Shown here: positions 1-35,236 of the stretch, piece after piece
Layout of the letters: each line of letters starts with the position of its first letter
Position numbering within the stretch: the first letter of the stretch is position 1
IMG/VR virus record: IMGVR_UViG_3300025128_004839
Location: 1-35,236 of that record
Strand: one strand, 5' to 3'
DNA: 35,236 nucleotides
Source of the DNA: a virus
Taxonomy: Duplodnaviria > Caudoviricetes
Notes under the pieces: model-generated
What the model was told of the DNA's origin: nothing
What the model saw: the letters and a program-made list of their open reading frames with translations, nothing else
Databases searched by the model: none
Position numbers and translations under genes: made by a program

Positions 1-360
1 TTAAAGAAGCATCAAGAAGTTGACCTTTGGATTGGCGGCGTGAGGTTTAATAGTGAAATCGCTCTTAACGACAAGGAAGGAAAAGAGGTCTGGAGAGGGA
101 CCGACTTAGCTACCGACCCAGCGCGAGGACTCACCTTGGGGAATGTAGCAATGCCAACATATAGGACTTCTATTTTCGCCAGAGTCCCTTTCACAGATAC
201 TCTTCCCTCCGATTTAGCAGAGGCCACTGATTTGCATCATGTGAGAGCCTGTGATGCTAGAGGGTTTAAAGTTGGCTGGTTTGGGACTGCACTGTATAAG
301 GTGCGACCTGACATGAGTGATGCAGAGGGGTATGATAGAGTAAATGGAAGAGGGGCATAA
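1..360 (+). CDS. 3' part of a gene truncated by the window edge, hypothetical (possibly glycosyltransferase-related)
   Basis: Frame is open from base 1 to TAA at 358-360, which overlaps the next ATG. Function is inferred from context only. Confidence 0.55.
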   Translation, partial: LKKHQEVDLWIGGVRFNSEIALNDKEGKEVWRGTDLATDPARGLTLGNVAMPTYRTSIFARVPFTDTLPSDLAEATDLHHVRACDARGFKVGWFGTALYKVRPDMSDAEGYDRVNGRGA

Positions 361-1055
361 TGATCTCTATCCTTTGTTCTGTTTATAATGCTTCGGAGCA
401 TTTAGATAAATATTTAAAGTATGTCGATGATCAAACTTTGGAGTCTTTTGAAATACTTTTTGTAGACGCTAACTCCTCCGATGATTCTCTGAAAAAGATC
501 ATGGAGTATAAGTTTAGAGAAGGGATTACCAAAATTGTTTTTGGAGCGAAGGAAAGAGTAGGGATTTACGAGGCATGGAATCAAGCCATTGAACACAGTT
601 CACATGATTATGTGATGAACTATAATACCGATGATAAGCTCTTCAAGTCCTCTTTAGCTACTTTGGCAACCTATACCAAACTTCACCCAGAGGTAGATGT
701 GATTTACTCTGATTCTTTTATTAGCAGTGATACGGACCACACCCCCAGCAGTTGGTTTTCGTGGGCTGATGCTAATAAAAAAGAAAACTTACTTCAGGGA
801 TGTTGTGTAGGACCATACCCACTACTTAAGAAAAGCACAATAGTAGATGCTGGTATGTTTAACGATAAGTTTGTAATCTCAGGAGATTACGAAATGTGGT
901 GTAGGTTAAATTCTTTAGGTAAGAAGTTTCTTAAGATAGACGAACCCTTGGGCGTTTATTACCACAACCCACACGGGGTAAGCACAGCGTCTACAACGGA
1001 GAGACACAGTGCCCATATACGCGAGGACAATACTATTAGGATGATGTACGGATGA
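360..1055 (+). CDS. Glycosyltransferase family 2
   Basis: ISILCSVYN...EILFVDANSSDDS N-terminus, YNTDD DxD-like motif, SGDYEMW motif. Confidence 0.9.
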   Translation: MISILCSVYNASEHLDKYLKYVDDQTLESFEILFVDANSSDDSLKKIMEYKFREGITKIVFGAKERVGIYEAWNQAIEHSSHDYVMNYNTDDKLFKSSLATLATYTKLHPEVDVIYSDSFISSDTDHTPSSWFSWADANKKENLLQGCCVGPYPLLKKSTIVDAGMFNDKFVISGDYEMWCRLNSLGKKFLKIDEPLGVYYHNPHGVSTASTTERHSAHIREDNTIRMMYG

Positions 1056-1879
1056 TAAATTACTGCACTCTCTCTGACCGAAACTACCTCAAACAAGGGG
1101 TAGCTTTAATTAATTCATTACTTAGAGTTTCTTCTGAAAAGTTTACGCTCTATTACTTGTGTTTAGATGCAGAAACTTATTCTCATGTATCTCAGTATGA
1201 GTGCGTGGAGCCAATCCTTCTTCCTACAGTGGAAAGCTCTAGCCCAGAGATACTGGAGTATAAAAGTAGAAAACCTTACAACGAATACTGCTGGTCACTA
1301 GCCTCTACCTTTTCTAGGTACTTATTGGAGAAAAGAAATGTAGAGTCTGTGATGTATGTGGACGCAGACATTTACTTCTATCAAGATCCACTTATTATTT
1401 TTAAAGAGTTAGGAGATAGGAGCATCGGTATCATACGGCACCGACATAATACTAGCACTTCTCCTGATGGGGAATACAATGTTGGTATCATTTATTTTAA
1501 AAATGATAAACAGGGACTCAGTTGTTTGCAGTGGTGGAATGATTGCCTACTGAAAGACCTACGACCCGACTTGGCTACTTGTGGTGATCAAAAGTATTTG
1601 GAGGAGTTTCCTAAAATGTACGACACTGCTATCTTGGATGAAACTTTTGCTCATGGAGCCCCGTGGAATTATAGGCTTTATGTTTATGATAACTATCACA
1701 CAGACGGCACTGTAGTGTGGGGGGATAAGGTACAACCGCTGGTGTTTAATCACTTCTCTAGGTTTAGTTTAGATCATCCTACATCGGGCAACTACGCAGA
1801 CCATACTTTAAATTTCCAAGTGTTTGCTATTCCCGCTCTTAATCAAATGTATAGAGAGTATGCACAGGAAATAAGATGA
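1052..1879 (+). CDS. GT-A fold glycosyltransferase (GT8-like nucleotide-diphospho-sugar transferase)
   Basis: YVDADIYF DxD motif, YNVG, GDQKYL, HFS motifs, ATGA-coupled. Confidence 0.8.
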   Translation: MINYCTLSDRNYLKQGVALINSLLRVSSEKFTLYYLCLDAETYSHVSQYECVEPILLPTVESSSPEILEYKSRKPYNEYCWSLASTFSRYLLEKRNVESVMYVDADIYFYQDPLIIFKELGDRSIGIIRHRHNTSTSPDGEYNVGIIYFKNDKQGLSCLQWWNDCLLKDLRPDLATCGDQKYLEEFPKMYDTAILDETFAHGAPWNYRLYVYDNYHTDGTVVWGDKVQPLVFNHFSRFSLDHPTSGNYADHTLNFQVFAIPALNQMYREYAQEIR

Positions 1880-2742
1880 AGATAGCATTTGGTATGATTG
1901 TTTTTAACGGAGACTATGTTCTTCAAGAGTGTTTAGAGTCGGTATACCCTTATGCTACTCAAATTCTTATTGCCGAAGGCCCTGTAAGATACTGGCAGGA
2001 TCAAGGCTACACTACCTCTACAGATAAAACAAATGAGATCTTAGCCAACTTCCCAGACCCAGAGAACAAGATCACGATTGTCCACGGACAGTTTGAGGGG
2101 AAGGACGAGGAGTGCAGGGCGTACATGCCGCATATGAGAGATGATATAGATTACATTTGGAATCTAGACTCGGATGAAATTTACAAACCTGAGGATATTG
2201 AAAAGATTATACAGATCTTAAAGAAAGAGAATTACACTTCTGTGGGAGTTAGAAGCTGCTCTTTCTATGGAGGCTTTGATGATTTCATTGGAGGCTTTGA
2301 GCTTGCTAAGGATAACTTTCTTAGAATCTTTAAAGTATACCCTAACGCTACTTGGAAGACTCACCGACCTCCCACTATTATCGCACCCGCTGGAACCGCA
2401 ACACTCCCAGAGAAACACTTAGACAGTGATACGCTCTGGGAAGAGCATGGTGTGCAAATGTATCATTACTCGTATGTGTTTCCTAGACAAGTAAAAGAAA
2501 AGATCGCATACTACAGGGCGAAGGTGAGCAGGGAAAATTGTCACCCCAATTACTATGAGGATATTTATCTTCCATGGGTTAGGGGAGTTAAGAGTGTAGA
2601 ACGTAGTTGGAGAGGTGTACATGAGTTTAGACCAGAAAGCAGGGGAGAGGCGTACACCGAAAAATTTAAAGGAAAGCACCCAGTGTTGATTTCAAAGAAA
2701 ATAGAACAGTTTAAAAAAGAGATAGAAAATGGAACACGTTAA
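1876..2742 (+). CDS. GT2-like glycosyltransferase
   Basis: MIVFNG...STDKT and WNLDSDEIY motifs, HYSYV near the C-terminus. Confidence 0.75.
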   Translation: MKIAFGMIVFNGDYVLQECLESVYPYATQILIAEGPVRYWQDQGYTTSTDKTNEILANFPDPENKITIVHGQFEGKDEECRAYMPHMRDDIDYIWNLDSDEIYKPEDIEKIIQILKKENYTSVGVRSCSFYGGFDDFIGGFELAKDNFLRIFKVYPNATWKTHRPPTIIAPAGTATLPEKHLDSDTLWEEHGVQMYHYSYVFPRQVKEKIAYYRAKVSRENCHPNYYEDIYLPWVRGVKSVERSWRGVHEFRPESRGEAYTEKFKGKHPVLISKKIEQFKKEIENGTR

Positions 2743-3349
2743 TTCTTGGAAAAACAAAGAGGTATTTGTTGATCAGTTAGCTCTTAACGAAAGTGAGCTA
2801 AATAACTATCCTGATCATTGGAAGCATTTTCTAAACGCTACACTCAAATGTGTTAGTATTAGAAAGTCTACCCTTCTAGATATTGGGTGTGGAGCAGGAA
2901 CATACAAGACGATTTGCGAGTCCCATCTGCCCAACGTAACATACACTGGTATGGATTATTCACAGGAAGCGATTGAGATAGCTAAGACTCGCTGGGGAGG
3001 AGTAAACTGGAGAGTGGGGGACTACCAGAGTTTGACGGAACAAGATGGGGCACAGTATGACATTCTTCATGCAGGAGCGATGTTAGATGTTCTCCCTAAT
3101 GGGGATGAAGCTCTTTCTTTCTTATTAAGCTTGGGGTTTAAAAATATTATACTTGGTAGGGTTAAATTAACTGAGGATGATAGCAACTGGTCAGTGTATG
3201 AGGTCTATAATAAGATTCAGACCTACGCTTACTCTCACAACATTCCTAACCTTTTGAGAATGTTTAAAGAGGCGCAGTACGCTTGCACATTAATTCAAGG
3301 AGAACAAAACAGTTGCACCATTCTACTACAAAAGAACCAATCACTTTAG
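2729..3349 (+). CDS. Class I SAM-dependent methyltransferase
   Basis: LLDIGCGAG motif I, YTGMDYS motif II. Confidence 0.85.
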   Translation: MEHVNSWKNKEVFVDQLALNESELNNYPDHWKHFLNATLKCVSIRKSTLLDIGCGAGTYKTICESHLPNVTYTGMDYSQEAIEIAKTRWGGVNWRVGDYQSLTEQDGAQYDILHAGAMLDVLPNGDEALSFLLSLGFKNIILGRVKLTEDDSNWSVYEVYNKIQTYAYSHNIPNLLRMFKEAQYACTLIQGEQNSCTILLQKNQSL

Positions 3350-4053
3350 GCACTCCCCCCTGCACCCGTGAAGAGCTTTGTGATGCTCTTGAAGAGTTTG
3401 CAGAGCTTTATAAAAAACGACCTATCAGGGATAACGATGGCGGCATGAAGGCCCCACAGATGTTCGCCGCATGGTTTATGGCTAAGAAATTACAGCCTAC
3501 CGCCATCATTGAGAGTGGGGTTTGGTTAGGACAGGGAACATGGTTCTTTGAACAAGCTTGTCCTACTGCTAAACTTATTTGTATAGAACCTAATATTGAG
3601 AGGGTGCAGTACCGTAGTGATAAAGCTACTTATACTCAGTTGGATTTTTCTCAAATTTCATGGAAGCAAGCAGTAGATTGTGAAACTACTTTGTGCTTCT
3701 TTGATGATCATCAAAATGCTTTATCCCGTTTAGAGGTCGCTACTCCTCAAGGGTTTAAGCATTTAATGTTTGAAGACAATTACCCTGTCTCCCAAGGAGA
3801 TTGCGTAAGCTTAAAGACTATCTTAGAAGAGGACTCCGATGACAGGAGTATTGCTGATAATTATCTCCTTTCTTACTATGAGTTCCCACCCCCTGTAAAA
3901 GGTGAGAAGACTAGATGGGGCGATGACTGGACAGACGAGATGTACCCGACGCATGATCCCCTAATTACTGAGAGAACCGAGGCGTATGAAGATTACTTCG
4001 ACGGGTATGAGAATTACACTTGGATCTGTTACGCAGAGGTAGGAGAGAAATGA
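3283..4053 (+). CDS. Methyltransferase-like protein (true start probably nearer 3346)
   Basis: IIESGVWLGQGT and FFDDH motifs, position in the glycan cluster. Confidence 0.55.
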   Translation: MHINSRRTKQLHHSTTKEPITLGTPPCTREELCDALEEFAELYKKRPIRDNDGGMKAPQMFAAWFMAKKLQPTAIIESGVWLGQGTWFFEQACPTAKLICIEPNIERVQYRSDKATYTQLDFSQISWKQAVDCETTLCFFDDHQNALSRLEVATPQGFKHLMFEDNYPVSQGDCVSLKTILEEDSDDRSIADNYLLSYYEFPPPVKGEKTRWGDDWTDEMYPTHDPLITERTEAYEDYFDGYENYTWICYAEVGEK

Positions 4054-4880
4054 AAATCCCTGTTGTAGTTATTAGCAAGACTATAAACCCATGTCCTGAA
4101 TTGAAGCTGGTGGTAAACCAAGCTAAGGCATGGAACTCTGATGTATTCCTTCTTGGAGATGAAGGTAATCAAGATTACTGCCCAGACAATCATAAGTTTA
4201 TGTCTGAGTACTACGAAGGCGTAGAAGATTTTGAAAATCTCTATCAGCATCTTAGCACTAACCCCCAAGATATTGAAAAGTTTTGCTTTAGTAGGTGGTT
4301 CGTTCTCAGGAACTTCTTGCGTAAAGAAAATTATGAGGGAGCGTTGTACTTAGATAATGATATTCTATTATTTACGGATGCTTCCGTAGAGTACCAGAAA
4401 AGGAAACACCTTTACTGTATGCTTTCGGGAAGATCATCAGGCCATTCGTCTTATTGGTCCTTAGAAGGCATAGAGGCATTTTGTGATTATCTGATGGACG
4501 TTTATAGTAGTAAAGGTTCTTATGAGTTTGCTCTCCTTGCTTCCCACTTTCAGATTAGGCAGCATTTTAACCTTCCCGGAGGTTTATGCGATATGACGTT
4601 GCTAGAGTCGTTCGCCAGATATAAGTATCCTCACTTAGTGGGAGAAGGAAGCGTTGCAAATCCTTGGAGTTACGATCATTACTACGATCATGTCATTCAA
4701 CAGGCTGAGGGCTTTGAATGCGAAAACGGAGTAAAGAAGTTTATCTTAAAGAACGGCAAGCCCTATGCGAAATACCTCTCTACAGGAAATTACATTCCTT
4801 TTGCTACTATCCACTTTCAAGGAGCGCACAAACCTTTAATGGCTCCATTCATTAAGCAATGCCATGATTCCCTTATTTAA
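4050..4880 (+). CDS. Putative GT-A glycosyltransferase
   Basis: CFSRWF, YLDNDILL DxD motif, CDMT, HFQG. ATG at 4050 follows AGGAG and overlaps the upstream stop. Confidence 0.65.
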   Translation: MKIPVVVISKTINPCPELKLVVNQAKAWNSDVFLLGDEGNQDYCPDNHKFMSEYYEGVEDFENLYQHLSTNPQDIEKFCFSRWFVLRNFLRKENYEGALYLDNDILLFTDASVEYQKRKHLYCMLSGRSSGHSSYWSLEGIEAFCDYLMDVYSSKGSYEFALLASHFQIRQHFNLPGGLCDMTLLESFARYKYPHLVGEGSVANPWSYDHYYDHVIQQAEGFECENGVKKFILKNGKPYAKYLSTGNYIPFATIHFQGAHKPLMAPFIKQCHDSLI

Positions 4881-5778
4881 TATAAATAACCATACAATTT
4901 ATACGGGAAATTTAGGAAATCATTTACACGGTCCTGATGTAGATGAGTTCGTTACAAATTTTTGTAACCATGTGGGTGCAAAGTATGGCTGCGCTGTAAA
5001 TAGTGCAACCAATGCTATTTTTCTTACGTTTGAAGATAAAAAAGAGCTTGTCACCATACCTTCTGTATTGCCCCCTGTGGTCTTCAATGCTCTCCACCAT
5101 GCGGGACAGGAGATTCAGTATAAAGACGATGTGGAGTGGGTAGGGGGCTCCTACGAGCTTCATGATTTTGGTTCCTACAAAGTGATTGACTCAGCGCAGA
5201 GGGTAGACAGAAATCAGTTCAAAGAAGCAAATGATGAAGACCTTATGCTATTTAGTTTTTACCCCACTAAACCAGTTGGAGGAATTGACGGAGGCATTAT
5301 TGTTTCTAATGATGCCGATAAGATAGAATACTTTAAACAAAGATCTTTGAACGGTATGTCCTTTGCTGAAAATAATTGGGATAGGAAACAGCTTTCTATT
5401 GGTTGGAAGATGTACATGAATTCCGTGCAAGCGTTTATTGCTAATCAAAATTTAAGGTTACTCAAAGATAAACAGGTAGCATTAACGGCTATACGGAATT
5501 CCTACAATAAAGCATTTGGCTTAGACAACACCAGCAGTCATTTGTATAGAGTTAATGTAAACAATAGAGAGGAAGTAATTAAGAGGTTTAAGACACTGGG
5601 AATTGGGACAGGGATTCACTATACTCCTCTGCACAAGCAGGAGTTATATAAGCAAGATGTAGTCCTACCTCAATCAGAAGAAGACGCTAAAACAACTTTA
5701 AGTATCCCATTCAACGAAAAGCTAACAGTAAGTAATGTGGAACACATCATTAGTGAGGTAAGAAATGTTATCGTTTAA
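4864..5778 (+). CDS. DegT/DnrJ/EryC1/StrS PLP-dependent sugar aminotransferase
   Basis: NSATNA, IDSAQ, FSFYPTK (PLP lysine), GGIDGG, GIHY, LSIP. Confidence 0.9.
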   Translation: MIPLFNINNHTIYTGNLGNHLHGPDVDEFVTNFCNHVGAKYGCAVNSATNAIFLTFEDKKELVTIPSVLPPVVFNALHHAGQEIQYKDDVEWVGGSYELHDFGSYKVIDSAQRVDRNQFKEANDEDLMLFSFYPTKPVGGIDGGIIVSNDADKIEYFKQRSLNGMSFAENNWDRKQLSIGWKMYMNSVQAFIANQNLRLLKDKQVALTAIRNSYNKAFGLDNTSSHLYRVNVNNREEVIKRFKTLGIGTGIHYTPLHKQELYKQDVVLPQSEEDAKTTLSIPFNEKLTVSNVEHIISEVRNVIV

Positions 5779-6652
5779 GCTACTACCTCAAAGCTCTTTC
5801 CAAGTCTTCACCGAAGAAGAACTCCGTTCGTACACCGACCCTCGACCCGGAGTTTTAGAAGATATAGATATCTTTAAAGAAGGCAATCGGAGCGAAGGGC
5901 ATCCTTCTGATTTTTCTTTGTTCCAAGAATCAGATACAGCAGACGTTCTAGTGTTCCCTTATTATCTAGAACTGTTTGAGTTTTTTGGAAAGTCTCAAAT
6001 GATCCCTCCTTTATTGATTTCGCTTTGTGACGCATATTCTGATAAGCGCATTGTGGTTCAATGGAATCATGATTTAGATTTTGCTAAAAGGTTTCCTGAT
6101 TTAGGTGATATTAAAAATCTAACAGTATTAAACTTTAATACAAGTAAAAAGAATGACAACGATATCTTACTTCCGTTTTGGACGGTGAATACCAATCCTC
6201 TAGAGGAGGAAAAGAAACATACCTACGGGTTCATAGGAGAGATAAACCACCCAGTAAGAGCCGCACTGGTTTATACCTTCCGAGATGATAGCTCCTGTTA
6301 CATAGGATCTAATCTAGAGTATAACGAATTTAGAAGAACTGTAAGCTCTTGCAGGTTTTCTTTCTGTCCCCGAGGAGTAGGGCTTTCTAGTTGGAGATTT
6401 TACGAATGTATGCACCTAAACACTATCCCAGTATTATTTGCTGACGATAGTGAACTTCCTTATCCCGATTTAGATTATTCTAAGTTTTCTGTCCGTCTCC
6501 CAGAGAGTGCGGTTAACGATAAGCAGTTAATTAAAGAAGTACTAGCGGATGTAGATCAAGATCAAATGCTTTTAAATATTAAAAAAGTACGGCACAGGTT
6601 TACGTTAAAAGGTGTGCAGGAGGAGATTCATAAATGTTTGTCGAATCATTAA
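5765..6652 (+). CDS. Exostosin family (GT47) glycosyltransferase
   Basis: FSFCPRGVGLSSWRFYECMHLNTIPV followed by LPY...DYSKFSV, a GT47 signature. Confidence 0.8.
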   Translation: MLSFKLLPQSSFQVFTEEELRSYTDPRPGVLEDIDIFKEGNRSEGHPSDFSLFQESDTADVLVFPYYLELFEFFGKSQMIPPLLISLCDAYSDKRIVVQWNHDLDFAKRFPDLGDIKNLTVLNFNTSKKNDNDILLPFWTVNTNPLEEEKKHTYGFIGEINHPVRAALVYTFRDDSSCYIGSNLEYNEFRRTVSSCRFSFCPRGVGLSSWRFYECMHLNTIPVLFADDSELPYPDLDYSKFSVRLPESAVNDKQLIKEVLADVDQDQMLLNIKKVRHRFTLKGVQEEIHKCLSNH

Positions 6653-7035
6653 AGTCTTATACAGATGATAGGGGGGATCTATACCCTATTAACTTTAACG
6701 AGATACCCTTCCAGCCTAAGCGAATGTTTATAGTCTCTGAAGTACCCAAAGGGGTTAAGAGAGGAGACCACGCACACTTTGAGACAGAACAGTTTTTAAT
6801 TTGTTTAAAAGGGCAGGTTGAAGTTATATTGTACGATGGTTATGAGACTGTTAAAACTGTATTAAATCCAATGCAAGGAGTCTATGTACCTAACCTTGTT
6901 TGGGATTCACAAATCTTTAATACTGAGGACGATATACTTTTAGTATTAGCTTCTACGGACTATGATAGGGATGATTATATCGAAGATCCTGCTGTATTTA
7001 AAGCCCATGCGGTCTTCAAAGGTCTTAAAAAATGA
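6634..7035 (+). CDS. fdtA: FdtA/QdtA family cupin (sugar 3,4-ketoisomerase)
   Basis: DDRGDL, PFQPKRMF, RGDHAH, LLVLAS..YD.DDYI. Confidence 0.85.
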   Translation: MFVESLKSYTDDRGDLYPINFNEIPFQPKRMFIVSEVPKGVKRGDHAHFETEQFLICLKGQVEVILYDGYETVKTVLNPMQGVYVPNLVWDSQIFNTEDDILLVLASTDYDRDDYIEDPAVFKAHAVFKGLKK

Positions 7036-7979
7036 AAACATTATTAACAGGAGCAGGGGGCTTAGTAGGCTCTACCATTAACGCAGACGTAAAAGTTCTT
7101 GGGCGAAAGCCACCGTTTCCGGGATACAAAGAACAGAATAAACGATGGTGTGATCTTACTAGTTATAAAGACACTTACGAGCTTTTTAAACAACAGCAAC
7201 CCACACATGTAATTCATTGTGCTGGGCGAGTAGGAGGGCTTAAAGCAAACTCTGAGCATTTAGGGGAGTTCTTTTATGAGAACATGATGATCAACCTTAA
7301 TGTTCTTGAGGCTGCGCGTAAGTGTAATGTGCAGAAGGTTGTTTCGTTTCTCTCGACATGCATTTTTCCCGATAAGGTAAAGTACCCCCTGACAGAGGAC
7401 AAGATGCACAGTGGTGAACCACACCCCTCCAACTATGGCTACGCATATGCCAAACGAATGCTTGAGGTTCAAAGTAGAGCTTACGCAGATCAATACGGGA
7501 TGAAGTGTGTATGTGTAATTCCTACCAATATCTATGGCCAACATGATAACTTTAATTTGGAAAGCAGCCATGTAGTTCCTGCGCTCATCCATAAGTGTTA
7601 CTTGGCTAAGAAGTACAATACTGACCTCGTTATTTGGGGAAGTGGAAAGCCTCTCAGAGAGTTTATTTACTCAGAGGATGTAGGGGAGATTACCCAACTA
7701 ATTTGCGATTACTACGAAGGTTCAGAGCCTCTTATTATTTCCAATAGTATAGAAGTTAGCATTAAACAACTGGTAGAAACAATTGTAAAAGCGATGGACT
7801 TTAGGGGCAAAGTAATCTATGATAAGACGAAGCCCGATGGGCAGTACCGTAAGCCTACAACTAATCTTAGGCTTCAAGACTTCATTCCCGAGTGTGTAAA
7901 TAAGTTTACACCCCTTGAGGAGGGAATCCAAAAAACCGTAGATTGGTTTGTCGAAAATTACGAGACTTGTAGAAAATGA
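7032..7979 (+). CDS. fcl: GDP-L-fucose synthase
   Basis: TGAGGLVG, AGRVGG, STCIFP, YAYAKR (YxxxK), SHVVPALI, WGSGKPLREF, KPDG. Confidence 0.95.
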   Translation: MKTLLTGAGGLVGSTINADVKVLGRKPPFPGYKEQNKRWCDLTSYKDTYELFKQQQPTHVIHCAGRVGGLKANSEHLGEFFYENMMINLNVLEAARKCNVQKVVSFLSTCIFPDKVKYPLTEDKMHSGEPHPSNYGYAYAKRMLEVQSRAYADQYGMKCVCVIPTNIYGQHDNFNLESSHVVPALIHKCYLAKKYNTDLVIWGSGKPLREFIYSEDVGEITQLICDYYEGSEPLIISNSIEVSIKQLVETIVKAMDFRGKVIYDKTKPDGQYRKPTTNLRLQDFIPECVNKFTPLEEGIQKTVDWFVENYETCRK

Positions 7980-8944
7980 AAAGCGCAATTATTACTGGAA
8001 TCAGTGGACAGGATGGATCTTATCTTGCTGAACTTTTATTGGAAAAGGGATACGAGGTATGGGGAGTCCTACGGAGACACTCTCAACCTGAATACCAAAG
8101 CAACAGACTAGAGGAAGCAGGGATTTATCAGCACCCTCGTCTGCATTTAGAGTATGGGGATGTAACGGACTTTAGTTCGATGTGTCACCTTATTAAAGAT
8201 GTACAGCCTGATGAGGTTTATAACCTAGCCGCGCAGTCCCACGTTAAGATTAGTTTCGACCAACCGGGATTTACAACTAATGCTGATGCTATCGGTGTAT
8301 TAAATATTTTAGAGTCTGTCAGGTTAGGATGTCCTACTGCTAGAGTTTATCAAGCGGGGTCATCTGAAATGTTTGGAAATGAGGTAGATGAGGATGGATA
8401 CCGACGAGAAACTACGCCAATGGTCCCCGTTAGTCCGTATGGGTGCGCGAAGCTTTACGCTTATAATTTGTGTAGGGTATACCGCTCTTCTTACGGTCTG
8501 TTTGTTTCCAACGGTATTCTATTCAATCATGAATCTCCTCGGCGTGGACTCAACTTTGTAACTAATAAGATTGTGGTAGGTGCTGTAGACATCTTCAGGA
8601 ATAAGAAAGACAGACTCCCTCTAGGTAATCTTGATGCCTCTAGAGACTGGGGCCATGCAAAAGATTATGTAAGAGCGATGTGGATGATGCTACAGCATGA
8701 CGAGCCAGATGATTTCGTTTGTTCTATGGGAGAATCCCACACCGTGAGAGACTTATGCGAAAGAGTTTTTACTAAGCTACGCCTGTCCTACGAGGATTAT
8801 GTAGTAGTAGATTCTAAGTTCTTCCGCCCTACGGAACTCCATGACCTTAAGGGTGATTGCTCCAAACTAAAGGAAACCTTGGGATGGGAGCCTAATTACA
8901 CATTTAAGGATATGGTTGATGAAATGGTGGATGCGCGTCTATAA
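7976..8944 (+). CDS. gmd: GDP-mannose 4,6-dehydratase
   Basis: ITGISGQDGSYLAE, YNLAAQSHV, SPYGCAK, FNHESPRRG, RDWGHAKDY. Confidence 0.97.
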   Translation: MKSAIITGISGQDGSYLAELLLEKGYEVWGVLRRHSQPEYQSNRLEEAGIYQHPRLHLEYGDVTDFSSMCHLIKDVQPDEVYNLAAQSHVKISFDQPGFTTNADAIGVLNILESVRLGCPTARVYQAGSSEMFGNEVDEDGYRRETTPMVPVSPYGCAKLYAYNLCRVYRSSYGLFVSNGILFNHESPRRGLNFVTNKIVVGAVDIFRNKKDRLPLGNLDASRDWGHAKDYVRAMWMMLQHDEPDDFVCSMGESHTVRDLCERVFTKLRLSYEDYVVVDSKFFRPTELHDLKGDCSKLKETLGWEPNYTFKDMVDEMVDARL

Positions 8945-8950
8945 TATGCC

Positions 8951-9883
8951 ATGATTACTGTAAACCTAGAGTCTACCCCAGAGATATACGATGATTATAA
9001 GTTGGGCCTAAACCTACTTAAACAGGCAACAGAGGAACACTATGAATACCCTGAAGATGTCACACTCTTCCATGTGTATACAGAAGTTCGTACTCCTAAA
9101 GAGTTGCTTGCTATCAAGTCCTACTTGGCGACTCAAAATTTAAGTAAGACAAAGTTGATCGTCTGGTCTGATTATGATATTTCAGATCAAGAGAATATTC
9201 AACCCTACAAAGATTTTGTGGACTTCAGAGTGTACAACGCCAAAGAACTCGCTCAAGGAACCCCTTTGGAAGGTGTAGAAAGCCACCTAAACACTGGTGG
9301 GGATCGTAACCACTGGATGAGTAGTGGGGTTATGCGCTTTCTAGTGTTGTATAAGTTTGGAGGAATCTACTATGACATGGATATGGTTCTTCTAAGAGAC
9401 TTTAAGCCTATTCTGTCGCAAGATTTTGCTTATCAATGGGGAGGTTCTACCGACTTCGCTAAGGAGCGTAGGTGGGAAGATGATTGCTTCGGCCCCTGTG
9501 CAGCTTTGTTAGGTGCAGTTAAGGGTAGCCAATTTATTGAAGATTGTATGGAGAGGCTAGTCGCAACTCCTCCAACAGGTGGAACGTGTTACGATGAAGA
9601 TATGTTATCGTATGTTTATGCTAAGAGACCCTTTACTGTTTTTCCCTCATCCTTTTTTAATACAGAATGGTTAATTAGTAAAACTGACAAGCCCCTTTCT
9701 CAAGCACTTGATTCTCAATGGTTTGATTCTCCTCTGCAAGATTTTAATCACTTGTTTTTAGAGGCATTCTCTTGGCATTGGCACAACTCTAGCAATAGAA
9801 ATAAAACAGTGGTAAAGGGGTCTAAGTTTGATATGCTTGAAACACTTATGACAGCACGGCTGCGGGAGAGGAACATTATATGA
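8951..9883 (+). CDS. GT32-like DxD glycosyltransferase
   Basis: RFLVLYKFGGIYYDMD motif, WHWHN C-terminal motif. Confidence 0.8.
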   Translation: MITVNLESTPEIYDDYKLGLNLLKQATEEHYEYPEDVTLFHVYTEVRTPKELLAIKSYLATQNLSKTKLIVWSDYDISDQENIQPYKDFVDFRVYNAKELAQGTPLEGVESHLNTGGDRNHWMSSGVMRFLVLYKFGGIYYDMDMVLLRDFKPILSQDFAYQWGGSTDFAKERRWEDDCFGPCAALLGAVKGSQFIEDCMERLVATPPTGGTCYDEDMLSYVYAKRPFTVFPSSFFNTEWLISKTDKPLSQALDSQWFDSPLQDFNHLFLEAFSWHWHNSSNRNKTVVKGSKFDMLETLMTARLRERNII

Positions 9884-10308
9884 GAGTAAAATACATTAAA
9901 CTAAACCCTAATGCAGTGCTTCCCCGGAAAGGAACGGAGAGAGCGGCTGCGTATGATTTGATAGCTATTGAAGATGCGTATATTCCTGTAGGGGAAACCG
10001 TTCTAGTAGGGACTGGTCTGGCGATGGAAATTCCTGAAGGTTGGAAGGGAGAGGTATACTCAAGAAGTGGGTTGGCTTCTCAAGGAATTGTAGTTGCTAA
10101 CTCCCCCGGAAAAATTGATTCAGACTATCGGGGAGAGATTAAAGTCCTTCTTAGAAACAACCGTGTAACTGATCTGGTGGGGATTAAGAAAGGGGATCGC
10201 ATCGCCCAGTTTGAAATTAACCCTGTTCATGACATTGAGTTTGAAGAGTCTGACAATTTAGATTTTACTTCTAGAGGAGTTCAAGGGTTTGGCTCAACGG
10301 GTAAGTAA
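9880..10308 (+). CDS. dut: Trimeric dUTPase
   Basis: AAYDL, SRSGLA, GKIDSDYRGE, GDRIAQ, RGVQGFGSTG motifs. Confidence 0.97.
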   Translation: MRVKYIKLNPNAVLPRKGTERAAAYDLIAIEDAYIPVGETVLVGTGLAMEIPEGWKGEVYSRSGLASQGIVVANSPGKIDSDYRGEIKVLLRNNRVTDLVGIKKGDRIAQFEINPVHDIEFEESDNLDFTSRGVQGFGSTGK

Positions 10309-11443
10309 ACAAAAGATCGTGCTTTGCATGATCGTTAAAAACGAAGCAGAAGTTATCGAAAGATGTTTTGATTCGGTGCGCTCTTTTGTGGATGAGTATG
10401 TGATTTGTGATACAGGCTCCACAGATGGAACGCAGGAGGTCATGAAGAATTACTGGAAGAAGCACAAACTCAAGGGAGAGGTGCATGATCGTCCATGGGT
10501 TTCGTTCTGCCATAACCGACAGGAAGCTTTTGATCTAGGTAAGGGGAGAGGAGACTACATTATGACCATTGATGCTGATGAAGTCTTTGCTCCTTTCGAA
10601 AATAACAGTGCCCAACTAACTAAGAAAGTAATCGCACTGCCTCACTTAAATGCAGATAGGGTAGAAGTTATAACCTCTTACAGTTCCATCCAGTATAACA
10701 GAACTCAACTTTACAAAGATGGGCTAAAGTGGAAGTGGAATTGGCCCATTCATGAAGTGTGTGGGGCCGCTGATGAAACTACAATGGAGTGCTTAAAAAA
10801 CGCTTGCGTGGTTCCTAACTCAGACGGAGCAAGAGCCGCAGATCCTCAACGATACAAGCGTGATGCTCTAGTATTTGAGGAGTGGCTCCTAGACAGGCCA
10901 GAGGACGCGAGAGGGTGGTTTTACTTAGCGCAGTCATACCGTGATTCAGGAGAGCCAAAGAAAGCTATTGAACCTCTTAAGAAATGCATTAAATATAGCG
11001 GCTGGGATGAGGAGATTTATCTAGCGGCTTTACGAATCGGGCGGTATAAAATGGAAGCAGGGGAGTCTTTCGTGAATGTGATGGACGATTTCTTCACAGC
11101 GTACAATTACCGTCCTCACCGATTGGAAGCGTTGCATCCTATTGTCGCTTACTATCGAGCCAAAGACCAATACCATACCGCCATCCTGTTAGGGGAGAAT
11201 GCTTTGAAGCTTCCTTTCCCTGCGGATCGTTTGTTTGTGGAACCAGACGTTTACGAGTGGAGACTGCGGGATGAGTTGGGAGTTGCTTACTATTGGGTGG
11301 GTAGGTATGCAAAATCTATTAGAATTATTAAAGAAGCTTTAGAGAATCCTAGAGCTAATATCCCTGAAGGGGATAGAGAACGATTGCAGAAAAATATCCA
11401 ATTTGCTGAGGAGGCATTAAATGAACAGAAGACAGAGAGTTGA
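10289..11443 (+). CDS. GT2 glycosyltransferase with C-terminal TPR repeats (start uncertain)
   Basis: LCMIVKNE, DTGSTDGT, IDADE, IHE, then RGWFYLAQSY TPR-like helices. Confidence 0.85.
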   Translation: MAQRVSKQKIVLCMIVKNEAEVIERCFDSVRSFVDEYVICDTGSTDGTQEVMKNYWKKHKLKGEVHDRPWVSFCHNRQEAFDLGKGRGDYIMTIDADEVFAPFENNSAQLTKKVIALPHLNADRVEVITSYSSIQYNRTQLYKDGLKWKWNWPIHEVCGAADETTMECLKNACVVPNSDGARAADPQRYKRDALVFEEWLLDRPEDARGWFYLAQSYRDSGEPKKAIEPLKKCIKYSGWDEEIYLAALRIGRYKMEAGESFVNVMDDFFTAYNYRPHRLEALHPIVAYYRAKDQYHTAILLGENALKLPFPADRLFVEPDVYEWRLRDELGVAYYWVGRYAKSIRIIKEALENPRANIPEGDRERLQKNIQFAEEALNEQKTES

Positions 11444-12428
11444 GTACCTGTGGCTTGATGGACGGGATCCATTACCCAAAGTAAGAAGTAAGACGCGCTA
11501 CCTTAATCCCCAAGAACACATTATTGTTCCGTGTTGGAATTTTGATGGAGGTTCTACCGAGCAGGGGACACTAGAAGATTCGGATAGGATGTTGCGTCCT
11601 GTTAGAACTTACACCGACCCCTTTAATGAGGGGGGCTTGTTAGCATTTTGTGAAGTCTGCTACTATGGTGGGGTGCCGCACGAATCCAATACCCGAACGC
11701 ACTTGGAACGCCTCACTAAAGATGTGGAAGGAATCCTCGTAGGGTTTGAGCAAGAAGTTACCTTCATTAACCCTACCGACTATAAACCACTAGGTCTCCT
11801 CCTCAGCCCCCAAGCTCAGGGACAATATTATTGTGGCGCAGGTTGCATGAATGTAATCGGTAGATCTATCATGGAAGAGTTTGAAAAGAAATTGTTAGCA
11901 GCGGGGATTGAGATTGATGGCATTAACGCTGAGGTTATGCCGGGACAATGGGAATGGCAAACTGCTGCTCAAGGCCCTCTTAAGACCTCAGATGATTTGT
12001 GGGTTTCTCGTTACATCTTAGACAGAGTGTCGGAGTACAATCCAGTTATTGTTTCTTATGATCCTAAGCCGCACCCCGAGTTTAACGGAGCAGGTTGTCA
12101 CACTAATTTCTCTACCGCCAAGATGCGGGAGTCGTTTGATGTAGACGATTATGAAGAGCTTGCCGTGCATCTCGAAACTGATCACGCTGAACACATTAAA
12201 GTGTGTGGCGCAGGGATCGAGAAGCGCATGACTGGGGACTGTGAAACTTCGGACTACAAGAAGTTCAGTCTAGCTGTGGCAGACAGAGGTGCGTCAATTC
12301 GCATTCCCAAAAGAGTCAAGGACGAAGGTGAGGGGTACTTCGAAGACCGCAGACCTTGTGCAAACATTGACCCGTATAAGGTACTTTATTCACTAATCTC
12401 TTCGGTAAAAAAGTCAAGCCTTCTATAA
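11421..12428 (+). CDS. glnII: Glutamine synthetase type II
   Basis: EYLWLDG, WNFDGGST, GFEQE, YYCG, GINAEVMPGQWE, NGAGCHTNFST, RGASIRIP, GYFEDRRP. The 335-aa length matches GSII. Confidence 0.92.
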   Translation: MNRRQRVEYLWLDGRDPLPKVRSKTRYLNPQEHIIVPCWNFDGGSTEQGTLEDSDRMLRPVRTYTDPFNEGGLLAFCEVCYYGGVPHESNTRTHLERLTKDVEGILVGFEQEVTFINPTDYKPLGLLLSPQAQGQYYCGAGCMNVIGRSIMEEFEKKLLAAGIEIDGINAEVMPGQWEWQTAAQGPLKTSDDLWVSRYILDRVSEYNPVIVSYDPKPHPEFNGAGCHTNFSTAKMRESFDVDDYEELAVHLETDHAEHIKVCGAGIEKRMTGDCETSDYKKFSLAVADRGASIRIPKRVKDEGEGYFEDRRPCANIDPYKVLYSLISSVKKSSLL

Positions 12429-12434
12429 TAGCGT

Positions 12435-13421
12435 ATGGATAATGCTGTACTCAACAGGCTGAAAAACGCTGGTTTGTTATCGGAACAAGTCCCCGATTTA
12501 GGATTTGTAAGCACAGGGAGCTACGCTCTTAACAAGATTATTTCGGGTAAGTATACCAAGGGTATCCCTATCGGTATGATTACTCAGTTCCATGGGGAAG
12601 CGTCCACAGCCAAAACTGTGTTCGGCACTCACATCCTCAAGGAGGCGCAAACATTGGGCCACTACACCATGATGGTGGATAGTGAAAATGCGTACAACCC
12701 TGAGTTTGCTTCTCATCTGGGAATTGATCCTAAGAAGTTGATTTACGCTGCGCCTGAAACTTTGGAAGACTGCTTTCAAGTTATCGAGGATACAATTAAG
12801 GCTATCAGAGAAACTGACTCTGACACACCGATTGTTGTTGTCTACGATAGTATTGCAGTCTCACCTTCAAAAGCAGAGTATGAAGCTGAGGGGTATGAGG
12901 GAAATAATATGCAAGGGGCTATCCGTGCTAAGTCCACGGGAGCGTGTTTGCGAAAGATCAATCCGTTGATGAGAAAATATAAAGTTGCTCTCGTCATCAT
13001 TAACCAAATTAGAAATAAAGTTGGCGTAATGTACGGAAGTCCCGACACGATGGCAGCGGGAGGAAAATCATTAGAGTATTACTTAGGCGTAAACTTAAAA
13101 TGTATTTCAAATAAAACTAGCGACCTCCTTAAAGATGATCTCAAGAACATCATTGGGATTCAGGGGAAAGTGAGGAATACTAAGAACAAGTGTTCCATCC
13201 CCTTTAAGGAGTGTGAGTTTGAGTTACTTTACAATGAGGGATTAGATCCCCATTCTGGACTGTTGAAGATGTTTGAGGCCGATGGGCTGGTAGAGAGGAA
13301 CGGGGCATGGTATACTATCCCCAGTTCAGGGAAGAAGTTCCAATCTAAGGAATTTGTGAAGATGATGCAAGACCCTGAAACGTCAGGGGTTACAGATCTC
13401 GCAAAATTTTTAAGGGACTAG
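12435..13421 (+). CDS. recA: RecA/UvsX-like recombinase
   Basis: STGSYALN, Walker A variant GEASTAKT, VDSE, YDSIA, INQIR.KVGVMYGSP, GGKSL, KNK. Confidence 0.92.
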   Translation: MDNAVLNRLKNAGLLSEQVPDLGFVSTGSYALNKIISGKYTKGIPIGMITQFHGEASTAKTVFGTHILKEAQTLGHYTMMVDSENAYNPEFASHLGIDPKKLIYAAPETLEDCFQVIEDTIKAIRETDSDTPIVVVYDSIAVSPSKAEYEAEGYEGNNMQGAIRAKSTGACLRKINPLMRKYKVALVIINQIRNKVGVMYGSPDTMAAGGKSLEYYLGVNLKCISNKTSDLLKDDLKNIIGIQGKVRNTKNKCSIPFKECEFELLYNEGLDPHSGLLKMFEADGLVERNGAWYTIPSSGKKFQSKEFVKMMQDPETSGVTDLAKFLRD

Positions 13422-13423
13422 GG

Positions 13424-13451
13424 TTGACATTCGCTGAAAACTTGCTATAAT
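13424..13451 (+). promoter_or_regulatory. Sigma70-type promoter
   Basis: TTGACA-N16-TATAAT, with GGAGG Shine-Dalgarno before the ATG at 13478. Confidence 0.8.
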
Positions 13452-13477
13452 AGGGCAACGAACGGAGGAAATTCGAA

Positions 13478-13750
13478 ATGACTGATGACAACCAAAGCGA
13501 CAAATCCTTCATGGAGATGCTGACAGGACTCGTTAACGAAGTCTTCTCAGATCACTTTGATGGTAAGTCCGAAAAATCTGAACCCGCTTCTCCTGTTGAG
13601 GAGCAACCTACAAACCCCGCTATTTACGAGTCTATTGAGGACTATACTGCTAAGACTGGCAAGCGATTCCGCATGACCAAGAAGCAGAAAGAACTAGGAC
13701 TGACCCGTGATGAAGCTTTTTACCTAACCTATGGAGTTAAGAATGATTAA
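13478..13750 (+). CDS. Hypothetical protein
   Basis: ORF with promoter and Shine-Dalgarno. Confidence 0.75.
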   Translation: MTDDNQSDKSFMEMLTGLVNEVFSDHFDGKSEKSEPASPVEEQPTNPAIYESIEDYTAKTGKRFRMTKKQKELGLTRDEAFYLTYGVKND

Positions 13751-14528
13751 GAATGAAGAAATGATCCGTGCCCACGCCCCTGCGGCGTTCGCTACTTCCC
13801 CTGAAGATGGTAGGGTCTCTGACCGCTACTCCTTCCTTCCCACTACTGACATCCTAGAGATCCTTCAGGATGAGGGTTGGACCGCATGGTCTGCCCAGCA
13901 GGTTAAGTCTCGTACTTGGTCCAAAGACCATGCGAAGCACATTATTCGTCTGCGTCACCAAGACCTAGATGTGAAGTCTTTTGACGTTGGTGACAGCTTC
14001 CCTGAGATGCTGCTTATGAACGCTCACAACGGTCTGGGAGGCTACCAACTTCAAGGGGGTATCTTCCGCATGGTATGCTCTAACGGAATGGTGATCTCGG
14101 AGTCCGACTTCGGTAAGGTCCACATTCGTCACATCGGCTTTGAGCCTAAGCAGGTTATCAATGCCTCCCGTGATCTGATTGCGACCTCTTCCCAAATTTC
14201 GGACAAGGTAAACACTTGGAAGGAATTGGAGCTTAGTCCCCGCGCCCAGCAGGACTTCTTTGCTGATGCAGCTAAGATTCGCTTTGAGAACCCTTCTGAT
14301 GATATCATCAAGGAAATCTCCAATGTGCGTCGAGAGGCTGACCGTGGGAATGACCTCTGGAGGACTTTTAATGTCGCTCAGGAGAACCTGATCAGGGGTG
14401 GATTCCGTAACGGAAACACTAACCGCATGGTGCGAGCTATCTCTAACATCCAGAAAGATGTTAAATTTAATTCGGAACTGTGGGACTTGGCTAGTACATA
14501 TAGTGAAGGGCAACTCATCCTCAACTAA
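13743..14528 (+). CDS. DUF932 family protein
   Basis: SDRYSFLPT, KHIIRLR, LMNAHNG, GIFRMVCSNG, DLWRTFNVAQEN. ATG at 13743 follows GGAG. Confidence 0.88.
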   Translation: MIKNEEMIRAHAPAAFATSPEDGRVSDRYSFLPTTDILEILQDEGWTAWSAQQVKSRTWSKDHAKHIIRLRHQDLDVKSFDVGDSFPEMLLMNAHNGLGGYQLQGGIFRMVCSNGMVISESDFGKVHIRHIGFEPKQVINASRDLIATSSQISDKVNTWKELELSPRAQQDFFADAAKIRFENPSDDIIKEISNVRREADRGNDLWRTFNVAQENLIRGGFRNGNTNRMVRAISNIQKDVKFNSELWDLASTYSEGQLILN

Positions 14529-14575
14529 GTAAACTACTCAGGGGGAGGGAGAGATCCTTCCCCCTAAATCTAGCT

Positions 14576-14932
14576 ATGTTAGAATTCGAATTCAACGAGC
14601 CTCTTAATGAGGAACCTGATGGGACGTTTATTACCATCGGACAGATGCAATTCTTTCTTAACAGGAAGGACGGCAAGAAACTGTTTAAAGAAGGATCTGC
14701 GGAGTTCCTTGAATACTATAACCTGTGTAGGGTCTATAATTTAGTATCAGAAATCATGGAATACGACCCCGACTCCGCTATAATGTATTGGGATGACAAG
14801 AAGAAGATCGTCTCAATGGGGTTCCCTTCCAAAGGTAAAGTAGCCCTCGCTCTCTCAGGCATGGAGCCTAGTCTAATGGAAACTGATGACGATGAGGATG
14901 AGTGGGGGGATGGACTAAATTACAATGGGTAG
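14576..14932 (+). CDS. Hypothetical acidic protein
   Basis: ORF in the co-oriented gene run. Confidence 0.7.
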   Translation: MLEFEFNEPLNEEPDGTFITIGQMQFFLNRKDGKKLFKEGSAEFLEYYNLCRVYNLVSEIMEYDPDSAIMYWDDKKKIVSMGFPSKGKVALALSGMEPSLMETDDDEDEWGDGLNYNG

Positions 14933-15131
14933 AACATATAAGAAGAACGAGAACGAGTGGGTAAGTAAAGACCCAATCAAGTACAAAGTAAAAAAGAAAC
15001 AAAGAGAGGTTAAACCTGCTCTTAATGAAGATCATAGTAATGAAGATGATTACTATGATAAAATGGAGATGGAAGCTTATGACGAAGAATTTTCCGACAA
15101 GATACGAAGGAGAGGTTCAAATAGATTTTGA
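14925..15131 (+). CDS. Hypothetical charged protein
   Basis: ORF overlapping the upstream stop. Confidence 0.6.
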   Translation: MGRTYKKNENEWVSKDPIKYKVKKKQREVKPALNEDHSNEDDYYDKMEMEAYDEEFSDKIRRRGSNRF

Positions 15132-15235
15132 TCCTGTAGTGCCATGTGCATGGCTTCCTGATAGAGAAGTAAAACTTAGTGAGTACAACCATATGATTAC
15201 TTACTTCGTTCAAAAGCATATCGAGGAAAACACCG

Positions 15236-15562
15236 ATGCCATCACAGTATGTACTGAAAAATTCGCCAATAGATAAGAACCGTATCCAAAAGGTTTGTAA
15301 GAAGCTCATTGATGAGGCTAACGATGATAGGTCGTTAGCTCTCGATGCTCACCGTTTCTTTCGGGAAATGTTAGATGAGAACCCCCAAGACGCAGCAGCC
15401 AAAAACTTAATGGTTGATTGCCTTAAGCTCGCACAGACCTCTAAAACCAGTACCCTGAAAGTTGTAGACCTTCTCATTAAACTTGAGACGGCTCTAACTA
15501 AAGGGAATGAGAAGTCCGAAGTGGACTCTCTATATTCGCAGCTAGACAACTTAACCGATTAG
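15236..15562 (+). CDS. Hypothetical helical protein
   Basis: ORF with GAGG Shine-Dalgarno, directly before the Clp ATPase. Confidence 0.7.
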   Translation: MPSQYVLKNSPIDKNRIQKVCKKLIDEANDDRSLALDAHRFFREMLDENPQDAAAKNLMVDCLKLAQTSKTSTLKVVDLLIKLETALTKGNEKSEVDSLYSQLDNLTD

Positions 15563-15570
15563 GAAAAACC

Positions 15571-16914
15571 TTGGCCGAGCAAAAGTTTTACAAAGTAATT
15601 TGTAATGAAATTAATTTAGTTCTTCTTCTTAAAAAACTCACCATGCGTGAAGAGAGAAGGACTTATCATGACATAAAGAAGAAGATCGAGAGCTTGGATA
15701 AGCCTATTACGATTGATAGCTATATTAGCTATGTCGTAAAAGCTTTCTTGTACGATGCTGATGAGTTCTTCAAAAACCTCCCTGAAGACAAGGAGGACAA
15801 GGATACCATCACCAGAGCCGTGTATGCTTCTATCATTGAAGCGTATCCTCCCTTCGACCTAGAGTTTGTGTGTGCTGATATTAATAACGGCACTTTCATG
15901 GAGGAGATGCACGAAAGCTTGGCTGCTGTTCTCTCAACTGCTGCACAGGCCGAGGCTCCTCCCAAGAGTCTGAAAGCTATCAAAACTCTGAACGATGTTA
16001 ACAACTTGGAGCGATACCTTTCCAAGAACCTTATCGGACAGGAGCAAGCTGTGAAGGGTCTAGTGGACAGCATGAAGCTCGTAGCCAGCGGACTGTATAA
16101 GAACGCATCCTTCTTCTTCATCGGCCCCACAGGAGTAGGCAAGACCGAACTCGCTAGGCTTGTAGGAAACAGGTACAGCGGTAACTTCTGGAAGGTGAAC
16201 TGTGCGGAGTATGCTCAGGCTCATGAGTACGCGAAACTAATTGGTTCTCCTCCCGGCTATGTAGGTCATAGTGAAAAGAGTTTGATGGCTGAGAAGGCTG
16301 AGAAATCTAATAAGTGGGTAATCCTCTTTGATGAGATTGAAAAAGCTCACACTAAGTTCTATGATTTCCTCCTCTCACTTCTAGATGACGGGACATGTAC
16401 GGATAACATGGGCAGAGTTCTAGACTTCACCGAGTCTATCTTTATCTTTACTTCTAACCAAGGCGTGTCTGACATTCGTGTAGGCAAGAAGCTAGGCTTT
16501 GGTGGGGAAACTGTTTCGGTGTCAGGATCAGAGCAGGAGATCACGCAATCAGTAAAGAAGAAGTTCCCCGCTGAGTTCATGAATCGTATTGATAACTATG
16601 TGTTCTTCAACACACTAGAACCCGAACACCTTAAAAAGATTGCCACTCTTGCTCTCAGTAATATTCCTATCAAGAGACACAAGGCTCTGTTGGATTTCAT
16701 TGTGGAGCATGGCTACTCAGAAGAGTATGGAGCCAGAAACATTAAACGCTTCATTAAGAATGAAGTAGCTACCGTAATTGCTCAAGCTCTCCTAGAGCGA
16801 AGACTTCCAAGTAAAAAAGGAGACCTCTACACCCCGAAGGTTAAGGATGGCAAGCTAACCCTGACCTGTCTTACTGGGGATGAAGAAGAGTTGATCGACC
16901 AAGCCGCAGGGTAG
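15571..16914 (+). CDS. ClpA/ClpB-like AAA+ ATPase with only the second (D2) module
   Basis: LIGQEQAV, GPTGVGKTELA, KLIGSPPGYVG, LFDEIEKAH, FTSN, PAEFMNRID, YGARNIKRFI. Confidence 0.9.
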   Translation: MAEQKFYKVICNEINLVLLLKKLTMREERRTYHDIKKKIESLDKPITIDSYISYVVKAFLYDADEFFKNLPEDKEDKDTITRAVYASIIEAYPPFDLEFVCADINNGTFMEEMHESLAAVLSTAAQAEAPPKSLKAIKTLNDVNNLERYLSKNLIGQEQAVKGLVDSMKLVASGLYKNASFFFIGPTGVGKTELARLVGNRYSGNFWKVNCAEYAQAHEYAKLIGSPPGYVGHSEKSLMAEKAEKSNKWVILFDEIEKAHTKFYDFLLSLLDDGTCTDNMGRVLDFTESIFIFTSNQGVSDIRVGKKLGFGGETVSVSGSEQEITQSVKKKFPAEFMNRIDNYVFFNTLEPEHLKKIATLALSNIPIKRHKALLDFIVEHGYSEEYGARNIKRFIKNEVATVIAQALLERRLPSKKGDLYTPKVKDGKLTLTCLTGDEEELIDQAAG

Positions 16915-16952
16915 GCGTGTTACGCCTTTCGTGCCTTGGAACTTCGCTACCT

Positions 16953-16986
16953 GCTCCCTCTAAAGAAATTTAGAGGGAGCTTTTTT
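16953..16986 (+). terminator. Rho-independent terminator
   Basis: GCTCCCTCTAAA-GAAA-TTTAGAGGGAGC followed by T6. Confidence 0.85.
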
Positions 16987-17023
16987 AAATAAGGAAAGGA
17001 GCCGACTATTATATCTTGTGAAC

Positions 17024-17098
17024 TGGCCCGTAGCTCAACGGTCAGAGCGTCCGTCTTATAAGCGGTTGATTCAGGTTCAACTCCTGACGGGCCGACCA
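17024..17098 (+). tRNA. tRNA-Ile(TAT)
   Basis: Cloverleaf, anticodon loop CT-TAT-AA, GTTCAA T-loop, encoded CCA. Confidence 0.88.
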
Positions 17099-17121
17099 CT
17101 TTTATCCTAAGGAGAAAAATT

Positions 17122-17373
17122 ATGAATGAGATTGCAGAAAAGTATGTGGCGAAAGCCTTGGAAGGTTACGAACAAAATTACAAGGGTATCTCTGATGCCA
17201 TCACCCAAGTTGAGGCTCAGTTGGAAAACTTTATGGCTCAACGCGCCGAAATGAAGGAAGGCATTGATGAGATGCGTGAACTTCTGGGTCTTGGGGAAGA
17301 AGAGGAGCTTGGTGGAAACGCTACCCCGCTCACTCTTGTCTCCGAAGAACACGGTAATTCTGAAGAAGAGTAG
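17122..17373 (+). CDS. Hypothetical acidic coiled-coil protein
   Basis: AAGGAG Shine-Dalgarno, ORF lies between tRNAs. Confidence 0.75.
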   Translation: MNEIAEKYVAKALEGYEQNYKGISDAITQVEAQLENFMAQRAEMKEGIDEMRELLGLGEEEELGGNATPLTLVSEEHGNSEEE

Positions 17374-17375
17374 AA

Positions 17376-17452
17376 CGGGGAGTGGCGCAGTTTGGTAGCG
17401 CACCTGCTTTGGGAGCAGGGGGTCGTAGGTTCGAATCCTATCTCCCCGACCA
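17376..17452 (+). tRNA. tRNA-Pro(TGG)
   Basis: Canonical cloverleaf with CCA. Confidence 0.95.
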
Positions 17453-17457
17453 AGCAA

Positions 17458-17533
17458 TCCCTGATAGCTCAGTTGGTAGAGCGTTTGGCTGTTAACCAAA
17501 ATGTCCGAGGTTCGAGTCCTCGTCAGGGAGCCA
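17458..17533 (+). tRNA. tRNA-Asn(GTT)
   Basis: Canonical cloverleaf with CCA. Confidence 0.95.
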
Positions 17534-17552
17534 CAACCTAAAGGAGAATATT

Positions 17553-17756
17553 ATGACGATTAATAAAAATAAGAGTAACCGAATTAAGTTCGGACATTTT
17601 AGTAGTGAGTCCGAAGCCCAAGCCGAGCTTGCGCGTAGGGAAAAGAGTTTGCCTAGGAACCTTACGGGGGATTTCCGTGTTCTGAAACTTCCGAACAAGA
17701 AGTCTGGGAAACGTAATTGGATGGCATACGCTCTGGTGAGAAAATCGGGGGAGTAG
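17553..17756 (+). CDS. Hypothetical basic protein
   Basis: AAGGAG Shine-Dalgarno, stop codon lies inside the 5' end of tRNA-Leu. Confidence 0.65.
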   Translation: MTINKNKSNRIKFGHFSSESEAQAELARREKSLPRNLTGDFRVLKLPNKKSGKRNWMAYALVRKSGE

Positions 17757-17823
17757 CCCAATCGGCAGAGGCAACAGACTTAAAATCTGTCAAGTGCGGG
17801 TTCGAGTCCCGCCTTCCCTACCA
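17747..17823 (+). tRNA. tRNA-Leu(TAA) with a short variable loop
   Basis: ACAGA-CT-TAA-AA-TCTGT anticodon arm, 5-nt variable loop, CCA. Confidence 0.88.
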
Positions 17824-17824
17824 C

Positions 17825-17901
17825 GCACTCGTAGCTCAGTTGGATAGAGCAATAGACTTCTAATCTATAGGTCATAGGTTCGAATCCTATCGAGTGTACC
17901 A
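17825..17901 (+). tRNA. tRNA-Arg(TCT)
   Basis: Canonical cloverleaf with CCA. Confidence 0.95.
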
Positions 17902-17907
17902 AATTCT

Positions 17908-17983
17908 GCGTCCGTAGCTCAGTTGGTAGAGCAATCGGCTTTTAACCGATTGGTCCAAGGTTCGAGTCCTTGCGGACGCACCA
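17908..17983 (+). tRNA. tRNA-Lys(TTT)
   Basis: Canonical cloverleaf with CCA. Confidence 0.95.
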
Positions 17984-17997
17984 AACTATAATAGATC

Positions 17998-18492
17998 ATG
18001 GCTTCTCAAAAAAAATTAGATCAAACTTACATGGCGATGGCAGAAGAGCTATCGAAACTGTCTTATGCAAATAGAAAAAAAGTTGGATGTCTTATCGTTA
18101 AAGACACGCAGATTATCTCTGAAGGGTACAATGGAACTCCAAAGGGATTTTCAAATGAATGCGAATATAGATCCTACGTTGATGAAGAGTATACAAAGCC
18201 CGAAGTCCTTCACGCAGAGTCTAATGCCATTAGCAAGATTGCTCGATCTACCAACAGTTCTGATGGTGCTACTTTATATGTCACATTGGCTCCATGCTTT
18301 GAGTGTTCTAAACTCATCATACAGGCTGGGATAGTAAGAGTAATTTACAAAGACCACTATAAAAAGAATGGACTAAATTTGTTAGCTAAGGCTGGCGTTA
18401 AGGTGAACTCAATTTATGAATACGACCAAGACACAAGTGACGAAGAATTTCCCGGAAGCCACTACAAAGGAGACTTTGGATACTACAGTTGA
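17998..18492 (+). CDS. dCMP deaminase
   Basis: KVGC, GYNG, HAESNA and PCFEC zinc motifs. Confidence 0.93.
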   Translation: MASQKKLDQTYMAMAEELSKLSYANRKKVGCLIVKDTQIISEGYNGTPKGFSNECEYRSYVDEEYTKPEVLHAESNAISKIARSTNSSDGATLYVTLAPCFECSKLIIQAGIVRVIYKDHYKKNGLNLLAKAGVKVNSIYEYDQDTSDEEFPGSHYKGDFGYYS

Positions 18493-18664
18493 GCAGACGA
18501 AGGAGTACTTACGAGAACAAATCTCTAAGTGGAAGCGCATACTCAACGAAGATTATAGGACAGATAGTAACAATCGCTTGGAGTTGCATTCTAGCGGTAG
18601 ACTAGAGGGCGCAATCAACGCCTTAGCTTTTATAGAGAGACTAGAGGAAAAAAATGGCAAATAA
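18416..18664 (+). CDS. Hypothetical protein (start uncertain)
   Basis: Fills the gap between two genes. Confidence 0.55.
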   Translation: MNTTKTQVTKNFPEATTKETLDTTVEQTKEYLREQISKWKRILNEDYRTDSNNRLELHSSGRLEGAINALAFIERLEEKNGK

Positions 18665-19016
18665 GTTTAGAAGTATTGCGGACGGCGTAGCCGATATTGT
18701 TAAGGATAAGCAGGAGGCTTACGGAGACTCTTTTGGTAAGAGTGGTGAGTGCCTTAGGCAAATGTATCCTCAGGGTATTGATCCTGAGCAGTATGATGAC
18801 CTACTCACCGTTGCGCGTATTCTTGATAAGCTTTTTAGGATTGCCAACAACCCTACTGCCTTTGATGAAAACCCCTACCAAGACATTGTTGGGTATGGCC
18901 TACTCGGAATGCATCGTCACAACCCTGCTCCCGAACCTCTCCAACCGTTACCTCCCCAGAGTCTAGCGCAAGAGAAACCTAAGAAGGACTGGGACGATAT
19001 TGATATTGATGACTAG
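18654..19016 (+). CDS. DUF1599-like (nucleotide-modification associated) protein
   Basis: KQEAYGDSF, RILDKLFRI, DIVGYGLL. Confidence 0.65.
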   Translation: MANKFRSIADGVADIVKDKQEAYGDSFGKSGECLRQMYPQGIDPEQYDDLLTVARILDKLFRIANNPTAFDENPYQDIVGYGLLGMHRHNPAPEPLQPLPPQSLAQEKPKKDWDDIDIDD

Positions 19017-19816
19017 CAGTTCCACTTCTTGAGGGAGAGGCTGAGACGATCCTTGCCTGTGTTGTTACTGGCTTTTTGTCTCTTCCTCATGCCACTCATG
19101 CGAGCGCAGAAAGACTTTCTCCTGTTGGCTGCCTTGCTACCCTTCTTTAACTTGGAAGGCTTAGTGGTAACAGCAGTCTTTAATTTGGAGCCGGGATTTT
19201 CTCGCTTGTAGGAGTCTACACCTTTTTGGTTGAGTCCACCTTTTGGATTCTTTCCTGATTTCTTCTGCCATGCAGGAGTTGCTTCTTTAACCTTGACACA
19301 TGAGCCCTTAGAATACGGGGTGCTTCCTTTCTTTGCCTTGTATCCCTTCCAGCATCTTCCTTCCTGAATTAGACTTGCCACTCTGGCGTAGAAAGTGTTT
19401 TCGTTTTTCGCTTTCTTTTTCTTACCTCCGGGTTTTACTTTTCCGCTACAAACCGCACTAGCGTACATGTTTGCATAAGCTGAGGGGTACACATCAAACT
19501 TTCTCTTAGCAGCAGACTTACCTTTAGGGCAAAGTTTTTTCTCATCCACATCCGTCTTTACGTTAGTAGGCTTTGGTCCCGCATTACCAGCAGCCCGTTT
19601 CCTGCTTACTGCGGATTTCTTATCTTTTTTACTCATACTAGCCGCTTTTGATGCTGGTACGCATTTGGGGTATCCTTTTCTTTTTTCCCCTTCCGATCTT
19701 CCGCAAGGCTTATATCCTCCGCCCTTCTTGGGCGCACCAATATCGACCCACTTTTGTTTAACCCACTTGCGAAGGTCTTCTTTCACTTTTGGTTTCCTTG
19801 AATTTTCGCTTGACAT
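19013..19816 (-). CDS. Highly basic, Cys-containing modular phage protein (C-terminal DUF6321-like module)
   Basis: LRKWVKQKWVDIG..PCGR..YPKC, YPSAYAN, CWKGY and PAWQKKSGKNPKGGLN..RRKSFCARM..KWNC modules, AGGAG Shine-Dalgarno. Family recalled, not searched. Confidence 0.7.
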   Translation of the reverse strand: MSSENSRKPKVKEDLRKWVKQKWVDIGAPKKGGGYKPCGRSEGEKRKGYPKCVPASKAASMSKKDKKSAVSRKRAAGNAGPKPTNVKTDVDEKKLCPKGKSAAKRKFDVYPSAYANMYASAVCSGKVKPGGKKKKAKNENTFYARVASLIQEGRCWKGYKAKKGSTPYSKGSCVKVKEATPAWQKKSGKNPKGGLNQKGVDSYKRENPGSKLKTAVTTKPSKLKKGSKAANRRKSFCARMSGMRKRQKASNNTGKDRLSLSLKKWNC

Positions 19817-19838
19817 TACCTTACTCCTGTGTTATTAT
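19810..19838 (+). promoter_or_regulatory. Sigma70-type promoter, leaderless
   Basis: TTGACA-N17-TATTAT-N6-ATG. Confidence 0.7.
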
Positions 19839-19844
19839 ATAGCC

Positions 19845-20366
19845 ATGAACATATTCATCCTAGATAAAAATCCTAAAGCTGCCGCAGCAATGCATTGCGA
19901 TAAGCATGTACCTAAAATGATCCTAGAGACAGCACAGATGCTCTCAACGGCTCACCGTGTATACGAAACTGCACAGGCCGAAGGTCTTTACAAGCAAGCC
20001 CACCTCAATCATCCATGCACAAAATGGATTCGTGAGTCTGGTGCTAACTATCGTTGGGCTTGGCATCTGTATGTTGCGCTCCTGACTGAGTTCACAAATC
20101 GTCGAGGCAAGTCTCACAAGTCTGGTGAGCTTATTCATGAGCTTGCTCACACGCCTCATGGGATGCCTGAGCTTGGCCTTACACCCTTCCCCCAAGCCAT
20201 GCCCGACGAGTACAAGCATGAGGACGCTGTGGAGGCATACAGAGCCTACTACATGGGCGACAAGGCTGCGTTCGCCAAGTGGGAGTGGCCTACCGCTCAG
20301 ACCCCTCGTTGGTGGTCTGAAGAAAATTCGGAAAAGGGCTTGCAATCCCTTGAAACTGTGGTATAA
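19845..20366 (+). CDS. Pyrimidine-dimer DNA glycosylase/endonuclease V-like protein
   Basis: MNIFILD..HCDKHVPKMILETAQMLST, HLNHPCTKW, QAMPDEYK..VEAYRAYY. Confidence 0.8.
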   Translation: MNIFILDKNPKAAAAMHCDKHVPKMILETAQMLSTAHRVYETAQAEGLYKQAHLNHPCTKWIRESGANYRWAWHLYVALLTEFTNRRGKSHKSGELIHELAHTPHGMPELGLTPFPQAMPDEYKHEDAVEAYRAYYMGDKAAFAKWEWPTAQTPRWWSEENSEKGLQSLETVV

Positions 20367-20367
20367 T
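20340..20367 (+). promoter_or_regulatory. Sigma70-type promoter, leaderless
   Basis: TTGCAA-N16-TATAAT-N6-ATG. Confidence 0.75.
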
Positions 20368-20373
20368 AGGGGC

Positions 20374-20754
20374 ATGAACAGCGAAGATAGCATTAAAGAC
20401 GGCGACCGAGTGGAAGTTTACTGGAACCTCCATAAGGACTGCTTTTCTGTCCGCAAGAACGGTCGAGTAGTGGACTACCTTTATGGTGGTGAGGACTACC
20501 TGACCCTTACGGATGTAAAGTTTGTTGTTCAACCTGCGGGGAGAGAGCGGGTACTTCGTGAGCGCAAGAAGAATGTTCATGCGTTTGTCCGAGGTACTGT
20601 CAGCTTCTCTTCTCCAGTAGCTTACCAACAAAAGGTTAGCTACAACCCCTACAAGATGGGGTCTTTTTTCACTAAGTTTGGGGGCAATTGCACCCCTGTT
20701 TTTTCCGCTAAGAGAGCAACCCTCTCTGATCAACGAGTAACCATCAATCCTTAG
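20374..20754 (+). CDS. Conserved phage hypothetical protein
   Basis: VYWNLHK..FSV and GRERVLRERKKNVHAFVRG motifs, leaderless start. Confidence 0.75.
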   Translation: MNSEDSIKDGDRVEVYWNLHKDCFSVRKNGRVVDYLYGGEDYLTLTDVKFVVQPAGRERVLRERKKNVHAFVRGTVSFSSPVAYQQKVSYNPYKMGSFFTKFGGNCTPVFSAKRATLSDQRVTINP

Positions 20755-20763
20755 GAGATTATT

Positions 20764-21156
20764 ATGGGACTAGATATGAGTGTATACGCCACCGAGGGCG
20801 AGATTCTGACCAATGACAACTGGGACATCCCCAAGAAGGAGTACTACTGGCGCAAGGCTAACCAGATTCATAACTGGTTCGTAAAAAACGTCCAAGAGGG
20901 TGTGGATGACTGTGGCCTTTATGAGGTCAGCGTTAGCCAACTCACGAGTCTCAAGAAGACTGTGGCAACGGTTATCCGTGACCATAAGAAAGCTGCGAAG
21001 CTTCTTCCTACCTCTTCTGGATTCTTTTTCGGCGGTATCGACTATGATGAGTGGTATTGGGAAGATGTTAATAGTACTCTGAACTATGTGAATGAGATGC
21101 TACAGCAGCACAAGGATAACCCTGACACTAAATTCTTTTACGCATCAAGCTGGTAA
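20764..21156 (+). CDS. Conserved phage hypothetical protein
   Basis: MGLDM, YWRKANQIHNWFV, LPTSSGFFFG, YASSW, AGGAG Shine-Dalgarno. Confidence 0.8.
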   Translation: MGLDMSVYATEGEILTNDNWDIPKKEYYWRKANQIHNWFVKNVQEGVDDCGLYEVSVSQLTSLKKTVATVIRDHKKAAKLLPTSSGFFFGGIDYDEWYWEDVNSTLNYVNEMLQQHKDNPDTKFFYASSW

Positions 21157-21158
21157 CA

Positions 21159-21452
21159 ATGATTAACAATAATAAAGAACTGTGGGAAGCCATGATGGGT
21201 GGTCCCGTTGAGATTACGGAAGAAGCCGCTAAGGCTGCGGTAGAAAAAGCAGTCTTCAAGGACACCCAATGTGGGTGTTCGATTATCTCTGACAGCGCAG
21301 GTGTGAGCCTGACTGGATATGCAGAGGGATCGAATGTCGAACTTAACCCCAAGATTTTGTTTTGGGGCTTTACTTATGCTGAATTTAACGAAACACTAGC
21401 CGAGGCTGATGCTGAAGGCGTAGCAGAATGGCATAATGCCAATGGAGAATAA
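21159..21452 (+). CDS. Hypothetical acidic protein
   Basis: ORF in the operon. Confidence 0.7.
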   Translation: MINNNKELWEAMMGGPVEITEEAAKAAVEKAVFKDTQCGCSIISDSAGVSLTGYAEGSNVELNPKILFWGFTYAEFNETLAEADAEGVAEWHNANGE

Positions 21453-21453
21453 C

Positions 21454-21585
21454 ATGAAAATTGAAATGACTGACAGGTGGGTGCAACGTGCCCTTATCGC
21501 TTTCTTGGGCCTTGGTGCCTGTTCTTATGCGTGTATGTTTGTTACATACCTCATGTGGTTCATGGGAGTGTGGCCGACAGCATGA
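21454..21585 (+). CDS. Small membrane protein (43 aa, not in the ORF track)
   Basis: GGAG Shine-Dalgarno, MKIEMTDRWVQRALIAFLGLGACSYACMFVTYLMWFMGVWPTA. Confidence 0.6.
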   Translation: MKIEMTDRWVQRALIAFLGLGACSYACMFVTYLMWFMGVWPTA

Positions 21586-21794
21586 GAGTATTAAATGATT
21601 ACAGAGGGGAAATGAATGGAGACGTTCGCCTTACCCCTCAAGATATTAAAATGATCGCTTACTGCCTTTCATGGTGTGAGGGTGATGAGGCCATCGGCTG
21701 TGATGCTGAATTGTACTCTTTTGGTAAACTAGCGGACCAGTTTCGCGCAATGGATTTACATTTTCAAGAAAAGGCTGTTGACAGCGACTCTTGA
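21582..21794 (+). CDS. Hypothetical protein
   Basis: ATGA-coupled start MRVLND. Confidence 0.6.
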   Translation: MRVLNDYRGEMNGDVRLTPQDIKMIAYCLSWCEGDEAIGCDAELYSFGKLADQFRAMDLHFQEKAVDSDS

Positions 21795-21806
21795 TTGTGA
21801 TATAAT
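21778..21806 (+). promoter_or_regulatory. Sigma70-type promoter, leaderless
   Basis: TTGACA-N17-TATAAT-N6-ATG. Confidence 0.85.
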
Positions 21807-21812
21807 AGGCGC

Positions 21813-22013
21813 ATGAAACGAAAAGTTACTGTGGATCTAACGCTTTCGTGGACCTTCGATGAGAAGGAATGGAGTGATGAAAAAGCACACATCGAAGCCA
21901 TGAGAGCAAACCCCAAATTAATTCTAGGCTATGACATTATTCATAGCATTTTCTGTCTTAACGAAATCACAACCCCTGAAGAGAAGGATATTAAAGTTTA
22001 TGTCGCTGACTGA
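21813..22013 (+). CDS. Hypothetical protein
   Basis: Leaderless ORF. Confidence 0.7.
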   Translation: MKRKVTVDLTLSWTFDEKEWSDEKAHIEAMRANPKLILGYDIIHSIFCLNEITTPEEKDIKVYVAD

Positions 22014-22566
22014 TGAACAATGGAACAAGATTGACAAGAAGTATGGTAAGCTGATGTACAAGATCAGCCACCAGATCAGCGGAGACAAGGCTACGGCCAA
22101 CTTTGATGATAACTTGCAGGACATTCGCCTCTCCGCTATGGAGGCTGTGATGGGTTTCGAAAAGCAGAACGACGGGGCTAACGGTAGCTTTGATGAGTTC
22201 TGGGGCACCAAGGGCTTCGACCAGTACATTAAAACGTGTATGTGGACCAAGAAGAACAACAAGGGCGCGAAGATCACTAAGAAGGCTCCGATCCTCAAGG
22301 GGACTGTATCCACCGACAAGGAGGAGATCCTTGAGATCGAGGAGTGTACTGGTGATCCTGAGATTGCCATGCTACTGGAAGAGATCTCTTACCACCTCAC
22401 TCCTACGCAGCAAGCAATTGTTACCATGGTGGTCAAAGACCCCAACCTGATTAAGCCTAGCGGTAAGATGAACATCAAGCAGATCGCAGAGGCTCTAGAC
22501 CTCACTTGGTTCGAGACTGATAAACAAATCAAGAGCCTTTCTATTATGCTGGAGAACGAGCTATAA
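22000..22566 (+). CDS. Putative phage sigma70-family sigma factor
   Basis: Region-2-like YGKLMYKIS..DDNLQD..AMEAV..F..YIKTCMW and region-4-like LTPTQQAIV..IKQIAEALDLT helix-turn-helix. Confidence 0.7.
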   Translation: MSLTDEQWNKIDKKYGKLMYKISHQISGDKATANFDDNLQDIRLSAMEAVMGFEKQNDGANGSFDEFWGTKGFDQYIKTCMWTKKNNKGAKITKKAPILKGTVSTDKEEILEIEECTGDPEIAMLLEEISYHLTPTQQAIVTMVVKDPNLIKPSGKMNIKQIAEALDLTWFETDKQIKSLSIMLENEL

Positions 22567-22617
22567 TAGCTACAGAAGCGAATATTCCTGTGCATAATGC
22601 ACTTGGGGACTATAAAT

Positions 22618-22773
22618 ATGTATGAGTACAAAGTTTTTAGCACAGACGTAATTTCCGATCAGGGGCTCAATGCGCTCCTACAAGAAATTTCCCACAACGG
22701 GTGGGAGCCTATCCAGATTGAATGGGATAAGATGCAAGTCTTTGCTCGGAAACCATTGATGCTCACCGATTAG
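22618..22773 (+). CDS. Small DUF4177-like protein (51 aa, not in the ORF track)
   Basis: MYEYKV...LNALLQEISHNGWEPI pattern. Confidence 0.55.
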   Translation: MYEYKVFSTDVISDQGLNALLQEISHNGWEPIQIEWDKMQVFARKPLMLTD

Positions 22774-22783
22774 GAGAATAGAT

Positions 22784-23185
22784 ATGAAGTATTTTGCAAT
22801 TATGCTCGCCGCTCTGACGCTTGCGACCCCTGCTTTCGCACAGCGTGAGCAAGGCCCCTCTCGTCGCCCACAGGCGCGTGTTGAGGCTCCGAAGGCTGCT
22901 GCCCTCAAGGCAGAGGTTAAGGCTCTCAGGCGCGAACTGGAGGCCCTCAAGAAAGAGGTCGCTCAACTGAAGAAGAGAGGCAATGGTCGCCGTAGAGGTT
23001 CGGGTGCTGGTCAACGTGCTGGTCGAGCTATGAAAGATGAAAATGGTGTAGTCCATCAGGGCCGAGGCCGTTTTCAGGGTGAAGGTAAACGCCGCAAGAA
23101 GGGCGAAAAGAAGGTTGAGGTCGAGAGACCTGACTGGGAGGCAATTCGTCAACGCATGGGCGAGTTCAGGAAGAGCAGGAAGTAA
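22784..23185 (+). CDS. Secreted basic coiled-coil protein
   Basis: Signal peptide MKYFAIMLAALTLATPAFA, AGGAG Shine-Dalgarno. Confidence 0.75.
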   Translation: MKYFAIMLAALTLATPAFAQREQGPSRRPQARVEAPKAAALKAEVKALRRELEALKKEVAQLKKRGNGRRRGSGAGQRAGRAMKDENGVVHQGRGRFQGEGKRRKKGEKKVEVERPDWEAIRQRMGEFRKSRK

Positions 23186-23191
23186 TGCATG

Positions 23192-23265
23192 GGGGAGGAG
23201 TTCTCATCCCTTCATCTGCCAAAGTGCATGAAGGTGTTTCTATTTTAGAGAACTTCTCCCTTTTT
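23192..23265 (+). terminator. Long hairpin with T-tract
   Basis: GGGAGGAGTTCTC...GAGAACTTCTCCC-TTTTT with inner CCTTCAT/ATGAAGG. Confidence 0.55.
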
Positions 23266-23371
23266 AGTACACGGGCTAGAGGAAAACTCTCACGGTGACG
23301 GGGTAAATAGCGAAAGAGATTGCTGCTGGTATCCATGATCACAGCCCACCAAAACAAAGGAAAAGATAGTT

Positions 23372-23701
23372 ATGAAGATGAATCCAGTTTATAGACCCGC
23401 CATTGGGTTGTTTATGATAGGTATTGTGTTGTGCCTAATGAGTATGACACTTCCCTCAGCAAAAATAACCTATCCTCGTCGGTGGATTCCGATGTGGGAA
23501 GGAAAGCGTGAGAGCATTATGATCCACACCGACAATATCGTCACCGTGGAGCCTAAGTTCGATCCCGCACTTCTTCTCGCCAATACCAGAGTTCTGAATA
23601 AGAAAGCTGCTTGGCTAGATGTAGTCCTTGCAGACGGTAGAACACTCCAAGTGTTTGAGCCATTCGATGAGTTTATGGAGCGCATTAGGAGGAGTCAGTA
23701 A
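23372..23701 (+). CDS. Membrane-anchored hypothetical protein
   Basis: N-terminal hydrophobic helix. Confidence 0.65.
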   Translation: MKMNPVYRPAIGLFMIGIVLCLMSMTLPSAKITYPRRWIPMWEGKRESIMIHTDNIVTVEPKFDPALLLANTRVLNKKAAWLDVVLADGRTLQVFEPFDEFMERIRRSQ

Positions 23702-24309
23702 TGCACGAAGCTTTTGTACAGTATATGGGGTCACAGATGAGACCCAATGTTTACCTAGAGTTAGGCGTAGGGGAAGGAACCACCTTTAACCTTATCGCTC
23801 CCTTTGTCTCCAGAGCTATTGCTGTGGACACTAAGATGCCTGAGTGCTTGGAGGACTTTGAGACCTATGAGATGGATAGCAGCGAGTTCTTTGCCGATGG
23901 ATGGTTGAATGGGACCGCAGACTTAATCTTTATTGATGCCGATCAGTCCTACAAAGGTGTAAAAGCGGATCTAATGAATTCGTTGAAGGTTCTGAGTGAG
24001 GATGGAATGATTATCATGAACAACACCGATCCCATCAGCGACAAGAATATGACCTCAGAGGCGCACAAACTGGTGGATGAAATTGAGGAAGGTAAGATCC
24101 CTCACATGAATGTAACTACTCTGCCAATCGGTGATGGTGGCTTGTCTATCATTACTAATAAAAAGTGCAGCAGAACACAACAGAGAGCATCTTCCCCAGA
24201 CAAGGTAGACAAGGACGGGAAACTAAAGCCTAAGTTCTATGTGCCTGAGGCTTACAATCTTAGTGAGTACGCTGAGATGAAGGCTAACTCCCCCTACAAA
24301 CAATACTAA
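23701..24309 (+). CDS. Class I SAM-dependent methyltransferase (Methyltransf_24-like)
   Basis: YLELGVGEG, DLIFIDADQSY..VKAD. Confidence 0.8.
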   Translation: MHEAFVQYMGSQMRPNVYLELGVGEGTTFNLIAPFVSRAIAVDTKMPECLEDFETYEMDSSEFFADGWLNGTADLIFIDADQSYKGVKADLMNSLKVLSEDGMIIMNNTDPISDKNMTSEAHKLVDEIEEGKIPHMNVTTLPIGDGGLSIITNKKCSRTQQRASSPDKVDKDGKLKPKFYVPEAYNLSEYAEMKANSPYKQY

Positions 24310-24310
24310 G

Positions 24311-24412
24311 ATGAACTGCCAAGCCCCACTTAGACAGCGCATGAAGTACATGATGGTGTGGCTCGCAGTAATGAGTCTTGCCGCTGTCATTTTGTCAGTT
24401 AAAGGAAATTAA
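24311..24412 (+). CDS. Small membrane peptide (33 aa)
   Basis: Fills the gap, hydrophobic C-terminal half. Confidence 0.45.
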   Translation: MNCQAPLRQRMKYMMVWLAVMSLAAVILSVKGN

Positions 24413-24414
24413 TT

Positions 24415-24696
24415 ATGATTAGACCACTAAGAAACTATATTATCGTCAAGAGAGAGGCAGCAGAGACTACCTCAGCATTGGGTATCATTATCCCTGAAGC
24501 CGCACAGAAGAGTTCTGATGTAGGCACAGTAGTGGCTGCTGGTCCCGGAAATTTAGAACGAGGGGAGAGAGTTCCCCTTGACGTAGAAGTAGGGGACAGA
24601 GTTATGTTCGCCCAGTTCACGGGGAAAGAGGTAGAGGTAGATGGAGAGTCCATGCTAATGATGGTCGATACTGACTGTTACGGTGTGATGGAATAA
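24415..24696 (+). CDS. groES: Co-chaperonin GroES
   Basis: IRPL, GIIIP, GTVVAAGPG, VEVGDRV. Confidence 0.93.
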   Translation: MIRPLRNYIIVKREAAETTSALGIIIPEAAQKSSDVGTVVAAGPGNLERGERVPLDVEVGDRVMFAQFTGKEVEVDGESMLMMVDTDCYGVME

Positions 24697-24707
24697 CTAC
24701 ATATGGT

Positions 24708-24860
24708 ATGAAAGTACCATTAACTATTATCGTGCGCGAAAAGACACCTAAAGAGAAACATGATGACGAGGTAACAGCTACCCTCATCATATGGAGTGCA
24801 GCCTTTGTTGCAGGGATCACTACACTCGGAGTCCTACTAATTAAATTAATGACGCGATGA
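24708..24860 (+). CDS. Small membrane protein (50 aa)
   Basis: C-terminal hydrophobic helix, ATGA overlap with the next gene. Confidence 0.5.
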   Translation: MKVPLTIIVREKTPKEKHDDEVTATLIIWSAAFVAGITTLGVLLIKLMTR

Positions 24861-25237
24861 AAATTGTAAGAAAACCTTGGGGAAGAGAAGATTGGTATGT
24901 CCTAAATGAGAAGTACTGCCTCAAGAGAATGTACATTGACGCAGGACAAAGACTATCTCTCCAGTTCCATGAAGTAAAGAAAGAAACTATGATCCTAGAA
25001 GAAGGAACATGTGATCTTATAAAGAACGGAGAGACAATACTCATGAAGTATGGTCAAGCATATACGATCAATCCTAAGGACGTACACAGACTCCATGCAC
25101 ACAGAGATACAATCATCTTAGAGGTATCAACACCCGAGGTAGATGATGTGGTTAGAGTAGAAGATGACTACGGTAGACCCCAATATAGTAGGAGAAAAGA
25201 GGATAAAAAAAGTGGAATAGATGGAGAAAATACTTAG
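24857..25237 (+). CDS. Cupin, mannose-6-phosphate isomerase type II-like
   Basis: KPWG, LSLQFH..KKET, HRL, EVST..DDVVRVEDDYGR. Confidence 0.85.
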   Translation: MKIVRKPWGREDWYVLNEKYCLKRMYIDAGQRLSLQFHEVKKETMILEEGTCDLIKNGETILMKYGQAYTINPKDVHRLHAHRDTIILEVSTPEVDDVVRVEDDYGRPQYSRRKEDKKSGIDGENT

Positions 25238-25537
25238 GGCTGATTTAGGTTAGTATAATGTTAGGTATACTAAATACTACAAGAAAAGTCAAATTAGTTC
25301 AGAATTACCCCCCAAACCACGACAAGAAAAGTCAAATTAGGGGTTTGTTAGTAGTGTTTGCTTGACCCTTTTTAAAGAAACTTAAAAAAAACTCCCATGG
25401 GGGGACCAAACCAGTTCAAAACCAAGTTCAAACCAGTTCAGAAAAAGCTTTCGAACCAACCCATTTACCCCGCTCCCGAATTAGTTCCAAGCGGTCATCA
25501 CCTCCTTAGAACTCTTTTAAGAAAAGTCAAATTTAGC

Positions 25538-25566
25538 TTGACAAAGCCCTTTCGGTGTGCTATAAT
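25538..25566 (+). promoter_or_regulatory. Consensus sigma70 promoter with no substantial downstream ORF
   Basis: TTGACA-N17-TATAAT. Confidence 0.8.
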
Positions 25567-25664
25567 AAGGGGCCGAGAGCTATTCTCCTATAGACCAAAG
25601 CTACGCCCTCTGAGGTATTCATGGTAGTGCAAAAAAAGTCAAAGTAGACTTCGATGCATTACAC

Positions 25665-25706
25665 AAAAAACCCCCTTCGTTCAATTAAGTTCGAGGGGGG
25701 TTTTTT
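25665..25706. terminator. Bidirectional terminator at the convergence point
   Basis: A6-CCCCCTTCG...CGAGGGGGG-T6. Confidence 0.85.
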
Positions 25707-25708
25707 AT

Positions 25709-25783
25709 TGGTGGGCAATGAGGGATTCGAACCCCCGACCTCTTCCTTGTAAAAGAAGCACTCTACCGCTGAGTTAATCACCC
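25709..25783 (-). tRNA. tRNA-Val(TAC)
   Basis: Cloverleaf with CCA on the - strand. Confidence 0.93.
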
Positions 25784-25805
25784 ATACAAAAAAGTCAAAT
25801 CAGGG

Positions 25806-25882
25806 TGGCGAGGATGACGGGACTTGAACCCGTAACCTTCGGCGTGACAGGCCGATGCTCTAACCAATTGAGCCACATCCCC
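25806..25882 (-). tRNA. tRNA-Asp(GTC)
   Basis: Cloverleaf with CCA on the - strand. Confidence 0.95.
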
Positions 25883-26083
25883 TTAGTCATGGCGACCCTT
25901 TTTTTCCACATACCACGAATCCTCCCCCGCCTCCACTTTTTTGACGAGCTTCGCCACGAAAGCGTCGAGGAGGCCATATGCATTCCCCGCCATGCCCTTG
26001 CACCCGATCTCATTTCTAAGGGCGCGGAAGGTATCTTCCTCGATGTCGAGGATAATTCTCTTGCTGGGGGGTTCGTTGCTCAT
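25883..26083 (-). CDS. Hypothetical protein
   Basis: Leaderless after TTGAAA-N16-TATAAT-N7, stop abuts tRNA-Asp. Confidence 0.7.
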   Translation of the reverse strand: MSNEPPSKRIILDIEEDTFRALRNEIGCKGMAGNAYGLLDAFVAKLVKKVEAGEDSWYVEKKGRHD

Positions 26084-26166
26084 GAGTCCTATTATACCAA
26101 ATTTTGAGGAAATTTCAAGCGAAATCTCAGATTTATTTTGTTCGGGTTTTGTTCGTTAGGGTTCTG

Positions 26167-26814
26167 TTAGTGGGTGGTGAATCGAACCGTTTTCGGTGCC
26201 ATCCAACATAGCCCACACGATGCACAATTCGCGACCTTCTTTGTTTGCTCTGGACAATCAAAAGACTTTCCCTCGAAACTTTCTTCGGCTGCAAACCATT
26301 TTCCCAACTCCTGCGAATCATTGTTTCGGGAATAACGAACCACGAAGCGATCCGAAAAGCGAAGATTCAAAAGGTGAATAGCTCCACCGATAGGGGAATC
26401 TAATTCCCTTCCAGTATACCCAAAGATACAAAGCTCAGGGTATTCTAGCATCATTTTCTGCCAGAAGTTTACATAATCCAGAGAGTAGAAATCACCCAGA
26501 ACATGCAAGCGAATTACGATCCCTTGCTTGTGCTTTCGCATGAGATAATCAATCTCTAGATGCAATTGATCGGTAAGCCCCTCAGTAGAAAAGCGATGCG
26601 CGAATGGCATATTGTTGCCATAACAATCATTCCAATGGTGGCATGAGGTAGGGCAGGTTTCACGCTCTACTAGGGTAAGACTATAAAGCCTTTTCCCTTT
26701 CCACTTCTTAGCGGTGATTTTGAAACCTAATTTCTTATTACTCGAACCCTTTTTGAGGGTATCGAATTCGTGCGGGAGCTTGATGCTCTTCTGGTATCTT
26801 GTCGAGGTAATCAT
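26167..26814 (-). CDS. Gp88-like Cys-rich phage protein (radical-SAM-like motif)
   Basis: TCPTSCHHWNDCY, IRLHVLGDFYS, GYT, CP..CASCGLC, leaderless start. Confidence 0.7.
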   Translation of the reverse strand: MITSTRYQKSIKLPHEFDTLKKGSSNKKLGFKITAKKWKGKRLYSLTLVERETCPTSCHHWNDCYGNNMPFAHRFSTEGLTDQLHLEIDYLMRKHKQGIVIRLHVLGDFYSLDYVNFWQKMMLEYPELCIFGYTGRELDSPIGGAIHLLNLRFSDRFVVRYSRNNDSQELGKWFAAEESFEGKSFDCPEQTKKVANCASCGLCWMAPKTVRFTTH

Positions 26815-26884
26815 GCGCCTATTATATCATGCCCGTGGGGGGTTGTCAAGTGGTTGCACAAAAAACTTCCACTTTATTTTCGGT

Positions 26885-26945
26885 CGTAAGGTGTTGTCAA
26901 TAAAGGACTTATGGGCGCGGCCCCGGCCCCGAAAAAAAATTTCAA
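26885..26945. repeat. Palindromic element, copy 1
   Basis: TAAG-N17-CTTA starting 26887, then GC-rich CCCCGGCCC and an A-tract. Confidence 0.9.
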
Positions 26946-26964
26946 GCGAAAAGCAGAAAAAAGT

Positions 26965-27104
26965 TGCCTCCCTGTCGGACTTGACCCAGACTGCGGACTC
27001 TCGTCCCCGTTCGAACTCTCGCCCTCATCAAATAGGACTCTCGCTCAGTCGTAGTTTTTCCCACCTTTGCGGGTGTTCTGGAGTATGTCCCCGACAGGGA
27101 AGCA
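26965..27104 (-). ncRNA. Putative 140-nt structured RNA
   Basis: 14-bp closing helix TGCTTCCCTGTCGG/CCGACAGGGAGGCA, inner CCAGA/TCTGG, three CGAGAGT motifs, 3' T-tract. Confidence 0.65.
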
Positions 27105-27109
27105 TTGTA

Positions 27110-27190
27110 TGGTGGAGGTGGAGGGATTCGAACCCTCGTCCTAATAGTTCCCGTGTAGGGTCTTACTAGTCGAACAACCGAAACACCCCC
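27110..27190 (-). ncRNA. Mini-tmRNA: tRNA-like domain only (81 nt)
   Basis: GGGGGTG/CACCTCC-A-CCA acceptor with G3:U70, stemless D-loop ending TTCGA, capped helix 2, GAC linker, GAGGG-TTCGAAT-CCCTC T-arm. Confidence 0.8.
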
Positions 27191-27271
27191 GAAAGGAGAG
27201 CTTGCTTCCCGTGGTTAGCTCACCCACGCTTTCTTTATAGTGGGGAAGGGGCTACCTCCCCCACTCGGACC

Positions 27272-27496
27272 TTACAGCCCTTGGGTTGCCTTATGGGCAG
27301 CCGTAGCCCCCACATGGCGACCTTCGGACCACTCCCGAGGGAGCGCACGACGAAGGCTCTTGTAAGCCTCCAGCGCGTGGTCACATGCTTCCTGAGAAGC
27401 AGTGCCGTCCTTGTAGAGGTCAGCGAAAAGCTCACCGACCTGAATGCTAAGGCCCTGAATCTTGGCCTCAGTCTTGTTTGTGGCGAAATCGCCCAT
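27272..27496 (-). CDS. Hypothetical protein (74 aa), probably co-transcribed with the RNA genes
   Basis: AAGGAG Shine-Dalgarno before MGDFATNK, promoter at 27563-27591. Confidence 0.75.
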   Translation of the reverse strand: MGDFATNKTEAKIQGLSIQVGELFADLYKDGTASQEACDHALEAYKSLRRALPREWSEGRHVGATAAHKATQGL

Positions 27497-27608
27497 AGTA
27501 GTCTCCTTTGCAAAGAGGTTAGAAGTTGAGGGAGTTGAACCCGTCCCTCGTTCGGGTGTATCATTATACCATACTGAGGTCAGCTTGTCAAGCATGGTCT
27601 TCCAAATA

Positions 27609-27851
27609 TTATTCATAGGACTCATCCATTCCGAAGCCAGCAGAAGCGAGAGCGGACTCATCGTCCCAATCCTCACGCGGCTCATCGTCCACATCCCAAC
27701 CCTCATAGAAGGTGTTGAGGTACTTGATAGCTTCCGCGTCCACATCAGGAGCGGGGAGCCCGTTTTCGTGGAGGTAAGACAGAACGCCGTAGAGGTGGTG
27801 AGCAAACTTGCCATCGGACAGGTCCATGACGATATCGAAGGGGTTATTCAT
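27609..27851 (-). CDS. Acidic hypothetical protein
   Basis: Leaderless, C-terminal DDESALASAGFGMDESYE. Confidence 0.8.
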   Translation of the reverse strand: MNNPFDIVMDLSDGKFAHHLYGVLSYLHENGLPAPDVDAEAIKYLNTFYEGWDVDDEPREDWDDESALASAGFGMDESYE

Positions 27852-27896
27852 GCGTGTATTATACCAAAGGTTAGAGGGAATGTCAAGCGTTAGCTC

Positions 27897-27971
27897 TTAA
27901 TTTTTCGGAGGTTTTATTCCGAAGAGGGCTGCGTGACGCACCCAAAAGGAGTAGTTTTTGATTGCTTTCAT
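27897..27971 (-). CDS. Micro-protein (24 aa)
   Basis: TATAAT-N6-ATG, MKAIKNYSFWVRHAALFGIKPPKN. Confidence 0.55.
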   Translation of the reverse strand: MKAIKNYSFWVRHAALFGIKPPKN

Positions 27972-28030
27972 GCCCCTATTATACCACGGTTTTAGCCCAT
28001 TGCAAGAAATACTTTGAGAAAACTTTCTGT

Positions 28031-28093
28031 CGTAAGGTGCTGTGAACACAGGACTTAGGGCCTCGCGCCCCGGCCCCAAAAAATTTTTGCAAG
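28031..28093. repeat. Palindromic element, copy 2
   Basis: TAAG-N17-CTTA starting 28033 plus the GC and A tracts. Confidence 0.9.
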
Positions 28094-28241
28094 CACAAAA
28101 GAGAGAAAAGGTGGGGAGAGTGTTACTGCTTTCCAAGTGGCCGAAGCCAAGCGTTGAGCGGATCGAACACCCTCCCCTAAAAGGTGAGGAGGATCAGTAG
28201 GCTTCGCGTGTCACCTACTGCCTCCCCCCTTCCCAGTGGGC

Positions 28242-28430
28242 CTAGCCCTTGGGGATGTAAGCGTTCAAGCCTACCGTGACGGGCTTACCGTCAACCATCG
28301 CCGTCGTGGAGATGTTGCCACCGCTTGAAGCGACCAGCATCGTCTTACCAGACTTGGACGGGCGAAGAGACACAGGGGCCTCGATTACCAGCGTTGATAC
28401 GCCGTTCGTTTCCTTGATTGAAACATTCAT
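28242..28430 (-). CDS. Small conserved hypothetical protein
   Basis: GAGGT Shine-Dalgarno, PSKSGKTMLVASSGGN..GLNAY. Confidence 0.75.
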   Translation of the reverse strand: MNVSIKETNGVSTLVIEAPVSLRPSKSGKTMLVASSGGNISTTAMVDGKPVTVGLNAYIPKG

Positions 28431-28469
28431 AAAATTACCTCGTAGAGAGAGAAAGGGAAAAGGGGAAAA

Positions 28470-28784
28470 TTAAGCCGACCACTCATCGTGGAGGTCAGCG
28501 TTTACGCAGATATCGCGTTCGATACCCAAGCCAAGCGGGACTTGGATCGACTCAAGCTGCGAGAGGGAGACGTATCCCCACTCAGGCGAACCAAAGCCGA
28601 GATCACACAGGCCGAAGAGGAGCCAGTCCCCGTCTACCTGCTCGGAGCCTTCCACGATCTGCCAACTCTGGGCACCCATGGGGTTGAAGAATCGGACCAC
28701 GATCTTCTTCTCGTCGCAAGGGGTGTCCTCGGTGGAGTAGAGAGCGGGAAGGGCGTTCTTGATCTTTTCAGTGAGTAGTTGCAT
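28470..28784 (-). CDS. DUF2958 family protein
   Basis: LPALYS, VVRFFNP, LFGLCDLGFGSPEWGYVSLSQL, GLGIERD. Confidence 0.85.
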   Translation of the reverse strand: MQLLTEKIKNALPALYSTEDTPCDEKKIVVRFFNPMGAQSWQIVEGSEQVDGDWLLFGLCDLGFGSPEWGYVSLSQLESIQVPLGLGIERDICVNADLHDEWSA

Positions 28785-28815
28785 GTGAGTATTATACCAT
28801 GAAAGGAGGTAGATG

Positions 28816-29238
28816 TCAAGCCTTGAAGGCGCGAATTCCGTCAGGGACGGCAGAAAGGTTCTCGTCGCAATCGTCGAAGAAATAGGTTCGGTGAGTCTCC
28901 TTCAGCATAGACAGGATCTCAGCCTTGTATGCAGGGATCTCGAATCCACGATCACCAACGCAAAAGACATACTCTGCATCAATACCGTAACGCTCCAAGA
29001 GAGTGCGGATAGCGCGGTAGACGATGGAGTTCCTAGCCGTGAGGACATACACACGGTGGCCTTCTTGTTGCACAGTAATAGCGAACTGGACGAGGGACCG
29101 AGGCTTAGACTCCTTGAGGAGCTTATCGGTGTCTGCAAATTCGACATAGCGAGCGTGGCCCTTGGCTGACTCGATTTCTTGTGCAGTAGTCTCGAACAGG
29201 GTTCCGTCGAGATCAAATACGAAGGCTTTCTTTTTCAT
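28816..29238 (-). CDS. HAD-superfamily phosphatase
   Basis: FDLDGTL, LTAR, K, FFDD motifs, leaderless start MKKKAF. Confidence 0.85.
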   Translation of the reverse strand: MKKKAFVFDLDGTLFETTAQEIESAKGHARYVEFADTDKLLKESKPRSLVQFAITVQQEGHRVYVLTARNSIVYRAIRTLLERYGIDAEYVFCVGDRGFEIPAYKAEILSMLKETHRTYFFDDCDENLSAVPDGIRAFKA

Positions 29239-29269
29239 GCGTGTATTATACCAAAGACAGGGGAGGATG

Positions 29270-29392
29270 TCAAGAGATTTTGACGGTTTTTCCTCCGCTG
29301 TTGATCCACCAGTGATACCACTGGGCATTGGTCCAGTAGGCAGAGCAGACAGGGGGGACGGGGAAGATTGCGTTATCGGGGAGAGTGTTCAT
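29270..29392 (-). CDS. Small Trp-rich protein (40 aa, not in the ORF track)
   Basis: TATAAT-N6-ATG, MNTLPDNAIFPVPPVCSAYWTNAQWYHWWINSGGKTVKIS. Confidence 0.65.
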   Translation of the reverse strand: MNTLPDNAIFPVPPVCSAYWTNAQWYHWWINSGGKTVKIS

Positions 29393-29452
29393 GCATATAT
29401 TATACCACAGAATCCGAGAATGTCAAGCGTTAGCTTTAAAAAAACTGAGTGT

Positions 29453-29511
29453 CCTAAGTGCTTGTCAACACAGGACTTAGGGGGCTTCGCCCCGGCCCGA
29501 AATAAAAAAAA
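29453..29511. repeat. Palindromic element, copy 3
   Basis: CCTAAGT-N15-ACTTAGG, TAAG at 29455. Confidence 0.9.
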
Positions 29512-29545
29512 TGCCCCAAGTGCCTACACACAAAGCACTTGGGGC
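29500..29545 (-). terminator. Terminator
   Basis: GCCCCAAGTGC/GCACTTGGGGC 11-bp stem plus T-tract on the - strand. Confidence 0.75.
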
Positions 29546-29558
29546 GATCCGCTAATTT

Positions 29559-29876
29559 CTAGCGGAGAAAAGCCTTGACAGGGGCCGAAGAATCGACATC
29601 AATACCCATCGAAGAACACCACTCCTTATATTCTTCGGACATCCTGCCAAGGTCATATGTTGTATTGTACGTTTCTACTGTGCGACCAGCAGAGGCACGA
29701 ACGGGCGAGGTGGTGACTACCTCACCGTCACCAAACTGGGGATGATTGTATACCTTCCCCGTCAACCGCATTTCCCTAAGTTCGGGAGCTTGGTATGGAT
29801 TAGCTTCCCCGACAATAGCCCACTCTTCAATGCGCGGCGTAAGTTCGTAACAAGCGAAGTAGTCACCGTGATCCAT
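29559..29876 (-). CDS. Conserved phage hypothetical protein
   Basis: NPYQAPE..GKVYNHPQFGDG..TTS, TAATG-coupled start. Confidence 0.75.
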   Translation of the reverse strand: MDHGDYFACYELTPRIEEWAIVGEANPYQAPELREMRLTGKVYNHPQFGDGEVVTTSPVRASAGRTVETYNTTYDLGRMSEEYKEWCSSMGIDVDSSAPVKAFLR

Positions 29877-30187
29877 TAGGCTTCTGCCTCCTTCTTGGCG
29901 TTTTCCTTGCGCCAAGCGTCATTCTCAGCAGCCTTTACCTTTTGCTCCTCACGGGCAAGGACAAGAGCCTTATCGAGGACGTTCTTTAGCTCAACAATGC
30001 GAGCCTCGACATCAGGGCAGAAGAATGTCAACTCTTCCTCGGTCTGATAACCTTTGTCTGAGCCATCCCAAGAGTATTCAAGGATGCCAGCTTTCAGAGT
30101 GAACCATCCGTCCTTCTCTTCTGGGTTCCAAGCGTTCTTAGAGACTGAGGCTTCAAACTTGCCTACGTTGTGCATATCAACTTTCAT
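29876..30187 (-). CDS. Hypothetical protein
   Basis: ORF in the operon. Confidence 0.75.
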   Translation of the reverse strand: MKVDMHNVGKFEASVSKNAWNPEEKDGWFTLKAGILEYSWDGSDKGYQTEEELTFFCPDVEARIVELKNVLDKALVLAREEQKVKAAENDAWRKENAKKEAEA

Positions 30188-30189
30188 AA

Positions 30190-30435
30190 TTAGCCTTCCA
30201 TTTCGTTAGCGTAATCGGTGTAGAAATCATCGAACGCATCACGCTCGGTGTATTCTGGTTCTAGTTCTTCTGCAAGCTCACGCTCGCACTCTTCTTGCCA
30301 AAGCTCGGCAAGGAGTTCTTTGAGTTCATCATCTTCGACGATCTCCTCTTGATGGCCTTGGGCCTCAAGGAGTTCGGCTTCTTGATGGGCGAGGTACTCG
30401 TCGTGCTGGTCGGCACTTGTTTCGATGTCTTTCAT
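30190..30435 (-). CDS. Extremely acidic small protein (81 aa)
   Basis: Leaderless start MKDIETS, very E/D-rich. Confidence 0.75.
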   Translation of the reverse strand: MKDIETSADQHDEYLAHQEAELLEAQGHQEEIVEDDELKELLAELWQEECERELAEELEPEYTERDAFDDFYTDYANEMEG

Positions 30436-30478
30436 GGGTTCCATTATATCAGGTGTTTGGGTGAATGTCAAGGGGTTA

Positions 30479-30676
30479 CTAGCCAAAAATTTCATCTTGG
30501 CAGGACTGGCACATACCAGAGATCTGGTATTCCTTCTCGGAAACCTCATCCTTGAAGGACTTCGCAACACCATCACAGGTGGTGCATAACGCCTCAAGAA
30601 CCATTTGGGGACGGCTCTTGCCAGTGATGGAGGTGAGTAGGGACTCGATTTCGTGGTGTTTCTGAGTAGCTTTCAT
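30479..30676 (-). CDS. Small zinc-finger protein (65 aa)
   Basis: CTTC...EYQISGMCQSCQD, leaderless start MKATQK. Confidence 0.8.
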   Translation of the reverse strand: MKATQKHHEIESLLTSITGKSRPQMVLEALCTTCDGVAKSFKDEVSEKEYQISGMCQSCQDEIFG

Positions 30677-30875
30677 GTGTGTATTATACCAGATGTTTAG
30701 GGGTTTGTCAAGGGGAAGGGGAAGTTTTTTTTCAGTGTCCAGTGGGGTTTCGCCTTTCGGCGGTAGGACATCCCGTGTCTCACGGGCCATCTCTCGCGTG
30801 TGTCATGCCCCTATTATACCACATTTTTCGCCTTTGTCAAGTGTTGGGTCTTGGTTTTTTTCTTTTTCTTATCGT

Positions 30876-30937
30876 CGTAAGTACCTGTCAACAAAGGACT
30901 TAGGGGCTTGCGTCCGGCGCGAAAAAAAATTTGCAAG
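30876..30937. repeat. Palindromic element, copy 4
   Basis: TAAG-N17-CTTA starting 30878. Confidence 0.9.
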
Positions 30938-30940
30938 AAC

Positions 30941-30976
30941 AAAATAAAAAAAGCGTGACCCCTAGGGAGACCACGC
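30941..30976 (-). terminator. Terminator
   Basis: GCGTGG...TCACGC stem followed by T7-A-T4. Confidence 0.75.
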
Positions 30977-31032
30977 CAGTAATATACTGCCCTAGCAGGT
31001 TGTGGATATGACCCCCACAACAGGGCAAAAGA

Positions 31033-31255
31033 GGAAGGCAACGAACAGTGGGACTTACTTTATTACCCACACCCAGCGGCTAATTCTTAGGCATTAGCAG
31101 CGTATTTAACTGTAGTTCTTTTTCACTAGGCGACCCGCACAAAGGCTTCTCTGGCACTAGCCCGTCTTTCTACCCGTGTGCAGTTCGAGGCCCCTTCCAG
31201 TTACCGAAGGGATTACCTGATGCTCTGCCGAGGTTTCGAACCCTCGACACCTTCC
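31033..31255 (-). ncRNA. Putative 223-nt structured RNA
   Basis: Closing helix GGAAGGTG/TGCCTTCC around about six hairpins, no ORF of 60 aa or more on this strand. Confidence 0.6.
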
Positions 31256-31262
31256 AAATTTT

Positions 31263-31356
31263 CAATCCCCCCAAGGGTGAGGTCTAAGCAATCGCTCGCC
31301 TTCTTCCCTTGGGGACGCTCTGGGCCTACATGCTATTTATACTCGCCCAGTCGAGT
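31263..31356 (-). ncRNA. Pistol-like self-cleaving ribozyme
   Basis: ACTCG-ACTGGG-CGAGT (P1), ATAAATAG, GTAG, GCCCAG pseudoknot, AGCG, P3 TCCCCAAGGG/CCCTTGGGGG. P2 is imperfect. Confidence 0.6.
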
Positions 31357-31362
31357 CGGGAA

Positions 31363-31593
31363 CTACTTACCCATGTAGCGGTGGTTCACACCGTTACGGG
31401 TCACGAACTGCCGAGAGTTCATGTAGTGGCGGTTCCACGCCTTCTTGCAAGCGTTGAGCGAACCCGTGTAGGTGTTGCTCTGGCTTTGCAGGTCAAAGAT
31501 GGTATAGACCGCGCTGGACGCGCAACCGTTACCCACCCGAATCATAACAGCGTTCTGGTTCGAACGCACGACGTTGGTGATGCTAGAAAGCAT
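31363..31593 (-). CDS. Hypothetical protein
   Basis: AGGAG Shine-Dalgarno, promoter at 31642-31670. Confidence 0.7.
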   Translation of the reverse strand: MLSSITNVVRSNQNAVMIRVGNGCASSAVYTIFDLQSQSNTYTGSLNACKKAWNRHYMNSRQFVTRNGVNHRYMGK

Positions 31594-31666
31594 AGTTTAA
31601 ATCTCCTATAGGAAGAAAGGGGTTAGTGAATTGGAGAGGACATTATACCATGCCCTCTCCAGTTTG

Positions 31667-32038
31667 TCAAGCCTCTACCGACAATTCGTCAGAGGATTCC
31701 ACGAGGCCGTTGATGACCTGAGCCATCTGCACCTCGATCTCAGTCTTCCGCAGTTCAGCGGTTGACAGCGTAGCCTCAGCGTCAAGGCGTTCGGCTTCGA
31801 TCTTCTCGATCCAAGCGTCATGCTTTGCCACACGGGCGTTGAAGGACTGGGGACCGTCCCCTAGACCTTTCTTTGCTTCACGGATATCCTTCCGCAGAGC
31901 ATCAAGCTCCTCAACAAGAGGGGCTACGGCAGGGTTGCTCATGGCATCCTGCTTCGCTTGCTTCACCTTGAGGCGAGAGAGCTTTGCCTCTGTCTCAGCG
32001 ATGATTTCAGCGGGTGTGCGTTGCTTACGCTCACTCAT
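31667..32038 (-). CDS. Coiled-coil hypothetical protein
   Basis: AGGAG Shine-Dalgarno, promoter at 32100-32128. Confidence 0.8.
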   Translation of the reverse strand: MSERKQRTPAEIIAETEAKLSRLKVKQAKQDAMSNPAVAPLVEELDALRKDIREAKKGLGDGPQSFNARVAKHDAWIEKIEAERLDAEATLSTAELRKTEIEVQMAQVINGLVESSDELSVEA

Positions 32039-32124
32039 GGTTAGTATCTCCTAAAAGATGGAAAAGGTAGTGAGGGACTGTCCCTCGTAATGTCCTCCCA
32101 TTATACCATGGAAGGGGGAGTTTG

Positions 32125-32244
32125 TCAAGCCTTCTTTGTCAGAAGATCTTGGAAATCGCCACAACCTTGGGCGAAGTCCTCTGCGGCTTGCAGAGAGGTG
32201 AAAGTGACAGGAGCAGAGTGGTAACGAACTACGATGAACTTCAT
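32125..32244 (-). CDS. Small protein (39 aa, not in the ORF track)
   Basis: TATAAT-N6-ATG, MKFIVVRYHSAPVTFTSLQAAEDFAQGCGDFQDLLTKKA. Confidence 0.65.
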   Translation of the reverse strand: MKFIVVRYHSAPVTFTSLQAAEDFAQGCGDFQDLLTKKA

Positions 32245-32283
32245 GGGTGTATTATACCAAAAAGGTAGGGGGATGTCAAGGGG

Positions 32284-32418
32284 TTAGTCTGCAAAATCGA
32301 GAGCAATTTCAGCAGCGCAGGACTTGCAGATGATGGATGCGCCCCAGTCATCGCTCACCTCATTGGTTGCGGTGACCTGACCACAGGCATCACACAGTAG
32401 CATCTCTTCCTTGTTCAT
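32284..32418 (-). CDS. Zinc-ribbon micro-protein (44 aa, not in the ORF track)
   Basis: TATAAT-N6-ATG, CDAC...CKSC. Confidence 0.7.
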   Translation of the reverse strand: MNKEEMLLCDACGQVTATNEVSDDWGASIICKSCAAEIALDFAD

Positions 32419-32478
32419 GGGTGTATTATATCACAAAAAAAGTAGGCTGTCAAGGGGGTGGAGTGATTTATTTTCTGA

Positions 32479-32542
32479 CGTAAGTGCTTGTCAACACAGG
32501 ACTTAGGGCATTTCGCCCCGGCCCTTCCCAAAATTTTTCAAG
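32479..32542. repeat. Palindromic element, copy 5
   Basis: TAAG-N17-CTTA starting 32481. Confidence 0.9.
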
Positions 32543-32544
32543 CC

Positions 32545-32703
32545 CTAATCTTCTAAATCCATAATAGTCTGCATGAATTTCCAGATGGTAGGGTAGAGCT
32601 TTTTGAACTCATCCGCAGCTTGATCATTCATCCATGCAACGCCATGCTCCCAGTCAGTCTGGATAGCGTCAGACAGTAGCTCTTGAATCTCTTCAATGCT
32701 CAT
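32545..32703 (-). CDS. Small acidic protein (52 aa, not in the ORF track)
   Basis: ATGA-coupled, MSIEEIQELLSDAIQTDWEHGVAWMND... Confidence 0.65.
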   Translation of the reverse strand: MSIEEIQELLSDAIQTDWEHGVAWMNDQAADEFKKLYPTIWKFMQTIMDLED

Positions 32704-32906
32704 CGGTGAAGACGCTTCATCATTTCCTTAGACTTGGCTTCGAAAGCCTCTTGCCATTCTCCACCCATGGAGATAGCGAAGTTCTTAAGGGTTTGGATCT
32801 GGTCACGACCAGCGTTGTAGGAGCGACTGTCATCGCTCATCATGTAGAACCAATCGGCATAACCGAGTTGGGTGGTGAATTCTTCAAATGTCATTTTTTC
32901 TTTCAT
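32700..32906 (-). CDS. Hypothetical protein
   Basis: Leaderless, DWFYMMSDD.RSYNAG motif. Confidence 0.8.
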   Translation of the reverse strand: MKEKMTFEEFTTQLGYADWFYMMSDDSRSYNAGRDQIQTLKNFAISMGGEWQEAFEAKSKEMMKRLHR

Positions 32907-32943
32907 GTGTATATTATACCAAGTGTTTAGGGGGTTGTCAAGC

Positions 32944-33276
32944 CTAGTCGCAGTAAAATTTCAAATCTTTGTGATCGAAATCATCACGGCCCATCTTCTG
33001 GATCAAAGCCTCCACGACATCGGGGGACTGCCAGCCAGCCACCTGATCCATAGACGTAAGCGGGAGGAAGTTATCATCCTCATCCAACACCGCAACCTCG
33101 TAGGTCGTGGGGAAGTGGTGCGATCCCTCAGGACCAAATCGCTCACCGACCATCCAAGAGGCGTAGTGACCAGCACCAAAGCCGACCGACAGCTTGTAGC
33201 CGTGGTGGGAAAAGGTGAACTGCTTCAGACCAGCGCGAGGGGAGGTGACAGTGATGGTGTTCTCTTTCGTCTTCAT
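32944..33276 (-). CDS. Hypothetical protein
   Basis: Leaderless, GYKLSV..GHY..YEVAV..DQVAGWQS. Confidence 0.8.
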   Translation of the reverse strand: MKTKENTITVTSPRAGLKQFTFSHHGYKLSVGFGAGHYASWMVGERFGPEGSHHFPTTYEVAVLDEDDNFLPLTSMDQVAGWQSPDVVEALIQKMGRDDFDHKDLKFYCD

Positions 33277-33318
33277 GTGTATATTATACCAGAGTTTTGG
33301 GAAATGTCAAGTGCTTTC

Positions 33319-33453
33319 TTAGAAAAAATCAGGAACGCACTGAAGGTAACTGCCAAGGCGAGCAAACAGGATGCCAGCCTCACGGACTACCGCGCCCACA
33401 AAATCGTTGAAGAGGAGGACGAGTGCTATGATTGTGATGTTCTTTGCTTTCAT
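33319..33453 (-). CDS. Small hydrophobic protein (44 aa, not in the ORF track)
   Basis: TATAAT-N6-ATG, MKAKNITIIALVLLFNDFVG... Confidence 0.65.
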   Translation of the reverse strand: MKAKNITIIALVLLFNDFVGAVVREAGILFARLGSYLQCVPDFF

Positions 33454-33624
33454 GTGTGTATTATACCAGAGTTTTGGAGAATGTCAAGGGGAAAAAGCTT
33501 TTTCTGATACGACATTGTTCCGCGTCAGGCAGAGGCTTTGTTCCCCTCGTCTTGTGCGTCTATTATACCACAATCTCAGCCAATGTCAAGCCTTGGGCCT
33601 GTGTTTTTTTGAGTTTTTTTGTGA

Positions 33625-33675
33625 CGTAAGCCCCTGTCAATAAAGGACTTAAGGGCTTCGCCCCGGCCCTTTTTC
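33625..33675. repeat. Palindromic element, copy 6
   Basis: TAAG-N17-CTTA starting 33627. Confidence 0.9.
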
Positions 33676-33764
33676 AAAAAATCCACATAAAAATGCAGAG
33701 AATCCAAATACAGAGAAAATAAATCACCACGCAGGACATGACCCCACGGAAGAAATCAAGTCCA

Positions 33765-34244
33765 TCATCGGGAGTGTTTCGCATATAGCTTCCTCACATT
33801 TTTAATCCAGTGCTGATTCAGTCCCGTAGGATCGTTATCCGCTCCAACGGGGCAGTAACGCTTGCCAAGGAATACCACAAACTCACCCTTAGAACCAGCC
33901 TTGACCCAACGGTCGTAGTTCTTCTGGACAGTGCAAGCACACTCGCCAGCCTGACGGCGATAGCCTCGATCCTTCGCATACTTGCTCAGGCATCCATACT
34001 CACGGCCAGCACGACCATTCTCAGCGTAACGAATAGCTGAGACGTAAGGTGCAAGCTTTGCACGAAGCTCAGGGCGAATGTTCACCTTGATAGCGTCATC
34101 AAAGAGAGCAGCCTTAGCCGTACCGTCTTTCTTGACGATGACATCCCGATAGGTTTGGGCACTAGCAACGCCACCAATGGCGACGATTGCGATGGTAAGC
34201 CAGAGGGCATAGCCCAACAGTGTAGTAGCGATGATTTTGATCAT
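33765..34244 (-). CDS. Exported lysozyme-fold/glucosaminidase-like protein
   Basis: Hydrophobic N-terminus, AIRYAENG (putative catalytic Glu), YCPVGADNDPTGLNQHWIKNV, ATGA-coupled start. Confidence 0.6.
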   Translation of the reverse strand: MIKIIATTLLGYALWLTIAIVAIGGVASAQTYRDVIVKKDGTAKAALFDDAIKVNIRPELRAKLAPYVSAIRYAENGRAGREYGCLSKYAKDRGYRRQAGECACTVQKNYDRWVKAGSKGEFVVFLGKRYCPVGADNDPTGLNQHWIKNVRKLYAKHSR

Positions 34245-34468
34245 AGGGAGCAATCTCCTTCTAGGACTTCGATTTGTTGGATGAGTTCAGCGATGGTGTG
34301 ACCATCCCAATACATCTCATCAGCCAGAGGCAGATATTTGTGCATATTGATACCTGCCACATGGCAAGCGTCTAGGAACTCGTCAAAGGTGAGATCTAGG
34401 CCAAGAGAGGCCAAGTGATCAGCACCTTGGAAGGCGCGTTCGATTGCAGTGTTTTCGTTGATGTTCAT
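34241..34468 (-). CDS. Acidic hypothetical protein
   Basis: Leaderless ORF. Confidence 0.75.
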   Translation of the reverse strand: MNINENTAIERAFQGADHLASLGLDLTFDEFLDACHVAGINMHKYLPLADEMYWDGHTIAELIQQIEVLEGDCSL

Positions 34469-34516
34469 GTGTGTATTATACCAAAGTTTGAGTGAATGTC
34501 AAGAGGAAAGGCCGAT

Positions 34517-34828
34517 TTACTCAGCCGCTGTGCCAAAGCGGTCGATGTAGCTCTGAGGGATAGGCAGAGCATTGTGCTTGCAGTGAGCAAGGTAATCGTC
34601 GTAGTCTAGAGCGACCTTCTGAGCAGCACCTCTAGGCGTGTCAGTTGAGACAAGCACAGAGTTGCCGAAGGGCTCAACACTCACAGAGTAAGCATTGTGC
34701 TTCTTCTCCATGGAGATGTAAAGCTCACCAACCTTGAGGAAGGGAACTTGAGTGATGCCAACGACAGCACCCTTAGGGGAAGAGACGAGACCACGACGGT
34801 CAACAGTGATATTTTGAATTTCTTTCAT
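34517..34828 (-). CDS. Hypothetical protein
   Basis: Leaderless ORF. Confidence 0.75.
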   Translation of the reverse strand: MKEIQNITVDRRGLVSSPKGAVVGITQVPFLKVGELYISMEKKHNAYSVSVEPFGNSVLVSTDTPRGAAQKVALDYDDYLAHCKHNALPIPQSYIDRFGTAAE

Positions 34829-34983
34829 GTGTATATTATACTCTCTGGAGAGGGGTTTGTCAAGTGTTAGTTCTGTTTTTCTTGGGGGCTTTTTCTCTCT
34901 CGTCTTGTGCCCCCATTATACTATATTATCGACCAAATGCAAGCAATACTTGAGGGAAATTTTGAGATTTCTCTATGAATGTG

Positions 34984-35030
34984 CGTAAGTGTATGTAAAC
35001 AAAGGACTTAGGACATTTCTCGCCGGACGA
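34984..35030. repeat. Palindromic element, copy 7 (diverged flank)
   Basis: TAAG-N17-CTTA starting 34986. Confidence 0.85.
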
Positions 35031-35041
35031 TTTCGCGCCGT

Positions 35042-35176
35042 GGGACTCCTGATCCGTCTGGCGAACCCCCATAGACACACGAAGTAAAATAGCTAGGGAC
35101 TCCAAAAAATTCTAAAAAGGTAGAAGGGACTCCAAAAAAATTGGGACTCCTAACCGTGAGAAGCTAGGAGTCCCAA
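35042..35176. repeat. GGGACTCC repeat cluster
   Basis: Direct copies at 35042, 35096, 35126 and 35143, inverted copy at 35167. The last two form a perfect 12-bp inverted repeat. Confidence 0.85.
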
Positions 35177-35236
35177 AAGGAATCGACGGGGGTTTTATTC
35201 CTTGTTAACTGTAATCGTGCCTAGTGACATCGTATT

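What the first reader, a model, noticed from the sequence alone, without database searches (positions are those of the whole stretch)
26965..27104. 140-nt multi-hairpin RNA starting 5 nt after the mini-tmRNA CCA
Seen: a 14-bp terminal helix with one G:U pair on the - strand, then GAC/GTC and CCAGA/TCTGG helices. These enclose CACC..GGTG and three CGAGAGT repeats, at least two of which fold as C-GAGA-G GNRA tetraloops (GGAC GAGA GTCC, GGGC GAGA GTTC). A T-tract follows. Inference: it is co-transcribed with the mini-tmRNA and released by tRNA-type processing. It could be a partner RNA or a multivalent protein decoy. It lacks the SRP and RNase P hallmarks I know.
Basis: partly seen in the sequence, partly recalled or inferred. 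Interest (0 to 1): 0.7.

Follow-up and report, generated by a model that had tools for sequence, protein, structure and literature searches.

The report
New phage RNA family beside mini-tmRNA
Next to a cut-down copy of the bacterial ribosome-rescue RNA (tmRNA), this marine phage carries a 138-base folded sequence of an uncatalogued family whose stems are kept by compensating changes in related phages; it is likely cut free from an early transcript and likely works as a decoy for a host RNA-binding protein that is still unidentified.

Summary
It folds far better than shuffles (z -5.0) and matches no Rfam family. I found 7 diverged homologues in IMG/VR phages of the same myovirus lineage, plus part of one in an RNA-seq contig. 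Across 8 aligned sequences, 17 of 20 pairs show double-sided changes. Conserved: a 10-13-bp closing stem, a near-invariant internal loop (GGGGACAUACUCC / GGGUCAAGUCC), a 5-bp stem, a GNRA-capped hairpin and an A-rich linker. The CGAGAGU repeats lie in the variable arm and are not conserved; two of them are predicted to pair with each other. The TLD-only tmRNA is a known form. The RNA adjoins it in 6 of 9 lineages, on either side, but is absent from 119 other TLD loci and 2 complete relatives, so it is an accessory module, not an obligate partner. Best reading: a decoy or mimic RNA released by tRNA-type processing; the ligand is unknown. This scan reported swappable RNAs beside mini-tmRNAs on other DNA before, but not this family.

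The parts
26966..27103 (-). The RNA (138 nt), boundaries set by homologues
27091..27103 (-). 5' arm of closing stem P1 (sequence free, length 10-13 bp)
   Evidence: 11 of 11 counted pairs change on both sides
26966..26978 (-). 3' arm of closing stem P1
27080..27092 (-). 5' half of the conserved core, GGGGACAUACUCC (one A>G variant in L160)
26977..26987 (-). 3' half of the conserved core, GGGUCAAGUCC
   Evidence: partly fixed by the search pattern
27077..27081 (-). 5' arm of 5-bp stem P2 (pairs with 26990-26986)
   Evidence: 100% of cells paired, 3 of 5 pairs covary
27062..27075 (-). Hairpin P3 with a GNRA tetraloop
   Evidence: loops GCAA, GUAA, GCGA, GAGA
27052..27061 (-). A-rich linker ending in CUA
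26991..27051 (-). Variable arm: stem with a predicted 4x4 GAGA/GAGA loop, and a C-GAGA-G hairpin; not conserved
26957..26962 (-). U tract after the closing stem (possible transcript end or processing spacer)
   Evidence: U-rich spacers also follow homologues that run on into a TLD
27110..27190 (-). TLD-only (tag-less) tmRNA ending in CCA
   Evidence: Rfam RF00023, 63.2 bits
27191..27270 (-). Hairpin and a second small variable module upstream of the TLD
27272..27496 (-). 74-aa gene that marks this slot in relatives; no PHROG or Pfam family
27563..27591 (-). Perfect sigma-70-type promoter-like site, the likely start of the precursor

Best explanation
This is a member of an uncatalogued family of 85-143-nt structured phage RNAs that is likely transcribed early from a host-type promoter, likely cut free by the host's tRNA/tmRNA-processing nucleases acting on the neighbouring mini-tmRNA, and likely acts by binding and titrating a host RNA-binding protein through its near-invariant internal loop. 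Shown: fold, covariation, conserved core, variable arm, patchy distribution and modular placement. Inferred: transcription as a precursor; release of the 5' end by the cut that matures the TLD 3' end (here), or of the 3' end by the RNase P cut at the TLD 5' end (four relatives); docking of the GNRA hairpin on the CC:GG base of P2 or on the internal loop; the decoy role. The target protein is not identified.
For: Covariation in three helices: 93.7% of cells paired, 17 of 20 pairs with double changes, against 34-51% paired in slid controls. Stem sequence is free while about 22 loop and junction bases are fixed, as expected of a recognition surface. Two homologues were found without the motif pattern, by a model over syntenic loci. 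Of 16 pattern hits, 7 have flanking stems of 8-12 bp and 9 have 0-2 bp. All 8 members tested fold with z -2.6 to -7.1. In L218 and L219 the RNA starts directly behind a promoter-like site, so it need not be part of a tmRNA precursor. It sits among early promoter cassettes with Pistol ribozymes, TLDs and other folded modules. It is absent from two complete, closer relatives (RecA 76-85%) and present in more distant ones (61-63%), a pattern typical of accessory host-interaction genes (inference). A TLD-like molecule inhibits tmRNA, perhaps by titrating SmpB (PMC4131195, passage citing Mao et al. 2009), so a decoy is a precedent in this very array.
Against: No ligand, host or transcript ends were shown. 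Expression rests on one RNA-library contig of depth 2.1 that could be DNA; it did not lay again on the element alone. The family is small: about 9 lineages, several related, so the covariation counts overstate independent events. Invariance of 19 core bases is partly built into the search pattern. Invariant loop bases fit a catalytic or tertiary-contact role as well as protein binding. No phage protein tracks the RNA, but most carrier records are fragments.
Confidence: 0.45

Rival explanations
1. The conserved base is a stable scaffold (its invariant loop being the docking site for its own GNRA hairpin), and the exchangeable arm is the functional cargo.
For: The arm between linker and P2 varies from about 20 to 75 nt with unrelated sequence. 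P2 and P3 lengths are fixed and the GNRA loop is kept in all full-length members. The loop resembles an 11-nt tetraloop receptor (recalled, not tested).
Against: The shortest members (L218, L219, L221) carry only a small hairpin as cargo. No loop-receptor covariation is seen: GCGA and GAGA loops occur with the same CC:GG.
Confidence: 0.15
2. A new small ribozyme or ligand-binding RNA, with the invariant internal loop as the active site.
For: Invariant unpaired bases plus a docking-type junction; the lineage uses Pistol ribozymes in the same arrays.
Against: No match to any Rfam ribozyme or riboswitch at E<=10 or E<=1 in 7 homologue loci. A cut inside the basal stem would release nothing obvious. 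In the window and L216 a U tract and a new promoter cassette follow, not a regulated gene.
Confidence: 0.12
3. A rearranged mimic of initiator tRNA: the 5' half-motif presents a CAU anticodon-like loop and the 3' half-motif a T-loop, to decoy tRNA-targeting host defences.
For: In E. coli tRNA-fMet the best matches of the two half-motifs fall on the anticodon arm (9 of 13, 90 of 1000 shuffles) and the T arm (9 of 11, 14 of 1000), in the right order. 5 of 61 T arms in session loci differ from the 3' half by one base.
Against: Post hoc, 14 comparisons; 4.5S RNA (9 of 11) and 16S rRNA (10 of 11) match the 3' half as well. The cloverleaf state costs 3.9-9.4 kcal/mol in 8 of 8 members. U33 and U54 equivalents are not kept, and no CCA follows.
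Confidence: 0.08
4. A trans-acting partner of the mini-tmRNA (a split tmRNA whose message piece is this RNA).
For: Adjacent to a TLD in 6 of 9 lineages. A weak Rfam tmRNA_permuted match spans the junction (20.9 bits, cut-off 47). A 19-nt stretch resembles the TLD 3' part (14 of 2000 shuffles).
Against: Cofold gain 0 and duplex energies like shuffles in 5 of 5 pairs. No conserved frame or stop. Order and distance vary, up to about 3.5 kb. 0 of 119 other TLD loci and 0 of 2 complete TLD-bearing relatives carry it. The TLD-like stretch lies in the unconserved arm.
Confidence: 0.07
5. Only a terminator or transcript-stabilising structure.
For: Closing stem followed by U-rich sequence in most members.
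Against: Invariant internal sequence is not needed for that. In four loci a TLD follows within about 5-12 nt, and in two the RNA is first behind the promoter-like site.
Confidence: 0.07

Closest known systems
TLD-only (CDS-less) tmRNA of Mycobacterium phage DS6A (PMC4131195, PMC11915505; passages read)
   Same: This is the neighbour, not the element: about 130 such TLDs match one pattern in IMG/VR.
   Different: The passages seen describe no flanking RNA; the element has no acceptor end or alanine identity elements.
Bacterial and phage Y RNAs (YrlA; PMC4201824, passages read)
   Same: 80-130 nt, long stem formed by both ends, internal loop, protein-tethering role, also found in phages.
   Different: No GNCGAAN(0-1)G motif near the 5' end, no D/T/acceptor module, no TROVE gene in 10 records or in 51 window proteins.
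Bacterial SRP (4.5S) RNA helix 8
   Same: The 3' half-motif matches E. coli 4.5S positions 42-52 at 9 of 11 bases.
   Different: The partner strand matches at 6 of 13 at best; no capping tetraloop; no Rfam SRP hit.
Candidate structured RNAs of phages (Fremin et al., PMC10690425; passages read, 3 of 6 held supplements searched)
   Same: Same class: covariation-supported phage RNAs of unknown function from IMG/VR, 29-151 nt.
   Different: No motif or contig match in the searched files, but the alignment and position files were not among what could be read, so identity with one of the 8495 candidates is not excluded.

Membership tests
Any Rfam 15 family | Score at or above the family's gathering cut-off | tested here: not met
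   window; 7 homologue loci
Two-piece (permuted) tmRNA coding piece | Pairs with the acceptor piece | tested here: not met
   5 of 5 pairs
Two-piece (permuted) tmRNA coding piece | Conserved tag reading frame with stop | tested here: not met
   three frames after the linker in 8 members
Y RNA / YrlA | 5' GNCGAAN(0-1)G Ro60-binding motif and D/T arms | tested here: not met
   alignment against the definition in PMC4201824
Y RNA / YrlA | Ro60 (TROVE) gene within 4 kb | tested here: not met
   several carrier records are fragments
SRP RNA | Tetraloop-capped helix 8 with both conserved strands | tested here: not met
6S RNA | About 180-nt rod with a central bubble | tested here: not met
   85-143 nt, branched; no match of model R2 to E. 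coli ssrS
Group I intron core | P7 (GACUG/CAGUC) and P3 pseudoknot | tested here: not met
   P7-like pairing costs 6.5 kcal/mol and is not conserved; the resemblance was recalled
Hammerhead ribozyme | CUGANGA and GAAA core around three stems | tested here: not met
   The look-alike lies in the variable arm only; no Rfam hit
Retron msr-msd | Terminal inverted repeats with an adjacent reverse transcriptase gene | tested here: not met
   No RVT_1 in 5 carrier records or in 51 window proteins
Initiator-tRNA mimic | Folded anticodon arm and T arm | tested here: inconclusive
   Sequence likeness borderline; fold disfavoured
Protein-decoy RNA | Specific binding and titration of a host protein | not testable with these tools
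   Needs a pull-down; the host is unknown
RNA released by tRNA-type processing | Mature ends at the TLD junction | not testable with these tools
   Only contigs were available

The most novel reading that the evidence does not exclude
The RNA is a new kind of phage mimic that carries the anticodon-arm and T-arm signatures of initiator tRNA on a swappable frame, opens into a cloverleaf on binding, and soaks up host defence toxins aimed at initiator tRNA, while the mini-tmRNA beside it serves as the processing signal that releases it.
Probability: 0.08. Interest if true: 0.85.

Novelty: new variant of a known kind. Interest (0 to 1): 0.52.

Why it matters
It turns an orphan hairpin into a defined RNA family with a small fixed core (about 22 bases on an 85-nt minimal frame) that can be made and probed directly. 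It also supports the view that these aquatic myoviruses run modular early RNA arrays in which TLDs and ribozymes serve as punctuation for exchangeable RNA genes. If the core titrates a host protein, it would point to an RNA-based host-takeover or counter-defence route. Without a host or ligand it stays a well-supported motif of unknown target.

Tried and rejected
Patterns built on the GAGA repeats: 0 hits and 26 hits that were all tandem repeats. Patterns on the 5' motif plus linker: 0 viral hits; 33 metagenome hits, of which 4 were identical or near-identical copies and the rest chance; 6 viral hits, all chance. blastn against cultured phages: no homologue for three queries. Whole-record search with the two-sequence model missed even true homologues (0 of 27), so only model R2 results are used. 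R2 over 151 genomes of the phylum of G053: none, with no positive control; over E. coli rRNA operon, ffs, ssrS and metZWV: nothing better than E 2.5. A weak R2 hit in L210 (E 1.8) lies at the end of a coding gene and was dropped. The second read-laying gave no new homologue; zero cover in X20, X21 and X22 proves nothing. Group I, hammerhead, SRP, 6S, Y RNA, retron and split-tmRNA readings were rejected as in the membership table. L216 (no GNRA hairpin, degenerate P2, 33.5 bits) was left out of the covariation alignment, and X20 could not be aligned since only 30 letters were shown. A related genome in a Prochlorococcus single-cell assembly is not taken as host evidence; no photosynthesis genes appeared among 69 of its proteins.

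Full report
Observation. The minus strand reads TLD-only tmRNA (27190-27110; Rfam RF00023, 63 bits), a 5-nt spacer, the 140-nt element and a U6 tract. The element folds at -62.7 kcal/mol, z -5.03. The terminal helix and CCAGA/UCUGG are well defined. The GAGA reading is mostly wrong: the first two CGAGAG copies are predicted to pair with each other across a 4x4 loop (p 0.99), and forcing tetraloops costs 4.7 and 7.4 kcal/mol. Only the third is a tetraloop. No Rfam family covers the element apart from a weak tmRNA_permuted overlap (20.9 bits against a cut-off of 47).

Setting. The window is part of a phage genome with tRNAs, sugar-modifying genes, RecA, GroES, a ClpB-like ATPase and many sigma-70 promoter cassettes. 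A complete relative of 130 kb has tail sheath, major head, portal and DNA polymerase genes. The DNA occurs mainly in marine and aquatic metagenomes. The host is unknown. A perfect promoter-like site at 27591-27563 precedes a 74-aa gene, a small module, the TLD and the element, with no promoter between them and the next at 26849. The TLD is a known form (phage DS6A; PMC4131195 and PMC11915505, passages read), and about 130 match one pattern in IMG/VR.

Homologues. The slot after the TLD is not conserved: of 16 loci with the 74-aa gene, 13 show a TLD with readable downstream DNA and none has the element there; two carry other folded RNAs. A model built from the window and one close strain found homologues elsewhere in two of these records (L198, L199). 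They share the base of the RNA, not its interior. A two-motif pattern then gave 16 IMG/VR hits, of which 7 have flanking stems of 8-12 bp and 9 have 0-2 bp; two of the 7 are the records already found. An RNA-library contig (X20, 251 nt, depth 2.1) covers a TLD and runs on into a further diverged homologue. Three other metagenome hits are identical to the window and are not independent.

Structure of the family. In 8 aligned sequences (L216 and X20 left out) 93.7% of cells pair, 17 of 20 pairs change on both sides, and slid controls fall to 34-51%. Relatedness inflates these counts: two pairs of rows are near-identical in the core. The family has a closing stem of 10-13 bp with free sequence, a near-invariant internal loop, a 5-bp stem, a 3-5-bp hairpin with a GNRA loop, an A-rich linker ending in CUA, and a variable arm; total length 85-143 nt, z -2.6 to -7.1. 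The register inside the core is unresolved: three alternatives lie within about 2.5 kcal/mol. Nineteen core bases were demanded by the pattern, but the two model-found members and X20 show the same motif, and positions outside the pattern are also fixed. The reverse strand scores 17.5 bits against 91, and promoters, TLD and GNRA loops all point to the minus strand.

Distribution. All carriers show the lineage's promoter cassettes, and six of seven share proteins with the window in the stretches compared. The RNA follows a TLD in the window and X20, precedes one by about 5-12 nt in L213, L219, L222 and L225, precedes a different tRNA-like element in L218, and has no TLD nearby in L216 and L221. 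It starts right behind a promoter-like site in L218 and L219. Model R2 finds it in 0 of 119 other TLD loci (600 nt each side) and in 7 of 50 whole records, these being the 7 known carriers, and 0 of 8 near-complete ones. Two complete, closer relatives have a TLD but lack it. It is an accessory, mobile module.

Mechanism. Shown: fold, conserved core, modularity. Inferred: early transcription by host polymerase, release by the nucleases that mature tRNA and tmRNA ends (established knowledge, recalled), a compact fold with GNRA docking, and action by binding a host protein at the core (0.45). The neighbouring TLD type is itself thought to titrate SmpB (PMC4131195, citing Mao et al. 2009, which I did not read). 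A partner role was tested and failed: no predicted pairing, no conserved frame, no fixed linkage. Rivals are a scaffold for variable cargo (0.15), a new ribozyme or aptamer (0.12), an initiator-tRNA mimic (0.08), a split tmRNA (0.07) and a mere terminator (0.07). The half-motifs resemble the tRNA-fMet anticodon and T arms, SRP helix 8 and a 16S rRNA loop, each at borderline level among 14 comparisons; the cloverleaf state costs 3.9-9.4 kcal/mol.

Known or new. Y RNA (PMC4201824, passages read), SRP, 6S, group I, hammerhead, retron and two-piece tmRNA each fail a defining feature. Eight paper searches (listings and abstract starts only, apart from the four papers cited) showed no description of this RNA. 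The alignments of the Fremin phage RNA catalogue (PMC10690425) could not be read, so an unnamed entry there is possible. Earlier notes of this scan describe swappable RNAs beside mini-tmRNAs on other DNA; look-ups with three members of this family found nothing.

Verdict. A real, covariation-supported, apparently uncatalogued phage RNA family with a small fixed core and unknown target. New variant of a known kind; interest 0.52.

Noticed in passing
window 31011-31275 (-); L006/L208:10364-10625; L148, L155: A roughly 260-nt structured RNA downstream of the Pistol ribozyme has homologues (E 7e-19, 3e-14); in L006 it sits right after the TLD CCA. No Rfam match at gathering level. A shorter RNA after the TLD in L198 and L219 shares its 3' motif.
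   Followed up: partly
window 31302-31356 (-) and about 31240-31300: Pistol ribozyme (43 bits) followed by a CCCCAAGGG..CCCUUGGGG stem module; Pistol also in L216 and L253.
   Followed up: no
window 27191-27270 (-): Hairpin plus AAAGAAAGCG module before the TLD, also in L006, L056, L196 and, away from a TLD, in L152; no conserved reading frame. Close strains carry 67 other letters here.
   Followed up: partly
L218, about 1590-1700 (+): A tRNA-like element with a long acceptor stem, T arm, CCA end and a large unusual interior follows the homologue; not called by ARAGORN or Rfam.
   Followed up: no
L213, L222, L225, just upstream of the homologue: Another module closed by CCGAGAGG..CUCUCGG with a swapped interior starts at the promoter.
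   Followed up: no
L216:1489-1620 (+): Divergent member with an internal second copy of parts of both half-motifs and tandem repeats upstream.
   Followed up: partly
window 28020-28260 (-): A further gene-free, G+C-rich folded-looking interval between a gene end and a promoter cassette.
   Followed up: no
window 26800-34000 (-): Repeated cassette GGGCCGGGGCG..CCCTAAGTCC..CACTTACG before many perfect sigma-70 promoter-like sites; shared by the lineage.
   Followed up: no
L001-L119: About 130 TLD-only tmRNAs in IMG/VR from very different phages, far more than the single phage case named in the tmRNA database passages read.
   Followed up: partly
L212: A complete 130.6-kb relative lies in a Prochlorococcus single-cell assembly; host link not established.
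   Followed up: partly

What the first reader, a model, noticed from the sequence alone, without database searches (positions are those of the whole stretch)
27110..27190. 81-nt 'mini-tmRNA': a complete tRNA-like domain with the whole mRNA/tag domain missing
Seen: the - strand reads GGGGGTG TTTCGGTTGTTCGA CTAGT AAGA CCC TACAC GGG AACT ATTAG GAC GAGGG TTCGAAT CCCTC CACCTCC A CCA. Established: tmRNA's tRNA-like domain has a G3:U70 pair and A73 (AlaRS identity), a D-loop without a stem ending UCGA, helix 2a, a GAC linker and a canonical T-arm. Together these form the SmpB and EF-Tu binding surface, and all are present here. Helix 2, which normally leads to a few hundred nt of pseudoknots and tag frame, is capped after about 28 nt. 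The gene is not circularly permuted. Inference: it is a phage RNA that could be alanylated. It might sequester SmpB and block trans-translation, rescue stalled ribosomes without a degradation tag, or work with a separate message RNA. Tagless tmRNAs are known from some protist mitochondria. I do not recall a phage example but cannot check.
Basis: partly seen in the sequence, partly recalled or inferred. Interest (0 to 1): 0.92.

Follow-up and report, generated by a model that had tools for sequence, protein, structure and literature searches.

The report
Phage tagless mini-tmRNA gene
A marine phage carries a real 81-base gene that copies only the tRNA-like end of the bacterial ribosome-rescue RNA (tmRNA), without its tag message; one such phage RNA is already published, the form proves common in phages, and it likely competes with the host's rescue-and-tag system while charged with alanine.

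Summary
Confirmed. Window 27110-27190(-) is a complete tmRNA tRNA-like domain (Rfam RF00023, 63.2 bits) whose 312-position message region is replaced by a short capped arm. It is not a tRNA, an att remnant or an assembly gap. It is not new in kind: mycobacteriophage DS6A has a published 'TLD only' gene (83 nt, same layout), and this scan noted the kind before in at least seven other genomes. New here is the breadth and the constraint. There are 259 distinct sequences in viral and metagenome contigs, 191 of them 81-83 nt, and unannotated copies in cultured Streptomyces phages; the 2025 tmRNA database lists nine 'standard, no CDS' genes. Helix 2a covaries. With the acceptor stem left free in the search, G3.U70 and A73 held in 111 of 111 while neighbouring pairs varied. 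Carriers encode no SmpB (0 of 30), so the RNA would use the host's. Best reading (0.5, inferred): an alanine-charged competitor that enters stalled ribosomes with host SmpB, adds no tag and so lowers ssrA tagging. No expression data. Interest 0.5.

The parts
27110..27190 (-). mini-tmRNA gene (tRNA-like domain only), 81 nt including encoded CCA
   Evidence: RF00023 63.2 bits, E 3.9e-23; sequence
27184..27190 (-). acceptor stem 5' strand; G3 at 27188
27110..27120 (-). acceptor stem 3' strand (27120-27114, U70 at 27116), discriminator A73 (27113), CCA (27112-27110)
   Evidence: G3.U70 and A73 in 111 of 111 homologues of the unconstrained search
27170..27183 (-). stemless D region with GG and UCGA; U18 and G20 correspond to E. 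coli tmRNA U17 and G19, which contact SmpB
   Evidence: E. coli numbering read from L543; contacts from PMC8363625 passages
27141..27169 (-). capped arm: helix 2a (27169-27164 with 27146-27141), purine-rich internal loop, CCC/GGG hairpin with variable apical loop (27157-27153)
   Evidence: covariation; listed population variants inside the gene fall only in the apical loop
27138..27140 (-). GAC linker (E. coli G333-A334-C335 equivalent)
27121..27137 (-). T arm, 5 bp + UUCGAAU loop
   Evidence: compensatory pairs
27563..27591 (-). perfect sigma-70-type promoter-like site (TTGACA-17-TATAAT, extended -10), inferred to drive the cassette
   Evidence: 12 of 12 match; 7 sites found vs 1.1 expected; one of about 12 repeated promoter copies
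27272..27496 (-). 74-aa ORF of unknown function (P0001), usual upstream neighbour in this phage clade only
   Evidence: 555 homologues, no Pfam or NCBIfam family; mini-tmRNA within 1.5 kb downstream in 6 of 10 related viral loci
27191..27270 (-). two hairpins directly upstream (swappable RNA row)
   Evidence: fold; 67 other letters inserted at 27196-27201 in X15 and X18
26960..27109 (-). separate stem-closed structured RNA followed by a T run; not part of the tmRNA
   Evidence: z -4.92; no Rfam match; interior replaced in X18; no match in other carriers

Best explanation
This is a phage gene for a tagless mini-tmRNA that likely is charged with alanine, borrows the host's SmpB and EF-Tu, enters ribosomes stalled on broken mRNA in place of the host tmRNA and, having no message, would add no degradation tag. 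Shown: the gene, its fold by covariation, the retained alanine and SmpB-contact bases, its spread in phages, and the lack of a phage SmpB. Inferred, step by step: (1) host RNA polymerase transcribes it early from the consensus promoter; (2) host tRNA-processing enzymes cut it out, adding CCA where it is not encoded (encoded in 96 of 192); (3) AlaRS charges it through G3.U70 and A73; (4) it binds SmpB and EF-Tu and takes the empty A site, as a truncated tmRNA does in a crystal structure; (5) it accepts the nascent chain, translocates and leaves an empty A site, and host back-up routes (ArfA/ArfB-type release or drop-off) finish the job; (6) by using up SmpB and stalled ribosomes it lowers ssrA tagging, which spares phage proteins or shifts the host to tag-free rescue.
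For: Complete TLD. With the acceptor stem unconstrained, 111 of 111 sequences with a closed stem keep G3.U70 and A73, while pair 4 is G-C 82, C-G 17, U-A 9, A-U 3 and pair 6 is U-A 75, C-G 18, A-U 16: selection on the AlaRS determinant itself. Helix 2a pairs 2-6 are 0.889 paired in 158 clusters vs 0.433 shuffled, maximum 0.480 of 1000; slid controls give 0.25-0.42. D-loop GG in 90 of 91 and UC/UU before GAC in 86 of 91 where the pattern did not force them. No SmpB in 0 of 30 carriers, 9 of them at least 90% complete plus 4 cultured genomes; no full-length RF00023 match in those 30. A truncated tmRNA binds SmpB, EF-Tu and the ribosome (PMC8363625, PMC3985003 passages). The DS6A form, or a similar molecule, inhibits host tmRNA in E. 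coli (PMC11915505, PMC4131195). In three cultured Streptomyces phages it lies inside tRNA clusters.
Against: [quoted passage not shown] A peptidyl-RNA with no message may trap ribosomes rather than free them, and carriers bring no release factor (PF00472 0 of 46) or Pth (PF01195 0 of 41). Close relatives deviate: L550 and L551 have a GAA linker, L551 has U73, and L588 lacks the D-loop GAC; the patterns could not see such forms, so the 111 of 111 applies to the GAC class only. Many phages carry full-length tmRNA (402 of 18,146 genomes, PMC9004378), which suggests phages can gain from more tagging, not less. Consensus promoters are not enriched upstream family-wide (14 vs 12 antisense of 104). 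Host unknown; no transcript seen.
Confidence: 0.5

Rival explanations
1. Pure SmpB sponge: the RNA binds host SmpB (and perhaps EF-Tu) off the ribosome, destabilises host tmRNA and shuts trans-translation down without taking part in peptidyl transfer.
For: Published inhibition independent of chargeability (PMC4131195); SmpB-contact bases kept; no phage SmpB; strong early-type promoter in this phage.
Against: Does not itself explain invariant G3.U70 and A73 among covarying neighbours, nor the narrow length (191 of 259 at 81-83 nt) and conserved arm motif.
Confidence: 0.2
2. Rescue booster or alanine tailer: the RNA helps clear stalled ribosomes, for instance after host toxins cut mRNA or tRNA, possibly by repeated rounds that add a short alanine tail on the 70S ribosome, as message-less mitochondrial tmRNAs are thought to help with incomplete mRNAs.
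For: Alanine identity invariant; position in tRNA clusters of cultured phages; message-less mitochondrial tmRNA co-occurs with SmpB (PMC11915505); alanine tails are a known rescue product of RqcH (PMC8012679).
Against: The only reported experiment shows inhibition of tmRNA; no release route encoded by carriers; tRNA within 1.5 kb in only 6 of 78 viral loci.
Confidence: 0.13
3. Anti-defence decoy: the RNA is bait for host defence proteins that sense or cut tmRNA or tRNA, such as the SmpB-like domains predicted in CoCoNuT restriction systems.
For: CoCoNuT systems carry SmpB-like domains predicted to bind tmRNA (PMC11090510 passages); patchy presence in unrelated phages and no fixed gene partner; it sits in a swappable row of small RNAs in an early-type cassette array.
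Against: Those domains are predictions; hosts of the carriers are mostly unknown; nothing here links carriers to such systems.
Confidence: 0.1
4. One half of a two-gene tmRNA that works with a separate message RNA.
For: A structured RNA follows 7 nt after the CCA.
Against: Helix 2 is closed on itself with covariation, leaving no strand to pair with a partner; the downstream RNA is not found beside other copies, its interior is swapped in X18, and a scan for its motif gave 1 unrelated coding match.
Confidence: 0.04
5. Not a functional RNA of its own: att-site remnant, one-off deletion, assembly artefact or odd tRNA-Ala.
For: tmRNA genes are integration sites, and phage Shandong1 holds a 3' fragment beside its integrase; one atypical copy (L081) lies beside a serine-type integrase; Shaeky has an integrase 1.5 kb away.
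Against: Both TLD ends are present; tyrosine integrase in 7 of 41 carriers, nearest 3.3 kb away; none among 51 window ORFs scanned; 259 diverged sequences with compensatory changes; no anticodon arm and no conserved apical loop; independent contigs span it.
Confidence: 0.03

Closest known systems
'TLD only' (standard, no CDS) tmRNA of mycobacteriophage DS6A (JN698994.1, 28478-28560; PMC4131195 Table 2; PMC11915505)
   Same: Phage gene, 83 vs 81 nt, standard order, G3.U70, A73, helix 2a + purine-rich internal loop + CC/GG hairpin; 49 identities over 84 columns; no SmpB in the phage.
   Different: DS6A has a CAC linker and no encoded CCA, and scores 43.2 bits; this one has GAC and CCA, 63.2 bits, and lies in a promoter-cassette array of a marine phage whose complete relatives are about 130 kb.
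Standard one-piece bacterial tmRNA (RF00023)
   Same: Acceptor stem, D region, helix 2a, GAC linker and T arm.
   Different: No pseudoknots, resume codon, tag frame or stop codon; 81 vs about 350-375 nt.
Message-less organellar tmRNAs (jakobid and oomycete mitochondria, RF02544; ~65-bp Mallomonadaceae plastid genes; PMC11915505)
   Same: TLD without tag frame.
   Different: Those replace the only tmRNA of the organelle and are mostly permuted; this one would coexist with a full-length host tmRNA.
Full-length and permuted phage tmRNAs (e.g. Melnitz, PMC9004378; Tunturi_4, SM1, QDWS595 seen)
   Same: Phage-encoded, uses host SmpB.
   Different: They keep a tag frame and ARAGORN finds them; ARAGORN misses the mini form.

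Membership tests
TLD-only (standard, no CDS) tmRNA, DS6A kind | Both TLD ends in standard order, matching RF00023 above threshold | tested here: met
   63.2 bits, model 1-374
TLD-only (standard, no CDS) tmRNA, DS6A kind | G3.U70 and A73 alanine identity | tested here: met
   sequence; 111 of 111 in homologues
TLD-only (standard, no CDS) tmRNA, DS6A kind | Helix 2 closed by a short cap, no tag frame | tested here: met
   29-nt arm, covariation; same layout as DS6A
TLD-only (standard, no CDS) tmRNA, DS6A kind | Expressed, processed, inhibits host tmRNA | not testable with these tools
   no RNA holder listed; bench test needed
Standard tmRNA (full trans-translation) | mRNA-like domain with resume codon, tag frame and stop | tested here: not met
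   312 model positions absent; no ARAGORN tmRNA call
Standard tmRNA (full trans-translation) | SmpB-contact bases (E. coli U17, G19, A334) | tested here: met
   mapped from L543 using PMC8363625; binding itself untested
Permuted two-piece tmRNA | Acceptor piece upstream of a coding piece that starts with the 5' TLD strand | tested here: not met
   RF04321 20.9 bits, E 0.57, gathering 47; TLD complete in standard order
tRNA-Ala | D stem and 5-bp anticodon stem with 7-nt loop and NGC anticodon | tested here: not met
   no ARAGORN or RF00005 call; apical loop mostly 3-5 nt and variable
attP remnant of ssrA | 3' fragment only, beside an integrase | tested here: not met
   both ends present; integrase not adjacent; contrast Shandong1

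The most novel reading that the evidence does not exclude
A widespread, overlooked phage RNA family performs template-free alanine addition on stalled 70S ribosomes with host SmpB, a tagless or alanine-tailing form of trans-translation that reroutes the host's quality control, with its own conserved arm (helix 2a, A-rich loop, CC/GG hairpin) acting on the ribosome.
Probability: 0.2. Interest if true: 0.85.

Novelty: new member of a known kind. Interest (0 to 1): 0.5.

Why it matters
The kind was known from one phage and a few organelles: nine 'standard, no CDS' genes among 97,179 in the 2025 tmRNA database. Here it is hundreds of diverged phage genes that ARAGORN misses and that are unannotated in the GenBank records examined. 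The strict alanine identity suggests an active role at the ribosome rather than a passive sponge. That bears on an open question, namely what message-less tmRNAs do. Copies in cultured Streptomyces phages (LuckySocke, BRock, Shaeky) make it testable by deletion in laboratory hosts.

Tried and rejected
No whole genome is held for the window, so companion genes were tested in relatives and other carriers only. No RNA holder listed among 24 runs; not evidence either way. The genome-contig scan (about 3,400 estimated) is mostly false positives: 97 of 109 distinct hits are 3' ends of full-length tmRNAs, 9 unclear, 3 mini-like; of these L268 (67.7 bits) lies on a 1.6-kb contig of a MAG that also has a full-length tmRNA. 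In the viral relaxed set, 4 of 106 were such 3' ends and a fifth near-identical one was dropped with them; 11 were unclear, of which 10 were kept. BLAST hits in Tunturi_4, SM1 and QDWS595 were called permuted tmRNAs by ARAGORN and Shandong1 is a 3' fragment. A fixed-length metagenome pattern found 0. A 401-genome cyanobacterial pattern search gave matches in 66 genomes; the 2 checked were full-length 3' ends and the rest were not checked, so the cellular copy noted in e1-8364294 was neither confirmed nor refuted. The window's Clp-type ATPase is ClpA/B-like, not ClpX, and occurs in 4 of 46 carriers: no family link. No conserved protein partner across 78 loci; 121 of 564 neighbour ORFs were scanned, giving mostly head, terminase and replication genes. 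ESM Atlas gave nothing for P0001. Mao et al. 2009 is not held; the supplement of PMC11915505 gave 0 hits for four terms. No covariance model, structure or complex prediction was run.

Full report
Observation. The minus strand at 27190-27110 reads as reported. Rfam RF00023 covers it end to end at 63.2 bits, E 3.9e-23, with 312 model positions answered by 17 nt. ARAGORN finds 8 tRNAs in the window and nothing here. The RNA has a 7-bp acceptor stem with G3.U70, A73 and encoded CCA, a 14-nt D region ending UUCGA, a 29-nt arm (6 bp, 3x3 internal loop, 3 bp, 5-nt loop), the GAC linker and a canonical T arm. Folding energy alone is unremarkable (z -1.39). Contigs from runs X1 (26600-27328), X2 (26686-27377) and X18 (27052-27196) span it; the differences listed inside the gene in X15 and X18 are at 27155 and 27157, both in the apical loop, while both flanks are swapped in X18 (the table was cut by 21 rows, and X1 or X2 may be the source sample).

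Setting. The window is phage DNA from marine metagenomes by the run labels. From about 25,700 on it is an array of short cassettes, each behind a consensus TTGACA/TATAAT site, which I read as an early region (inference). The cassette runs promoter (27591-27563), a 74-aa ORF, two hairpins, the mini-tmRNA, a separate structured RNA (z -4.92) and a T run. Two complete relatives of about 130 kb (G008, G009) share the Clp-type ATPase and the RNA. Of 11 viral loci with the downstream 215-aa gene, 4 have the RNA just upstream, 2 have too little upstream DNA, and none has an ARAGORN tmRNA in the stretch fetched. Of 10 loci with the 74-aa ORF, 6 have it within 1.5 kb downstream. It is thus common but not universal in the clade, and no full-length gene was seen in its slot.

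Family. A strict pattern gave 24 viral loci of 78-89 nt. A relaxed one gave 117 loci, about 550 estimated, and 106 distinct sequences with the window's, of which 91 are clear, 11 unclear and 4 are 3' ends of full-length tmRNAs; 5 were dropped. A metagenome scan added 100 distinct sequences (115 loci, about 700 estimated). With the last two viral scans the union is 259, of which 191 are 81-83 nt and 17 are 64-69 nt. In 158 clusters at 90% identity, helix 2a pairs 2-6 are 0.889 paired against 0.433 in shuffles. That control ignores relatedness, and my parse picked the best-pairing register; slid controls gave 0.25-0.42, and RNAalifold on 64 sequences found the same helix with changes on both sides in 30-41 sequences per pair. 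An A[AG]NCC motif after helix 2a is in 88 of 131 main-class arms and 3 of 97 cellular full-length genes (the 97 are mostly actinobacterial, and E. coli ssrA has a similar stretch), which hints at one spreading family rather than many fresh deletions. Neighbours vary freely. Cultured Streptomyces phages LuckySocke, Shaeky and BRock carry it unannotated among tRNA genes. Cellular hits were nearly all false positives.

Key test. My first patterns forced G3 and U70. Two further scans left the acceptor stem free (158 loci, 117 distinct). In 111 the stem closes, and all 111 keep G3.U70 and A73 while pairs 4-7 change in a compensatory way; the other 6 do not close, and 5 of them look by eye like 3' ends of full-length genes. 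G3.U70 is the AlaRS determinant of tmRNA (PMC3985003 passages). Limits: these scans required the D-loop GAC, the arm motif and the GGAC linker; clade members outside that pattern exist, with a GAA linker (L550, L551), U73 (L551) or no D-loop GAC (L588).

Partners. SmpB 0 of 30 carriers, full-length tmRNA 0 of 30 (permuted genes were not sought), RF-1/ArfB domain 0 of 46, Pth 0 of 41 (Pth2 not tested), tyrosine integrase 7 of 41 and never adjacent. One atypical copy lies beside a serine-type integrase (L081). Many records are fragments.

Mechanism. A TLD fragment with SmpB mimics a whole tRNA, and a truncated tmRNA has been crystallised with SmpB and EF-Tu on the ribosome (PMC3985003, PMC8363625 passages). 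The bases that contact SmpB in E. coli (U17, G19, A334) have their counterparts here. The simplest reading that explains both the SmpB face and the invariant alanine identity is a charged competitor that enters non-stop ribosomes, accepts the chain and cannot tag it (0.5). ArfA-type rescue is a back-up that trans-translation normally represses (PMC8012679 passages), so less tagging would shift rescue to tag-free routes in hosts that have them. Against: the published inhibition did not need charging, the exit step is unexplained, and many phages carry full tmRNAs. Rivals: pure sponge 0.2, rescue booster or alanine tailer 0.13, anti-defence decoy 0.1, two-gene tmRNA 0.04, non-functional 0.03. 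Everything after the gene and its conservation is inference.

What is known. PMC4131195 (passages) lists 'DS6A (TLD only)' and says a similar molecule, chargeable or not, strongly inhibits tmRNA. PMC11915505 (passages and Results section whole; supplement searched, 0 hits) counts 9 'standard, no CDS' and 79 phage sequences, and says the DS6A form inhibited tmRNA in E. coli. The primary paper (Mao et al. 2009) was not available. I located the DS6A gene at 28478-28560, about 9.6 kb from its integrase, with the same arm. Also seen: PMC9004378 and PMC11090510 (passages); 10.64898/2026.10.08.757657 (term search, no hits). Eight literature searches showed no paper describing the wider phage family; the library lacks most subscription journals and bioRxiv supplements. 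The scan's own notes record the kind in at least seven other genomes; I had found the DS6A precedent before reading them, and they are not independent support.

Verdict. Real, conserved and well supported as a TLD-only tmRNA gene; a new member of a known kind, not a new kind. The value lies in the family's size, the alanine constraint and the cultured carriers. Interest 0.5.

Noticed in passing
window 31302-31356 (-): Pistol self-cleaving ribozyme (RF02679, 43.3 bits, gathering 34.5) right after a 76-aa ORF and followed by about 250 nt of non-coding, hairpin-rich DNA with a T-loop-like motif at 31232-31255.
   Followed up: no
window 26960-27109 (-): Stem-closed structured RNA of about 140 nt with several GNRA-like hairpins, z -4.92, no Rfam or cultured-phage match; interior replaced in run X18 while the closing stem is kept.
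   Followed up: partly
window 26090-34870 (-): About 12 repeated sigma-70 consensus promoters and 7 copies of a 43-nt GC-rich spacer repeat, one per gene cassette. The weak Chlorobi-RRM hit at 29500-29569 lies next to one copy and is below threshold.
   Followed up: partly
window 27272-27496 (-): Conserved 74-aa protein (555 homologues, about 70% identity, no family) heading the RNA row in this clade.
   Followed up: partly
window 15571-16914 (+): Single-AAA ClpA/ClpB-like ATPase; the phage also has RecA, GroES, dUTPase, dCMP deaminase and a sugar-modification gene block at 360-12428.
   Followed up: partly
L545 5440-5790: A relative has a row of at least three related GGGGAGGGG...CCCCACCTTC stem-closed hairpin cassettes upstream of its mini-tmRNA.
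   Followed up: no
L146 1123-1470 (phage Tunturi_4): An RF-1-domain (ArfB-like) gene lies directly before a permuted tmRNA gene that the record does not annotate.
   Followed up: no
L256 (Ca. Peribacteria MAG) and L254: 70-75-nt TLD-like sequences in cellular assemblies (46.4 and 40.7 bits, below threshold) beside full-length tmRNA genes elsewhere in the same genomes.
   Followed up: partly
L035, L036, L038, L067, L588: Variants with an altered D-loop and arm junction, and a 64-69-nt class with a plain hairpin arm (e.g. L025, L027, L089).
   Followed up: no

What the first reader, a model, noticed from the sequence alone, without database searches (positions are those of the whole stretch)
31263..31356. 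Pistol-like ribozyme between a small ORF and a large structured RNA
Seen: ACTCG ACTGGG CGAGT ATAAATAG CAT GTAG GCCCAG AGCG followed by a 10-bp P3 stem. Established: pistol ribozymes have P1 with a loop pseudoknot, a UAAAUAG linker, P2, a UUAR junction, the pseudoknot strand, then AGCG and P3. Deviations here are GUAG in place of UUAG and only 2 of 3 P2 pairs. The end of the upstream ORF (CTACATG) is complementary to CATGTAG, so an alternative fold could tie cleavage to translation. Inference: cleavage near 31266-31268 would generate the 5' end of the 223-nt RNA about 10 nt downstream.
Basis: partly seen in the sequence, partly recalled or inferred. Interest (0 to 1): 0.7.

Follow-up and report, generated by a model that had tools for sequence, protein, structure and literature searches.

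The report
Pistol ribozyme heading new phage RNA
A marine T4-like phage carries a genuine pistol-type self-cutting RNA sequence right after a small conserved gene, and it likely cuts the transcript to free the gene's message from a folded 223-base RNA that matches no Rfam family and whose job is unknown.

Summary
The feature is real and lies on the minus strand. It scores above Rfam's Pistol cut-off (43.3 vs 34.5 bits) and sits in one unit: perfect early promoter, 76-aa gene, pistol, 223-nt structured RNA, terminator. The same gene is followed by a pistol core 2-10 nt after its stop in 51 of 70 distinct related sequences, with a covarying pseudoknot. The 'deviation' GUAG is matched at the cut site: all 9 G29 copies have A at +1, and 25 of 26 U29 copies have U, fitting the U29-U(+1) contact of solved structures (too few independent pairs for significance). 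The predicted cut is G31267|A31266. The downstream RNA is a distant member of a covarying 190-225-nt family without Rfam match; it follows the pistol in 15 of 50 relatives. Against a dedicated maturation role: other relatives have other cargo or almost none, and one copy of the RNA lacks a pistol. The proposed CTACATG switch reaches 7 bp in only 2 of 50. Cleavage is untested, and this copy's P2 is weak. This scan noted pistols beside structured RNAs in other phage genomes before. Verdict: known ribozyme class, new variant and context.

The parts
31642..31670 (-). sigma-70-type early promoter, 12/12 consensus with extended TG
   Evidence: one of 8 perfect-consensus minus-strand sites in 30000-33000 (10 promoter-like sites in all, 2.4 expected)
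31602..31607 (-). ribosome-binding site AGGAGA
   Evidence: sequence
31363..31593 (-). 76-aa conserved early gene of unknown function (predicted four-strand sheet plus helix)
   Evidence: no PHROG; 278 relatives; no clear fold match
31262..31356 (-). pistol ribozyme (P1, pseudoknot, weak P2, 10-bp P3 with 28-nt insert)
31316..31329 (-). catalytic core strand: G29 U30 A31 G32 G33, pseudoknot strand, G40 C41 G42
   Evidence: numbering by analogy to env25 pistol
31266..31267 (-). predicted cut site G|A (two-base junction between P3 and P2)
   Evidence: junction rule from PMC4604425
31033..31255 (-). 223-nt multi-branch RNA, distant member of a covarying family without Rfam match; first hairpin carries a tRNA-type T-loop sequence GUUCGAAA
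   Evidence: relatives seen in contigs of 5 of 7 RNA libraries
30990..31025 (-). hairpin between the RNA and the terminator
   Evidence: folds
30945..30977 (-). intrinsic terminator (11-pair stem, T-run)

Best explanation
This is a pistol ribozyme that likely cuts the phage's early transcript between G31267 and A31266, which would split it into the mRNA of the 76-aa gene and a separate RNA of about 320 nt whose core is the conserved 223-nt structure. Shown: the sequence anatomy, the conserved position after the stop codon, the covariation of pistol and downstream RNA, and the promoter and terminator consensus. From established pistol chemistry: the mRNA piece would end in a 2',3'-cyclic phosphate and the RNA piece would start with a 5'-OH (PMC4604425). 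Inferred: that this copy cleaves despite its weak P2, with G29.A(+1) standing in for the U29.U(+1) contact; that the 5'-OH end and closing stem make the freed RNA stable (my knowledge of 5'-monophosphate-dependent decay, no call); and that the slot after this gene is an exchangeable RNA-cargo slot which the ribozyme uncouples from the message. The freed RNA most likely acts in trans early in infection as a protein-binding or decoy RNA; that last step is a guess.
For: Rfam score above cut-off. All 6 first relatives and all 14 further core-bearing loci given to cmscan (14 of 20 loci; the other 6 had no core by my script or no gene) score above cut-off. Core 2-10 nt after the stop in 50 of 50 analysed, 51 of 70 distinct downstream sequences overall. 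The pseudoknot keeps 5-6 pairs in all of them, in 17 sequence combinations; pairs 2-6 never mismatch. P3 is followed by G-U or G-A in 47 of 50 by a script that did not score the site letters. U29-U(+1) wobble in crystal structures (PMC6795133); here G29/A 9 of 9, U29/U 25 of 26, C29/A 6 of 6; G29/A needs 6 changes on the gene tree, at least 3 forced. The middle P2 pair is A-U in the window and U-A in L002, and P3 shows compensatory changes. Downstream family: 21 of 38 pairs change on both sides against 2-5 in slid controls. A model built without the window's subtype finds 31262-31027 full length as best hit of the window (16.8 bits, rough E 3e-4; next 9.6 bits) and L001 likewise (19.4 bits). 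Two complete 130-kb genomes each hold one pistol and one such RNA, abutting. In 6 of 8 folded members of the larger subtype the closing stem reaches back to +2 or +3 of the cut product. Relatives of the RNA occur in contigs of 5 of 7 RNA libraries.
Against: No cleavage data. This copy's P2 has only 2 Watson-Crick pairs and its pseudoknot 5 of 6. The N29/N(+1) link rests on only 2-3 independent well-supported pairs (sign test p 0.25-0.5) and on three hand edits and one dropped row. The RNA family follows the pistol in only 15 of 50. Four relatives (L004, L033, L005, L040) have a T-run 6-33 nt after the cut, leaving no room for a cargo RNA. L008 has the RNA with no pistol upstream. 16 of 70 downstream sequences have neither pistol nor a cut-off end. 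The window RNA's link to the larger subtype is weak in bits, and L008 and L014 (both cut at the 3' side) did not hit that model. RNA libraries may hold DNA, and contigs cannot show ends.
Confidence: 0.6

Rival explanations
1. The pistol is active but serves the upstream message (a defined, protected 3' end, or insulation from whatever lies downstream); the release of the 223-nt RNA is a side effect.
For: The pistol travels with the gene (51 of 70) far more faithfully than with the RNA (15 of 50). It persists where a T-run follows within 6-33 nt (4 of 50) or where apparent coding sequence follows (L021). Polycistron processing and 3'-UTR effects are the roles already suggested for bacterial and phage ribozymes (PMC6765202 section 13).
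Against: In the RNA-bearing lineages the RNA's closing stem starts 2-16 nt after the cut in 10 of 10 folded cases. Both new contigs found with the larger subtype's RNA pattern carry gene plus pistol upstream. This rival and the best reading are not exclusive.
Confidence: 0.22
2. This copy is a slow or dying pistol: P2 has decayed and the element mainly acts as a structured 3' spacer.
For: P2 2 of 4 pairs and pseudoknot 5 of 6. Lower Rfam score than many relatives (43 vs up to 69 bits). The pistol can be lost cleanly (L043 keeps the downstream element of L048/L039 without the pistol).
Against: G33, G40, C41, G42, purine 32 and the AAA linker are intact. The A.A at the pseudoknot end occurs in 13 of 50. 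U.U next to G29/A(+1) recurs in L002, L049 and L072 and in L015 as read by hand, and L002 keeps the middle P2 pair by a two-sided change. The lower score partly reflects the mis-aligned long P3.
Confidence: 0.1
3. One reading: the end of the gene (CUACAUG) pairs with P2/junction (CAUGUAG) and blocks cleavage unless a ribosome occupies the gene end.
For: 7-bp complement (0.6% by chance). In a pseudoknot-free model the forced helix (-47.1 kcal/mol) costs about the same as forced P1 (-46.5). Among the 9 G29 copies, 7 keep at least 5 bp, and L003 and L072 show matching changes on both strands (noticed after the fact).
Against: 7 bp in only 2 of 50 distinct sequences (both near-copies of the window); 38 of 50 have 4 bp or fewer; other windows of the same gene also reach 7 bp. 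Pairing probability 0.0002 in the ensemble (the model cannot form the true pseudoknot). The gene-side letters are the conserved Arg-Tyr-Met codons, so any G29 junction gains the match automatically. A simpler coupling exists: P1 starts 2-10 nt after the stop, within a terminating ribosome's reach (inference).
Confidence: 0.08

Closest known systems
Pistol self-cleaving ribozyme (Rfam RF02679; Harris et al. 2015, PMC4604425, parts 1-2 of 4 read; structural passages from PMC6795133, PMC7027511, PMC6154101)
   Same: P1, pseudoknot, P2, P3, two-base cut junction, purine 32, G33, G40, C41, G42; location among phage genes, which Harris et al. report as typical.
   Different: Cut site G|A with G29 rather than G|U with U29; P2 with U.U and only two Watson-Crick pairs; P3 with a 28-nt structured insert; fixed position 2-10 nt after one conserved phage gene; followed by a 190-225-nt RNA family without Rfam match.
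Theta ribozymes of gut phages (Kienbeck et al. 2024, PMC10879173; abstract and outline read)
   Same: A small phage ribozyme whose cut site abuts another non-coding RNA, proposed to mature it.
   Different: Theta ribozymes are HDV-like, lie 3' of tRNAs and would make tRNA 3' ends; here a pistol lies 5' of the RNA, would make a 5'-OH end, and the partner is not a tRNA.
Ribozyme processing of polycistronic bacterial/phage transcripts (Weinberg et al. 2019, PMC6765202, section 13 read)
   Same: The proposed general role: cutting a transcript into pieces of different stability.
   Different: The review says the purpose is not yet defined; this cassette gives a concrete gene-ribozyme-RNA unit with natural gains, losses and cargo swaps.
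Candidate structured RNAs of viruses and phages (Fremin et al. 2023, PMC10690425; passages read, 4 of 9 supplementary files searched)
   Same: Mined from the same kind of viral contigs by covariation.
   Different: Those candidates are at most 151 nt, so the whole 223-nt RNA is not one of them; a sub-domain could be, since several large supplements could not be opened.

Membership tests
Pistol ribozyme (RF02679) | Covariance-model score above the curated gathering threshold | tested here: met
   43.3 bits vs 34.5
Pistol ribozyme (RF02679) | P1 stem whose loop forms a pseudoknot with the P2-P3 junction | tested here: met
   P1 5 bp; pseudoknot 5 of 6 pairs; 17 covarying combinations in 50 relatives
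Pistol ribozyme (RF02679) | P3 stem | tested here: met
   10 bp; 8 inner pairs at probability 0.79-1.0; compensatory changes in L002
Pistol ribozyme (RF02679) | P2 stem | tested here: inconclusive
   Only 2 Watson-Crick pairs plus U.U and G.A in this copy; register supported by a two-sided change in L002 and by 3-4 pairs in most relatives
Pistol ribozyme (RF02679) | Strictly two-base junction between P3 and P2 holding the cut site (GU identity only modestly conserved) | tested here: met
   G31267-A31266; GA in 22 and GU in 25 of 50 relatives; rule from PMC4604425
Pistol ribozyme (RF02679) | Active-site nucleotides purine 32, G33, G40, C41, G42 | tested here: met
   G31326, G31325, G31318, C31317, G31316; roles. 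The full list of 10 conserved bases is in a figure that is not held.
Pistol ribozyme (RF02679) | Mg2+-dependent site-specific self-cleavage giving 2',3'-cyclic phosphate and 5'-OH | not testable with these tools
   Needs an assay; only assembled contigs were available for RNA runs
Any Rfam family, for the 223-nt downstream RNA | Match to a curated covariance model | tested here: not met
   No match over the RNA body at E up to 10 in 30700-31800, apart from sub-threshold terminator-region hits; none in four members of the larger subtype at E up to 0.5
Theta ribozyme | Minimal HDV-like fold with cut site next to a tRNA | tested here: not met
   Fold is pistol; no tRNA near 31000-31400

The most novel reading that the evidence does not exclude
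The pistol is the dedicated maturation device of a new class of ornate phage RNA. It frees a 5'-OH RNA whose own 3' end then captures the ribozyme's P2 strand (6 of 8 folded members), driving product release and blocking re-ligation. The freed RNA acts as an early decoy of a host RNA-protein machine, in the same slot where other relatives place a tag-less mini-tmRNA. G29.A(+1) is a natural second solution to the pistol active-site contact.
Probability: 0.25. Interest if true: 0.75.

Novelty: new variant of a known kind. Interest (0 to 1): 0.5.

Why it matters
The biological job of bacterial and phage self-cleaving ribozymes is a standing open question (PMC6765202 section 13). Here one pistol sits in a compact, single-copy unit with a defined promoter, gene, cargo RNA and terminator, and nature supplies the controls: relatives with other cargo, with no cargo, with the pistol cleanly lost, and the RNA without a pistol. 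That makes 'mRNA end' versus 'RNA maturation' directly testable. The clade also gives a natural test of the 29/+1 contact of the pistol active site, and it brings to light a covarying 190-225-nt phage RNA family without Rfam match. The ribozyme class itself is known and common near phage genes, which caps the surprise.

Tried and rejected
No whole genome is held for the window. Annotated phage records gave only short weak matches, 6-8% of the query. The window's downstream RNA was not found elsewhere in the 5 records behind L002-L006, all incomplete. A tmRNA-like tag frame in the RNA was considered and dropped: the window and L001 differ by a one-base indel upstream of the candidate frame, and the larger subtype lacks the stretch. 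RNase P, SRP, group I intron and 6S look-alikes were considered from recalled motifs only; none scored in Rfam. RNA contigs: none of the RNA-library contigs crosses 31266/31267 while an X8 contig spans it, but uncovered places prove nothing, and only one study (X2, two contigs ending at 31248) stops near the predicted 5' end without a loose end, so this is not counted as evidence of cleavage. The gene product has no PHROG family, no Atlas hit at 0.9 or more and no clear fold match (best Z 5.1), so no RNA-binding role can be claimed. Two P3-finding scripts misplaced many stems and were replaced (final version); one script crashed part-way. The one genome hit is a 5-kb contig with gene plus pistol in an assembled bin and was not taken as the host. 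L138 begins inside the RNA and says nothing about what lies upstream. Paper searches for the motifs and the arrangement found no description; the library lacks most subscription papers, including, as far as I saw, the 2015 discovery paper.

Full report
Setting. The window looks like part of a large phage genome: tRNA clusters, a UvsX-like recombinase and dCMP deaminase, and a right-hand region of small minus-strand genes with repeated perfect sigma-70 promoters. Four of five related records tested carry a T4-type Gp23 capsid gene above the Pfam cut-off, and two are complete at about 130 kb. The seven RNA runs that share sequence with the region are labelled marine or seawater. No whole genome is held for the window.

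Observation. The finding lies on the minus strand and is as described. Rfam Pistol matches 31356-31302 at 43.3 bits against a cut-off of 34.5. The real element runs to 31262, because P3 (10 bp) encloses a 28-nt insert that the model skips. The unit reads: promoter 31670-31642 (12/12), RBS, 76-aa gene 31593-31363, six bases, pistol, G31267|A31266, a short leader, a 223-nt RNA 31255-31033, a hairpin, and a terminator at 30977-30945.

Conservation of the pistol. Relatives of the gene were fetched from viral contigs (6 and 24 loci) and metagenomes (the best 80 of 366). Of the 113 loci then held, 112 gave the gene; they collapse to 70 distinct downstream sequences, one of which is the window's own. 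51 carry a pistol core by my script, 2 are cut short, 1 has a core with an insertion, and 16 carry something else. cmscan confirmed 6 of 6 and 14 of the 14 core-bearing loci among 20 given. In the 50 with a full P3, P1 starts 2-10 nt after the stop codon, the pseudoknot appears in 17 sequence combinations with pairs 2-6 never mismatched, and the A.A at its end, as in the window, occurs in 13.

The apparent deviations. Harris et al. (PMC4604425, parts 1-2 of 4 read) state that the cut-site GU is only modestly conserved while the two-base length is strict. A script that chose P3 by energy density and P2 pairing, not by the site letters, gave GU in 25, GA in 22 and other in 3 of 50. Solved structures pair U29 with U(+1) (PMC6795133, passage read). 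After three hand edits (L003, L076, L015) and dropping L113, four-base junctions split as U29/U 25, U29/A 1, G29/A 9, C29/A 6; five-base junctions have A 7 times and U once. G29/A needs 6 changes on the gene tree, at least 3 forced by starred branches, but only 2-3 independent pairs are well supported; none goes against the rule, and the sign test is not significant. So GUAG with G|A is best read as a recurring natural variant, not proven. P2 is weak here (C-G, A-U, U.U, G.A), but L002 keeps the middle pair as U-A. Purine 32, G33, G40, C41 and G42, whose roles are described in passages of PMC6154101 and PMC7027511, are intact.

The proposed switch. The 7-bp complement to the gene end is present, but only the window type and L001 reach 7 bp; 38 of 50 have 4 or fewer; its ensemble probability is 0.0002. 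In fairness, pseudoknot-free energies do not rule it out, and 7 of 9 G29 copies keep at least 5 bp, two of them with matching changes. The gene-side letters are conserved codons, so much of this comes free. I give it 0.08.

The downstream RNA. It has no Rfam match. Close relatives are L001, L014, L008 and part of L015, with two-sided changes in 8 of 44 predicted pairs among four sequences. A second, larger subtype follows the pistol in 11 of the 50 and in two more contigs found by RNA pattern. On 11 sequences its structure has 95.9% of cells paired and 21 of 38 pairs changing on both sides, against 2-5 pairs in slid controls (the structure was derived from this alignment, which favours it). 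A model from that subtype alone finds three further members at 113-185 bits. With filters off it picks the window's RNA, 31262-31027, full length, as the top hit of the window (16.8 bits, rough E 3e-4, next 9.6), and L001 at 19.4 bits; the truncated L008 and L014 do not hit. Shared parts are an A-rich leader, a closing stem, a first hairpin, a short stem followed by UC and an internal loop starting UAAU, and a last hairpin with a 13-base loop. I count the two subtypes as one family with moderate confidence. In two complete genomes there is one pistol and one such RNA each, abutting. In 6 of 8 folded members of the larger subtype the RNA's 3' end pairs with bases from +2 or +3 of the cut product, which are the ribozyme's own P2 strand; in the window the closing stem starts at about +12. 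Contigs from 5 of 7 RNA libraries cover relatives of the RNA, 3 of 7 cover part of the gene, and some variants keep pairs (A-U to G-C at 31094/31083); these are contigs, chosen by shared words, and may include DNA.

Limits of the maturation reading. The family follows the pistol in 15 of 50. Other relatives carry different structured elements, four have a T-run within 6-33 nt of the cut, three put a tag-less mini-tmRNA behind the gene without a pistol, L043 has lost the pistol and kept its cargo, and L008 has the RNA without a pistol. The steady partner of the ribozyme is the gene. The best reading is therefore a cutter that uncouples the message from an exchangeable cargo slot, and in this lineage frees the 223-nt RNA (0.6). 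Rivals: message-end function only (0.22), slow or dead copy (0.10), translation switch (0.08).

Comparison and novelty. It is a member of the pistol family on every sequence feature I could test, with P2 inconclusive in this copy and activity untested. Phage association is known, and transcript processing has been suggested but not defined (PMC6765202 section 13). Theta ribozymes (PMC10879173, abstract) are the nearest precedent for ribozyme-made ends of a phage RNA. Searches of the held library found no description of this cassette or RNA. Sub-domains could be among the candidates of PMC10690425, several of whose large supplements could not be opened. Earlier notes of this scan report pistols next to structured RNAs in other phage genomes (unchecked, not counted as support); the sequence look-up returned only two notes on palindromic repeats. 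Verdict: new variant of a known kind, interest 0.5.

Noticed in passing
window 27190-27110 (-); also L005 3629-3711, L006 4404-4486, L024/L026/L027 right after the same gene, and about a dozen further loci: An 81-83-nt tmRNA with only the tRNA-like domain, ending CCACCA (Rfam 63.2 bits). A tag-less form from phage DS6A that inhibits host tmRNA is already reported (passage in PMC11915505). In the window and in L024/L026/L027 it appears, by eye, to be preceded by a short H-type pseudoknot.
   Followed up: partly
window 26885-35026, seven copies: A repeat of about 45-70 nt with a dyad, upstream of early promoters (families D3/D4); earlier notes e1-9525499 and e1-9741901 describe look-alike boxes at phage cassette borders.
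   Followed up: no
L043 just after 1555, compared with L039 and L048: Clean loss of the whole pistol between two copies of a four-base direct repeat, keeping the downstream element; a natural knockout or an assembly artefact.
   Followed up: partly
L077 after 1873: Pistol core with a hairpin of about 25 nt inserted in the normally fixed linker between P1 and P2, otherwise like L058.
   Followed up: no
L022, L068, L096, L058, L072 (one type); L048, L039, L094, L043 (second); L046, L112 (third); L052, L054, L084, L089 and L055, L059, L060, L064, L067 (no pistol): Several other recurring structured-looking elements fill the same slot after the gene; the representatives scanned had no Rfam match other than pistol or tmRNA.
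   Followed up: no
L087 about 2341-2380: Pistol followed directly by only the T-arm and CCACCA end of a tmRNA-like sequence.
   Followed up: no
window 31170-31140 (-): Within the 223-nt RNA, a nearly invariant purine-rich internal loop (AGAAA on one side, AGAGA on the other) recalls the interdigitated T-loop modules that bind tRNA elbows; the resemblance is recalled, not tested.
   Followed up: no
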